64,000 nt of DNA from Takakia lepidozioides (Eukaryota; Plantae; Bryophyta). The notes beneath the pieces are model-generated. The model was not told where the DNA came from and searched no databases. It saw only the letters and a list, made by a program, of their open reading frames with translations. The stretch spans positions 42,160,001 to 42,224,000 of the forward strand of contig CM060732.1 in NCBI GenBank assembly GCA_030704615.1, given 5' to 3'. This document shows positions 1 through 64,000 of this stretch, one piece after another. The translations under genes were made by a program, and so were the position numbers. Each line of letters opens with the position of its first letter. Within the stretch, counting starts at the first letter, position 1.

Positions 1-3000
1 ATCCGCGCCCCTGCTGTGCATGTCCTGCGATCATCACGTTCCACGACACCTCATTTCGCTCAGCCATATTGTTGAACACTCCCTTTGCATCTTCAATGCT
101 CCCACATTTGGCATACATGTCCACGAGGGTATTGTTCAGAATGACATCCGGTACAATTCCAGCTTTGACGATGTCACCATGGATCTCTTTGCCCTTATCC
201 AGGGCTCCCAGGCTTGCACACGCATTGCAAATGCAAACAAACATGACGTGGTCAGGCTTCACCCCTTCTCGCATCATTTGCTCATAGGTCTCCAAAGCCT
301 CTATCCCGTGCCCCTGCTGTGCATATCCTGCGATCATCGCGCACCACGACACCACATCTCGTTCAGCCACATTGTCAAACACTACCTTTGCATCTTCAAT
401 GCTCCCGCATTTGGCATACATGTCCACCAGGGCAGTGTTCAGAATGACATCGGGAACAATTCCAGCTTTCACGATGTCACCATGGACCTCTTTGCCCCTT
501 TCCAGGGCCGCCAGGCTTGCACATGCATTGCAAACGCAAACAAACGTGGCGTGGTTGGGTTTCACCCCTTCCCACATCATTTGCTCATAGGTCTCCAAAG
601 CCTCCATCCCACACCCCTGCTGTGCATATCCTGCGATCATTGCATTCCATGACATCACATCTCGTTCAGCCATGTGGTCAAACAATCCCTTTGCATCCTT
701 GATGTTTCCACATTTGACATACATGTTCAATAGAGCAGTGTTCAGAGAAACATCTGGTACAATTCCAGCTTTGAGGATGTCACCGTGAACCTCTTTGCCC
801 TTTTCCATGGCTGCCAGGCTCGCACACACATTGCAAACGGAAACAAACACGATGATGTCGGGCTTCACCCCTTCCCGCATCATTTGCTCATACGTCTCCA
901 AAGCCTCCATCCCGTCCCCCTGCTGTGCATATGCTGTGATCATTGCACTCCAGGACACCACATTTCGTTTAGCCATATTGGCAAACACTCCCTTTGCATC
1001 GTCAATGCTCCCACATTTCGCATACATGTCCACCATTGCAGTGTTCAGAATGACACCTGGTACAATCCCAGCTTTGATGATGTCAGCATGGACCTCTTTA
1101 CCCTTTTTCAGGGCTTCCAGGCTTGCACATGCATTGCAAACACAAACAAACGTGATGTGGTTGGGCTTCACCCCTTCCCGCATCATTTGCTCATAGGTCT
1201 CCAAAGCCTCCATCGCACGCCCCTGCTTTGCATACCCTGCGATCATCGTGTTCCATGACACCACATCTCGTGCAGCTATACTGTCAAACACTCGCTTTGC
1301 ATCCTCAATGCACCCACATTTGGCATACATGTCGACGAGGGTATTGTTCAGAATGACATCTGGTACAATTCCAGCTTTGACTATGTCACCATGGACCTCT
1401 TTGCCCTTTTGCAGGGCTGCCAGGCTTGCACATGCATTGCAAACGCAAACGAACGTGACCTGGTCTGGCTTCACCCCCTTCTGCATCATTTGCTCATAGG
1501 TCTCCAAAGCCTCCATCGCGCACCCATGCTGGCTGTATCCTGCGATCATTGCATTCCACGACACCACATTTCGTTGAGCCATAATGTCGAACACTCCCTT
1601 TGCATCCTTGATGCTCCCACATTTGGCATACATGTTCATCAGGGCAGTGTTCAACACGACATCTGGTACAATTCCAGCTTTGATGATGTCACCATGGACC
1701 TCTTTGCCCTTTTCCAGGGCTGCCAGACCCGTACACGCATTGCAAACGCAAACAAACGTAATGTGGTTGGGCTTCACCCCTTCCCGCATCATTTGCTCAT
1801 ATGTCTCCAAAGCATTCCTACCACACCCATGCTTGGTGAATCCTGCAATCATTATATTCCACGTGATCAAACCTCGTTCAGGCATTTTCTTGAACACTTG
1901 GTGTGCATCCACGATGCTCCCGCACTTAATATACATGTTGACAAGGGTATTGTATAGAAAAACGTTTGGCTTGAATCCACTTTGGATAATATGAGTGTGC
2001 ACCTGCTTTCCGGCTTCCAGGCCTTTCATCTTGATGGAGTTATGCAAGAGACGGACATAAGTATCTGAATCTGCTGAAATGCCTCCTTGGTTTAAAGTCA
2101 GTAGAGCCTCTTTCAGTTGCTCTTCCTCACATAGCATCCTCACATGCCAAGAAGTGCCAGAAGGGGCATGGTGGACTCCCTCTCTTGGCCTTCTTTCGGA
2201 AGCTCTGGTCATGGTGGACGTGCCTGATTTTATCAATTGTGCTGCTGCTGCTTCCAGCTGGCCATCTACCCATGCAGGTTTCTTGTAGCTATCAATCCAG
2301 AGGAAGTCATAGGTAAACTTGTGCTTGAAATCCGGCCCTCTCAGATGAATCTGGACCCACACTCCATCCCTAGCAGCTGACAATGACAGCCTGAGAACCC
2401 TACTTATGACACTAGCTCCTTTGCTGAATTGCTCCCAAGACTTGAAAGGTGTGATGGGGACTGAGAGGTTGACGATTTCCAAGAAAGCTTTGTAATGCAT
2501 CCTGTTGTCTGCTTTTCTGTAATCTAACAGGCATTCACCTTTTCTCCTCGATTGTCCCACCATTGACTGGAGTCCGAAAAATATTCATCCCAAAGCTTCT
2601 CCTCGTCTATGTTATCTGTTTTTGGATATTTCATGTTGCCACATTGTCAAAATCACTCCAAACCATGACTACGTGCTACTTTGCAGAATTCAACATGAGA
2701 AAACAGTGACTACTCTGACAAGAGAGCAAAACAGGCCGAAATGTGTTGAAGAAGAAGGTACCACATTGTCCTGGACCTTGTGCCATGAAAGCAGCTAGCT
2801 TTTCTTTCACCCACGGTGGATTCAACCAACCATCAACCCAAAAACACCTCTTGTGTGTGATGCTTGGGTCCTTAGTCAGGTGATCTCGGGTTGGTCTGCG
2901 AGAACACAACCACGATGTAGCTGAGCAGCCATAGGTTTAAACACGGCCTCCTAAGACCAAGCTGACCCTCCCAAGCACCTTGTAAACAGCAGAAAAAATG

Positions 3001-3263
3001 ATACTGATAGGAAGAGTCTACATTTGCAGAACGGGTAAAACTTCTTCACATCGTACACTAAGAGGCCACACCTTGCGATTGTCCCACCAATCTGAAGGAT
3101 CTTTAAAAAACTCATGCCAGCGCTGCTCCATGCTCTCCGGAAGGCCTTCCTGCCGGAAAATCCGACAGCCATCAACACTTTGGCCAGTTCCTTTATGGAG
3201 GAGTGCTAGTGAGCTTTCAAGAACACTCATGCAAGTCACATTGGGCTCCATTGGGCTCCACAC
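1..3263 (-). CDS. PLS-class PPR protein with N-terminal OSB-like PDF motifs (3' end outside window)
   Basis: Large exon from 2350 to the window edge translates as IHLRGPDFKHKFTYDFLWIDSYKKPAWV...LCEEEQLKEALLTLNQGGISADSDTYV...GKQVHTHIIQSGFKPNVFLYNTLVNMYIKCGS, followed by ~303-nt P-L-S triplets (LVDMYAKCGSI..A..VF....RDVVSW..MIAGYAQ.G). No minus-strand stop seen in the parts read. Upstream GT-AG exons at ~2539-2634, ~2761-2895 and ~3072-3263. The 2761-2895 exon has an in-frame TAA (2872-2874) and a frameshift, so the true start is uncertain. Confidence 0.88.
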
Positions 3264-3399
3264 AATGAGGAAAGTAGACCATGTCCAAACTACTCAGATG
3301 CTGAACAAAATTGTGTCTATAGTCTGGAGATTTTGCAGTGGTCTGTGAAATCGACCAGGGAGCACTGAGCAGCCAGTCTCACCCTCCCAAGTACTTTCC

Positions 3400-3745
3400 A
3401 AACCCCAGGGAAACCAGCCGGGTTGATTCTTTAATACCCTAGTTGATACCCTGCTTCATGGTTGACACTTGACACGTTGATACCAAGGGTAAATCATTTA
3501 CCCGGATTTATCCGGCAGGTGAATCAGGGTAGAGGTAAATGATTTACCCGGGTTGGCCCATTTCATTTACACGGGTAAATAAAATAGTCCGAAAGAAAAA
3601 AAATAAAAAAATAAAAAAAATCTGATACCCTTACCCTTACCCGTCTGAAGTGTAAATAATTCCCATATACCCTTTATCCACAAGTAAATGTTTAATAGTT
3701 GAGGATAAATAAAAAGGGTAAATAAAAAAATCTAGGGTATCTTGT
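3400..3745. repeat. Possible MITE/DNA-transposon remnant
   Basis: Repeated TTTACCC/GGGTAAA motifs, palindromes GGGTAAATCATTTACCC (~3487) and GGTAAATGATTTACC (~3534), and short inverted ends ATACCCTAG...CTAGGGTAT. No clear TSD. Confidence 0.3.
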
Positions 3746-4029
3746 ATCTTGGCACTTCTTCTTCCTCGTGGAGTCTGGAAAGCGCAAACGATCTTTCTAT
3801 CATCTCCACCACAAATGACTCTGCATTGAAGTCCGCCCGGTGGCCATTATCTAGTACATTGCATACCATAGTATATTAGTAGTCACATTTTGCTTTGTTT
3901 CATTATTATCTATTACCTCGATTATCTATTACCTTTCTATCCTAATGTGAAGAAACATGCTCATGATCAGCAATGATACGATACAACTTATCAGTCTCAT
4001 ATTTTTTCTTTAAAAAAAAAAAAAAACCA

Positions 4030-5864
4030 AGGACGTAAGCCATTTAGTTTATTAAAGGGAAAAAATAAACCCATTGATACCATAAAGTACTATAATACAT
4101 TTGGAGGATGAGGGATGAGCTGAGAAAGAGAGAAGACTCCGGCCGAGGCCGGCGTAACTAAAAGCCACTTCGCCTTACGGCTACTGCCCCTCTTTCGGGG
4201 GTGGGCCCTATAAAGAAAGTAGGTATCCAGGGGACACCGGGTAGCCAGGTAGGGAGCGAAGCGCCGTGAGGTATATCGCTTTGAAGCATTTATAGATAGA
4301 AGTGATAGGGAGTTTAAAGTTGTTTTGAAGTGCAGAAATGTTGGCATTATGTATACCCCCTCTGGTGCCAGCGGTGATGACAGTAAGCGGGCCTGTGACC
4401 CAACCCCGGCAGCGGATAGCAGTGATAAGTGACGCATATTTTTGGCTTTTTTTTAGGATAGAGGAGCTTGGAAAGCGGTCATGGCAGTATGTAAATTCTA
4501 TGAAGTGTATGGTAATGGCTCTGGAAGGGACAATGGGAGAGGAAGCGTTAATGGGGAGTCCGTAGACTAGTAGGATATCCGGGCATAGTCTAGCGGGGCA
4601 AGTGCATGGTGCGTGAGATCGGCATACACGTTAACCATGTAGGTATTGTATGATCTGGGGGTCGACCTTGGTAGGCGCATGGGATGAGCCCAGACCAATG
4701 CTAGAGAGACTGTTATATAAAATAGCGAGAGCCTAGAATTAACTAGAAAACCATGGAATAAGCCTAAGAGGCCAATGACGGGATGGAATATGGGCGACCA
4801 TTATCGACCAACCCCTTACCATGCAGGGTGCCAAAAAATGAATGCAAAAGTGAGAGTGAGCATACAAAATGGTAGAGACACTACATATGTAACCATAAGG
4901 CTACCCCTTAGACCCTAGCTTGCGAAAAGTTGCGAGTGTGTAGTAGAGCCGACTAGCAAGGAGGTCCAATTTACTTGTCGAACCTGAGCTTCACTGAGCT
5001 CCTTCCCGGGCGGTGCTTCCAGTTAATGTCCTTCTCGAAATCCGGGGGAGTTAGGGAAAAAACGCGCTCCTACCTCCCCAGCACTGAAGGGTTGAACTCC
5101 ATGTACAAGTGTCTGGCGAAGGGCTGGAGCAGAGGATTCCCTGCTTGGCCCAGGAATCTTTGAAGGTCCTGTGGAGAGTAAATTGAGCCTCAGGATGTCT
5201 GGCGATGTATGTAGTCAATTTCAACCAAGCTTTCCTAGCCTTAGTTTGAGCATAGTTAAAAAAACCATAGCCAACAGCATTGAAATCGTGCAATTGAAGT
5301 TGTTAAAGGTCCATTGGCATCTTGTTTTCCATATGTGCCATAGCCCAGCAGCTCTGATTGTTTCAGACGTCTGGCAAGATGATGCAAGATGTTTTGTTGA
5401 TGGATCGAAGTTGAGTAGCAAGGTTGTGGGCGAGAGAGGGGTCGGTGCCCAGGTTCGAAGGACCAAGTTGAGAATAGGCCAGATTTTGGATGGAATTTTA
5501 CAGTAAATGAGGTAGTGCTCAATCGATTCCACCATGTCCCCCAACGAACAACACCTGCATATATATGAGAGCATCTGAGAATTGGAGCCAACGCCAACTT
5601 TGAGGATTCTGTTCGCCACCTGCCAAATGAACGCGCTAATCTTTGCAAGTCTCGTTTTCACCCAAATTCCATTCCAGATTTCTTTCCAATGTTCTTCATG
5701 GAAATTGTAGGGCCTCCATATGACATCCCATTTGGAAATGAGGAGGGGAGAGGCATTGAGGCATTTATAGCCTTTTTTCGCAGTGTACTGGAGGAGTGAA
5801 AGAGACCCACTTGTTCTCCAAGACCACTCTTTTGGATCCAAACTAAGGGCCATAAGGGGCTTGC
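4030..5864 (-). mobile_element. LINE (L1-like) 3' portion: zf-RVT region of ORF2 and probable 3' UTR
   Basis: Translation W..IW......KISAFIWQVANRIL...CRCC....ESIEHYLIYC..SKIW...LWHIWKTRC is typical of the C-terminal zinc finger of plant L1 ORF2. The 3' boundary near a minus-strand AATAAA (~4050) is tentative. Confidence 0.75.
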
Positions 5865-6256
5865 TGTCAAGGACAAGAACATGGCTGAACACAAACAAGA
5901 GATCAGACAAGAAGTCAAGGTTGGCGTGGCCGAATGCACGATGAGTAAATAGGAATCAAGACAATCTTTATAACAATGAACAAGAGTACAAGATATTGGA
6001 ACACGACTTGAATACTGGAATGCTGGAAACTGGGCTAGAGTACTGGAAACTGGAAACAAGAGTAGCTTGAACTGGTGTACAACTCCAATGTATCTGGTTC
6101 CTGCGACTCCATACTGCCAATACAAGATGCAAGAGTGCTGGAAGTGTAGCTATATATACTGATGTGTGGTGTTCATCCTTCCTTAGCGTGTATCAGGTAC
6201 ATTGAATGTGGAGTCTTCACCTTGAAGCTAACTTGACTGACATCTGACATCTGACA
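5865..6256 (-). repeat. 3' LTR of the chromovirus (U3 differs from the 5' LTR)
   Basis: 5865-~6078 aligns with 11807-~12066; the remainder is unrelated to the 5' LTR but has its own TATATATA (~6151). Inner boundary near the CTGACAT repeats is approximate. Confidence 0.75.
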
Positions 6257-6299
6257 TCTTATGGACGTGTAGCTCGGGGCTTAGCTGGATATCATTGAT

Positions 6300-6558
6300 G
6301 AAACTCTTGGACTTTGTCAGATTCATTGGCGAGGTTGGATGAATGTTCTCACGTTCGTTCGCTGATGTCATAGCCTTTCCAATGTATGAAATACTCAAGA
6401 CGTTTATACTTGAAGCGAGAGTCTAGGACTTCGTCGACTTCATACTCAATTTCCTGATTGACTTCGATTGGTTGAAGTGGTACAGAGACACTCCCTGGAA
6501 TATTCGATGGATGATACAACTCCAATAATGAAACATGAAAGACTGGATGGATGCGCAT
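6300..6558 (-). pseudogene. Integrase C-terminus and chromodomain of the chromovirus
   Basis: RIHPVFHVSLLE...EYEVDEVLDSRFKYKRLEYFIHWKGYDISERT*: group I chromodomain with a stop at the conserved W. Confidence 0.88.
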
Positions 6559-7520
6559 ACACGAGACCAGGTGTGTAGTTTAGGCCACCTTCACCTCCTG
6601 TGTCTTCTACGGAAGGTTCTGATTGGGATTGTGAATCAGGAGGATTCATACCGGCGGTGCAAGTTGTTTCCTTGCTATTGTTGTGGGACACAATGGGAGA
6701 GATGTATGGAGCTACCAAGGGGCCACGAAGGTACTCTGGGGCAGTGGGCACCATCAAGTTGGATGATTTTATCCAAGAGTTTGATAGTTGGTGTGATTTG
6801 CAGCAAATGCGCAATCCACAACTATTTACGCCTTTCATGGCATGGAAGGGGTTGTTTCAGCACCTTGAGGGGCCGCCTATGGACGATTACCATGAGTTCA
6901 GGCGGGGGCATGAGGTTGAGATCGAGGAGTGGAGGATGTACTGGTCACCCGACTATGTCTCCATCACTAGGGGCACTAGAATCACGAGGGCAGTGGCTAC
7001 ATCTGTCGTTGCACCGGCAGCTTCAGCAAGCAGCAGTGGGACTAGTAGGACTGGTGGTATCGTAGCTACGACGTCCACCCAAGCCACTACCGCACCAGCA
7101 CCAGTACCCGTGCCTGCCTTCAACCATGTTGTGAAGTTCTTCGAAGAGTTGAGAGGGAACTACCAAGAAGTTGCGGAGCAAGAGTTCCAACGGAAGCCTA
7201 CTGAGAGCTTGAGGGAGGCTTTCACTCGCATGAGGCGATTGATAAATGTAACCCAAGGGGTTACAGAAGCTCAGGCAGTCCAATTCTAGTATGGGCTTTG
7301 ATTCAGATGAGGACTCAAGATCTCTGGGAGGCAGGTTTGGTGGAGCTCTCTGGTGGAGAGTATGCTTGAGCCACAGTGATGCCAGCCAAGAATGATGTCT
7401 ATGGCAATTGGACGGAGAGACGTATGTGCGGTGATTACCGGCCTGTAAATCGTCAGACCAAGTCCGATAAGTATGTCATGCCAACACCAGAGGAGATCTT
7501 TGATGCCATCGGGCATGCTA
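6559..7520 (+). mobile_element. Captured gag + RT fragments of the DNMT-bearing gypsy family, inserted in the chromovirus integrase
   Basis: 6559-~7292 is paralogous to the gag at 20120-20850 (LLWDTM.EMYGATKGPR.YSGAVGTIKLDDFI.EFDSWCD). ~7293-7520 is paralogous to the RT at 15625-15855 (ATVMPAK.D.YGNWTERRMCGDYRPVNRQTKSD). No LTRs. Confidence 0.85.
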
Positions 7521-10500
7521 AGGTTTTTAGGGAGTTCAATCCGAAAACTGACCGCATTTATTTGTCGAATATTTTTGAATGGTCCCAGGCGTTGATAATC
7601 CAACTTCCTTGATGGTCGCGAGGTTTGTATATCCCGTCGAAGAAGCCACACACAATCTCCGACCTTGAACTGGGGTTGGAGTTGGCGGCGTTGATCTGCA
7701 TACTCCTTGTATTGTTTTTGAGCTTCTGCGAGGTGGGATGTAAGCTCCTTGTGAATCGTAGCAAGATGAGTAGCAAGGTTTTCTGCAGCAGGGCTTCCAA
7801 CAGTCTTCATGTGGAAAGGGTTTGCTCGAGGATGATGACCATAATTGGAGAAAAATGAAGTTTGCTTGGTCGAAGAATGTATAGTGTTGTTGTAGGCAAA
7901 CTCAGCCAATGACAAAAGGTCCGTCCAATTATCTTGGTGATAATTTATCGTACAGCGAAGATACTGCTCCAAAATCTGGTTTATACGTTCGGTTTGAATA
8001 TCAGTCTCTGGATGATTAGCTGTAGAGAGGTTGATCTTAGTATCCAATATGTGAAATAATCCCCTCCAGAAATTTGATATGAACTGTGGTCCTCGATCAG
8101 ATACGATGTCCTTCGGGAATCCATGAATGCGGTAAATATTATTGAGGAAGAGTCTTGCAGTTTCCTCGCCGGTAACCGTCTTATTACATGGAATGAAATG
8201 TGTCATCTTCGTAAAACGATCTACAATAACAAGGATTGAATTGGTGGTCTTGGAGGTTGGAAGGTCCGTAATAAAGTCCATAGACACGGACGACCATGGA
8301 CCCTTGGGAATGGGTAATGGTTGAAGAGGGCCGAAAGGTCGATGTCATGGTCCTTTCGCTCTAGCACACGTGTCGCAAGATTTTATAAATTCTTTCACGA
8401 GTTTCCACATCTGCGGCCACCAATAGTCCCTGGATATCAATTCCATTGTTTTGTTGAAGCCGAAATGTCCTGCAACCGGAAGATCATGACACGTTTGAAG
8501 AATTCGAAGTCGTGTAGGTCCTGGAGGTACATAGAGAAGTCCCTTGAAATAAAGTAAGTCATCTTTGAACTCGAAGTCGTTTGTAACATGTGGGTTATCT
8601 CGTTGTTGATTTAGTTGACTTTGTAGTGTGGTAGCAAATTGGTCGTTCTTTAGTGCTTCCTAAATCTCCTTTATGATCTCTGCATCGTCATAGGTGGACA
8701 TGGATAGCCTATTCAATTGGAGATTTACTGGTTTCAAGATGATGGATTTTTGTTGGTCAAAAGCTGCATCCTCTTCTTTTGGCGCAAGATACGATCGTCG
8801 AGAAAGAGCATCTGATTTTCCTTGAAGATGTTCGGGACGGTAGGTAATAACAAAATCAAACTTTGCTAGTGACATACTTCATCTCGCTTGACGTCGATTC
8901 AAAACACGAGCACTCATAAAATACTCGAGGTTTTTATGATCGGTATAGACAGTGACCTGATGTTGAGCTCCATCCAATAGATGACGACACTCTTCAAAAG
9001 CATCGATAATCGCTAGAAGTTCTTTGTCATGGATTTCATAATTGATCTCCGCAGCGGAAAATTTGCGAGAACGAAAACCAACAGGATGAAGTCGGTCATC
9101 TGTACCGTATTGAGAGAGTACCGCGCCAAATGCAAAGTCCGATGCATCTGCTTCCAAAAATAATGGTTTAGATGGATCTGCATGTACCAGTATTGGAGCC
9201 GTTGTAAATGCCTGCTTCAGTCTTTCAAATGTTTGGTCAGCCTTCTCGTTCCATACAAATTTGTCCTTCCCTGTGAGTCGTGTCATTGGTGCAGCAATTT
9301 TGGATTAGTCATGGATGAAGATTCTATAGAAATTTGCAAATCCTAGAAAACATTATACATCTCGGACCGAAGTTGGTTTAATCCACTCGATGATGGTTTG
9401 TATTTTCTTCTGATCCATAAAGACTCATTTGTCGGAAATAATGTAGCCCAAAAATTTGACTTCAGATTGGTGGAAAAGTCATTTTTCCAACTTGGCATAT
9501 AGTTTTTTTTCTCTCAATTTATCAAGGACAAGGCGTACATGGCGACCAGGTTCTTTTTCATTCTGTGAAAATATCAAAATGTCGTCCAAATAGATGACTA
9601 CAAAGTCATCTAAAAATTCTCGAAAGATGTCATTCATCATGTGTTGAAAAATTGTTGGAGCATTTGTAAGACCGAAAGGCATAACACTGTATTCGAAATA
9701 TCCATACCTTGTGCGAAAAGCAGTCTTCCATTCATCTCCTTCTTTTATTTGTACAAGGTTGTAAGCTCCTCTCAAGTTGATATTTATGAAAAAATTTGCT
9801 CGTCTAAGTTGTTCAAGGAGTCCGGAAATCAGCGGTAGTGGGTAACAATTTTTTACAGTGACTTTGTTGAGCCCACAATAGTCCACACACATGCGTAACG
9901 ATCTGCCCTTCTTCTTCACAAATAAGATAGGCGCTCCCGCGGGTGATTTTGAATGTTGAATGAAATTTATTGACAAATTTTCATCAATGTATTCGCGTAA
10001 AGCAACCAGCTCCGTCTGAGATAAATTGTAGATTGGGCCGAATGGTGGTTGAGATCCTTCTTGCAACTCAATTGCACAATCATAAGGTCGATGTTCTGAC
10101 AAAATGTCTACATTTTTCTTCTCGAATGCGTCCTTGAAATCTTGATATTGAATGGGTAATGTCGAAGTACCTTAGTATGTTGTGGTTTTGATCGGAGTCG
10201 CATAAAGTGCAAATGTCGCGTCTTTCTTCGTAGCTCTCATGAAGGCTTTAGCTCCAAGAAACAAGGGTTGAATACCTTTGGTACTTTTGCATTTTTGTCT
10301 TGCCGAAATTTTTCGTGATCGCCAGTCGATGTCAGGATTATGAAGGACAAACCAGGGAAGTCCAAGGATCACACGATTCGTTGGAGACTGGATGACATTG
10401 AAAACAATCTGTGATGCTTGATTTTTAAGCTTCACTTCAAGGGGTCGAGTTTCATGGTCAATATTCCCTGATGCTAACGGTCGTCCATCGATGACTTCAA

Positions 10501-10750
10501 CAGGGGCCGAGAATTTCTTTCTTACGAGCGTTAAATTGTGTTGCTTCGCAAAGTCTTTGTTAATAAAACACACTGAAGCGCCGAGTCCAAAAGTGCTTCT
10601 ACGGAGATGTCTCGATTTTGCATCCTGATCTTTATTGGAACTATGAAACAAGGTACAGGGTCTAGAGGTAGAAAAAGATTTTTTTTTTTTTGAGGAAATT
10701 GGGGTGTCCAGCCGCATAGTCCCTACTGTGACTGGACATCTTCGTTTTTC
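7521..10750 (-). pseudogene. Chromovirus pol (protease-RT-RNase H-integrase), frameshifted
   Basis: Protease (...ASVCFINKDF...VILGLPWF), RT (SPAGAPILFVKKK...LRMCVDY...YLDDILIFS), RNase H (EADASDFAFGAVLSQ...NYEIHDKELLAI...TDHKNL), integrase (SMDFITDLP...VSDRGPQF...HPETD.QTERINQ, GPF motif). Confidence 0.93.
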
Positions 10751-11768
10751 GACCTTCTCGTATTGAACACTTGAGTGGTGCCCCGAGTTTTGAATCTTCT
10801 CTTGTTGGGGCAGTTTAATGCCATGTGAGCCTCTTCTCCGCAATAAAGGCATAATCCATTCGAGCGCCATATTTGTTTTTCTTGTGGCGTCAATGGCTTG
10901 AATCGGACAGCATCAATCTGCATATGATCATTACTGGATGTCTGATGGATTGTTGTATTTGGTGTCGTAGTAGCAGCGGCATGGTGCGTCGTCGACCATC
11001 CAGATCGTTTATCTTGACGTCTTTCGAACAAACGATTATCGCATGCAATGACTTGGGTGATGAATTCGCTCAGTGTACTCACGTTTGGCATTGTCAGCAA
11101 CAAATCATTAACATCCTCTTTTAGGCCACATCAAATTGACTAATGAGGCTCTTCTCATTCCAGTCGAGGTCGCACGCAAGTTATCGAAATTCGGCAGCAT
11201 AAACGGAAGCTGGACGTGCTCTTTGTCGAAGATTTCGCATCTTTGTCTTAGCAACTCTCTTTCTATCATTCTCTCCAAATATTGCAGTAAACTCGGACAT
11301 GAACGCTTCAAAATTGTATAGTAAATGCGAATTTTTCTCTGATAGCGGTGCAAACCAAGATAGGGTAGTGCCTGATAGAATGGTGCCCACGAATCCCACT
11401 TGAATACCTTCATCAGAGTAGCGTTATGAATGTAGTCGTAGGAACAATCGTACTTGTTGAACAAAACCGCGAAATCTTGATCTCGTCCCATCAAATTTCT
11501 CGGACATGCTGACCTTTGGTTCCCTTGTAATCTGTTGAAGATTTGGAGGAACCGTTGCTGTAGGATTTCTTGTAGTAGGGACTCGTAAGGTTGAAGATCC
11601 ATTGTTCGACTCCTTCAACTCTGAAATTTGTTGTTGCAAATTGTTGAGAGCATTGTCAAGGTCTTGAGACTGATCAGTTTGTAGTTGGGCAATAGAGGCA
11701 CGAAGTTCTTGCATCTGGAGCTGAAGACTTTGCAATGTGGCGACCATTTCCGCAAATGTGCCTTCCAT
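10723..11768 (-). pseudogene. Chromovirus gag
   Basis: Coiled-coil N-terminus, EPKVSMSEKFDGTRSRFRGFVQQ, LRQRARPASVYAAEFR, MQIDAVR and zinc knuckle CLYCGEEAHMALNC; split by stops. Confidence 0.88.
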
Positions 11769-11793
11769 CTTAACTAACTAAGGAAAAAACTTT

Positions 11794-11804
11794 AGTCTCG
11801 CCAA
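11794..11804 (-). promoter_or_regulatory. Self-priming primer-binding site (Tf1-type)
   Basis: Minus strand TTGGCGAGACT, 2 nt inside the 5' LTR boundary, is the exact complement of AGTCTCGCCAA (minus strand, 12077-12067) lying just downstream of the LTR TATA box. Confidence 0.75.
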
Positions 11805-11806
11805 AC

Positions 11807-12403
11807 TGTCAAGGACAAGAACATGACTGAACACAAACAAGAGATCAGACAAGAAATCAAGGTCGGCGTGGCCGAATGCACGATGAGTAAATAGGAATCA
11901 AGACGATATTTATAACAATGAACAAGAGTACAAGATATTGGAACACGACTTGAATACTGGAATGCTGGAAACTGGACTGGAGTACTAGATCCTTGAAACT
12001 GGGCTAGAATACTGGGAATTGGACTGTAGTACTGGGAACTGGAAACAAGAGTAGCTTGAACTGGTGTTGGCGAGACTGAAGAGTGTCCAGTCTCGCCTCC
12101 TATATATATTGGCTACTAAGAAGCTTCCCTAAGAAGCTTTCCCTATGGAGGTTGCTTGCTGGAGAAGTTTCCAAGATTAAACAAAGGTTTCTTGATGGAG
12201 AAGTTTCCTCCAAAGGAAGCTTCCTGAGCAGTTTCCCAAGTTACTCTTTGTAATTTGGTAAACTCCCGGTAACTTGGTAAGTAATGGTAAATCATGGTAG
12301 ATCATGGTAGATCACGGTAAGTCATGGTAACTTTCGGTAACATGGTAACTTGGTAACTTCTGGTATTTACTCCTGATAAGTTCCTCTGGGCTAGTCCGTG
12401 ACA
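11807..12403 (-). repeat. 5' LTR of the chromovirus
   Basis: TGTCA...TGACA, TATATATA at ~12101-12108, full-length similarity to the solo LTR at 19481-20057. Confidence 0.92.
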
Positions 12404-12704
12404 CTTGCCTTCAATCCATAGGAACAGATTTTTGCTCAGCCATTCGGTAATTTCCAACCCATGCGGCTTCTTGGGGTTCACGCATTTATCCGAGCTCGAC
12501 CACATGCAGACTCTGATCGGAGTGTATTGACCCCCTTTGACTGAAACCAAGTGTTTTTGGGCTCGCACTATTGTCTGAGATTGAGGGCATAAGTTTAGAG
12601 CATGACCAACGATTTTGTCTCTGCAGGTCTCAGTGACGTATATAACCTGTTGGGGTGCAGCCGTGCAGGAGAACCAAGTGTCTCGGAGTGGCAGAAGAGG
12701 ACCG
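12404..12704 (-). mobile_element. Upstream continuation of the interrupted LINE ORF2
   Basis: Open frame ...RAQKHLVSVKGG...NLFLWIEGK joins in frame to PLMALSLDPKEW at 5864 once the chromovirus and one TSD copy are removed. Confidence 0.7.
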
Positions 12705-13674
12705 TGTCATGGTTTTGTTTGTGATTAGTTAGAAATAGTTATTTCTAACTAATTAGGACATTATACATTTATATTTGTATTTTGTTGGCATTGGGACTTC
12801 ATTTGGTTCCATGTGCCAAGTGAGGTGGCGAACCTCACTTGGGACGTGGGGAGGTTATCTCCACGTAAGACGTAGGCAGGCTCGTCTTCTTCTAGTCGAG
12901 CCTCCCGAGGCCTCTCTCGCCGCCATAACTCTAGTACTTGAGATGAAGAGTGGGTGAGGTCTGTATGGTGGAGTCCTTTAGCAAATGTGCCATTGGCTTG
13001 ACTTATATAACGTGATAGAGTGGTTTCTCCTCTTTTCACCATTTCCGTATCACTAGAAGAAGACCTGCTTATATCTATGAGTGCAAGGTGTTAGCATAGT
13101 TAGCACTTGTGTGTGGAAGAGAGCTTGATAGATAGCTCTTAAGATACAAGGTGTTGCAGGGTTTGCAAGAAGAAAGCCTTGTGGTGTTTATGTACAAGAG
13201 GAGGTCTTCAAGGAGAGCCCCATTGAAAAGTTTGAGAGCTTGTGAAGAAGCTCTTGTTCTGCAAGTGTTGCAGGGTTTGAGGAGTTCAAGAAGAGCTCAG
13301 GTGTTAAGGAAGCAAGCGGTGCATGTGTGGAGCATGGTTTCAGCTTGTGGGAGTCTTCAACTTCAGCTTAGGAGAGCTATGAGTGGAGGTAGACATCTGA
13401 TTTCTCTTTGGGGCAAAATAGTGTATTTGTAGAGCATGCTTTGAGTTGGGGTTTCAATCCCAAGCTTGGGAAGAGCATGTCCATGGAAGTAGCAAGTGCA
13501 GGGCTGGATTAGGAGCTCTAAGATGTGCACTATGGCCATGGAAGGAAGCACTATGGAAGGAAGCACTATGAGTGCATGTGATGGCTAGAAGAGGGTATGC
13601 CATAGAAAGCTCAATAGTTTGTTCTATGCTTGTTTCAATAAGTTCCATAGAAAAAGAGAGCTTGTTGTGTGACA
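12705..13674 (+). repeat. Putative 5' LTR of the DNMT-bearing element
   Basis: Begins TGTCA and ends at a candidate TGACA (13670-13674). The first ~156 nt match 23766-23921 with no differences seen. TATATAA at ~13004. Confidence 0.7.
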
Positions 13675-13871
13675 AATAGCTTGCTCAGGGAGTTAGAGGC
13701 ACTCTTGGTGGCCTATTAATGCTCAAGAAACCAAGAACAACACCTCTGGTTACTCCATAGAAGCCATAGCTCGTTGCAGCAATCGCAGAGGCAAAGCGGC
13801 GCAAACCCTAGCTTGGGAACGCTTGGGAACGCGTGTGAACTCCTTAGGAACTCAAGGGAACGCGTGAGAAC

Positions 13872-14450
13872 GCCCTCACACAAAGCCTGAAACTCCCCCG
13901 AGAACTCTCTCCCCTGGTCCGTGAGTACCTCGGCTGGAGCTCCAAAATCGCTAAGCACTCGATCTAAGAATGCATACGCAGCCCCCTCACTTGCCTTGTC
14001 AGACAATGTCACCAGTTCAATCCATTTGGAGAAGTGTTCCACCAACACCAACACCAACACATACTTGTTGTGGCGAATCGTCAATGGCAATGGGCCTGCG
14101 AAGTCAAGACTCCAACGATAGCCCAAACCCATAATGGGTAAATGATGCAATTGTGGAGTAGGGGCGTTGAAAGAAGCCCGCACTCTATCACACATCATGC
14201 ACCTTGCCACTAACTGTTGCACATCTGTGTGCATGCCCCGCCACCAATACTGCGCTTGCAGCAAACTATGAGTGCGCCGCACCCCAAAATGTCCCAACTC
14301 CTCATGGGCATGGCGTACGCGCTCGTTGTGTTGGATGAGGCACAATCCTCACTCGTCCATCCTCCTATACCCGGAGTAGGTAAGTCCCCTCCCACTTGAA
14401 CATCTTGGCTCGTTGTAGGACTCGATCCCTCTCCTTAGCAATCACACTGG
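13872..14450 (-). pseudogene. Integrase N-terminal half (H2C2 + core) of the DNMT element
   Basis: HAHEELGHFGVRRT...YWWRGM...CMMC...WSLDFAGPLP...EHFSKWIE...VLTDQGREFSGEF, cut at the inversion breakpoint. Confidence 0.9.
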
Positions 14451-14628
14451 CTGCTGTCTCTTCGGTACGAAGGTATGCCAACACTACTGCATCTTCATGC
14501 ACATTCTTAGCACCACCAAACTCCTCACTAGTCTCTGGATCATCATGCACGCTATCTACATGACCAATCGTATGGGATGGACCAGCTTGAGCTCCCATTG
14601 CTAGAATGCACAAAAAGGCCGATGCATG

Positions 14629-15957
14629 TCATCCTGGCACCATCTCCTCATCCGTCTTCCCATGCCACCGAGCTTTAGTATCATCATGCTCGCTCGTGCA
14701 TGGATTACGACTCAATCCATCTGCATCCCGATTGACAATACCGGCTCGATGCACCACCTGGAAGTCGTACTCTTGAAGCATAAGTGCCCACCGTGCAAGC
14801 TTCCCTGTAAGCTTGTCTGACTCCATCAACCACTTCAATGGTTGGTGATCCATGACAAGGGTGAAGAGATTGCCATAGAGGTAGCATCTGAAATGTGCCA
14901 CTGCCCATATTGCAGCTAGACACTCCCCTTCATAGGAACTATACTTTGCCTCGGCATCATTGTTTGAGCGGCTAGCATATGCCACTACGAACTCTCTTCC
15001 CTCACCATCCACCTGTGTGAGCACTGCTCCAATCCCCAGCATACTCCAATCCGTATGTAGCTGGAAAGGCCGCCCCCGAATAGGCCGCCTCAGAATATGT
15101 GCAGAAGTCAATCGAGCCTTGAGTTCCTCAAAGGCTTGCTCCTGCTTCCTCCTCCCACTGCCACTCCTGACCCACCTTGGTCAACTTGGTAAGAGCCTTT
15201 GCAATGCTGCTAAATGCCTTGACAAACCGTCGATAGTAGTTTGCCAATCCCATGAAAGCACAAACTCTGCTCACATCCATGGGGCGTGGAATGCATGCAA
15301 TGATCTCCACTTTTGTCTATTGAAAACCCAATCCTCTAAGGTATATCATGTGGCTCAGATACTCAATCTGATTGTGGAAGAACTTGCACTTTCCGGGATG
15401 CAGTTTCAACCCGTGCGCTACCGAGCGAAGTCTAGCCCCACAAGAATCCTATCCATGACCCTCTGAAACTCTGCAGGAGTATTCTTCAACCCAAATGGTA
15501 AGAACCGCCATTGGTACAAACAATCCTTCCCATATTGGTCAATCCCCCAGAATGCCGTCTTTTGCTTGTCAGCCTCTTTGATTGGCAACTGGTGGTAACC
15601 GGATCGCAAGTCCAATGTGTTAAACACCTTTGCATGCCCAATGGCATCAAAGATCTCCTCTGGAGTTGACATGACATATCTATCGGACTTAGTCTGACGG
15701 TTCACAGGACGATAGTCCCCACACATCCTTCTTTCGGTCCAATTGCCATAGATATCCTTCTTAGCTGGCATCACCGTTGCCGAGGCATACTCCCCGCCTG
15801 ACAACTCCATCAATCCAGCTTCGAACAACTCCATAGTCCGTGACTGGATCAATGACCTCTTCATGTCACTATACCGGTAGGGCCTTCGAAAGATTGGCGT
15901 GTCACTTGCCAAATCAATACAAATCTCCTGACCCTTCAAACTATCCAAATCCTTCAA
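14629..15957 (-). pseudogene. Reverse transcriptase and RNase H of the DNMT element
   Basis: PIFRRPYRYS...RRMCGDYRPVN...LDLRSGYHQ...PFGLKNTPAEFQRVMD; GLANYYRRFV; LHTDWS..GIGAVLTQ...YASRS...YEGECLA...DHQPL...LARWAL.LQEYDF. The YxDD segment appears deleted near 15415. Confidence 0.92.
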
Positions 15958-16489
15958 TCCGAAGGCAAAGCAATTCTTATAAGCCCTTAGAAATCGCTGG
16001 ATCCTCCGTCTCTCTCCTCCGGTGACTGTAGGTCCAACATCTGGTTCCCAATTGTCCTCAGTGACTGCAACCTTGGGTACACCAGGCTTGGAGGTATGAG
16101 ACGAATCCTTTGGTTACTAGATAGCAACCTCTTGGGCCTTGTCCGCCCAATCTGACTGTGGCGTAGCCTCCACTTGCTCCGCCGTAGCCACCTTCAGAAC
16201 ATCCTCTGAGCAAGAAACATTCTCAACCTCTTCAAAAACCTTGGCCTCCAACTGATCCTCAGTCCATGGCTCTCCCCACTCCTCATACTGCTGCTTGAGA
16301 GATCTAATGACTCTCTCTTTGCGCATCTGCCATGGGTGTTTGCAACCCTCGATCCTGTGCTCGCCCCCACTCACTGCCTCAACCGTTCCGGTTGGCAGGG
16401 AGAATGCACTATCCAATGGGAGTGCAGAAGTAGCCATCAATGCTTGCAATCTCCGTTGCTCAGCCATGCACAAGCCAATTATCCATGTC

Positions 16490-17420
16490 AAGCAATTTAG
16501 ATCCATTGCTTGACCCAACATGTGGCGGCGTGATGCCTCTGACAGAGCTGACACATCTGTAGTTCCGGTGACAAATCCCATTGCCCGCTCTCCCTCATCC
16601 GCATTGGGCTCATTGCTGTAGCACATTGTCCCAAATCAACCCAGGACCATTGTCTCGGAAAGCATGAGACGAGGGAAAGCTCATGAGCGTAGGCAAGGCC
16701 GCACGTGGCTGCCCCACTTGATTGACCACTGCTAGAGGTGGACGGTCATCATGTCGCACCCTCTATGGTTATCTCCCTTGGTCCAAAATGCCCTCAACCG
16801 TGAGATTGGGTGACCGATGAATGGAATTGTATGCTCTCTTGAGCAGCTCTGGTGGTGCAAGATTGGTCCACCACAATCGAGGTCGATGCAAGCATGATCC
16901 CACCGCTGCTGCATCCAATAGCACAGCCGATTCAATCCAAGACCGCACCTGATGCACACTGGCCATTACCCTGGCCCGAGAATCCCCCATAAGAGGAACA
17001 TTCTCCAAGATATAGCCTAGAGGTTGCACTTGCCTCGTCTGAAGTCCCGCAACACTCGCAACATCTCCCAAAACAAATGCGATCGTGCATCATGCAAGCC
17101 ATTCCCATGACCTGCAGGAGGGTGTCCTTGGCAAGGCCATCCGGCTATCACCAAGTCAATGGAACCATGCCGCTGCAAATCATCCGCCCCCAGCAAAGTA
17201 ATGTCTGTTGGCAAGGCCTTTTGATACCCTTGAACTGCTGAGAGAGGCAACAACTCAGGATACCAGTGTGTGAGCAAGGCAATGTGGCGCATGGAAATAC
17301 GCCGAGCAATCTCATCCTTCTCCACATACAAATATTTGCGTACTTTAATCCCTGCTTGCAACACTCCTGCAAGCCCAGTGCTCATGCCTCCAAACAGGTC
17401 TAGCAAACAAATCCCTGAAT
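16490..17420 (-). pseudogene. DNA (cytosine-5)-methyltransferase catalytic domain, DNMT3-like, within pol
   Basis: Motif I LDLFGGMSTG (~17380-17400), II YVEKD, III DIT, IV DLVIAGWPCQG (17125-17142), LFWE..R, VI ILENV (16997-17005), VIII HRPRLWWTNL (~16859-16888), IX ERAMGF..GTT, X RRHMLGQAMD (~16500-16530). One frameshift near 17050, another near 16630, and two stops near 16763-16771. Confidence 0.92.
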
Positions 17421-17829
17421 CAGGTGGTTGCCAGGTAATGGGCACTGTGTCCAAAGGAGCTAACTCAGGAGGTCCAGGTGATGTCACTGAACTCCCCTCA
17501 CTCATCAATGGAAAGGCCTGCTGCCATGCTTGGTGCACACACTCACCTGCTACTCGATGCAAATTCCCAACCGTACTCCACAGTGGAATATGCACAGGCA
17601 CATGAGGAAGCAGATCAGCCTTGTATGCCAATTGTTTGTCATCATTAGGTGATGGCCCATCATCTGCATGGCTATTGCCCTCCAAGAGCTCACCACCCCA
17701 AGCCACTACCCTTGAAAATGCAGCCAATGTGGGCATCATGTTCATTTGATCCACCGCTACATTCCCAATAAACCACACTGAGAGCAGTGCACGTCGACCA
17801 TCTCCTGACTGCCATTCCGGCCTATAGGA

Positions 17830-18140
17830 TGCCGTTTCCTCCCAAAAGTCCAAAGTAAAGCCCATGGGGTATAACACAGCCCCACCAACAAGCACATCAT
17901 AGGACATCGCATCCGTAACAATGGCTTTGGCTCTCATGACTGAGCCATCCGTAGGATGATCTAGCTGCAATCGAATGAAGAGCTCATGGCGTGTAATCCC
18001 TCGTGCCTTATCTGAACCACCCAAAGATGTTTGAATTTGGAAAGGGCAAGGCTCCAAATCCGCCTCTATAAGGCCCAAACCTGCAATTGCTACTCTTCCC
18101 AATATCAATGGTTATGCTCCCGGGTCCAACAAGACCCGTA
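17830..18140 (-). pseudogene. Retropepsin-like aspartic protease of the DNMT element
   Basis: RVLLDPGA*PLILG (D-[S/T]-G-A site, degenerate) ... YDVLVGGAVLYPMGFTLDF, in frame with the downstream MTase. Confidence 0.75.
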
Positions 18141-18939
18141 GTGGCCTATATTTCCTTCCGGCTGGGCCACCCAACTGAAACACACCATCCTGATTGTCCA
18201 CCAGGACTACCCCAAGAGTCACCATACAACGTTCAATGGCTGGTCTAGCTGACAACTCCTGCAACCTTGCAGCTGCCGCTTGCCATGGTGCAGCTGTGGC
18301 TGTCTTCACCCTTGAGTCCATGACATCCATGCACTGCACATTATCCGCTATCCCCGCAGATAGTGCCAATGCATTACCACTCTCACAGAGTCTAGCTGCT
18401 AGTCTGAACATAGCAGCTCGCCGAATCCCCGGCATTGCAATGGTCATCGCAGAAAACAATGGAGCTTGGCAAACTGCCGTAGCCGCCCCCAACAATGTAC
18501 TAACTGCACCCTGCTTTGCAGCACCACCCACTGGCATTTCCCGAGCCACGTCACCAACTCTTCCCACTGGTACTCGTGGCTCTACCTCTGATATACTTCG
18601 GTGAGCGGGTACCATTGATGGCGTAGTTGGCACTGTCTCAGCCAATGTGAAAGACTGTGGAAGCCTTGTCTGTCGACTTGCTTCCCATCTTTGTGGATCA
18701 AAATCCACATCTGCTCCTCTTGGCTCAGAAGCACGCGTTGTTGCTCGAGTGATAGCAACTGCAGAGTCCACATGCAATGGTCTTGCAAGTGCGGCTCCAC
18801 ACATGAAGCCCGTACCAATCTGGTCTTCCTTAGGCATAGGCGGTTGTGCAAGTAGGGCTTGAACCTCAGGCCTTGGAGCTGGTGCAATATGCGTAGTGGC
18901 CATGGTAGCAAGACGTTGCTCTAGCTGGGTATCTACCAT

Positions 18940-20907
18940 GCCTTGGTCATGACCTTGACCTTAACCTTGTGCTCCCTGGTTTTGGTTACGACCTCCACCG
19001 CGATCTCTGCCTCATCTACCTCTCTGGACTACATTGTCTCGTTCTCGGCCACCATTGTTCCCTTGGAACTGGCCTGGCCGTAGCTCAGGATGCAAGTCAT
19101 AACAATGGGCCTCCTCATGTCCATACTTGCCACAATGTCCGCACTGTAGTTGTGTAGGTTGTGCCTGTACCGGCCCTTTGTCTCTCTCCGGGCAATCTCT
19201 CTTAACATGGGGTCCTCCACAATCCCAACATGTCATACCCGACTATTGTTGGCCAGAGAATGAAGGAAGTGACCTCTGAAATTGAGATCATCTCTGTCCT
19301 TTCCTGGGCTTTGTCTGAGCCCTCTTGTTGCCTTGAGCACGTTGGGGTAGTGGTTGTTGTTGGCTAGGAGCCCCGCTTCATTGTGTCTCCTTACCAAACC
19401 CCACCATGACCACTCGCTCCTCCACCATATTGAGCTCTATCCGCTCTGCCAGCAAAAACACGTTTGCTAAGGTGGGTTACTGTCAAGGACGAGAATATGA
19501 CTAAACACAACAAGAGATAAAACTAGAGGTACAAGGCTAGACAAGAAGTCAAGGTCGGCGTGACTGAGGGCACGATGAGTAAATAGGAATCAAGACGATC
19601 TTTATAACAATGAACAAGAGTACAAGATATTGGAACACGACTTGAATACTGGAATGCTGGAAACTGGACTGGAGTTTCAGATAACTGGGAACTGGAAACA
19701 AGAGTAGCTTGAACTGGTGTTGGCGAGACTGAAGAGTGTCCAAACTCGCCTCCTATATATACTGGCTACTAAGAAGCTTCCCCAAGAAGCTTCCTCTATG
19801 GAGGTTTCTTGCTGGAGAAGCTTCCAAGATTAAACAAAGGTTTCTTGATGGAGAAGTTTCCTCCAAATGAAGCTTCCTGAGTAGTTTCCCAAGTTACTCT
19901 TGGTAATTTGGTAAACTCTCGGTAACTTGATAAGTAATGGTAAATCATGGTAGATCATGGTAAATCACGGTAAGTCATGGTAACTTCCGATAACATGGTA
20001 ACTTGATAACTTCTGGTATTTACTCCTGGTATGTTCTTCTGGGCTATGTCCGTGACAGGTTGGTCCACTTGTAGGAGAGTTGCATCCCGCACCCTTCTCC
20101 TTTGCTTCTTGTCTAATATCCCATACCAGAATTGGACTGCTTGAGCTTCCGTAACCCCTTGGGTCAATTTATCAATCGCCTCATGCGCGTGTAAGCCTTT
20201 CTCAAACTCTTAGTAGGCTTGCGCTATAACTCTTGCAAGCTCTGCAATTTCTCTATCATTATCCCCTGGTAGTTTCTCCTCAACTCCTCGAAGAACTCCA
20301 CAACTGGGTTAAAGGCAGGCACGGGTGCTGGTGCTGTAGCAGGAGCTTGGGTGGATTTCCCAGCTCCATCTTTACTTGTCCCACTACTAGTGCTTGTAGT
20401 TGGGGATGTTGGTGTAGCTACTGGTATCGCCGCTGCCCTTATGCCTCTAGTGATGGAGATATAGTCAGGTGACCAATATTTTCGTCACTCCTCAATTCCC
20501 ACCTCATTTCCCCACCTAAACTCATGGTAGTCATCCATAGGCGGCCCCTCAATGTGCTGAAACAGCCCCTTCCACGCCATAAAAGACGTAAACAGTTGTG
20601 GATTGCGCATCTGCTGCAAATCACACCAACTATCAAACTCATGTATGAAATCATCAAGCTTGATGGTGCCCACAGCTCCCGAGTACCAACGTGGCCCCTT
20701 GGTAGCTCCATACATTTCCTCCATCGTATCCCACAACAATGGCACGGAAATGGCTTGCACCCTCGGCGAGAATCCTCCTAACTCTGAATCTGAACCTTCC
20801 TCAGAAGACACTGAAGGTGAAGGTGGCCTAAACTGCACACCTCGTCTTGTATACCCACAAGTATCGCTAGTGCTCGTACCGGCACTATCCTCAGCAACTG
20901 GTGGCAC
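18940..20907 (-). pseudogene. gag of the DNMT element (interrupted by a solo LTR)
   Basis: IKLDDFIHEFDSWCD..., VTEAQAVQFWYGILDK, and two zinc knuckles CWDCGGPHVKRDC and CGHCGKYGHEEAHC (~19090-19230). The frame QVDQP|TLANVFLLAERIE rejoins across the solo LTR. Confidence 0.82.
19481..20057 (-). mobile_element. Solo LTR of the chromovirus family
   Basis: TGTCA...TGACA, collinear with 11807-12403, no internal sequence; imperfect flanking duplication (GGTTAC left, GGTTGG right). Confidence 0.9.
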
Positions 20908-21639
20908 CTCCGTGATGAAAACTCACACTCAAACCGGCTATCAACTCGTCTCTAATCCTCATTTCCACAAGGTAACCGGGTACCTATTGCGGCTTATGGT
21001 TTGGAATACTAGGTTCCTATTCTGAACCTGCACCTGCACCTGCATCCACCGCATGCACTCCTATGGTCTGCTGGTCATCAACCCAGCCTTACCATAAGAG
21101 AAACAATGATGGTCTGCTGATCATCACCCCGGCCTCACCACCGAAAGCACGCTCTAGGATTGGCCGGCCACAATATTTTCGGCACAACCACCTATAAAAG
21201 CAAGCGCCCAAACCAAACGAGCATGGCGCACAGTCAAGCATGCATGTGTGGGAGGAGGATCCAAACACAGGAAACTCAAACAACAACACCTCCCACAGCT
21301 TAAATCCATCGATCTCCTTGCGGCTTCAATAAACCTGCAAAATGACCAAGTTTCTATCCAAACTAGCTCTGCCTCCGCTTACGGAAAAGCTTTGGTCTAC
21401 AAGAATGATGGAAGACTATAGAGAAGGGAAGCTAAAGCAATCTCTAAGCCCATAATGCTCTCATCCCATTACTCCCCCTATCTTCATACTCACTCTTGCT
21501 CAAGCAATAGATAAGACTATCCTTAAAGGACCTCTCAAATAACTCTCAAAAGCCCTCAAATTATTGCCATGAACTTCTGAAATCTGCCCTCAATCAGCCC
21601 CTAACATAGACCCACCGAGGTTCAAGAAGTTCACAAACT

Positions 21640-22100
21640 TGGACTCTAAACAGTCCACCAAAATGCCCTAGGCGCCCACCAATTAGTGGCCTCTAGGGTC
21701 TCCAACCAGCCCCCACAATGGCTCCACAAGCCTGCCGAATATGGCCTCCAAACAGCCCTTAAGAAGCTCTTCAAATCTGCCAAGTATTGGCCTCCAAGGA
21801 CCTCTAATAGTCCCCCAAAGAGCTCTTAGAAAACTCCACAAGCCTGCCCAATATGGGCTTCCAAGGACCTCCAATCGTCCTCCAACCAGCCCTCACAAGG
21901 CTCCACAGGCCTGCCAAACATTGGCCTCAAAGGACCCCAAATAGTCCTTCAAACAACCCCAAACAGGCTCCACAAGCCTGCAAGATATTGGCTTCAATAG
22001 ACCCCAAATAGTCCTCAAAGCAGGCCCCAATACCTGCAAGATATTGGCCTCAATAGCCCCAAATAGTCCTCAAACAAGCCCCCAAAAGGCTCCAAAAATA
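21640..22100. repeat. Degenerate tandem repeats in the element leader
   Basis: Recurrent GGCTCCACAAGCCTGC..ATATTGGCCTCAA..CCCCAAATAGTCC units of roughly 60 nt. Confidence 0.7.
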
Positions 22101-22109
22101 TCCAGAGTC

Positions 22110-22620
22110 AGTCGATTTTTCATCCGTCACTGACCAAATTTCATCCAAAACCACGATTTCTTATCCGCAGGTTCGATACTTCATCCGCCGCGATAGGTCA
22201 TCCGTCGGTGCGATATTTCATCCATTGGCGCAGTTTCATCCGTCGCCGTGATTTTTCATCCGATGGCACGATAGTTCATCTGCTGACGCAGTTTCATCCG
22301 TCGCCGTGATTTTTCATCCGATAGCGCGATAGTTCATCTGCTGCCACGATTTCATCCGCTGACGCAGTTTCATTTTCTTCTTGGCTGGGGCTGCACCTGA
22401 TGCACCCTTACTTGCCTAGGTTCTCTTGCAGCTGTCCTCGCCGCGATTTTGCATCCGATAGCGCAATAGTTAATCCGCTGACGAGATTTCATCCGTCGTC
22501 GCGAGTTTTCATCCGATAGTGCGATAGTTCATCCGCTGGCGCAATTTCATTCTTTGCAACCGATTCTCATCCAAGAGCGCCGAGTTTCATCCACTGGTTC
22601 AATAGTTCATCCGATTGGAC
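22110..22620. repeat. CpG-rich ~20-nt-period tandem array (core TTCATCCG)
   Basis: Many copies of TTCATCCG/TTCATCTG about 20 nt apart, with a higher-order ~60-nt unit (CGCAGTTTCATCCGTCGCCGTGATTTTTCATCCGAT occurs twice). Confidence 0.85.
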
Positions 22621-22694
22621 AATGGTGGTGCTCCCAACTCTGGGACAATGTTCCCACGCGTTCTCATGCGTTCCCACGAGTTCCCAATGAGTTC

Positions 22695-23230
22695 CTTGAT
22701 AGATCACCGCACTACTTCTCGGGATCATCCCGAGGCTGATGGCTTGGCAGAGAGAGTTGTCCGGACAGTCAAGAGAGGTTTTGCGCAAGTACGGTTTGCA
22801 GAAGGGACACCTAGGAGATTGGGACCTTCAACTGCCTTGGCTAGCTATGGGCTATAGGTTCAGCAAACAAGCTTCACTTGCCTCCTTCTCACCTTACTTT
22901 CTTCTTTTCGGCCGAGAGCCGGATTTGCCTGCATCTATTCGCATGGAGGCTGCAATAGTTCTCAACCTTGATGATCCGGATACACATTGAGGTACGCCAC
23001 TATACGTGGAGGGGGATATCGGCCAAGTGTTCGGCGTTTCCACCCTGGGGACTATGTGTATCTGCAGCAGACAACACCTACGATTTTGGATATCACCACA
23101 TGACGTGTGATTCTAAGGGTCAGGGAGGTGTTGCCTTCAGGAGTGTTGATTCTGGAGGGTCGAGATGGCATGGTATGGAAGGACCATGTGCGCAATTGTG
23201 CGCCATGTCACCTTCCACATGTGGATGGGA
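22695..23230 (+). pseudogene. Integrase C-terminal half of the DNMT element
   Basis: LIDHRTTSRDHPEADGLAERVVRTVKRG...WDLQLPWLAMGYRFSKQASLASFSPYFLLFGREP, then ILRVREVLPSGVLILEGRDG...H..NCAPCH. Confidence 0.88.
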
Positions 23231-23271
23231 GGATAGATCCAAACCTTGCAGTGGTACCTGCAGGGTTGCGT

Positions 23272-23406
23272 TGCATGCTATGTGGGCATGCTGGTGGCGC
23301 CGCAACCATGTTGGTGTATGACAAATGCTCAAGGGGGTGGCACATGGGATGCTTGACACCGCCACTTGAGGAGGTTCATATCGGAGAATGATTGTGTCCA
23401 CGATGC
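23272..23406 (+). pseudogene. PHD finger at the pol C-terminus
   Basis: CMLC......ATMLV(Y)DKCSRGWHMGCLTPPLEEVHIGE*LCPRC fits the C4HC3 pattern with one C->Y change and W->stop. Confidence 0.85.
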
Positions 23407-23765
23407 CTTGGACAGAGGTAGTGGGCATGACAATGGTGAGGCGGACAAGTGACCCAAGGTCTAGCTAGTGGGGCTTCAATGCCATGGATACTCAACTGAA
23501 GATCATGGATTGTATGAAGGCGACTAACGATGGGGCTACGTTTGCACCCGGCTTCTTGATCTATTGACTTCAGGTGTTGGGACTTGTGCGATCAAAGACC
23601 AAGCGATGATCTTATTGGGGTGGATACTCGCAAGCTATCCGGTGTTAGAGGGACCTAATCACCAACTAGGGGGGCAATTGTGGCGTGGCTTTCTAGGAAT
23701 ATATGCTAGGAAGTGTGGTTAGACAACGATGTATGTTGTGGCACGATGCTTAGGTGCACGACAGC

Positions 23766-23921
23766 TGTCATGGTTTTGTTTGTGATTAGTTAGAAATAGT
23801 TATTTCTAACTAATTAGGACATTATACATTTATATTTGTATTTTGTTGGCATTGGGACTTCATTTGGTTCCATGTGCCAAGTGAGGTGGCGAACCTCACT
23901 TGGGACGTGGGGAGGTTATCT
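23766..23921 (+). repeat. Truncated 3' LTR of the DNMT element
   Basis: Matches 12705-12860, then diverges after GGGGAGGTTATCT. Confidence 0.8.
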
Positions 23922-24559
23922 TGGCTTCCCATTTAAGATGATACGTTGCCCTCTTCCGCCGCGCCTTCTTACTCCTCCTTGTGTGCTCGTTTCTTGCCCT
24001 GTGAAGTTCTTTCTTTCCTTCCTCATGGCTTCTAGAGATGCTTCTTCTCACAAAAAGAGGTCAGGATTTGGAACCAGTTCTAGAATAAGGGGTAATTGGG
24101 TTCCCCCCAGCTCCTCTTCCACTCCAATCTCTTCCACTCTTGGTAAGGGTCCCGAAGTTGTGGGAGCCTCTCCGTGCCTGGACTTGGTTCTTTGGGCCAA
24201 ATCTGTGGCCCCCAACACAAACGCTCAAGATGTAAGTTCCCTGGATTTAGAATGCCTTAGAGCTCAACCATTGTTCTCGAACCTGAAGGAGGTTTCTTCT
24301 CCAACTTAGAACTAGACTAGAAATGTATTCAAAGAAAGAACGAAGAGCCGAGTTTTTGACAAGTACCATTCGCCGAATTTTGGATTTTTTTAAACTCTAA
24401 GCAAGCCCAAGGTTACACCAAAAAAACTTACAAAACCAGTTATGATCCTCGTTCATGACATGATTTGAATATTGGTCCAACTAATATAAATTTAGGGCTT
24501 GATGTACCATGGGCTAGTTTCAATACTAAGAACAACTGTGTTTGATGCGATTTTCACAA

Positions 24560-24975
24560 GAACTAGGGTAGCTTGTGCCGTTGGCCCAAGCTGTGTCCAG
24601 TGTCATCTATGTCCAAGTGCAATCCCCAGATACCCCACTTTTGGGAGATCTAGGGCAGCTTGTGCGAGTGGCCTATGTGCGAAGAATTGAAATTTAAACC
24701 CAAGTGCAATCTCCTATGTATCCAAGTCCGTTGGCCCAAGTGTCCAATGTCATCTAAGTCATCTTAGTCTACTCATTTTATTTATTTTTCCCACAGAGCC
24801 TAGGACCAGATTTGAACCGGAGACCTTTCCCTTGATTTAGGGTAGCCTATATCATTGGCCCAAGTGTCCAGTGTCATCTATATCCAAGCGCATCAACATA
24901 TGAAGCAAGCCATATCTAATCATTTTTTTCTCCACAGAGCCTACGACAGATTTGAACCGGAGACCTTCTCTTGAT
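24560..24975. repeat. Local degenerate repeats including tRNA-like (B-box) fragments
   Basis: TTGGCCCAAG(C)TGTCCA.TGTCATCTA three times; CCACAGAGCCTA.GAC.AGATTTGAACCGGAGACCTT twice (minus strand reads GGTTCAAATC). Confidence 0.5.
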
Positions 24976-25983
24976 ATCTATCATGTGGAGGCTCCAACCA
25001 TTGTCCCAGGGATTCCCACTTTGCTATTTTTCGGGAATTTCCAGCGACCCAAAGTACTTGAAATTCCACATCTCCCACACTGTAGGTCCAAAAATCATGA
25101 GACCAAGCCCGTGCACCCCTCCTCGTCGAGGGCTTTCCAATGATACTAAGCACCAGTTTGGGACATCTCAACGTGACAAATCAAAACAAACGTCTCGCTT
25201 CATATATTGATTACGTGAATCAATTCACTATGATCTTCCATTATAATCAATGTGGATCCATATTTTGTCTGCTGTTTTTTTCCTTCAATCCTCTTGTACA
25301 GGAAATTTTGTAAGAGACTAATTGTTGCTAGTTGACATTATCCGTAGTGGCCAATTGCAGCCATAGCAGGTCGTGGTGGGTCTGCAATTGTTGACACATG
25401 GAGGTCAAAAAGTCATTACATTCAATTCTCTTAGACTCGGTCACTCGACACCCTGCCTCTATCCCATTTTATTGGGGTGCACTACAAACACGTCGACATA
25501 GTGGCCAGGCCGGGCTGCCCTATAACGAAAGTGTTGTGCGGACCCAACCATTTTTGTCTGTTTGGATAGTAGGTCAGGTGCATAGAAGGATGCTCGAGAT
25601 ATAGATGACCTCTTGGTGACCTCCTAAAGGGTCCTCTTGATGACCTCGTAGATGACTTTTTCATCACCGATACCAACCGGTTGGCTGGCCGGTAAAGATG
25701 AAAAATCTGTGTTTTGTGGACCTTGAGGGTCCATGCTCGTGCACAAAGAAACGTATGCTGATGAGCTTCTGATGGCTGGGTCCAACCAAGTTTGGAAGTA
25801 AAGTAGCCACATCTAGATATAATAAAGTGACGGAATATGTTCGATAGCGAGGGGGAGAAAAATGAGGCGGATTATTAATTAATTAATTAAATATTTGTTA
25901 AAAAAATCAAAGTGAAACACCTCGAGCAACAGCTCACAAATCAGGCCCCTTAATTATTGTGAGAGGAAAAAATAAAACAACCT

Positions 25984-26103
25984 CTTTCAGAGTAACCTCG
26001 TCGTGGGACACCGCCCAAGGGAAGGGGGAGAAGAGCATACCACATCCATCAAGGTAGCCAGATTTGACCCCAAATCATTAGGGTGGCACTGATTGCACTA
26101 TCC
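25984..26103 (-). mobile_element. tRNA-derived SINE-like copy 1
   Basis: Similar to 26422-26570; degenerate B box on the minus strand. Confidence 0.45.
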
Positions 26104-26421
26104 AGAGCTATCGACTATTGCATGGAAAAAAAGTAGATGTTATATGTATAGACAACCAAGTTGTTTTGGGCAGAAAGTGGTTGTGGTTCAATCCACCGGT
26201 TGGTGTCACAAAGGTGTCCAGACTCCACCATCCAAGTCAGGAGACACCATAATTTATGCTTCCTTTGGGAGGCATCATACTTTTTTACTTCATATACCTA
26301 TAAAATAATATGGAAGCTATATAGAGGTTTGATTTAAAAACAAATGAAAATTTAAGAGGAAATGGACACACTTGGAAGGACCGCGGACAGATCAGACCAC
26401 TGCATCGTAGTTAGAGGAGAT

Positions 26422-26570
26422 CTTTCAAAGTAACCTTACCTAAGGCTGCTAGAGTGACATTGCCCAAGGGAAAGGGGAGAAGATTATACCACACCAGACA
26501 AGGTAGCAGGATTTGAACCCAAAATCACCCGGGTGGCAATGAGTGCTCCATCCAACTTAACCACCAACTG
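26422..26570 (-). mobile_element. tRNA-derived SINE-like copy 2
   Basis: Minus strand TGGTTAAGTTGG (A-box-like) ... GGTTCAAATCC (B box), then a non-tRNA tail shared with copy 1. Confidence 0.5.
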
Positions 26571-28820
26571 ATTGTAAGACAAATGCATGGAATTCATGCA
26601 AGTCGTCCCTTGTTGTATTACAAGAAAATCTCGTGCTGGATGAAACCCTCAATGACCACATGCACCAACTTCACTAGATGAATTACATCCTATTTACACA
26701 TTTCATCTATATGTGTTGAACCTTTTTTTTTTTTTTTTTCCTAACATTCTAGGTATCTACACACGTCTTGATTTAACCTCCACAAACCGTTTGCCCCAGC
26801 CTGGGAAGGCTCTCTTCCTGGTCCTGCATTTGTACCTATGAATGGAAACTATTGTGGTCAGCACGGGAATGTGAATGAAAACCGAGAACTTCATTCACAG
26901 ACTTCATCTTCATCCACACATTTCAGCCAATACTTGTCCATCATTGAATGGCTCGTGAGATGTTTTTTGCCTAGTTCTTCAGGGCCAACAAAACAAGAAA
27001 AGGAAACACGTAAGTTATGGGTATTGTATGGTAAAGTATGCGGTGATTGATGTCGTGCAGCCACGTGCGCGCGGCACGTCTGTTGGCATGCTCGGCCTTC
27101 CGTTCTTGAATGTGGAATCAAAAGTTTGGCTCAAGATGTGCGGCTCCTTGCGCGGAAAGCTTCGGGGCTGCAAGTTTTGGAATACAAACAGTTCCGCTTC
27201 CTCCTCCTCTGCTGGCAGTGCATCAGGTCTCCTTATCTCCCTTTCTTTCATGTGCTAGTTGATCAAAGAAGTTCGGTGGTGGAAGTTTTGGGAATAATTG
27301 AGAGTAGCTGAGTGTTTCATCGGTATGTGTTGCGACAGTTTCACGTTTGTTACTGCACACTCTGTTTTTGTAGGTGTTGCGAAGTCCGGGAAATTCGGTG
27401 GTGGAATCTAATGGAGAATTCAACATTTCTCTGTGTCTGATTCGCAGTATTTGAGTCTATTTCTATCTTCATGTTTTCGTTTAACTGTCGATATTCGTTG
27501 CACGTTTTTCACCAATAAGATCACGGGGCTAGTAAATGAGCGTAGCCAAGCATTCTACGTGTAACGGAGGTCAAGTTAGAGCAAGATCTGTCTGTGTGTT
27601 TGTATGTGTTTCTGCTTTGGTCTGTTTACCTTGTATCAACATGAGATTACCAGGCAGAGTAGGGGTGCAAGGTCATGCATAATTGAGCGAAATCGAAGAA
27701 TTTTCTTGGATCTTAGTCGGAAAATATCCATGTGGAAACTGAAGGAAGAAATGAGTGTCTTCTCCATTTACCTTCGTCTCTTTTATGAAATCTAGGCGGA
27801 CTGATCATATCTGTGATGGCGGAATAATTTAAGAATTTTGCTCTTCCATGCTTCCATACTCACCAGTGATAGTAGTAGAACTTGAAGTAAGATCCTATTC
27901 TTGGGCATATTCTCGCTCTTTCTTCCTTTCCTTGTTTCTCTTTCTCTAATCCAGGGTCGCCCAACGAACAGGTAGCGATGGACTAAGTGTAGCCGGGCTA
28001 TGTCTTTCCCTGCATGTCTTTCAACCATTAGCACATTGAAAGACGAATCAATGTAGCCAAACTGGAGCCGGCTAATTCAAGGTAAATTTGCCACGTTCTT
28101 TCGTTGATACTATATTGGGGGACTGTTTTACCACATTCGAGCATCTATCCTCCTCGTCTCTAGTAGATTAGCGGTGGTGGAACGTGAAGGAAAGAATTTT
28201 GTGTGGTAAAAGCATAGTTCCGTCACTATTCCCTGTTTCTCTGTCTGTAAGTATCTCAAAAACATTGCTGCAACTATTTCCTCCTTCAAGTTACATGGCT
28301 ACTAATGCCTGGTAACCCTAGTTCTTTCAAATCAGTTTGGTATATAATTCCAGGCAGAATCTCAATATTCAAGGAAGATCCAAGCATATTTAAGTGAAAC
28401 TTATTAATTTAAATACACTGTATGAGGATTCTGCAAGAAAAGATATTGATGCAAAAATGTATGAGAACTTCCATCGATACTTGCCAATTCCAGGCCTGGA
28501 GTCGTGGGATTCTGTTTGGAGCTGGCAATGCGTGTAGGCCTTCTGGATTACTGAGAAGGTTTCTTGATGGGACAATGTCTGTCTGTATTCTTGCACACTT
28601 GCTTCTTCGATCATCCACCCAGGCTTGTTTTGTCAGTGAGATCTTGTGTCGATTGTGATTCTTCAACAGTGACACCTGCAACAGGCTCTGGATCATCGCT
28701 TGAAAATGTAAAATTTGGAAGATGGAAGCGTGGACAGTGTAAGAGTGGTCCATTATGTGTTTTCTCTTCGGAGCTTTGGACTGGGATCTACACCCGAGGT
28801 TCAAGGGATAGTGTTGAGAG

Positions 28821-31800
28821 ATGGGTCCTGTTGAACCAACTGAGGACCCCTCTGCTTTTGAGTTTGCCCTGAAAGTTCGGGAGCAGAGGTCTCCGTCTAG
28901 GCTGTCGTTGTCATCGCGGGACATCAGGGCAGATTCAGTCTTTCAAAGGTCTGAATCACTTGTACCAGAGAGGTTTGGGAGCCCCTCCAGGAATCCTGCT
29001 GGCCTGTTGCAGCGCTCAAATTCAGACAGATTGCAATGGTCAACTTCCCCACTGCCCAGACCATCATCACCCACCACGCGCAGTAGACAAGTTGGTGCCA
29101 GAGGACAAGCTTCACCTTCGTTTGAAATTCCTGCAAGGCCCCACTCTCCAGTCCCTCGGTCGCCCCGCTCTTTGTTGCCAGAAGTTGCATTGCCAGAATC
29201 CAGCAAATTAAGTCCTAGACCAAGGTCACCAGTTCATTCACCTGGTCGTCATTCATACAGTCATCGTTTCACTCCAACAAAGAGCCTGACAGGATTTCAA
29301 GGTTCTGGGAGGAAAAGGCGACGGTTATGGAAGAATGGAGGAGTGCTCTCACTAGTGCTCATATTTGCCTGGTTTGCGGTTGATTGGTGGTTTCTGTCTC
29401 ATTTCCATGAGACAGCCCAGGGACTTTTTCACAAGTCAGCCCATTTGCAGGTGGACCACTGTATTGGCTGTAATTTGGGCAGCTCCTAAATTGTAACTTG
29501 AGCAAATGTTCTGTTCCACATGGCTGTGCGATATTGTACAGTTGTCAGAGCTTTGAAGTATGTTTTTGTGTCTAGGAATGGACAGATGTACTCATGATGA
29601 CCTTGTTTCCATAGGCTCGCAGTTGTTTGGATGGAGGACAAAAAAGAGAGGACTGACTTGCTCACTGTTGTGCATGACAGGCAGGGTATGTCAAAGGCCC
29701 AAAACCCCCTGCTGTTATGTATGAGCGGCTCCTCTCACTAGCTGCGCATGTGCTTGCTGAGGTAATATTTTCCCTTTCCTTTCTTACTCTGCCCAGCATA
29801 AGGGAATGCTTTAAGTACATTGTTGATAAGGACAGAAAGAAGAGAAATGAAATGAAATGAAATGGTGCTTTATAACGTCCGCGGAAAGCTCATAGAGCTT
29901 ATGGGACAAAATGGAAAGAAAAACATGAAAGAAAACAGGAAACCAGAGTCAGAGATAAAAACTATTGTTCGAGTGATTGTCTAAGGGTGAATGCCTCGTG
30001 CAGGAAGAGAGAAAAGATTAAAGGAAGCACCAACTTTATATTGTCTGCAAGTGGCCTATGGGACCAGAAGAACAAAAAGAAGAAGAAAGAAACTTATGGA
30101 ATGTGGAACAAAAGAAAACAGTAAATAAGAAATCGGGGCCCTCAACAAGCAGCCCGAAAATTATGGATCAACATCAAGAAGGAAAGTTTATAATGTCGAC
30201 TTGAAGCCCAAAGAGCTTATGGGATGAGAACAACATCAAGAAGACAAGCACTAAATGGATGCTTGAAGAGACAACGGTCTGATTTGCAGTTTCGCGTAGC
30301 ATGTGAATTGATAGCTTTATACATCATCACTAAGGCACAGGTTGGTCTGCAAAAGTCATAGTTGAAGTTGTGGCATATTGCTTCTCCATAAGAAATATAC
30401 CATGATTGCAGATGATGGACAACAGGATCAACCTCCTGATCCATGTGGAGGGCACATTGTACCTTTTCTGTAAACTTGAGGTGCATACTGGCTACATGGA
30501 GAGGCTAACCTTCTACTTCTGCTCAAGTAAGTCTTACTTATTTCTGTGCAGGGAGAGACAAAGAAAGAGCCAGAGGGGCTATGGGAAGAACCATTCCAGG
30601 AGGGTTTGACTTGGAGTCCATGTGCTGATCACCAAACCCCAGGCCATACAGGTCAGTTTCTGTCCTATTGTAGCAATCTAAAAAGGTAACCCAGAAGAAG
30701 GGTTCTTCGAGTAACCATTCTTGCTGCCAGAAAGTGACAAGGTTTGCTGCGGGAACCTCAAGGTGCCTTAATGTATTGGAAATAAACGATGAGGACTGAC
30801 TGTACCCTGTGAAGGTTATGATTCCATAATGGACATATGTCCCCACACAGCACTTACACAGCTGATAACTGAGCCCAATAGAGTGTTAAGGCACAACCAA
30901 CAACACTCCGATTGCAGGGCTGATTGAGTGTTATTCAAGGGCTGGAATTGACCTCATTATGGAAAGCATAATCCCAGCACTGCTAGTGTAGACTTCAACT
31001 ATCACCAAGGTCACACATGGCTGTGGGTGCATCGATACTCACAGTGTAGTGACACGAGGGCAGGCGTAGAGAGGAGAGTGAGTTTGTTTCCCTCCATGAT
31101 ATCGGAAATGTCTGCAAGCGGGCCCATGTAAGAATTACCATTGGTGGATTTATAGTAGTTTCACAATGACTAAATTCATAATGGCGTAGGGATAGCTTGG
31201 AAATGTCAGATGTAACAAGTTGATGATTATGATTGGCAGGACCCCCAGAGCCACAGAAAAGCACAGGATACATCATGATCAGTGCCAATGGTGGCCTTAA
31301 CCAGCAACGTGTTGCGGTATGCCCTGACCTGTTTAGGTTGTATTTGGTTTCTTTCCCCCCCCTATCTTACTAGGAACGCATGATCAGGATTGAGTCATGA
31401 AATTTATGTCCCATGTCAATGCACTGAAGCCTTCTGCACCATAGATGTGCATGAGGATGTGGATATTTCCTACTTTGGCCCTGGGCTCTGTGCTTTGGAG
31501 GGACAGTTGCTGGTCTTTTTGCTTCATTGTGAGGTGAAATGTTAACCAAGGTGGTGTATGAGCAGGTAGTCATAGTATTAATTAATAGCAAACTTGATCG
31601 GTTCTACCTTATGTAAACTTGGCATACTGAGGCTTCTAAAAGATGATCTGATATCCCTCCTGGTCTGTTCTCCTCATTCAGAGAATTTTCACAAGCCAAA
31701 CCTCAGAGGAAAAGTGAGGAAAGTGTATGAAAAGCTAGGATTATCAAGGGAAGGGTGGGCATTGTATTTGGTCATCTGCCGGAACTACTACTACTCTTCT

Positions 31801-34800
31801 TGGCAGAAGAATTAGAATTCAAAGATGCTGATAGGTGTTTGTCTTGCTCAAATCTAGAGCATTTGGTAGCAATCAGTACAATTATTGGTGATAAGTTCGC
31901 CGTAGCGTGGCAAAAATACTTTTGACACTTCATTTCAAAGGAGTGCATTTTGTGAACATAATGAGGAAATAGTTAGGTGTTGGGCGCACAATCAGTGTGA
32001 GCCTCCTTTTGGGAACTTTCAGGGGGTGTTTGCTACAGAATCTTTAGTCTCCTTGCTTGAATCTACTCTGATAAGTGGTCACTTACATTTGTCAGCTACA
32101 TCAATAGATTACACACTGGTGCCAATTACAGCTTTTCTGATGTTAAGGTGGTCTAACACATTTCTGGTCCATCAGTAGTACACACACAGTACTTCCGTCG
32201 ATATCAATATTAACCAACCAGAGGAGATATTGATGTTTGAGGAAGGGAGTTTCAGGTCTGTAATGCCGTGGCAGTGGCACGCCTGCTGAATGCCACTCTG
32301 GTTCTTCCCCGATTCCTGTTCAACAGTGTTTGGAGGGATGCAAGGTGCTTGTCTGCTACACAACCCTCTCTTTTGCATTGTTGCATATGAGTCACTCTGA
32401 ACGCATTGTTGCAATCATTTAAGTGGGAGCATGGTGGAGCTAGTTCATGGACATATATCAAGAAACAGTTGTCCAGGAGTTTCTTTTTCTCTTCTGTTTC
32501 ATGGCTTTCCTCAAGACACCGGTTTCCATGGAGGCTGGGGTTTGCAGTCAGTTTGGAGACATTTATGAAGAGAGCTTCTTCATCAATTATCTGAAAGATG
32601 ATGTGCAAATTGTGGCTGATCTACCCTTGGAGCTGCAGTCCTTGGATCTTGAGGCGATTGGCAGCCTCGTAAGCTCTCCTGGATCCTGATTCTCAATTCC
32701 AGAGTTCAGCAGTCACAGCATTTGTTGCATCCTGCATTCTGGGCATCAAAACTCAATCATTGCTCTGCAAAAACTTTTGCTTGGACAGAAGAACCCTTAA
32801 TTGGCAAATTAGATCTCTATTCCACCAAACTGCAACTACGACTCAAGATTCTCTGAGAGCAGCTCTGGAAATTTTTTACGGATATGGCTGCACCATCTTT
32901 GCATGTTTTGTTTAGTTACTTGTGAGCCTCCAACATGGCAAGCTCTGCCTTTCCCTCCCTTTCTTTGGTCAAATGAAACTGTGTCCACGAATATGGCTTG
33001 ATGACATCACTACCTTGCACCTTGATCTGTGTTTCTTATGGACTGCCTTGAAACTTCTTGAGTTGCGCCTCGGTTGTTCTCCAAAGCATGGCGGTGGTGG
33101 CTTTGCTGACGTGACAATGTAGGTGACAGATATGGAGGTTCCAAAGGAAGCCAAACCCAGCTTTTATCTCCTGAATATTCTACCTCAGTTACTTCGCACT
33201 CGTGTTGTCCACTTTTTGGGTTTTGGGAATCGCCTCTCCTTCGACCCTGTCCCCTTCGACATTCAGGTATTGATTGGGTCTGAAATTCAGGTCTTTATGT
33301 CAATTCTATACCCCATTTTCACAGAGGAATCTTCCATCTTTACTATGACATCACTGGGGACTTATAACGTGTGGTCGCTGTTAGACAAGATGTGGTGCAG
33401 TGGTCTTGTACTCTTAGTTTGACTTTGGAGAGAATGTTCGTCTTGGTTTCCTTTCTCCTTATTTTGTTGCTACTTTGGTATGACTGTACTTCGATTTTCC
33501 TCTCTTCATTGTCACTTTTCTTGTGCCTTCTGTTTTCATCTGTGAAAGTTCTTCTTTACCTTGGAATTGGCATTCTGATCGTATCTCTGATTACATCTCG
33601 AATGTGATTACCTCTCAAAGCCTACTAGGCTCTCACATATGCGCACATTTACCTTTGTATTGTAGTAGTTCAGTGGTATGGTGCCTAAGGTACTTGGCCA
33701 TATCATATGGGCCTTCAGTATTCAAACAACCTGTTTGGTCGTGGTTGATGGGTCATGTACTCTAACCTGGTCCACCCAGTTGTGGACAGAGCATTGTTCA
33801 CCAAGGTAGACCAGAGTATTTAGAGTAAGTGCCTCCTGTGGCCATAGCAGGTCAGGAGGTACCAACGCTGGCCAGTGGGGACCATTTCTTCTCTGGTTAG
33901 AATGGGGTTTAGCTGGGCTCCTTTACCTGGATTGGAATCTTGGGATGCTGGATCTGTGGTGAATAGTCAGTTTCACAAAGTAAGAAAAGAACCAAAATGG
34001 GGATGACAAGGTTTTGAAAGGATTCACTCAAAAAGAATGCCGTATTTTCCTTTAAAAAAAAGTGTGGGAGTGCTCTTGACTTGACATGACGAAATTGTGA
34101 GGAAGTCTGTATTTCCCTAGAAGAACTACCCTGGTAGGTTTGCCCTTAGGTGGAAAGTGAGTAGTGTTTCATCAAGTTTACAAGTAATTTCCATATAAAC
34201 AATAGCGGGTTACTTCTGTATTTAGCTGATGCTGTGATTAAGACCCAGTTGGATATTGGTTAGTCAGATTTAGTGACAAAGTTTCCCGAGGAACCGTTCT
34301 TTTTAGACACTGAAGTTGTGCAGCTATACTCAGTTGTTCCTGTCAATTTCTACCTCTAATTTTAAGTGCCTGAAGTCATGCATTGAAGAGATGAGGTTAC
34401 TATTTGCAGAGACTGCGGTGCCGGTGCAATTTCCATGCATTGCGCTTTCTTCCAAAGTTGCAAGAGACGGGAGATTTAATTGTCCAGCGAATGCGGGACA
34501 GAAGGCCTCAATGGGGTCCCCTGGAAGACAGTATTATTTTGGATGGAAATGGTCTAACTACAGGTAAACAGAGTATATCCACACCTGAGCTTTCTAGTGA
34601 CTAATATGTTGCCATATAAACCTACAGGTTCTCGCAGGAACTCAGTGTCCAGTGTCTGGTCATTATTACCTTATTCATTACCTAGAGACTCAAGCCTTAA
34701 GGTACCCACCTGCGCAATGTGATTGTCCCTCCCGCTGCTGAGTGGACCATTGAGCATATCGAAGTATGGACCTGATGTGTGGCCACATGCCCCATCCACT

Positions 34801-36315
34801 GGGCTATCTGCTTAAAGCCTTGTCAAGTTCATAACGGAAGGTGCAATGTTTGTTTGAGATGGATTGTGGCATGGTCACAGCTCAAGTATTTAAGCCAATT
34901 GGTACAGCTGGTTTTATGTAATTGTTATTCATGCAAATTATGGGACTCTGAAACATACATTGTTCTGTGGCAGATTCTGTTAAGAAAGAAAATGGTACCT
35001 TGAGCACTCCCAAGTACTTGGCTTTGCACATGAGATTTGAGGTGGACATGGCTGCTTATTCAATGTGCTATTTTGGTGGAGGTGTGACGGAGAGGGAGGA
35101 ACTAAGTGCATATCGAGCTATTCATTTCCCTACTCTTACGAAGTTTGAACAGAGTGGCAAGTAAGTGCACCTCACCATCTGCATCAATACTGCACGTAGA
35201 ACATCCGTGTCCGGACTAATAATCAGGGGGAAATTAAGGGCTCATTGTAGATCTTTGATAAACTTCTGCACTTTATTCTCATTTATGTGGCTGGAACAAC
35301 CAACTCCATGGTACAGATTGGTCATAGCGTCAAGACAAAGAGAGCTTGGAAAGTGTCCTTTGATGCCGGAAGAGGTTGTCTCGATGCTGGTGGCACTTGG
35401 CTTCAAGCGAGGAACACGGATTTATTTGGCAGGGTCCCATGTATATGGTGGGCAAGCAAGGATGGTGGCGCTCACAAATCTGTTCCCTAATATAGTGACC
35501 AAAGAGAACCTTTTGACAGAGGCAGAAATAGCACCTTTCGTCAATCATTCATCTCAGGTATGTGTTCTATGTGTAAGCCCTTGAGTTATGGGAGTGAAGG
35601 GCTGGGCTACTCTGTTGGATAGGCAAGTTAGAGCCTGTCAATCCCATCACCCTCGGCGCCCTGTTGCTCTTCCCTTCCTTTGTTTTAGTGTGAAGATTCA
35701 CTAGGTAGTTGGATGTCCTTAAGGACCTTGCTCTGCTCTGCCTGGCAGTAACTCTTTCTCTGATCTGGTCATCGGATCTGATCCACTCGGGAATGAAACT
35801 CAGCCCAAATTCGCTACGACAAGGTCGGTCCAGAAGGAACTTCAACAAAGTGAACACTTTTGCTGCAATGAGTAGCACACTTTCTCAAAAGGGCTTTCAA
35901 CCCAACAATAGGATATACAAAGAGAAAATGAGGGTGCAAAGATAATTTGCATTGATGTTTGCCAGTGGTGGGGGTGGGGGAGGGATTGCAGTTAGCAGCT
36001 CTGGATTACTTAGGATGTGTTGCAGCTGATGTGTTTGCCATGTCGGACTCGGGAAGCCAACTCTCGTCTTTGGTTGCTGGGCATCGTATATACTACGGGG
36101 GTGGGCAATCCCCAACAATCCGCCCCAACAAGAAGCGCTTGACAAGTATCTTTGAAGAGAGTGCCACCATTGAATGGAACCAGTTTGAAGAGAGGGTTAG
36201 GAAAACAGTGCAGGAGAGTAAAAGGATTTCAGTTCGTCCAGTTGCTCGTAGCATCTATAGACATCCAAGGTGTAAGGAATGCATGTGCCAAGTGAAGGGC
36301 TCAAATCTTGATTAG
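28821..36315 (+). CDS. Plant O-fucosyltransferase-family (GT106/DUF246-type) glycosyltransferase
   Basis: Approximate exons: 28821-29450 (Ser/Pro-rich N-terminus + TM helix), 29682-29761, 30552-30651, 31240-31316 ([17 protein letters not shown]), 32256-32343 ([18 protein letters not shown]), 32547-32668, 33123-33266, 34410-34563 ([13 protein letters not shown]), 34972-35160 ([18 protein letters not shown]), 35318-35557 (GKCPLMPEE), 35990-36315 (LAALDY...[18 protein letters not shown]). Confidence 0.93.
29845..30260 (-). repeat. Cluster of short retroposon 3' ends in an intron
   Basis: Motif TTTATA.TGTC...AGAGCTTATGGGAC recurs at ~29870, ~30035 and ~30190, and also at ~38865 and ~43650. Two copies abut (GAAAT)n, i.e. 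a (CATTT)n tail on the minus strand. Confidence 0.5.
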
Positions 36316-37641
36316 CACATAGCCAAGCCTGTGACCCCTGACCCTGCACCCATGCACAAACTGGTTTCCACACATAGCTGTTAGAGACTGATTACATACA
36401 TTTGGATAGGTGAACGTTAAGGGGAATGATAAGTATAGCCATTTGCCACAGCCACAGAATTGATCTAGCTACAGAATGTCTCTCCAAAGCTGGCATATCC
36501 TTAGATTGTTTGGTAGTCCAATTCCAGGTATGTTACATACGATAATGAGGAGATGTTCAGAAGGGAGTTGCAAAGAGATTAGAAAGGATTGGGTGGAGCA
36601 CTTGAGATTGATTTAGAATAGACCGGATATCTTTGATTGGAGGATTCTGTGAGAGTTTGTGACCACCCCTATACAAGAATAACCTAAGGAAGCTGCGAAA
36701 CATCAATAAATCAAACATTTACAGCCTGTTTGTGCATTCTCTCATCAGTCCTTGTACTTTATTGTTGTTGATTATGGACTTTCCCTGCAGCATTGTTCAT
36801 AGAGTTCTCAAAAGAGAGCTCTTCACTGAAATTCAGACTTCACCACTTCGACTTTGTGTCTTTTTGTTTCATCATTCTGATTTGTTGTTAGACAGTATTA
36901 CTTACGCTTCTTGCCATGAGCTTTCTTTGTCTGTATAGGGGCATCTCAATCTCATTCTTTCCTTCTGCACTAAGTCTGGGGTTAACTTGGGACTCAAAAG
37001 GTATGCCTTGTGCAAGTGATCCCCAAAATGCAGAGCAAGTTTGCTTTTCAGCCAACACCCTAATTGCATGAAAGTGATTTAAAGACTGGCATTTGACATG
37101 ACTGGAAGTACAGTGCTCCTGCCTGGCCCTATTGTTCCTTTTCTGTGTGCGGTTACCGGTAGTAGGCTAGGGGGTTCGGGGTTTAGGGTTTGGGGGACGA
37201 AAGGGGTCTCATCAGCATCTCGTGGAGGGTGCTATCTTCGGCCCTGCGGATCTCTCCTGCTTGTGTGAGCTCTGGTCTTCCTCTCGTGTTTGTAAGTTAC
37301 GATTAGTGTCTTGTTTTTCTGTCCCTCTCCTTATGCTTAATCTGTCTCTTTTCCCCGTTTTCTTTCGGGTATGGTTTCTGGAGGCGGCAGTGGTTGTCGA
37401 TGTGCTCATTAGACCTTGCTTTCGTTTGGGATGTAGAGGGAGAGAGCATACGGAGGTATTGTGGTTCTTGACGTGGTCTGGGTATACAGGGACCGTGTTA
37501 TGAACGATATTGTGACGGGGAGTTCAGAGGCATGGTCAGTGTGCTTTGTACCGAGTAGGGAGACGATTGCAGAAGTGGAATGTGTGCGTGGACTTACACG
37601 TAGAAAGTGGAGGAGCCGACATTTTTATATAGGATGCCCGA

Positions 37642-40600
37642 ATGTCTCCATCACCATGGCCAGATAATGATGAGACGGTCCGCCCGAAACTGCCTGGCAC
37701 GTCAGAGGACTTTCGTGTCCGCCGTCCTGAAGAGTTGAGGGGCGAGTTCTTTGCAGGAGTCACGAATTCTCGTAACTTTCTGACTGGATTGAAAACACAT
37801 CCGGCAGGGCCTCTAGAGCTTGACATTGCCTCGTTGCTGGGCCGTCCATCAGTGAGCCAGCTACCACTGGCGAGTATATCTGCGAGGGCGGCGGATGCCC
37901 AGGGCGGTATGAAGTATGGACTCAAACATCGAAAGATGGAAGCTGCACTCTCGCACAAATATGCTGAAGAGAGTGAGCGCACAGAGATTCTTTCCTTAGA
38001 ACGCTGCTGGATTGAAGCGGCTGACAATGTGCGGCGGGAATATACATTCACTGGTCCACAATCAGTCAGTCCTCTCCAGGTAGGCCGTTCTATAAACTTT
38101 TGATGAGGGATTGGGCTCTTAAGAATCTATCTTTAGGTGCCGCTCCCATCGAAGCGCACTTATTTTGATGGAAAACTCAGTACTCGCAGTCACGAAAGTA
38201 GATTCGTCCTTTTCCTTCCAGGAGGTATCCTGCTGATTTGAATTCCATATCTAATGTAGGATTTCTTTACATCTATGGCTAATTTGCCTGTTACTGAAAC
38301 AACTCAATTACTCTCAGAGCTGGGATAGAATGGGGGTGCATGAGAATATTCTGCTGGACTGTCAGCAGTATTCTTTTAATGACTTTAAACCCTACTGAAC
38401 CCTGGACCTAATGTGGTTTAGCATTTTTCCATGTGATGTTGTGTAAGTGATGTCAAGAGTTTATTGGATTATGATGTTGTCTGATAAATTTTGAAACTAC
38501 GCCCAGCACATGGAAGGAGTCAGGCGCTCATTTTTTTTGGTCTTCTTTGAATGTTTATGCTCATCCACAGAAAATAACTAGTTAATCACAGTCTTACATG
38601 TTTGTAAATATCAATTTGTACAGCTGAGTCATGGCCGTCCATAAGTGTCACAGGCTTCAGAAGGCTGTGTGTTAGCCTTGCAAAAATGGTGGTTTGATTC
38701 TGAAGAAAGACAGTTCATGGTGGCACTGACATCATAGAATGAAGTTGATCTCAGCAGTGCAAATTTAGTAGACACAGTTGTGATACAGCTGTGGTTGCAC
38801 TATGAGTCACAAAGAGCTGTAACTGAGTGCTTGCTGTAACTGAGAGAGAAATAAACAGTCAAACTTTATATTGTCCATTGAACACCTTAAGAGCTGTGGG
38901 ACAAGAATGCATAACAAACTAGCATAGCTCTAGATACCTGGCCAGAGAGAGAAAAAGAAGATGTGCATGAGAAGCTCAGAGAGTCTGAGACAGAAAGTCA
39001 GAGAAGAAGGAATGGAATGAAGAAACTTTGTAATGTCCACAGGGTGCCGGAAGGGCCGAGAAGACATAGAAACCACACTCCAAGTGGCACCAAACGGTAC
39101 CCAAAGATGCAGGCAAAGGAAACCTTTAATGTTTAACTTCTGCACTGTGCAGGCAAGGTTGCTGAAGGATACAAGACTGCCTGTGCAAAAGGTAGTGGAC
39201 AGCTTTTTGAGTCGGTTTTTCCCCCTTGGATACCCCCATAGGTATGATTCGTGTTACTTGGTTTGCTCCCCTAAAAGACTTTTTAGACTCTGGGTGATCC
39301 TGCTGGGTCTTGATTTTCTGTGTGGTTGGCCAAAGTGGAACTAGTTTTGCATGAAGTTGAGGTAGAGCTGTTTGGCTGGGTGGCAGTGTGGCGGAGGGAT
39401 ATTTGGCATACAGTCAGCATCGTGCTGTGCAGCATTTTGCCAGTGCTGCTCTCTCAGTTCTTTCTACTCAGGTCTCTGCAACCTCTTAGGTAGTCATCAA
39501 AAGATCTCTTGGTGTTTCCCTGACAGTCTATCACTCTATGCAATTTTCACTTGGAATACCACTCTCATACAGGCGATTATACTATCATTCAGTCGGGAGG
39601 TTGGAAACCCATCAAGGCAATCCATTAGGGGGCCTTGTGTTTGCCATGGCGCACATGCACTCCCTTACGCCGTCTGCACAAGCATGTTTTCTTGTCTATC
39701 CCCTTCCATGGGCCTTTTTGGTCTGGCAGACCATTGCTCTAACCACTTGTACCTTTCACACATCAATGTGTAAGATAGATTGATTGAGGATTTCTCTCTG
39801 GGTGCTGGGGTACAGTCTTTGCTATTTGCTGCAGGGTTAAGGCCAACACCTGCACAGGCGACCATTGTGAGCTGGGTTAGTCTGATTTGCTTTTTCTTCT
39901 CCTGATGATCACATGGTAGATAGGGAAATCTGGTATTCCAGCCAGTTCATTAGGGGGCATTGTTCCATGGTAATCATGCTAGTATCTTTTGGGATATTTT
40001 GGGTCAATGTAGGCGAGTTTGGTTGAAGACTGCTCAATTTTCACCACGAGTGAACATGCTTATTGTATCCTCAGGAGGCCGAAAGGGCCTAATGGCCAGA
40101 ATAGTACCACAAAACACATACAGTAGGAATGACAAGAAGGAAAAGAGAAAAAGGAGAAATTGATTTTTCTGCGGGAGGCCCAGTAAGAGCTTCTGTAGCC
40201 TTGTGGCAGTACACCCCCAGGTCAAGTGGAGCTAGATTTGAGAGGAGAGGGAACAAGGGCTCCCCCATTCTGCAGAGGATAAGGTGTCAGGATTGACTAT
40301 CCATGCACAGGTGCTAAAGGATGGGATGCAACACATAGGAAAGCTGGTGTGCAGCAGCATGGGGGCTCGCATGGATTCTGAGCCGAAGCGATGGCGTATT
40401 TTTGGTAAAAGCCAATACACCTACATATTTTGAGGAGTATGTCTAGAAAAGGAAAACTGTTCTCTCTCGTTGAATAATGCCCCCATGGTAAGAGATCTAC
40501 CCTGAAGGAGACTGTGGGGACGTATTTGGTTGCCCCACAGCAATTGTGGACTGACAGTTATTTGGCTAGGATTTGGTTAGAAGTGTGGCACTTTCCAAGC

Positions 40601-41950
40601 AACAAATTAGGCTAACAGGGCCTTGGGTGGTTTTCAATTGCTTGTGGGTGGGTATGGGAAACAGCGGATGTTATGTATGACATAGGTGCAGGATTAGAGG
40701 TTTTGTCGCCGATGTGCCCTCAGCACTTTCTACCTGTCGCTGGCATGGCCAACCTTGCGAAGGTACTCTAGGTGTCTATCTGTCCTTCTCTTCCTTCAGG
40801 CTTACTCTGGTTTGCTTGCCTTTTCTTTACCCTAAAGGTGATTGTTGACAAGTGGAACTCTTTCAGGGGATGGCACTGGTTTCGGCAAGGGCAACGAGGT
40901 TGCCAGTATATTCATCTTTTGTCAAAGAAGGCAACCTGAGTGATTTATATGCTAAGGGAGAAGCAATCTCAACACTATCTAATGTACTGGGGCTCGGTGT
41001 GGGAATTCATCTGGCTTCTAACTTTGGTGCTTCCATCCAAGGAAAGGTATGTAGCTCTCTGCCTCTCTTATTATTGTTCCTGTTGGCAGTGTTCAAAAGA
41101 ACCAACTCTAACTCCTCGAGGTCCTCATGAAACCTTTTCCAAACTTCTTTGCTCAGAGGCGATTTACTGTGGTGATGTGGCAGTTGTTATTGGCACCTCT
41201 GCTTTCAGCCATCCATTTGTATAGTGTGACACAGGAGATGCGGGCAGCCCCTATCAATACACTCAATGCACAACGCACTGCCATGCTGGTGGCTGACTTT
41301 ATGAAGGTCTCCTCCCTCTCTCTCTTCTGGAGGTTCTCCATTTTTATGTAGCTCTGGCGCTTCGAGTTTGTCTCAGGTTTTACAATAACTGAAGTGATTC
41401 CATCCCATAAAGTCTGTATTACGCATGTATTTATTTGCGTGAGAGGAGGGGAGTATTGACAGATGACAATTGTGGTTGCATGGTGCATGGGGAGGATCTG
41501 CAGACTGGCTCTGTTTCGCGGCCTGCCGAACTCCGGTCCAGAGAACGTCTGATATTGCCGGTCGGACTGCACGAGGATGCTGGAAACGTACAAGTCGGCG
41601 TCCCTCTGTGTAGAGCCATTGGTACACCTACAAAACTTGCTAAGGTAAAACAGAGGTTCCAAAATGAACGGTTTTTGTTGAGCTTTGGGGAGAAGTCAAC
41701 AGACCTGGTGTTACACCAATTAGCAACAGGGGAGGATGCTGTCCGTGGTTGGTTGTTGGCTGCCCACGTTGCGAGACTAAGCAAGGATACAGAGCACTTG
41801 AGTGGCTGTGAGGGAGCCTGCGGAGCGGTCTTAGAGCAAGCATACAAGGAGACAGAGATACACCTGCCAGCTCTTCTTTTGGGACTGAGAGAGCATGGTT
41901 GGCACACCCATTTATTCCTGGAAGGTTCTGGGGTGCGAGCAGTATGGTGA
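37642..41950 (+). CDS. RUS2: ROOT UVB SENSITIVE 2-like (DUF647) protein
   Basis: Spliced translation FLSRFFPLGYPHSVAEGYLAYSQHRAVQHFASAALSVLSTQ-SLLFAAGLRPTPAQATIVSW-VLKDGMQHIGKLVCSSMGARMDSEPKRWRIF-ADVMYDIGAGLEVLSP...ARATRLPVYSSFVKEGNLSDLYAKGEAISTL...PINTLNAQRTA matches RUS2/WXR1 as I recall it. About 9 exons; start codon uncertain (37642 or ~37909). Confidence 0.88.
39500..39760 (+). mobile_element. Non-LTR RT fragment (CRE/RLE-type motif) in a RUS2 intron
   Basis: IILSFS...HQGNPLGGLVFAMAH resembles the QGDPLG..LFAL RT motif; frameshifted and short. Confidence 0.45.
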
Positions 41951-42379
41951 TTCACTAGGGTAGATTCAAAGCCACTGCGGGTGCAGCATGATGAAGTTTT
42001 GGTGAGAATTCTCTTGCCCCACCTGGCCCTCCCCCTGCTGCCTCCATCCTTCTCTGTAGTTTATGCATGCAACTAGGTGAATTTTTCAGTCAACAAATAG
42101 ATTAATTTATCATTTAGTGGTAGATCTGGGAATCAGTCATCCCAGCAATTTACAAAGGATAGCTTTAGTGGTAAATTGTATGTAGTGCTCACCTTGCTTT
42201 GCTTTGTGACTCCTTGCTTGCTTGCTCGCAAGTGCATGGCTTGCAGCACCCTTCTCCTGTGTTTGAAGGGGAATCTCATGTCTTCTCCCTGGGGTGAGTC
42301 GAGAAGAAGGCCCACATCATGCAACAAACTAAAGGGGCAGGCTGTGGAGCTGAAATGAGTAGGCAGCTTGCTATCAGTA

Positions 42380-43570
42380 GGATGTCAAAGGTGTTGTTTA
42401 ATGATTCCTGGAGATTGGTCTATCAAGGTGTTGTGAAGCTATGGCTGCTCAGCTGCCCACTGTTGGTTTGAGAGATGTCCAATATCACCAGAGTACACAC
42501 CTGAGTGCAAAAATCAGGTCCTTTGAGTTGATGCTGGCTTGAAACTTTGTACATGAACACACTGCTAGGTGGCATAGTATAAGGTGGAGCAAAATCTGAC
42601 AATGGTGCTAATGTCATGTGCACCATCGGTTTTGTTTCAATGATCATTCAAGGATGTCCATGAAGTGTTTGACATATGCGCAGAATCTGATGATGACAGG
42701 ATATGCTCAGTATGGCTGTGGGGAGGAAGGCTTTCGAGATGGATACGACAAATGGTACAGGAAGGAGTGAAGCCCAACAAGGTGATGGGAAATTGCAGAG
42801 AGGTCCATGCTGACATGAATTCTGCCAGATATCATTCTGCAGAATTCCTATGTATGCTAAATGTGGAGCAATGTCTGTCAGTGTTCTACAATCTCCATGA
42901 GATATGGTGTCTTGGAGTGTGATGTTGCCCATATATGGCCTCTGGGTATGTAAGGAGGCCATTCAACTGTTTGTGCAAATGCAACACAAATTTTAGTGGC
43001 TCATTCATGTCTCTTCTTCTCTGCCTGTAGTCATGTGGGCCCACTGGATGAAGGCCATCACTGCTTCCATTTCATGAATCTACATCATGGGCTGACTCCT
43101 ATCTTGGAGTCAGGCCATGATGTCCGTGTGGGTGGATCCTTATTGGTTGTGCAGGGTGAGTAGATGGTGCAGAGGGTTTTATCAATAAAATGTCAGCAAA
43201 GCATGCTGGGGTGTGGGGGTGTTGCTTGCTGTCTGCAGAATTCATAGCGACTGAAGCTAGAATGCCTTCTCAGTTGGATCTATGGCATGCTCCCACTTAG
43301 TTGCTGCTGTTAAATATCTATGCTGCCCTTGGAAGGTTGGACAGTCAAGCAATAGAGTCAGAAAGGAGCCAGGGTGCAGCTGGAGAACCGGTGCTTACTT
43401 TTGTTGTAGAAGCTGAATTGCAATATCCACACATTAATGACATCCATGCTGATCTGAAAGAAGGCTGGATTAGTGATGTCATGCACTTTGATGCCTATCC
43501 TCGGCCTCGCTAATTATTGTTTGTGTGGTCACTGGCACACACTGCCACCAAGTTAATGGAAGTATGTGCG
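42380..43570 (+). pseudogene. Highly decayed PDF-PPR-E(-DYW) pseudogene
   Basis: Fragments QMVQEGVKPNKV, EVHADM, YAKCGA, DMVSWSVM, SACSHVG.LDEG, CRIH, LLLNIYAALGR. Upstream sequence TATGGCTGCTCAGCT is shared with the PDF intron at ~2917-2932. Confidence 0.72.
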
Positions 43571-43639
43571 ATGCCAATGGATTCCATCACATAAGATTGA
43601 ATTGTCCTCGTGGGGATCTGGTGAAACAAGCAAACATTC

Positions 43640-43870
43640 ATGAGAAATGAAATGGTACATCATGAAGTCTGCAGAAAGCTCAAAGAGCTTATGGGGCAAA
43701 AGGGTAAAACAAGAACGAAGTATGAGGCAAACTAGTTAAAGAGAGCCAAAGCAACCACTGTCCAAGGGATGCCTAAGAGTTGAGGCCTCAATGATGCAGG
43801 CAACGAAAATCTTCAACTGAATAAAGAGAAGGAAGCTCTTACTTGTGCGGCTTCGGCAGCCTCTCCCTCC
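43640..43870 (-). mobile_element. Retroposon 3' fragment ending in (CATTT)n
   Basis: Same terminal motif as the copy at ~29845-29910. Confidence 0.4.
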
Positions 43871-43959
43871 CTTGGGTTTCAGTGGATCCATGCTTTCTGC
43901 TACGTATCTAACAATTCTGTAAATTCCACACTCACGTTTGTTTGTGATCTCAATGCCTA

Positions 43960-44270
43960 GGAGCCCTGGAAAACGGCAAAGAGGTGCAGCACCATGAAAG
44001 CTGGAATTGCGTCCTATATGAGTTTGGAGAATAGCGCGAAGACGGCGCGTCAAGTGTTCGACAGTATGGCTAAACGAGAGTTCGTTAATAGCACGATATG
44101 CTCAGCATGGGGAGGCTACGGAAGCTTTCAAGATGTATGAGAAAATGCAACAGGATGGGGTGACGCCCGACAGGGTCACATTCACTTGTATTCTCAATGC
44201 ATGCGCCTGAGAGCTCTGGAAAAAGGGAAACAGGTCCATGATGACATCCGGAAATATAGAATTACAGTAG
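43960..44270 (+). pseudogene. PPR gene fragment
   Basis: ARQVFDSMAKR, YAQHGEATEAFKMYEKMQQDGVTPDRVTFTCILNACA, LEKGKQVHDDI with deletions. Confidence 0.78.
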
Positions 44271-45829
44271 AGAACAGGTCAAGTCTGTTTTGCACAATGA
44301 TTTAGGTTGGTCGCTTTGGTTTCACCAGGTTTGCATTCTTCAGCCTCTACTGTCCAGGTTATCAATGCATTAGGCGTTTCTTGTGTCAGGTTGCTGACCC
44401 TGTTTGAGTGACTATTTCGGCCGCACTTGCTTTCCTGACCACACTGAACCACACTGAAGGAGAGAGGGAGTGAGAGAGACTTTACATCTGACACAGATAT
44501 CTTTGGACTGGAAATCAGTCTGGCTTGGCATAAGTGTTGGCAATGCAAAATTGGATTTGCATAGGAAGCATAGAAGATTGGCAAATCATCTTCAAAAGTT
44601 TCTTGGAAGTAACCACATTGGAAAGAACCCATTTTGCCATTGTACAATGTCCAAGAACAAATGCGACTGCAGTAGCTATTATGGGAAAATGTATTTGAGG
44701 TTTGCTCCCCTCATTAGAGTGAGTGCATAGTTCTACGAAATGGCTGCCTTTCCATCACTTATCCCAAAGACAAAAATTCCCCCTTCTCAATTCTCAATCA
44801 CATTCCCTGTCGGCATTCCCCCCTACTACAAAACAGTGTAGGGATGGCAGACGAACGCCAGCTGAACATCGATTACAGGGACTTGAATCAGGTTCCTAAT
44901 CAGGTGAAGCATACCGTGTAGTATGCCGTGTACTCAGTGCGACCGTAGGCAGGAGGCTGAACCACTATCGGTCAGAAGTTTCACTCCTCCCAGCTCATGA
45001 GCAATCACTAATAGCCACCATAGCATTCATCAATACTGAATAATACTGCACCTTTCCCGACATCATTCCGACCAGCTATTTGGTTTTCAGCCTAGAGCAA
45101 CCAGCAGCCCATGTCCCTCTCATCTATCCTTCAAGACTGGATGCCCTTGGCAGGGCCTGCAGTCAAATCCCCACCCGCTAAGGCTAGCCCTTGTGCCTAT
45201 ATTATTCCCCTCTGGGGCGTTGTGTATGTATAATTCTAGTGACTACTAAAGGTCGGATACTAGGAATAGGATGCCATAGTGACACACCATGGTCACCATG
45301 TCATCATCGCCACATTTTTGGCCAGAAAAAACAAAGAAAACAAAAATCTATTTTGAAAATCTATTTTACAAATCTGCTCTAAGATCGCTTGTTTTCTACT
45401 GATCCATACCAACAATCATACAACAGTGACTGTGGGGAAAGAAAACTCAGTCCATGACAACTCTTGATTCATTCAAATGAAATGGCTGACATACAAGATA
45501 AAAAAAACTTTGAATGTTTCAGCTAGCTACACTTCTGTGCAGACTAGGCAATCTTGCAGCCTCGAAGGGTCTGATACAGAATCCATCCTACTCCTACTGG
45601 AAATCATGGATAACCATGACCACTTGCCCATGCCATAGTTTCTAACTGAGGAGAATGGTACTATGGATATTTAGTAACGCAATAAACCTCATTACCATAA
45701 CCAGTACTTGCACATGTTGCAACTCGTGGAGGAGGCACAACGGGATATCCTGGAACGCCACCACTGGGATATCCTGGAAAGTCACCACTGGGATATCCTG
45801 GACTGCCGCCACCGGGAAACAAACCGAGA

Positions 45830-46918
45830 TCACCTCCGAAAGTGTCCAATACTTCCTCCTATGCCACTGGGATATCTTGGAAAGCCACCACTGGGAAATC
45901 CTGGACCGCCGGCGCCGGGGAACAAACCGGGATAACCTCCAAAATGTCCAAAACTTCCAAACGGAGGAGGATGGCCTAGGAATGGATGTTTAGCGTCGAA
46001 GTACTTCAGATTACCATACCCACTTGCCCATGCCATAGCTTCTAGAGGAGGCACACCGGGAAATCCTGGAAAGCCAGCAGTGGGATATCCTGGAAAGCCA
46101 CCAATGGGAAATCCTGGAAAGCCACCACTGGGAAATCCTGGACTGCCGCCGCCGGGAAACAAACCGGGATCACCTCCGAAATGTCCAATACTTCCTCCTC
46201 CGCCACTGGGATGTCCTGGAAAGCCACCACTGGGATATCCTGGAAAGCCACCACTGGGATATCCTGGAAAGCCACCAATGGGATGTCCTGGAAAGCCAAT
46301 ACTAGGATATCCTGGAAAGCCACCACTGGGAAATCCTGGACTACCGCCGCCGGGAAACAAATTGGGATCACCTCCGAAATGTCCAATACTTCCTCCTCCG
46401 CCACTGGGATGTCCTCCTGGAAAGCCACCGCTGGGATATCCTGGAAAGCCACCACTGGGATATCCTGGAAGGCCACCACTGGGATATAATGGAAAGCCAC
46501 CACTAGGATATCCTGGAAGGCCACCACTGGGAAATCCTGGACCGAGGCCGCCGATAGTGGGATAATCTCCGACATGTCCAAAACTTCCATGACTTTTTTC
46601 ACTACTATTGAGGTTATTGCCAATACCTCCATCAGGAATTCCTTCATCGCTTGGATTTCTACTCTGAGAACCGTCACCATCGGGCCCTAGAGGACTTCCT
46701 AGGGCTCCAAGATCATGACCAGCAGAAGGCCCAAAACTACTCAAAGGACTAGGATCACTAGGTTTGTTGTTGAGGTCCAAATCACTTAGCACTACACCCT
46801 CTGAATCATGCTTGTTCCCAAGACCTTCACTTGCAGCTTGCACACTCCCTACTAACAAAATCAGAAACAAGAGGGAAGGCACCATACGAATTCGTTGCAC
46901 AGTCTTCATTGCAAGCAA
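45830..46918 (-). CDS. Secreted Gly/Pro-rich repeat protein (GGFPGYPS repeats); frameshifted near the C-terminus
   Basis: Signal peptide ([14 protein letters not shown]), 24-nt tandem units, TATA-like CTATATAAAA ~100 nt upstream (~47017-47026). First ATG is at 46909. Repeats continue in another frame to 45661. Confidence 0.75.
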
Positions 46919-47199
46919 TTAATCCTTTAGATGGACCTAAACCTCTTCCTCCCTTCCCAAATCTATAGCAAGCTCACGCAGACGCACACACAATGGTAAG
47001 CCGCTCCAAAGACTCAGTTTATATAGTGACTGAAGGCCAAGGCCTTAAACAGCATACTGATAAACATAGCTGCTGTTGTGCACTATAGTAGTGTCCACAG
47101 ATTTTTCTTTTCTTAAAAAAAAGAAAAGAAAAGTGTCTTCAGAGTTTTCTTTTCTTTTCTTTTCTCCAAATTTAGATATGATGCAGTTCCAGTTTTGAT

Positions 47200-49070
47200 G
47201 ATGTCGCCATGGACCTCTCTGCCCTCTTCCAGGGCTCCTAGGTTGGAACATGCATTGAGAACACAAATGAAGTGACCTTGTTGGGCTTCACCCCCTCCTG
47301 TTGCATCTGCTCGTAGAATTGGACAGGCTCCCTACCAAGCCCATGTTGGGCATATCCTGCTATCATCACACTCCATGAGACCACATTTTGCTTAGCCATA
47401 CTCTCAAATACTTGTTGCGCATCCCTCATGCTCCCGCATTTGGCGTACATGTCAACAAGGGCAGTCTCCAAAGTTATATATGGTGCAATTCCAGCTTTAA
47501 TAATGTCACCATGGACGACTTTCCCCATTTCCAGGGCTCCTAGGCTGGCACAAGCATTGATAACACAAACGAATGTGACTCTGTCGGGCTTCACACCTTG
47601 TTGTTGCATTTGTTCATAGATATTGAAAGCGCCTCCCTGCCACAACCGTGTTGAGCATATTCTGTTATCATGGCATTCCATGATACCACATCTGGTTTGG
47701 CCATATTGTCAAATACGTGATGTGCATCCCTCATGCTTCCACATTTGGCATACATGTCAACAAGGACATAGGACACAATTCCAGCTTTGATTATGTCAGA
47801 ATGGATGTCTTTACCCTTTTGCAGGGCTCCTAGGCTAGCACACACACTGAGAACACAAATGAACGTGACTCTGTCAGGCATGACCCCCTCTCGTTGCACT
47901 TGCTCCTACATTTCAAAAGCCTCCTCAGTATGCCCATGCTTGGCATATCCTGACATCATTATTGTCCATGAACACAGATCTCGTTGAGACATTTTGTCAA
48001 ATACTCGGCGTGCAGCCACAACACTCCCACATTTGGCATACATTTTGACAACGGTGCTGAGTAGAAAGATGCTTGGCTCAAATCCACTTTGAACAATGTG
48101 GGCATGCACCTGCGTTCCCTCTGCAAGGCCTTTCATTCTGATGCACTCCTGCAAGAGAGACAGATAAGTATTGGAGTCTGCCCTAATGCCTTGATTGTTC
48201 AAAATGTGCAGCGCCTCTTTCAGTCATCCTGTCTTACATAGTTCCCTCACAACCCCACAAGCACAAGAGGAGTCCTCGATACGTCCCTCTTGTCGTTCTT
48301 TTTCAATAGAAGTGATGATAGTGAAGGTGCTATCCCTTCCACTAAATTTCTGTCCAACAACCAACTGTGCTTGATTCACCCCTGCCTTCCTGCATGACCC
48401 GTGATTCTAAGTTACAAGCCTATATCCTCAAACCTGTAGACTCAAACTCAAATGATGTATCTGAAAGCTCCTAGGGACTTAGAAGGATGAGGGCAGGCTG
48501 CTTACAACACATTAGCAAAGTTGCAAAGACTACTAAAGTCATCTAGATTGCCTATGACCTGGCCAATTCTGTTTTTTGAGGTTAGAATGCATAATCAGCA
48601 TCAAAACAAAACCTGTTGTATTCTTGGCCTGGAGCTCCATGGTGTAATCATCACCTCGTTGTGCTTGACGTGCAGCTAGCTCTGATTTCACCCAAGGAGG
48701 GTTCGACCAATTCTCAATCCAAAGGACCTCCTTTGTGTGGTTATGTCGGCAATCTGGAGTTCTCTGTGCAAACCACGATGTTGCAGCTGAACAACCATAT
48801 AGCATCAATGAAAGCCTTGCAAAGACCAGGGTACAACCACCAAAGAATAACAACCTACTGATACCAACAGTTGGTTGCATTTCGAAAACAAAGAGGGATG
48901 TTAAGCGGAGAGACATTCCACACAACATCAGCATGCCAAATTTACAAGCCCTCCTTGCCAAACTCTTCCATGTCCTAGATGAAGATAGCCTTACCTTGTC
49001 TGACCACTGCAAAGGATCTGAGAAAAACCCATGCCAAAGCTGTTCTATGCTCATTGCTAGGCCTGCATGC
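47200..49070 (-). pseudogene. PDF-PPR (PLS) pseudogene, 3'-truncated
   Basis: EQLWHGFFSDPLQWSDK / intron / RTPDCRHNHTKEVLWIENWSNPPWVKSEL, then PLS repeats at 47200-48250 with stops (47906) and frameshifts. Confidence 0.85.
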
Positions 49071-49599
49071 CAGAACTTGATAAAAAATGCTAACTTTGCC
49101 AGATTCTGATTGGGGCAGTCTCTCTTGTGCGAGTGTAGCTTCAGAGACCATTTCAGCAAGTCTCTTTCTATTCCTCATACCCACAGCAAACATGAAACAA
49201 GGGTAACTACCAAGCTAGATTGATTGCCACTCATATTGACATTCCTCTAATGGAGCTCCATGTTCACACCAGAATGATAGCCATACAATGACATCCATCC
49301 ATGATGACATTTTGCTGAAAATGGAGTCAAGGTAGCTAGCTCTGCAAGCAGCATTTAACTGACTTCCAATTCAAAGCACCTTTTTCGTATACTGTCTGGT
49401 AATCTTGAGTTTTTCATGAAAAGCACCACACTGCAAATGGGCAGCAATAGTTTAACTACCACCTTGTATAGACCTGGCTATAACCACAGAAACTCTACAA
49501 GCGAGAGTCTTTTGACAAGAGTCTGCCACAAAACAACTTCAAGATACTGTGGATTCACAAAAATCATCTGACAAAAAACCCAGACACAGATCATCAATT

Positions 49600-51700
49600 C
49601 TCACTGAGTGAAGTAATTGAAACCATTGTCCACTTTTTAGCTTCATCCCTGCTTTGTAAAACAAGGGATTAACATGCTTTTGTTCTAGGACCGATGAATG
49701 CTTTGGGTAACAGTTAAGATAGCCTCACCTTATCAGACCTGTTGTTCCACCACTGCAACGGATCAGAGGTGATGTCCTGCCAAAGCCGTTCGATACTTAC
49801 AGCTTGACCTGCATCAAAACACCAGCAACACATAGATTTTCAGCAGATCCTAATTCTCTCTGGCTCTCTGGGCTCTCTCCACGCACAGCGTGACTGGCGG
49901 TGCCAATTGTCAGGGCTAGAGCAGCATTACCTTTTTCCCTGGTGCCAGGCCTATACCACCTCTTCTAACTGATTGTGCACAAGAGCTATGCCATTTATGT
50001 ACGCCTTCAGGGGAACAAAGCCCACCTTCAAGGATCTTTCTATGCCTATATTCACACACTGGCAAATTTGGCTCTGCACTGGTCCTGCTATAGGATTTGA
50101 GTCCTCGGCATGATAACCAGAACGCCCAGTAATGATTCCTACCCTGGGAGAAAGGGTCCATCGACGCAAGCTAGACATGTAAGGAGTCTCTTTCTCAATC
50201 ATTCCTCAGAGGACCATACTATACCAGAAGCTTCAAATATTCAGGAGGAATTGAAGCAGCTGATGGAGGAGAACTACGGTGTCGTGTATACTCACCAGCC
50301 GTTGTGAGACCAGGACAAGCCAATTTGAACCCAGATCGCTGCAAAAGCACACAATTCAGATAACCAGAAAACTGAGCAGATACTCAAATATATCCACCTC
50401 TGTTTGAAATCCAGGGAGAGTGGGGAGTCGGCAGAACCATCATTTGTAACCGTCTCAGCCCTTGCATTTGTCCATTTCAGCTCCACAGCCTGACCCGTCA
50501 ATCTGCTGCATGACACAACGCCTCCCACCCATTCCTCGGAAGGAAATGAGAGGGCCTTCAATGTTGCGTCAACCCGTACGCTCAGCAGCACGCTACCATC
50601 CCCGCGAGGGGAAACGCTGGAGTTGGACGGATGCGGAGCTGACATGGACATGGGCTGAGGTTAGCTTTTCAGGGGACACTTCATACTTTCAAACCAAGAA
50701 ATGCAGGGGGGAATCAACGACAGTTGCGAAATCTTTCGGGCCGTCACACATGGGCAAACGATCACCTGCAAACTCTATCTCACCTGAGGACGAGGGCTCA
50801 ACGCTGGCCAACGCATTCACTACTCTTGGCATTTTCGACCTTGCAAAGTTGCCCATCCAAAGAATTAGGGTTGATTTCGTTTCATGATTTGAAGGTTCCC
50901 CAGTGCCACGATGGCTTGAAATCTGTAGTAGTCCCCTTCGATCTCATTCGTGTTGCGGTTTTGTTGCTACTCGTTTCCTCTTTTCTTTTCGACAGCGTAC
51001 TCGGAGCAACTTCTGTTCGCGCAATCGGAAGACTTATCGAAGGCCCTGTCTTCTTGGGTGAAAGGGCGGGAGGCCTCACATCGTGCAGCAGATTAATGGA
51101 CCGGGCCGTGGAGCTGAACCCGGCGTCCACCTTGGCAACGCCGTGCCCGAGACCCTTGCAAGTGATGGTTGTGACGCCTCCTCAGCCTGCAGGGAGACTC
51201 AAGAAAGGTACATTCTGGTAGCCTCTTGCGCGGAGTGCTCCAGGACCCAGCTAGGGATTCACTTTGTGGGCATAAATGGGAATCTAGAGAAACGTGAGTG
51301 TAATCGTCAACAACAACGTTGTTCTCCTTCCACCAGGTTCTTTGTCAGAGTAAGATTATAGGGCTAGTGACCCGGATGTGACAGCAGTGTCGTGATTCCT
51401 TCAACGCAATGCCTGTCTCAATGAAGGATGGATAATGGCGGAGAAGGATGTTCTCATGGGCAGTTCCTACGAATATCGGCAATGAGAAACCCTTGAACAC
51501 ATGGTTCCTCTGGGATAGTAACCCCCTGGACCTTGTTGTGGATACCACAGGGAATTGAGTATTTGTGTAAGGGTGGGTAAACATCATGCCAGAAAATACT
51601 TTGTTGATTCTAACACTCGTTCTCCAGTCCCAGTCTGACACAGATGGGAACTGTGTTGGTGATGGCACTGCCAGTCACATCATGCTTGTGAAAGGGCAGA
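49600..51700 (-). mobile_element. Old LINE-like remnant (ORF1/endonuclease-like traces)
   Basis: Weak traces only: FSRFPF.. zinc-knuckle-like segment near 51230-51300, low-complexity S/P/K tract, GGIGL motif near 49950. Confidence 0.3.
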
Positions 51701-52333
51701 GAAAGATAGCAAGCAACCACGGTGGAGAACACAACAAAATACTGGAAAATCAGGCAACTGATTAGCACCTTGTGCAGGTGGTCTTGAGAAATAAATGCTC
51801 ATGCCAGGGCAATGTCATAAAAGAGAGGAGAGAGTGCGTGGATCCCTTGGTTCTCCGCTCCTGCTGGCCCAGTGGTTGGTTTGGGGCTATGGGGCTTTGG
51901 CTTTGTCCCTCTTTTCTCTATCTTTTCTGTTTTTAGTGCTGCGGCCCCTGTTGTTTGGCAAGGTTTATTTCTCCTTGCGCTTTGAATTCATTTTGGGGCC
52001 TCTGTCCCCTTCTGTTTATTATTCAAAAAAAGAGGGAGAGGAGAGTACTGGCCTCTCTCCCAATCCGAGGGTGTCCGAGGAGTAGTCCATGCTATATCTC
52101 GACTTCTTACATGGTACAAGCTGGGTACATCCTATGCTCATGGCATGTTGAGCCAATGCATGTTTTGATGTGGAGATTGTGTAACTGACTCTGATGATGG
52201 GAGTGATAACTGAGTTTGAATACCACCTCCTCACAGATGTGTCTTCTTATGTGGAGCTGACTGCATCTTCTTGAAGTTTGAGTGAGGCAAAATTCTCATG
52301 TTCTTGTAGTCTTACACAGGTCAAGCCATCACA

Positions 52334-55300
52334 GAACAGCTCTGGCAAGACTACTTCTCAGATCTTTCACAGTGGTGCACTATCAGGTTTGATAAGGTGA
52401 GGATATCTTGATTGAGGACGTTTAGGACATCTCATACATTGAGAATAAAGAGTACCAATTCTATCTGTTTGAGTTGGATACCTTGGATCATCAGCAAAAT
52501 AACGATGTATCTGCAGGACTAGTTTTGTAGACCTGCTAATATGTGGCCTGTCTTGATGAGAGTTTTGAGGTTCTGAGGAGATTTGAGATGTATTTTGGGA
52601 GTCTGACTTGAAAAGCTTATAGTAAGAGTCTTGAATCAGGCAGGATTGCAGGGTTGAATCAGATGCAATTGTTGGAACAAGCAGCAACAAGCCTGTCTTG
52701 ATCAGAAATCTGTCTTGAGGCCCTGAGGAGATTTGAGATATATTTTGGGAGTCTAGTTGGAAAACTCTATACTAAGGTTCTTGAATCAGACAGGATGGCA
52801 GGATTAGAACTTCCGCCATGATCACTCCTTTTGAAAGAGGAGCAAGGGAGCGGATTGTCAACAGCTTTTCTGGCACTTTTGAGGATGTGAGGACACTATG
52901 TAAGGCAGGAGAGCTGAAAGAGGCGCTGTACATTCTGAACAAACAAGACGTTTGGCCAGACTCGGATACTTATGTTTGTGTCTTGCGGGAGTGTATCAAA
53001 ACTAGAGACCTTGAAAGGGGAAAGCAGGTGCACACCCACATTATTCAAAGTAAATACACGCCGAACTTATTTGTACTTGACACCCTTGTCAACATGTATG
53101 TGAAGTGTGGAAGCGTGGTGGATGCACGCCATTTGTTTGACACAATCCCTAAACGTGATGTGTTTACATGGACTACGATGATGGCAGTATATGTGAAGTA
53201 TGGATGTGTTAGGGAGGCCTTTGAGGTCTATCAGCAAATGATGCAGGAAGGGATGACACCCAACAAGGTTACGTTCATTTCTGTTGCCAAGGCGTGTGCC
53301 AGTTTAGGAGACCTGGATAAGGGCAAGGAGGTCCATGCTAACATCGTCACGGCTGGAATCGTGTCAGATGTCATTCTTGGCACTGCCCTTGCTGCCATGT
53401 ATGTTAAATGTGGGAGCATAAGAAATGCACGTAGTGTGTTTGACACTATGGATGAACGAGATGTGGTCTCATAGAATGTGATGATCTCAGGATATGCTCA
53501 GCATGGATGGGGTAAGGAGGCTCTCCAATTGTATGAGCAAATGATACGGGAAGCAGTGATGCCCAGCAAGGTCACATTCATTTCCGTTGTCAATGCGTGT
53601 GCCAGCCTACGAGACTTGGAAAAGGGCAAAGAGGTCCATGCTGACATCATGAAAGCTGGAATTGCGTCTTTCATAACTTTGGAAAATACCCTTGTTAACA
53701 TGTATGCCAAATGTGGGCACATGAAAGGGGCATATTAAAGCTAGAGCTACACCGGATATGATAGTCGAGACCGCCCTTGTCAACATGTATGCCAAGTGTG
53801 GGCACATGGAGGATGCCCAACGAGTGTTCGACAATATGGTTCAACAAGATGTAATCTCCTGGAGTGCAATGATTGCTGGATATGCTCAGCAAGGGTGTGG
53901 TATGGAAGCCTTCAAGACCTATGAGCAAATGATTCGGGATGGTGTGGCGCCCAACAATGTTCTATTCATTTGCGTTCTCAATGCGTGTGCCAGCCTGGCA
54001 GACGTGGAAAAGGGCAAACAGGTCCATGCTGACATCATCAAAGCTGGAATTGCACCATATGTTGATTTGGATAATGCTCTTGTTAGTATGTATGCCAAAT
54101 GCAGGAGTACGGAGTATGCACGTCAAGTGTTTGACAATATGGCTCAACGAGATGTGGTCTCATGGAATGCAATGATCACAGGATATACTCAAAATGGTTT
54201 TGGTATGGAGGCTTTCAAAATGTACGAGACAATGATACGGGATGGAGTGACTCCCACGGAGGCCACATTCATTGGCGTCATTGATGCATGTGCAAACCTG
54301 GGATGCCTAGAAAAAGGCAAACAGGTCCATATGAACATTATCAAAGCTGGAATTGCATCATATCTTAATTTGGAGACAACCCTTCTCAATATGTATGCGA
54401 AATGCGGGAGCCTAAAGCATGCATTTCTAGTGTTCGACAACATGACTGAACGGGATGTGGTCTCATGGAATGCAATGATTGCAGGATATGCTCAGCATAA
54501 GTGTGGTATGGAGGCTTTTGAAACTTATGAGCAAATGATACGGGAAGGGGTGACACCCAACAAAGTCACATACATTTGCGTTGTCGATGCGTGTGCCAGC
54601 ATGGAAGCCTTGGAAAAGGGAAAAGAGGTCCATAGTCAAATCACGAATGCTGGCATTGTATCATGCATACATCTGGACAATACCCTCATCCACATGTATG
54701 CAAAATGTGGGAGCATACAGGATGCACGTCAAGTGTTCGACAATATTGCTCAAAGAAATGTGGTTTCATGGACTGTGATGATCGCAGCATATGCTCAGCA
54801 TGGGTGTGGTAGGGAGGCTGTGCAACTGTTTGACCAAATGCAACAGGAGGGGTTGAAACCGGACTGTATCAATCAGCATGTAACCATGTAGGTCTAGTGG
54901 ATGAAGACCGTCACTACTTTGATTCCATGGGTCAAGTCTATGGCCTCGCTCCATCAGTGCAGCATTTTGGCTGCATTGTGGGCCTTTTTGGCCGTGCAGG
55001 ACGATTCGATGAGGCAGAAAAGTTCATTAATGAAATGCAAATCCATCCAGATGCTTCAGTGTGGGGTGCCTTGCTTGGTGCTTGCCGGATTCATGGCAAT
55101 GTAGAGCTAGCAGAACATGCAGCCAAATGCCTGCTCAAGTTGAATCCACAGGATGCTGCAACTTATGTGGTGTTATCAAACATCTACGCAGCAGCTGGCA
55201 GGTGGGACGATACGGTGAAGGTGAGACAAATGATGCAGGACAGAGGTGTCAGAAAGGAAGGAGGAAGGATGCAGCTGCATTGAGGTTGGAAACAGGATGG

Positions 55301-55657
55301 ATGAATTCTAGCAGACAAATCACATCCACAGATTAGAGAATCATAGGCTGAGCTGCAGAGATTCTCTGGATGGATGAAGGAGGCTGGGCTGGGTATGAGC
55401 CTGACATGCACTTTGTATGTAAAGGAGGAGCAATAGGAATTTCACTAGAGTAAGCAGCCAGCCATTGCTTTTGCTCTGATCAGCACCTCCCCCCGCCCCC
55501 CCACCCCCCAAAGGACGCCCTTCTCTATTATCAAGAACCTCTGGGTGTGGGGTGACTGCCACATCGCCACCAAGTTCATTGTCAGGCAAGCAGTTGTTCA
55601 TACCAAGATACCAACCGCTTTCACCACTTCCAAGGTGCTGGTGGAGATTACTGGTGA
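52334..55657 (+). pseudogene. PDF-PLS-PPR-E-DYW RNA-editing-factor pseudogene
   Basis: Exon EQLWQDYFSDLSQWCTIRFDK|GT (52334-52396); PLS array 52818-54870 with TAG at 53472 and a deletion near 53735; E domains (54897-55260: GRAGRFDEAE...VWGALLGACRIHGN...YVVLSNIYAAAGRW); broken DYW domain (IIKNLWVWGDCH.ATKFI...RFHHF...DYW* ending 55657). Confidence 0.9.
52560..52815 (+). repeat. Tandem duplication, ~150-nt period
   Basis: CTGAGGAGATTTGAGAT.TATTTTGGGAGTCT...TCTTGAATCAG.CAGGAT.GCAGG occurs at ~52573 and ~52723. Confidence 0.7.
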
Positions 55658-55799
55658 AGCAAGCAATGCATGCGAAAAGGGAGACACAGCACCGGTCACC
55701 AAGAAGCTCCCAGCTCAACCAGGGTTTGTATTCCATGTCCCAGCTCTCCTCTTTTATCTTGAAATGTCTGTTGATAGTTACCAGGTCGGTGCCACCCGA

Positions 55800-55862
55800 T
55801 GAAAGCAATTTCCTTTCCTTGAGTTGTCATCACTGAAACTCAAGGAAAGGAAATTGCTTTCA
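55800..55862. repeat. Perfect 26-bp inverted repeat with 11-nt loop
   Basis: TGAAAGCAATTTCCTTTCCTTGAGTT (55800-55825) and AACTCAAGGAAAGGAAATTGCTTTCA (55837-55862). Confidence 0.9.
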
Positions 55863-57315
55863 CTGAAACTGTTTTCATGAGTTTGTAATTTTACTATGCA
55901 TCATGTGTAGCATTACTTAGGTCCAATGGAAGTAATATATGGTCGTCCAAGACCATTCTACAGAACCATTGTAAATATATGGACATATTAGGTCCTCTGA
56001 GGGGGTCAACATCTCTTGTTGGAAAAAATGTGAACAGCGCTGTCAACAAGGGAAATTAAGAGTGAACAGGTGTCACAGGTGTCAGAGACATCAGGCTGCT
56101 CACCATTGCTTGATCAGATTAGACTCATTGTCTTGGTTGATACTACATTGGTTGACTTGCAGAGAAGGGAATGCAGATCAGCAGGTTGAGGGTTGTATTT
56201 TAATTGGTGACCAACTCTTTTTCAGTGTAGTGCTCCATATTTTGTAGACAACTTCCTTGCTTTCCTCCTACTTTATTATCCTTGAGTTCACTAGTTCTCA
56301 AACTATACAAAATAGCACAGTAGCATTTTAGTGTTGTCGTCTTGTTCTTTCAATGGATTCCAGCACCAACCCTAGATAGGTCTATGTCTAAGTAAAGAAC
56401 AGTCTTTGACATGATGCTCAACTATATGAGGGTAGTACTGAAGAAGCAATTATTGACTATTCTCACTTTTGAATTTTTTCAATACTCAAATTTGAGGATA
56501 CTCAATGCTAAGACTGGCCTGCGAAGACCAAGCTAACTCTCTCTCTTGCACCCACGAGCTAACTTACAGAATTCAATATGCATATCAGGCCCAAGTTTGA
56601 TAAGAGGGCAAAATAGGCTGAAATAGGTTGAATCAGGAAATGAATCAGCGGGTTGTTAAGTCCAAGCTGATTCTCCCAAGAACCTTGTAAACATCAGGAA
56701 GAAGACCGTACTAACAGAAGCCAAAAGCCCACATTTGCAGGATGGACAAACTTCTTTACATCCTACAAAGTTTCTGGGAATACAGATTCATTACCATAAA
56801 ACCCCCTCAATGACAGAAAAATCACAATTTTGAAAAATGGTTGAGAAACATTATAGTCCTACTGACAAGTGACCTCATTGGTTCATAATTCATAACCGCA
56901 GATAACAGTTGGTATCATGTCAAACTTGCACATGGAAACCATTCAGTGAAAGTTCAAATTTCTTCCAATTGTGCAATACAGTGGCACATCCCTTGGGGAA
57001 CATACCCATGGGGAGATCTGTCAGATTGATAAAACTAACCTTACCAAAGATTAGCCTCTTCACAATTTACAGTTCGGACAGCCATTCCCACTAACCACAA
57101 ATTAGCAACAGATCTATGAGGGCTTCCCATTCAAGTAAACTCACTCTGCATGCCTTGAGCATCAATCAGCCACTAGTAGTGGTAAGTCAAATCTGTCAAC
57201 ATCCAAAGGCTCAAGTAGATAATGGAGTGGGCTGCCACACAATTGGAGAAGAGAGGGCCCCTGGTGATCTTGCAAACAGTTTAGTAACAGATTTCAAAAT
57301 TCAGGTCACTGGAAC

Positions 57316-60300
57316 TTACAAGCTGCGGTAGTCAATAACTGTAACTTCATCTTCAGGTGCATCAAGGTCGTGATAGCTGCATCCATTCAACACCCACCCA
57401 ACCATTGATTACAACACAGAAGCAAATTCATTGTACAGGTCATGCCGTACCCCAGCAAGGTCCTCTGGTGAAGAATGCTACCAAGTAGTGGATGAAGAAC
57501 AAGCAAGCTGGGTGTTTCCCGTTCTGCTATAAAGGAAGGAAGGAATGAAGTCCTTCAATTGGCGAAGGAAAGCCTGAATACTCCCGGCAAGATACTAGCT
57601 TGGTCCAGTGTCGAACCAAGAGGTTATCACCTTGGAAATGGTATGGATTCATGAATCCTTCTAGTCCAGTGGCAGCATGAGCAAGAGAGAGCAGAATGAA
57701 GAAAGAGATATTTGTTGCAAAATGTGCATTGAAAGTTTCAAGCTTTTCCCGCAGCAGTGCAATCATTGCCAAACCTGATGAGGGAGCGCGAAGCTTCAAC
57801 CCACCATTTGGGCTCATCTCGAAGACACAATTTTCCAAGTTTGGAGAGGGGTGGAAGAGGCCACTATGCAGATCAGTATCCTAGAGACCAGACAGAGAAA
57901 GAAAGCTGAGTCGAAGAGTTGTAGGCGGAGACTACAACGACCACCAAGCAGGTCTTAACAGATTATATAAGGAAGCGATGCTGGCGGGCTGTCAAGGGGT
58001 CGGAGGTCCAGGGATGATGAAAGTGAAATGAGGATTCGATCAACTCCCAGAGACCACTGGGGTCATAGCACAGTTAAGGCTTCAATCAAGTGAGCGACCT
58101 TCCATGCTTAGTGGCCATTCATCCAAGCCTCTTGAGAACAGCAGTTATCTCAAGGTAGCAGGGATAGCAACAAGCACGAAATCCACGATTGCTTCTGTCA
58201 GTGTGGTTTTCCATTCAAAGATGGATAGAGTGCACCCTTGAATCTTGAGTCAGTAGTGTGAGGGAACCCATATTTTCATATACGATCACCATTCAAGGGA
58301 GTTCCATGGATTGTTTGGCGTGGCAACCAGCGCTCTGCTTCCTGATGGCTATGAAGGCTCTACAATCAGTTTGCCGAGCAGGTATGAGTTGGTGTTTCAC
58401 AGGACTGGCTGCCTCTCAGGAGCGGGAATTCCAAACCTTCTTCAACTTTTCTGACCCCTTTCTGGGAAAGAGGACTGGATACAGGAGGAAGACGATCACA
58501 GCTCAGAAGATGATACCACAGCAGCAACGCCTCTGCCTGCTGACAGATACTCAAGGTTGCAGGCCACATACCAACTTGTGAATAAACCAGAGGCAAGTTA
58601 CCTGCTCTCTAGGGAATTCAGAACAGGTCACACTTCTGTTGGCAATTGTGGCAGTGCTCAGGGTAAGAAGTTTGAAAGGGAATGGAGGGGTGAATATGCT
58701 TCAAGTTATGGGAGAAAGGAGCCAGGGGCCCTTCCTATCTGGGCATGCCATAAAAAGGAGGGCAAGTGAGATCGTGCCACCCAGAGAATCCAGGCTGCAC
58801 CAGCCCAGATTGTGACTAGACAGATGTATGGGAGGCTCAATAAGGAAGTTGGGTGAACCCATGAGAAGAAAGACAGAGGGAGACGTGGACACTCATAGAT
58901 TTGCTAGTCAGGAATGACTCTGAAAGGGATGGGCGTGAGATTGCATCCTTGGACATTCAGGTGCCCTCTCTCCCCAACTGTCAATAGGCAATTACATGAG
59001 AGGGGGATGAAGAAGTAGAGGTTTACAGTGAGGTGGGGGAAGAGCAAGAGGGCATCTCTGTGCATAGTCATCTGGACTGCCATTTTAAAAGGTCCCGTAA
59101 GCATCCACATGTCACCACTGTGTTTGACGACCCCAGCAGGACCTTCTCTCGAATAATCAAGTTAGGTCATTTGAGCCAAATAAGCTTGTTACGGAGCTTC
59201 AGGTTTCATACCCAAGTCCGTGTCAAAAGATGGTTAAGCAGTCGACTATAATGGGTATACTCGCATGGTTCACCAGCATCCTGCCAAGAATGGCCAGCCA
59301 TGCACTGCTCATACATTAGCCTCACATGTTGACCCCAACTTCCGCAGTTCCAAAAACTTTCAACACCAGGGAAGTTTGACAGTTATTGTCCGTCATGATG
59401 TAGCTCACTGCTTCTACCCAAAAACATACTAGTAAACAAACCATGCAGCTCTTTGGTTGTCACAGATATCACATGCCTTGATTCATACCGGACAGGCTAG
59501 TTACATACAGAATGTGCTTGCAACTGGCATGAACCTCTGATTCAAATGAAAACGAGATGCACAGTGTAAACATCAGCTTACCTCCGAACATTGCGAGGGT
59601 CATGGCGAACTGCATGAAAAGGTGGCATAAGCATTGGGGGGGCATCCATTAGACCTCCAGCCATCATGGGCCCACCTGGACGTACTTTGCGGCCAAGTGG
59701 ACCTCCATTACCTTCCCCTTCGAATACTCCATCAAATGCACCAGGATGAAACTGTGGAGGGCCATCTCTGAAGTATTGCCTGGCCACTTCTGGAGGAGCT
59801 GGGACAAATGGACCTAATGGCCTGAAACACCAACCAAGGGTAAGAATGTAGGCACCTAAAAGTTCTCTCTCCCACCCACCCGCCAGACACCCTTAGGATT
59901 TGTATATTCACTCATATTGGACAGAGCATGTGAGCATGTCCATGAAAGAGAATGCAATCATAATCTGTTTGCCAAGTCCATGTTAGAGAGAGATGTGGCA
60001 TATACTGGCTTGGAATTTTCACATTGATTTACATACCCGGCACCAGGAACGGGCATGAGCACTGGGGGTGGTGGAGGCATATCCTGACCAAATGGACCAC
60101 CTGGTCGACCCCGCATCGGTGGTCCATTGAAATGGTCAAACATTGGAGGTTCTGATGGGCCTCCATCGAAAGGTCCCCCATGTGGTAGGACCCCTCCCTC
60201 ATAAGGGGGTGCACCAGACACCATAGGTGGGAAGTCGTGAGGAGGAGGTGAGAGTTCAGGTGCACCCCTGTCAAACCGCAACTCCTCTTCCCGACCTTCT

Positions 60301-63300
60301 CTGTCAAACCGCGCTTCCTCTTCCCGAACCCCACCACCACGGTCAAACCGCTCACCATCACGGGGGCCCAGTCTCCCATCACGTTGTGGGGGAAGACCAA
60401 CATTGGGTGGCATCCTATCCCCAGGCATTCGATCCCCAGGCCCAGGAGGGGCCACTGGAAGTCCAGGTCTCCGTCTTCGACCCCTGTCTCCTCTCTGGAA
60501 TCAAAGTTTAAATCTATTCAGTACATACGATTTTCTTTCTAAAACGTGAGCAAGAATTGTCCCTCAAAACACGTAAGAGTCTGTTTTTCTTCCGAGAAAC
60601 AGCTCTGTACATTAAAAAGTGGTTATACCTGTCCGGGTTGCGCGATACTTGCTTGAGTAGCACCAGGAGCGTCTGCATCACTGTCACAGGAGAAAAATGA
60701 TCAAATTTTTATACAGACGATGGAAAACAACAGCACAGTAGACAAACAGAATAACTGGAAGTTACAAGAATCTGTATAACTCACATCTGTAATAACGTAT
60801 TCTGCAGATCCATGCACACATAACCTTGAGGCCACTGTTCATTTGGCCAACAGATGAGACATCTTAAAGTTGACACTCCACCCACCCTACCGGAGTAGCA
60901 CCACAAAAGGCTGGGAAATGGACAGGGAGACCTATGAGTGTTAAATGCCGAAAAGACAAAAGAAAAAAATTCACACCCACCTCATATAGTTTTGGAAGTA
61001 GAGCTCCTCACGTGCCTTGGCCACTACATCACTTACCAAGTCAGAATGCTTCAACTTCAGATGCTTGTGTACATATTCAGGCCCATGGAACAACTTGGTG
61101 CATCCCTTGGCACCACAACCATATTTCCATCCATATTTCTCATCCCTTATTTTGCGTACAAAAGGGTCCAGTGCTTCATTGGCTGTTGTCTCCAACTTCT
61201 CCCTTCCTAGCATGGCCTCTATGAGGTCCCTACCCTGCAGCCGTGCTTGCCAAGTAGAATCCAACTTCTTTTCCCAGTCACCTAACCCAACTTCCTCCCC
61301 ACCATTTTTAAGCTCTGGACCCCTTATGTGCCGAAGGCGCCTCGGAGGTTCTTTGAGCTCTATCATCCCATAGTAGTCCATAGAATGTATGCGCCACAAG
61401 TAAGTAAGCATCACATCCATAAGCTCCAAGCCTTCCAACCCCTTCACCTGATTGGCCCCTCTCACGATAACGATAGGTCCAAGTGAGCCACTACTCAGTG
61501 ACCTCTCCCCTTCTGCATTCTGATTGTCTGCTGGTGAAAGAATATTCCCTTCAATCCCTTTCTCTGCATCCAATTTCTTGATAAGAGCTTGGGCCACTTC
61601 AATGTCCTTAGTTACTCTCTTTGGTTCAGAACTCCCAGAAGGTGCTTTAGGAGCTGCATTAATTTCCTGGGCTTTTGTAGGTCCCCGACCCTGTCTTCTT
61701 CTTTTGCCTCCAGTATCCCCATCATCCTCTGACATTGAATCATCTTTCATTGAAGAGCGTGCACTTGGTCCCCTGTAGATAGAACCACATTGAAAGCGTA
61801 CCAACAAGAGATTCGCTTAGAAGACCTTCTCTGCTTCAATCATCTCTACAGTTTAGTGCCTGGAGAGAGTCCATTCCTGTCATCGTAGATAGCTAGATTT
61901 CAACAGTACCTTTACACAACTTCCTTGATCCAGAACTCCAATTGAAAGTTTTGCTAAGAAACATGAACGAACTTAATATTGTCCACTTACACATCCAGAG
62001 TCCCGCCTTGAAGTTCTGTGATGAACTCCTTAGCCAGAATTTTTGCATTTTCATTCCTCCTGCACATTCCCAAGATAAGTACCCAGCCATCCAGAATCAC
62101 ATCATTGAGAAGACGAAGAGTGTCAAGCAGGGACATAAAAGCAGAGGGAGGAAAGTGCTCACCTTACTAAAACAGCCTCCAACCGTGACGGATCGTACTT
62201 CTCCCGCAACCTACAGACATAGACCGACATTCAATACCAAAAGCATCACACAAAATCGCAGGTTATCTCAAATATGTGAACCAAAAGCCTGATTCATAAC
62301 TGTAGTGTAAGCATATGCCAGGTTGCTAACCAGTCATCGTCCTTGTGCTGCTCAAAGAATGAACGCTTTTGCGTGGTGATAAACTCTGTCTTGTACTCCT
62401 CATACCTGCCAACAAAGTCCTCTTAACCCTTGAGAGTGTAATCCTTCCCAACTACACACGAAGCGAAAAAAAGAGTGGACTAAATATGCAAAGTAAGATA
62501 TTGCCTGATCCTCAGGCATGTGTGCAAAAATAGAGGGTGCACTAAGGTATTAGGGAGAAGAGGAAGCCAAAAGAAGGATACAACAAGTGAATGTGATAGC
62601 GCTAAAATCACCCCAGACAGACTGATGGACTGAAGGGAAGGGTAGAAAGAGAATTAACTGAGTGGGATTCTCTTTGCTTAACACTTCAGTAAATGCCTTC
62701 CACCAATTGACCCTTTCAAAAGCCGTTTATTTGGAGCATTATTGAGGATGGCGGAAAACTATTCACTTCAAAAAAGAGTATAAGATATCAAACTGACAGC
62801 ACCTGCGCTCAGCTTCTCCAGGCAAGATATCATCCTCCAGTTCCCCAATGAATTGCTTGTATGTCATCAACCCTTCTCTGCAAATAGCCATCAGTCAATA
62901 CCCCACTTCGTTTCTTGAGAAACTAGCCATTAAAACTTGTCATTGAATTTTAAAATATGTTGATGTTAAATATTCCATTTGTATGTCGAGATTCAACACT
63001 TTCTTTCTCTGACCTCCCTCTGATACAAAACGTCTTTGGCAACACAAATAGGCCTAACACCAACCACTCTCTATGGGAAAAGAAGCAGCTTAAAACATAC
63101 TCTGGTCTTTTCGGTATACTACATCTGTAGCTAAATCAATGCATCCCCTAATCCATGCAATGAGATGCAGTTGATGTAATCATTGATTTAAACTACATTT
63201 TCACGACATCTGCTGCATGATGAACTAGCAATATGGACTTCAAATAAAGGAGACAAACCTGCGAGGAGGTCCCCCACCGCCATATACATTCGAAGGATAG

Positions 63301-63951
63301 GGCCCATCACTGAAGCCTGTTCGCCCAGGACCTGGCCAATCTACAAGTCCAGTCAAGACTGACATGTCAGCCATACAATGTGCATTGTTTTCTGTGACGA
63401 GTGAGGAACCCCCACTTTTCCATTCATAAAACAGATTATGTGTCAAACTCATCCATGGATAGAATGGTTTCTATGATTTCATGACATCTCCGTCATATGT
63501 CCATTTTAAGCATTACAGTTTCAGTGTTTCACTCCTAGCATTTGCTTGTTTGCTGTGTTCCAACTGAGCTTTGTGGCACCTACAGCAATATCACCACACA
63601 TACCGCCCATTACTACACAATTGGTCCAGACGATTAAACATGGAGGTATCAACGTGAGTGTGAAGCTACATTACCCTGCAACTTCCTGATACCTAGCCAC
63701 CTGTGTACAAATGGTAAGATGCCAAACAGATGACAACAGCCTTTTCTGTCACCATTCCAATATGTATTTCATTTCTACTCCACAAGAAAGGTCCTGATTG
63801 TGCAACTTATACCAAGGGGGCCATGGAACCCACTGGGAGCAGAGCGGCCACCATGTCGACCTTGAGATCTCTCATCCCCACCAAAGCCTGACCCTCTCCC
63901 TCCCATCCCTCCTGCTCGTTCATAAGGAGGGCCCATTCCATCATAACCATA
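57316..63951 (-). CDS. SE: SERRATE/Ars2 RNA-processing zinc-finger protein (5' exons outside window)
   Basis: Exons: REGLMTYKQFIGELEDDILPGEAER (~62803-62877), YEEYKTEFITTQKRSFFEQHKDDDW (~62331-62405), LREKYDP, RNENAKILAKEFITELQGGTLD, the large exon ~60978-61773 (YLWRIHSMDYYG...KIRDEKYGWKYGCGAKGCTKLFHGPEYVHKHLKLKH), PPPVLMPVPGAGPLGPFVPAPPEV, and last exon 57316-57376 SYHDLDAPEDEVTVIDYRSL*. Confidence 0.95.
57420..59400 (-). mobile_element. Decayed LINE-like sequence in the last SERRATE intron
   Basis: Intron of ~2.2 kb, much longer than its neighbours, with fragmentary L1-ORF2-like peptide traces; no intact motif. Confidence 0.35.
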
Positions 63952-64000
63952 CCTGCCCACAAGCAACACAAGCATCAATACATTGTCAATGGAAACTGTG

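Follow-up and report, generated by a model that had tools for sequence, protein, structure and literature searches.

An OSB-type PDF motif in frame with a PLS-class PPR array in Takakia lepidozioides: a partly decayed locus from an ancient family of seed-free plants

We analysed a window of 64,000 nucleotides from Takakia lepidozioides (assembly GCA_030704615.1, contig CM060732.1, positions 42,160,001 to 42,224,000), at the start of which a minus-strand gene, named locus 1, joins PDF motifs of the organellar ssDNA-binding (OSB) type to a PLS-class PPR array. The array (1–2140; Pfam PPR match with an E value of 5e-89) is composed of a degenerate lead helix pair, an L and an S motif, six full P-L-S triplets and the beginning of a seventh. 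Its triplets (35-35-31 residues) have their code residues at position 5 and at the last position, with canonical pairs such as N/D, T/N, T/D and N/N. The array is preceded by a low-complexity linker (2141–2242) and by the C-terminal half of a PDF motif (PDFKHK...LW....P.WV, 2243–2350), recognized by its profile score; the WV of this motif lies 110 residues from the first S motif (MY.KCG), compared with 94 in the main subgroup of relatives. All these elements belong to one exon, exon D (2350 to 2), which has 783 codons and no stop. Its open frame exits the window, and the C-terminal end of the gene (E/DYW) lies beyond the edge. The closest protein matches of locus 1, from Sphagnum and Diphasiastrum, show 37–43% identity.

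The N-terminal half of the same motif, PDF2, is encoded by exon C (2539–2615; 29.2 bits) and is separated from exon D by a 188-nt intron (2351–2538) of phase 0, with the donor GT after 2539 and the acceptor AG before 2350; the same motif position is kept in other species. The original prediction of this GT-AG splice, bringing the PDF motif in frame with the PLS array, is thus borne out by the intron and the open exon D, as is its claim of a second, damaged PDF copy upstream. The latter, PDF1, is broken by an in-frame TAA codon (2874–2872) and a frame change ahead of its LW..P.WV block in exon B (2762–2895), which holds the PDF1 C-half, a linker and an in-frame ATG at 2786; an assembly error is conceivable at a T run in this exon (2844–2840). 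The PDF1 N-half (W..FF..P..WWDNR.K; 28.8 bits) is found in exon A (3072–3145), which ends at a phase 0 GT donor and, by comparison with the paralogous loci, would start in phase 1. PDF1 is split by a 176-nt GT-AG intron (2896–3071), read from the sequence and approached at 3073 by paralogue joints, and the two PDF modules are separated by a 146-nt GT-AG intron of phase 1 (2616–2761). Further upstream lies a faint third C-half exon, PDF0 (3240–3342), with an AG acceptor five codons before its PD dipeptide, a phase 0 start and a phase 1 end. Its protein score is weak (4.3 bits, equalled in 5 of 2000 shuffles); its DNA alignment exceeds all 300 shuffles against exon B and the C-half of locus 2, but not against exon D.

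The window carries two further PDF-PPR loci, both pseudogenes. Locus 2 (47170–49820, minus strand) retains two PDF N-half remnants, one C-half and PPR frames with stops and shifts, and locus 3 (52320–55660, plus strand) a PDF N-half remnant, a PLS array and a decayed E1-E2-DYW end of PG-box type. These loci, the PDF0 half-exon and the exon B-to-C splice come in addition to the features predicted originally.

The assignment of the motif to the OSB type holds against a profile built only from OSB proteins (21 PDF motifs from OB-fold-bearing OSB-type proteins): spliced PDF2 scores 76.0 bits over profile positions 1–57, while the best of 1000 shuffles reaches 11.2. Its two halves score 33.1 and 38.7 bits singly, and PDF1, read with an X at the break, 57.6 bits. 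PDF2 keeps the near-invariant W, P, WWD.R, K, PDF, KHK, LW and P.WV, except for the Pro before WW, which is present in 92% of motifs and in nearly all paralogue contigs and is replaced by Ser in PDF2 (codon 2571–2569). PDF2 is also net acidic (8 K/R, 12 D/E). Across the family, the invariant residues W, D, R, K, P-D-F, L-W, P and W are equally conserved in 80 PPR-fused and 271 other motifs, and the basic residues of the OSBs, namely the R and K that follow WWD and the K-H-K that follows PDF, show 85–100% conservation in the PPR-fused copies. In the available parts of the papers on OSBs (PMC6963530, PMC6451138), the PDF is the ssDNA-binding part of these proteins and ssDNA its sole reported ligand; the literature searched contained no account of RNA binding by a PDF. 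The Pfam scan placed the PDF halves and one PDF-only protein in no family and gave no SSB match on the window frames scanned, and the C-half alone, a query too short to inform, had no database match at E ≤ 10. No OB-fold was detected in 19 PDF+PLS representatives or upstream of the PDFs within the window.

Expression of locus 1 was considered with contigs from two sequencing runs that are RNA only by a program's guess; none of the runs listed as carrying the sequence is on record as RNA. These probable-RNA contigs cover the exons and leave the introns almost bare. Among the 15 of 28 joints listed, two show a net skip of 188 nt at the predicted 2539/2350 junction with paralogue letters alongside (2333 to 2539 plus 17 letters, and 2352 to 2546 plus 5), and none is a mismatch-free 2350–2539 joint or a joint from exon A to exon D. 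A near-identical contig of 129 nt, with 2 differing letters over 77, joins 2762 to 2615 in frame. Further joints fall on sites that break the frame, such as 2363 to 2539, and no contig bridging a PDF exon and the PPR repeats was found.

Locus 1 is partly decayed: PDF1 is broken, the conserved Pro of PDF2 is changed to Ser, and there is no clear transit peptide. In-frame ATGs are present at 3251, 3230, 3131, 2786 and 2634 with no clear leader, as judged without a targeting predictor; in many relatives, leaders of 40–140 residues precede the PDF. Since the transit peptide is not clear and the Pro is lost, the locus may be dying. On the other side, the PDF copy adjoining the repeats is intact, while the two upstream copies are broken (PDF1) or faint (PDF0), and exon D has accumulated 93 repeat-private changes with a pN/pS of 0.46–0.62 and no stop, for which the probability by chance is 0.02–0.05. 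A product could arise by in-frame skipping of exon B, from exon A to D or from an upstream exon to C, or, alternatively, by a start at ATG 2786 or 2634, which would give a protein without a transit peptide. We consider it somewhat doubtful that the locus still yields a working organellar protein, and locus 1 is a poor object for testing PDF-PPR function.

The gene had been taken for a lone chimera. Instead, a PDF is found at the N terminus of 33 of 120 PPR homologues from liverworts, mosses and clubmosses, always before the repeats. Fern members were found in further searches. By these sequence comparisons, the PDF-PPR proteins are a large and ancient family in seed-free plants. Among the named matches, the PDF is present in none of 58 proteins from seed plants and in 20 of 29 from seed-free plants, 9 being without it; no hornwort protein was among these matches, which came from searches not directed at hornworts. 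As the searches were seeded with a seed-free query and the sequences are related, this contrast is not an independent test of a replacement by MORFs. A search of 1.84 billion proteins gave 1583 matches, of which 132 new proteins among the best 150 were classified; the total is not a census of PDFs, since the profile took in a stretch of PPR.

The members share several features. The intron position within the PDF is conserved among relatives, and 47 of 86 proteins, isoforms counted, have exactly 94 residues between the PDF and the first S motif (Calypogeia, Sphagnum and Diphasiastrum). Elsewhere the spacing varies, as at locus 1, in a second Diphasiastrum group (103 residues) and in Ceratodon, where it is likewise not fixed. 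The HSE deaminase signature is present in at least 13 of 50 PDF-PLS proteins, as counted by a simple pattern on sequences many of which are fragments; several relatives end in intact DYW domains, and the expanded groups sit in lineages rich in editing factors. The copy adjoining the repeats is the best kept in six of eight multi-PDF proteins, all six from Diphasiastrum, and the reverse is seen in the other two. PDFs also occur in long PDF-only arrays without PPR repeats. The complex thalloid liverworts, for which no editing is reported (PMC5295000), include Riccia, in which a PDF-PLS protein lacking E/DYW is found.

A quick tree search on the E/DYW side, limited to rows with the E-region pattern, groups 13 PDF-bearing proteins, those of Calypogeia, Sphagnum and Diphasiastrum included, in a starred clade (SH-aLRT 99); the PDF label changes five times on this tree, and two of these changes are forced by starred branches. 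In the tree of the motif itself (76 rows, 60 columns), a single unstarred group takes in 39 of the 44 PPR-fused motifs, and locus 1 PDF2 is unplaced; this tree has too little power to settle how many fusions took place. One PDF-bearing protein of Ceratodon (M758_7G001800), the likely PPR_45 orthologue, shows 67% identity over 1051 residues to a protein of Physcomitrium that is devoid of a PDF and groups with Funaria PPR 45. In Calypogeia relatives of PPR_45 that lack the PDF, any remnant of it scored 4.4 bits or less.

OSB proteins carry the same motif of about 55 residues, in single or tandem copies, as the family of locus 1. By definition they have an OB-fold-like domain at the N terminus and PDF domains at the C terminus (PMC13393729), and they have no PPR, whereas the PDF-PPR proteins start with their PDFs and continue with a PLS array. 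The P-L-S triplets with canonical code are common to locus 1 and the PLS E/DYW editing factors of seed-free plants (such as PpPPR_45, 56 and 65; PMC9459714), with which relatives of locus 1 and locus 3 also share the E1-E2-DYW end; these factors are drawn with only a transit peptide upstream (PMC9459714), where the PDF-PPR family adds intron-split PDF modules. An extra nucleic-acid-binding domain likewise precedes the PPR array in RRM-PPR proteins such as PPR4 and in the PPR fusions with MORF, RRM or RanBP2 (PMC13386178), but the catalogued fusions mostly combine an RRM with P-type repeats, and here a PDF, which has no Pfam model, is combined with PLS repeats. The architecture seems undescribed, as originally supposed: it was absent from the literature searched, a 2026 survey of OSBs (PMC13393729) does not mention PPR, and a 2026 survey of editing factors (PMC13386178) mentions neither PDF nor OSB. 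Zaegel et al. 2006, Gutmann et al. 2020 or supplements may hold it. Such proteins are easily overlooked because the PDF has no Pfam model, the motif is split by an intron and OSB surveys retain only OB-fold proteins.

In the AlphaFold model of a homologue from the 94-residue subgroup (P0155), the PDF and the repeats are predicted as one confident unit (pLDDT 92.8, pTM 0.82). Its repeat part superimposes on a synthetic PPR-DYW/RNA structure (PDB 9KFX) with a Z score of 25.2 and an r.m.s. deviation of 1.8 over 205 aligned residues, and the PDF appears to pack against the first repeat, as judged from scores and secondary structure rather than from contacts. Modelled alone, the PDF has a pTM of 0.61, and its best Z score among 48,161 chains (PDB and viral predicted structures) is 2.2. 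Foldseek with this model gave no match at E ≤ 0.001, and the ESM Atlas no usable match, which does not imply a new fold. A zinc ribbon, a WW-like and a dsRBD-like domain, considered as candidates, found no support in the fold searches.

The family members are likely organellar C-to-U RNA-editing factors whose N terminus carries between one and three PDF modules of the OSB type. PPR arrays read RNA from N to C along the 5′-to-3′ direction, so that the PDF would lie at the 5′ side of the recognized sequence and the DYW deaminase at its 3′ side. We favour, at slightly less than an even chance, the reading that locus 1 is a partly decayed member of this family, in which the PDF acts as a sequence-nonspecific single-strand clamp beside the RNA target. 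The PDF may raise affinity or prevent pairing at the site, helping in cis much as MORF and ORRM proteins help in trans in seed plants, as an enhancer and not as a requirement. MORFs are restricted to seed plants (PMC13386178), a group in which our searches returned no PDF-PLS protein. MORF9 increases the RNA affinity of PLS arrays, and boosts of RNA binding or editing are reported for MORF9 and ORRM1 (PMC12733224); a similar effect of the PDF would imply no homology to these trans-acting proteins. The PDF module is a two-exon unit with phase 1 at its start and end, which makes tandem duplication or in-frame skipping possible. Against a clamp, the Physcomitrium protein of the PPR_45 cluster has no PDF, PpPPR_45 supports rps14-C2 editing and moss DYW proteins edit unaided in E. 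coli (PMC9459714). The PDF-less seed-free matches, the Riccia protein, the variable spacing and the acidic PDF2 are also counted against it.

The PDF could instead tether the editor to the nucleoid: it would bind organellar ssDNA, for instance the strand displaced in transcription bubbles or R-loops, and park the protein at nascent transcripts. That ssDNA is the only ligand in the available parts of the OSB papers agrees with such a role, as does the association of many PPR proteins with nucleoids (PMC10226603, as far as available), and the tandem copies and long linkers of locus 1, one Diphasiastrum group and Ceratodon would suit a flexible attachment. We nevertheless find it rather unlikely: a spacing of 94 residues in three lineages and a model folded as one unit exceed what a tether needs, and the PDF adjoining the repeats is the best kept both at locus 1 and in the six Diphasiastrum proteins, the two reversed cases apart. 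The constant distance in the oldest subgroup is more in keeping with binding beside the RNA target than with a loose attachment. The predicted packing on the first repeat might also denote an N-terminal cap that stabilizes the first repeats, or a docking surface for OSBs or editing factors, with no binding of nucleic acids; many invariant residues are aromatic and may serve core packing, and PDF2 of locus 1 is acidic. We hold this to be improbable, as the basic OSB residues are kept in PPR-fused copies and PDF-only arrays have no repeats to cap. More doubtful still is a PDF serving a non-editing task of PLS proteins (intron splicing, RNA stabilization or genome maintenance) and merely inherited by editing members. 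It would account for the protein retained in Riccia and for the limited count of deaminase signatures, and the moss PLS/DYW proteins PpPPR_9, 31 and 43 are splicing factors (PMC9459714), but the expanded groups in editing-factor-rich lineages, the intact DYW ends and the E1-E2-DYW end of locus 3 speak for editing. That OSB exons captured once upstream of a PPR gene spread by duplication as a neutral passenger is very improbable in spite of the frequent decay or loss (PDF0, PDF1, loci 2 and 3, Physcomitrium PPR_45), since a motif that is nearly unchanged wherever it is fused to PPRs, in liverworts as in ferns, and a conserved spacing require long purifying selection.

Moss editors are described as bare PPR-DYW proteins that need no helpers. 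A conserved, unannotated, putative nucleic-acid-binding module, present on a large share of the PLS proteins of seed-free plants, gives a specific answer to the question of how these plants manage thousands of editing sites without MORFs. Beyond the clamp itself, one may speculate, though we think it unlikely, that PDF-PLS-DYW was the ancestral, self-contained land-plant editor: its OSB-derived clamp would have been gained near the origin of editing to aid loading on nascent or structured RNA or R-loops, would have fuelled the seed-free expansions and would have been replaced by MORFs in seed plants. If so, the PDF would lend itself to raising the affinity of engineered PPR editors. The PPR_45 pair of Ceratodon and Physcomitrium is a likely natural plus/minus comparison in a knock-out-ready system, and the PDF-PLS fusion connects the organellar DNA-maintenance machinery of the OSBs with that of RNA editing.

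The focal PPR gene lies on the minus strand at the start of the window, and its 3′ end falls outside it. Exon D runs from 2350 to the window start as 783 open codons and encodes the C-terminal half of the second PDF motif (PDF2), a linker and the repeats. The latter, with canonical code residues, comprise one L and one S motif, then six complete P-L-S triplets and the beginning of a seventh. The splice from 2539 to 2350, by which the original prediction united two PDF half-motifs, is present in the sequence as a 188-nt phase 0 intron inside PDF2, bounded by GT on the 2539 side and by AG on the 2350 side. The damaged upstream copy, which the original prediction also described, is PDF1, composed on the same strand of exon A (3145–3072, first half) and exon B (2895–2762, C-terminal half); the latter carries a TAA at 2874–2872 and a frame change before the last conserved block. 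The 176-nt intron between them cuts PDF1 where PDF2 is also cut. A faint third C-terminal half exon (3342–3240, minus strand) scores 4.3 bits, a value equalled by 5 of 2000 shuffles, and its DNA aligned to exon B scores above 300 of 300 shuffles. Since the PDF modules of this gene start and end in phase 1 and are cut internally in phase 0, two in-frame routes past exon B are allowed; neither is found among the 15 of 28 joints listed from the contigs of two presumed-RNA runs.

The motif itself was assessed with a profile built from 21 PDF motifs of 20 OSB-type proteins without PPR. Spliced PDF2 scores 76.0 bits over profile positions 1–57, its halves alone 33.1 and 38.7 bits, and PDF1, with X at the break, 57.6 bits, against a top score of 11.2 in 1000 shuffles, which upholds the identification as an OSB PDF motif. 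All near-invariant residues of PDF2 are retained except one Pro replaced by Ser, a site where paralogue contigs carry a Pro codon nearly everywhere (45 contigs, run X1). Used as query, the two PDFs of a homologue from a clubmoss matched 115 proteins; these include named OSB1 and OSB3 proteins as well as liverwort and angiosperm proteins with an SSB domain. The isolated PDF is modeled as a helix, short strands and a helix (pLDDT 78.7, pTM 0.61), and fold searches with this model gave no match (best Z 2.2).

PDF motifs were also observed in other settings. Long PDF arrays without PPR (P0237, P0249, P0236) comprise 9 and 7 copies in dinoflagellates (Effrenium, Cladocopium) and 13 in Kingdonia, so that the motif is not restricted to green-plant OSBs. 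Six short intronless metagenome proteins ending in a PDF (P0131, P0148, P0157, P0162, P0186, P0205) have a hydrophobic N-terminal helix and neither PPR nor OB-fold; P0157 has no Pfam family. P0210 combines a PDF motif with a precomputed match to PF12513, which we take to be the SUV3 helicase C-terminal domain, and may represent either another fusion or an assembly error.

The proposed chimeric factor is a real fusion but not a lone one: among the 120 of 140 PPR homologues listed, 33 exceed 20 bits on the OSB profile and two more carry a partial motif, the best of the others reaching 1.3 bits. The PDF is always N-terminal to the repeats. In these 120 it is present in 20 of 29 named seed-free matches, 13 of 33 unnamed matches and none of 58 named seed-plant matches (40 gymnosperm, 18 angiosperm), a contrast that is a pattern without a statistic because carriers of the PDF were favored by the query and the sequences are interrelated. 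With a broader profile search, 132 new representatives were obtained: 63 with OB-fold and PDF, 50 with PDF only and 19 with PDF and PLS repeats; 18 of the last were looked up, and the 15 that are named are all seed-free (Diphasiastrum, Selaginella, Sphagnum, Riccia, Adiantum, Pteridium). The Calypogeia and Ceratodon carriers came from the PPR-homologue search. Unspliced metagenome gene calls break where the motif intron sits: 12 frames with the N-terminal half only run into K then V (GT donor), and Q (CAG) stands six residues before the PDF in 6 of 17 frames starting inside the motif. Each of the window's three long PPR arrays is PDF-bearing. The PDF-PPR family is old and widespread.

It is also apparently unpublished, as originally supposed. 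No description of the PDF-PLS architecture was found in the main texts of the openly available full-text literature. The 2026 OSB survey admits only proteins with OB-fold and PDF together and, in its accessible text, does not mention PPR (PMC13393729); the 2026 editing-factor survey catalogs domain fusions, with no mention of PDF, OSB or single-stranded in the portion available (PMC13386178). The accessible parts of a moss PPR review (PMC9459714) and of a 2025 synthetic-PPR review do not mention PDF, and those of a 2023 review contain no mention meaning the motif.

Two sequencing runs, RNA by guess, were mapped as contigs on 2200–3200. The 576 and 204 contigs are mostly 90–95% identical to the locus and therefore mainly paralogue-derived. 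Their depth is high over the PDF exons and near zero mid-intron. For the 2539/2350 junction, two of the 15 joints listed (of 28) show a net 188-nt skip, with paralogue letters adjoining it. A 146-nt phase 1 intron is bridged in frame, from 2762 to 2615, by a 129-nt contig that differs at 2 of 77 letters; other joints of the 15 listed use out-of-frame sites. No contig of the two runs covers a PDF exon and the repeats together; the PDF C-terminal half and the repeats form one shared exon. Depth and joints indicate that members of the family are transcribed and that their splicing follows the prediction; exons B and C are transcribed from the focal locus or a very close copy.

The focal copy is doubtful. 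It shows decay (the PDF1 stop and frame change, Ser for Pro in PDF2) and no clear transit peptide was seen at the locus. Exon D is free of lesions over 2349 nt, whereas the other two PDF-PPR loci, at 47170–49820 (minus) and 52320–55660 (plus, ending in a decayed E1-E2-DYW), are both broken pseudogenes. The 93 changes of exon D private to a single repeat give a pN/pS of 0.46–0.62 without a stop (neutral chance 0.02–0.05). That the locus is functional is a serious possibility, slightly the lesser one; otherwise it is a young pseudogene. In the zone 2–7 kb upstream, a LINE-type zf-RVT fragment (5221–5955) and a Ty3/gypsy pol with integrase and SH3 domains (7286–10912), both on the minus strand, may have removed its first exons.

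The window holds several other features. A C-5 cytosine DNA methylase segment (17017–18111, minus; Pfam DNA_methylase, E 1.7e-07) sits in a gypsy-type element (~13700–18960), upstream of the RT frame (RVT_1 15421–16113); Klebsormidium retrotransposons reportedly carry a methylase, as de Mendoza et al. are said to have described in 2018. The last exon of a ROOT UVB SENSITIVE-like gene (41411–41950, plus; UVB_sens_C, E 5.9e-07) and SERRATE/ARS2-like exons (59958–61816, minus; ARS2, E 5.4e-25) were identified. A short isolated PLS-PPR fragment (44079–44207, plus; matching the focal gene at 58% over 43 residues) is a fourth PPR remnant, and a 362-codon open frame with Gly/Pro/Phe-rich repeats and no Pfam family (45830–46918, minus) lies directly 3′ of the second PPR pseudogene.

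Counting isoforms, 47 of 86 proteins share a distance of exactly 94 residues between the final WV of the PDF and the S motif that comes first; they belong to one liverwort, peat mosses and one clubmoss. The distance is 103 in a second clubmoss group and 110 in the focal gene. In an E/DYW-side tree (67 rows, quick search), one starred clade (99) groups 13 PDF-bearing proteins, with members from all three genera that have the 94-residue spacing, and another (98) groups 7 Diphasiastrum proteins. On this tree the PDF label has to change 5 times, with 2 of the changes forced. The PDF-motif tree lacks resolution; a single origin with many losses is allowed. In the focal gene the copy adjoining the repeats is the best preserved. 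The same holds for six among eight multi-PDF proteins, each of the six belonging to Diphasiastrum, and the other two have the opposite pattern. Together with the spacing in the oldest subgroup, this suggests that the PDF works with the PPR array. For P0155, of the 94-residue subgroup, the model of PDF plus repeats (pLDDT 92.8, pTM 0.82) suggests a fixed arrangement of the two; its repeat part overlays the synthetic PPR-DYW/RNA complex 9KFX (Z 25.2, rmsd 1.8, 205 residues).

In OSBs, the PDF is the part that binds ssDNA (available text of PMC6963530 and PMC6451138). PPR binding has a known polarity along RNA, which would put the PDF on the 5′ side of the target, where it may strengthen binding as a single-strand clamp without sequence specificity. 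A nucleoid tether is less probable, and a structural or docking role is unlikely. Still less likely is a non-editing RNA role, despite a Riccia protein that has PDF and PLS repeats without E/DYW and comes from the complex thalloid liverworts, for which the accessible text of PMC5295000 gives editing as unreported. Over 1051 residues, a PDF-less Physcomitrium protein shares 67% identity with a PDF-PLS-E-DYW protein of Ceratodon; the Physcomitrium protein clusters with Funaria PPR 45, and we infer it to be PpPPR_45, the rps14-C2 editing factor (PMC9459714, in part). Because of PPR_45, the PDF cannot be essential for editing; that it is a neutral passenger seems very improbable. The nonspecific clamp, a tentative reading that comes close to an even chance, would be analogous to MORF9 and ORRM1, boosters of seed plants (PMC12733224, as far as available), where MORFs, according to the accessible part of PMC13386178, are confined.
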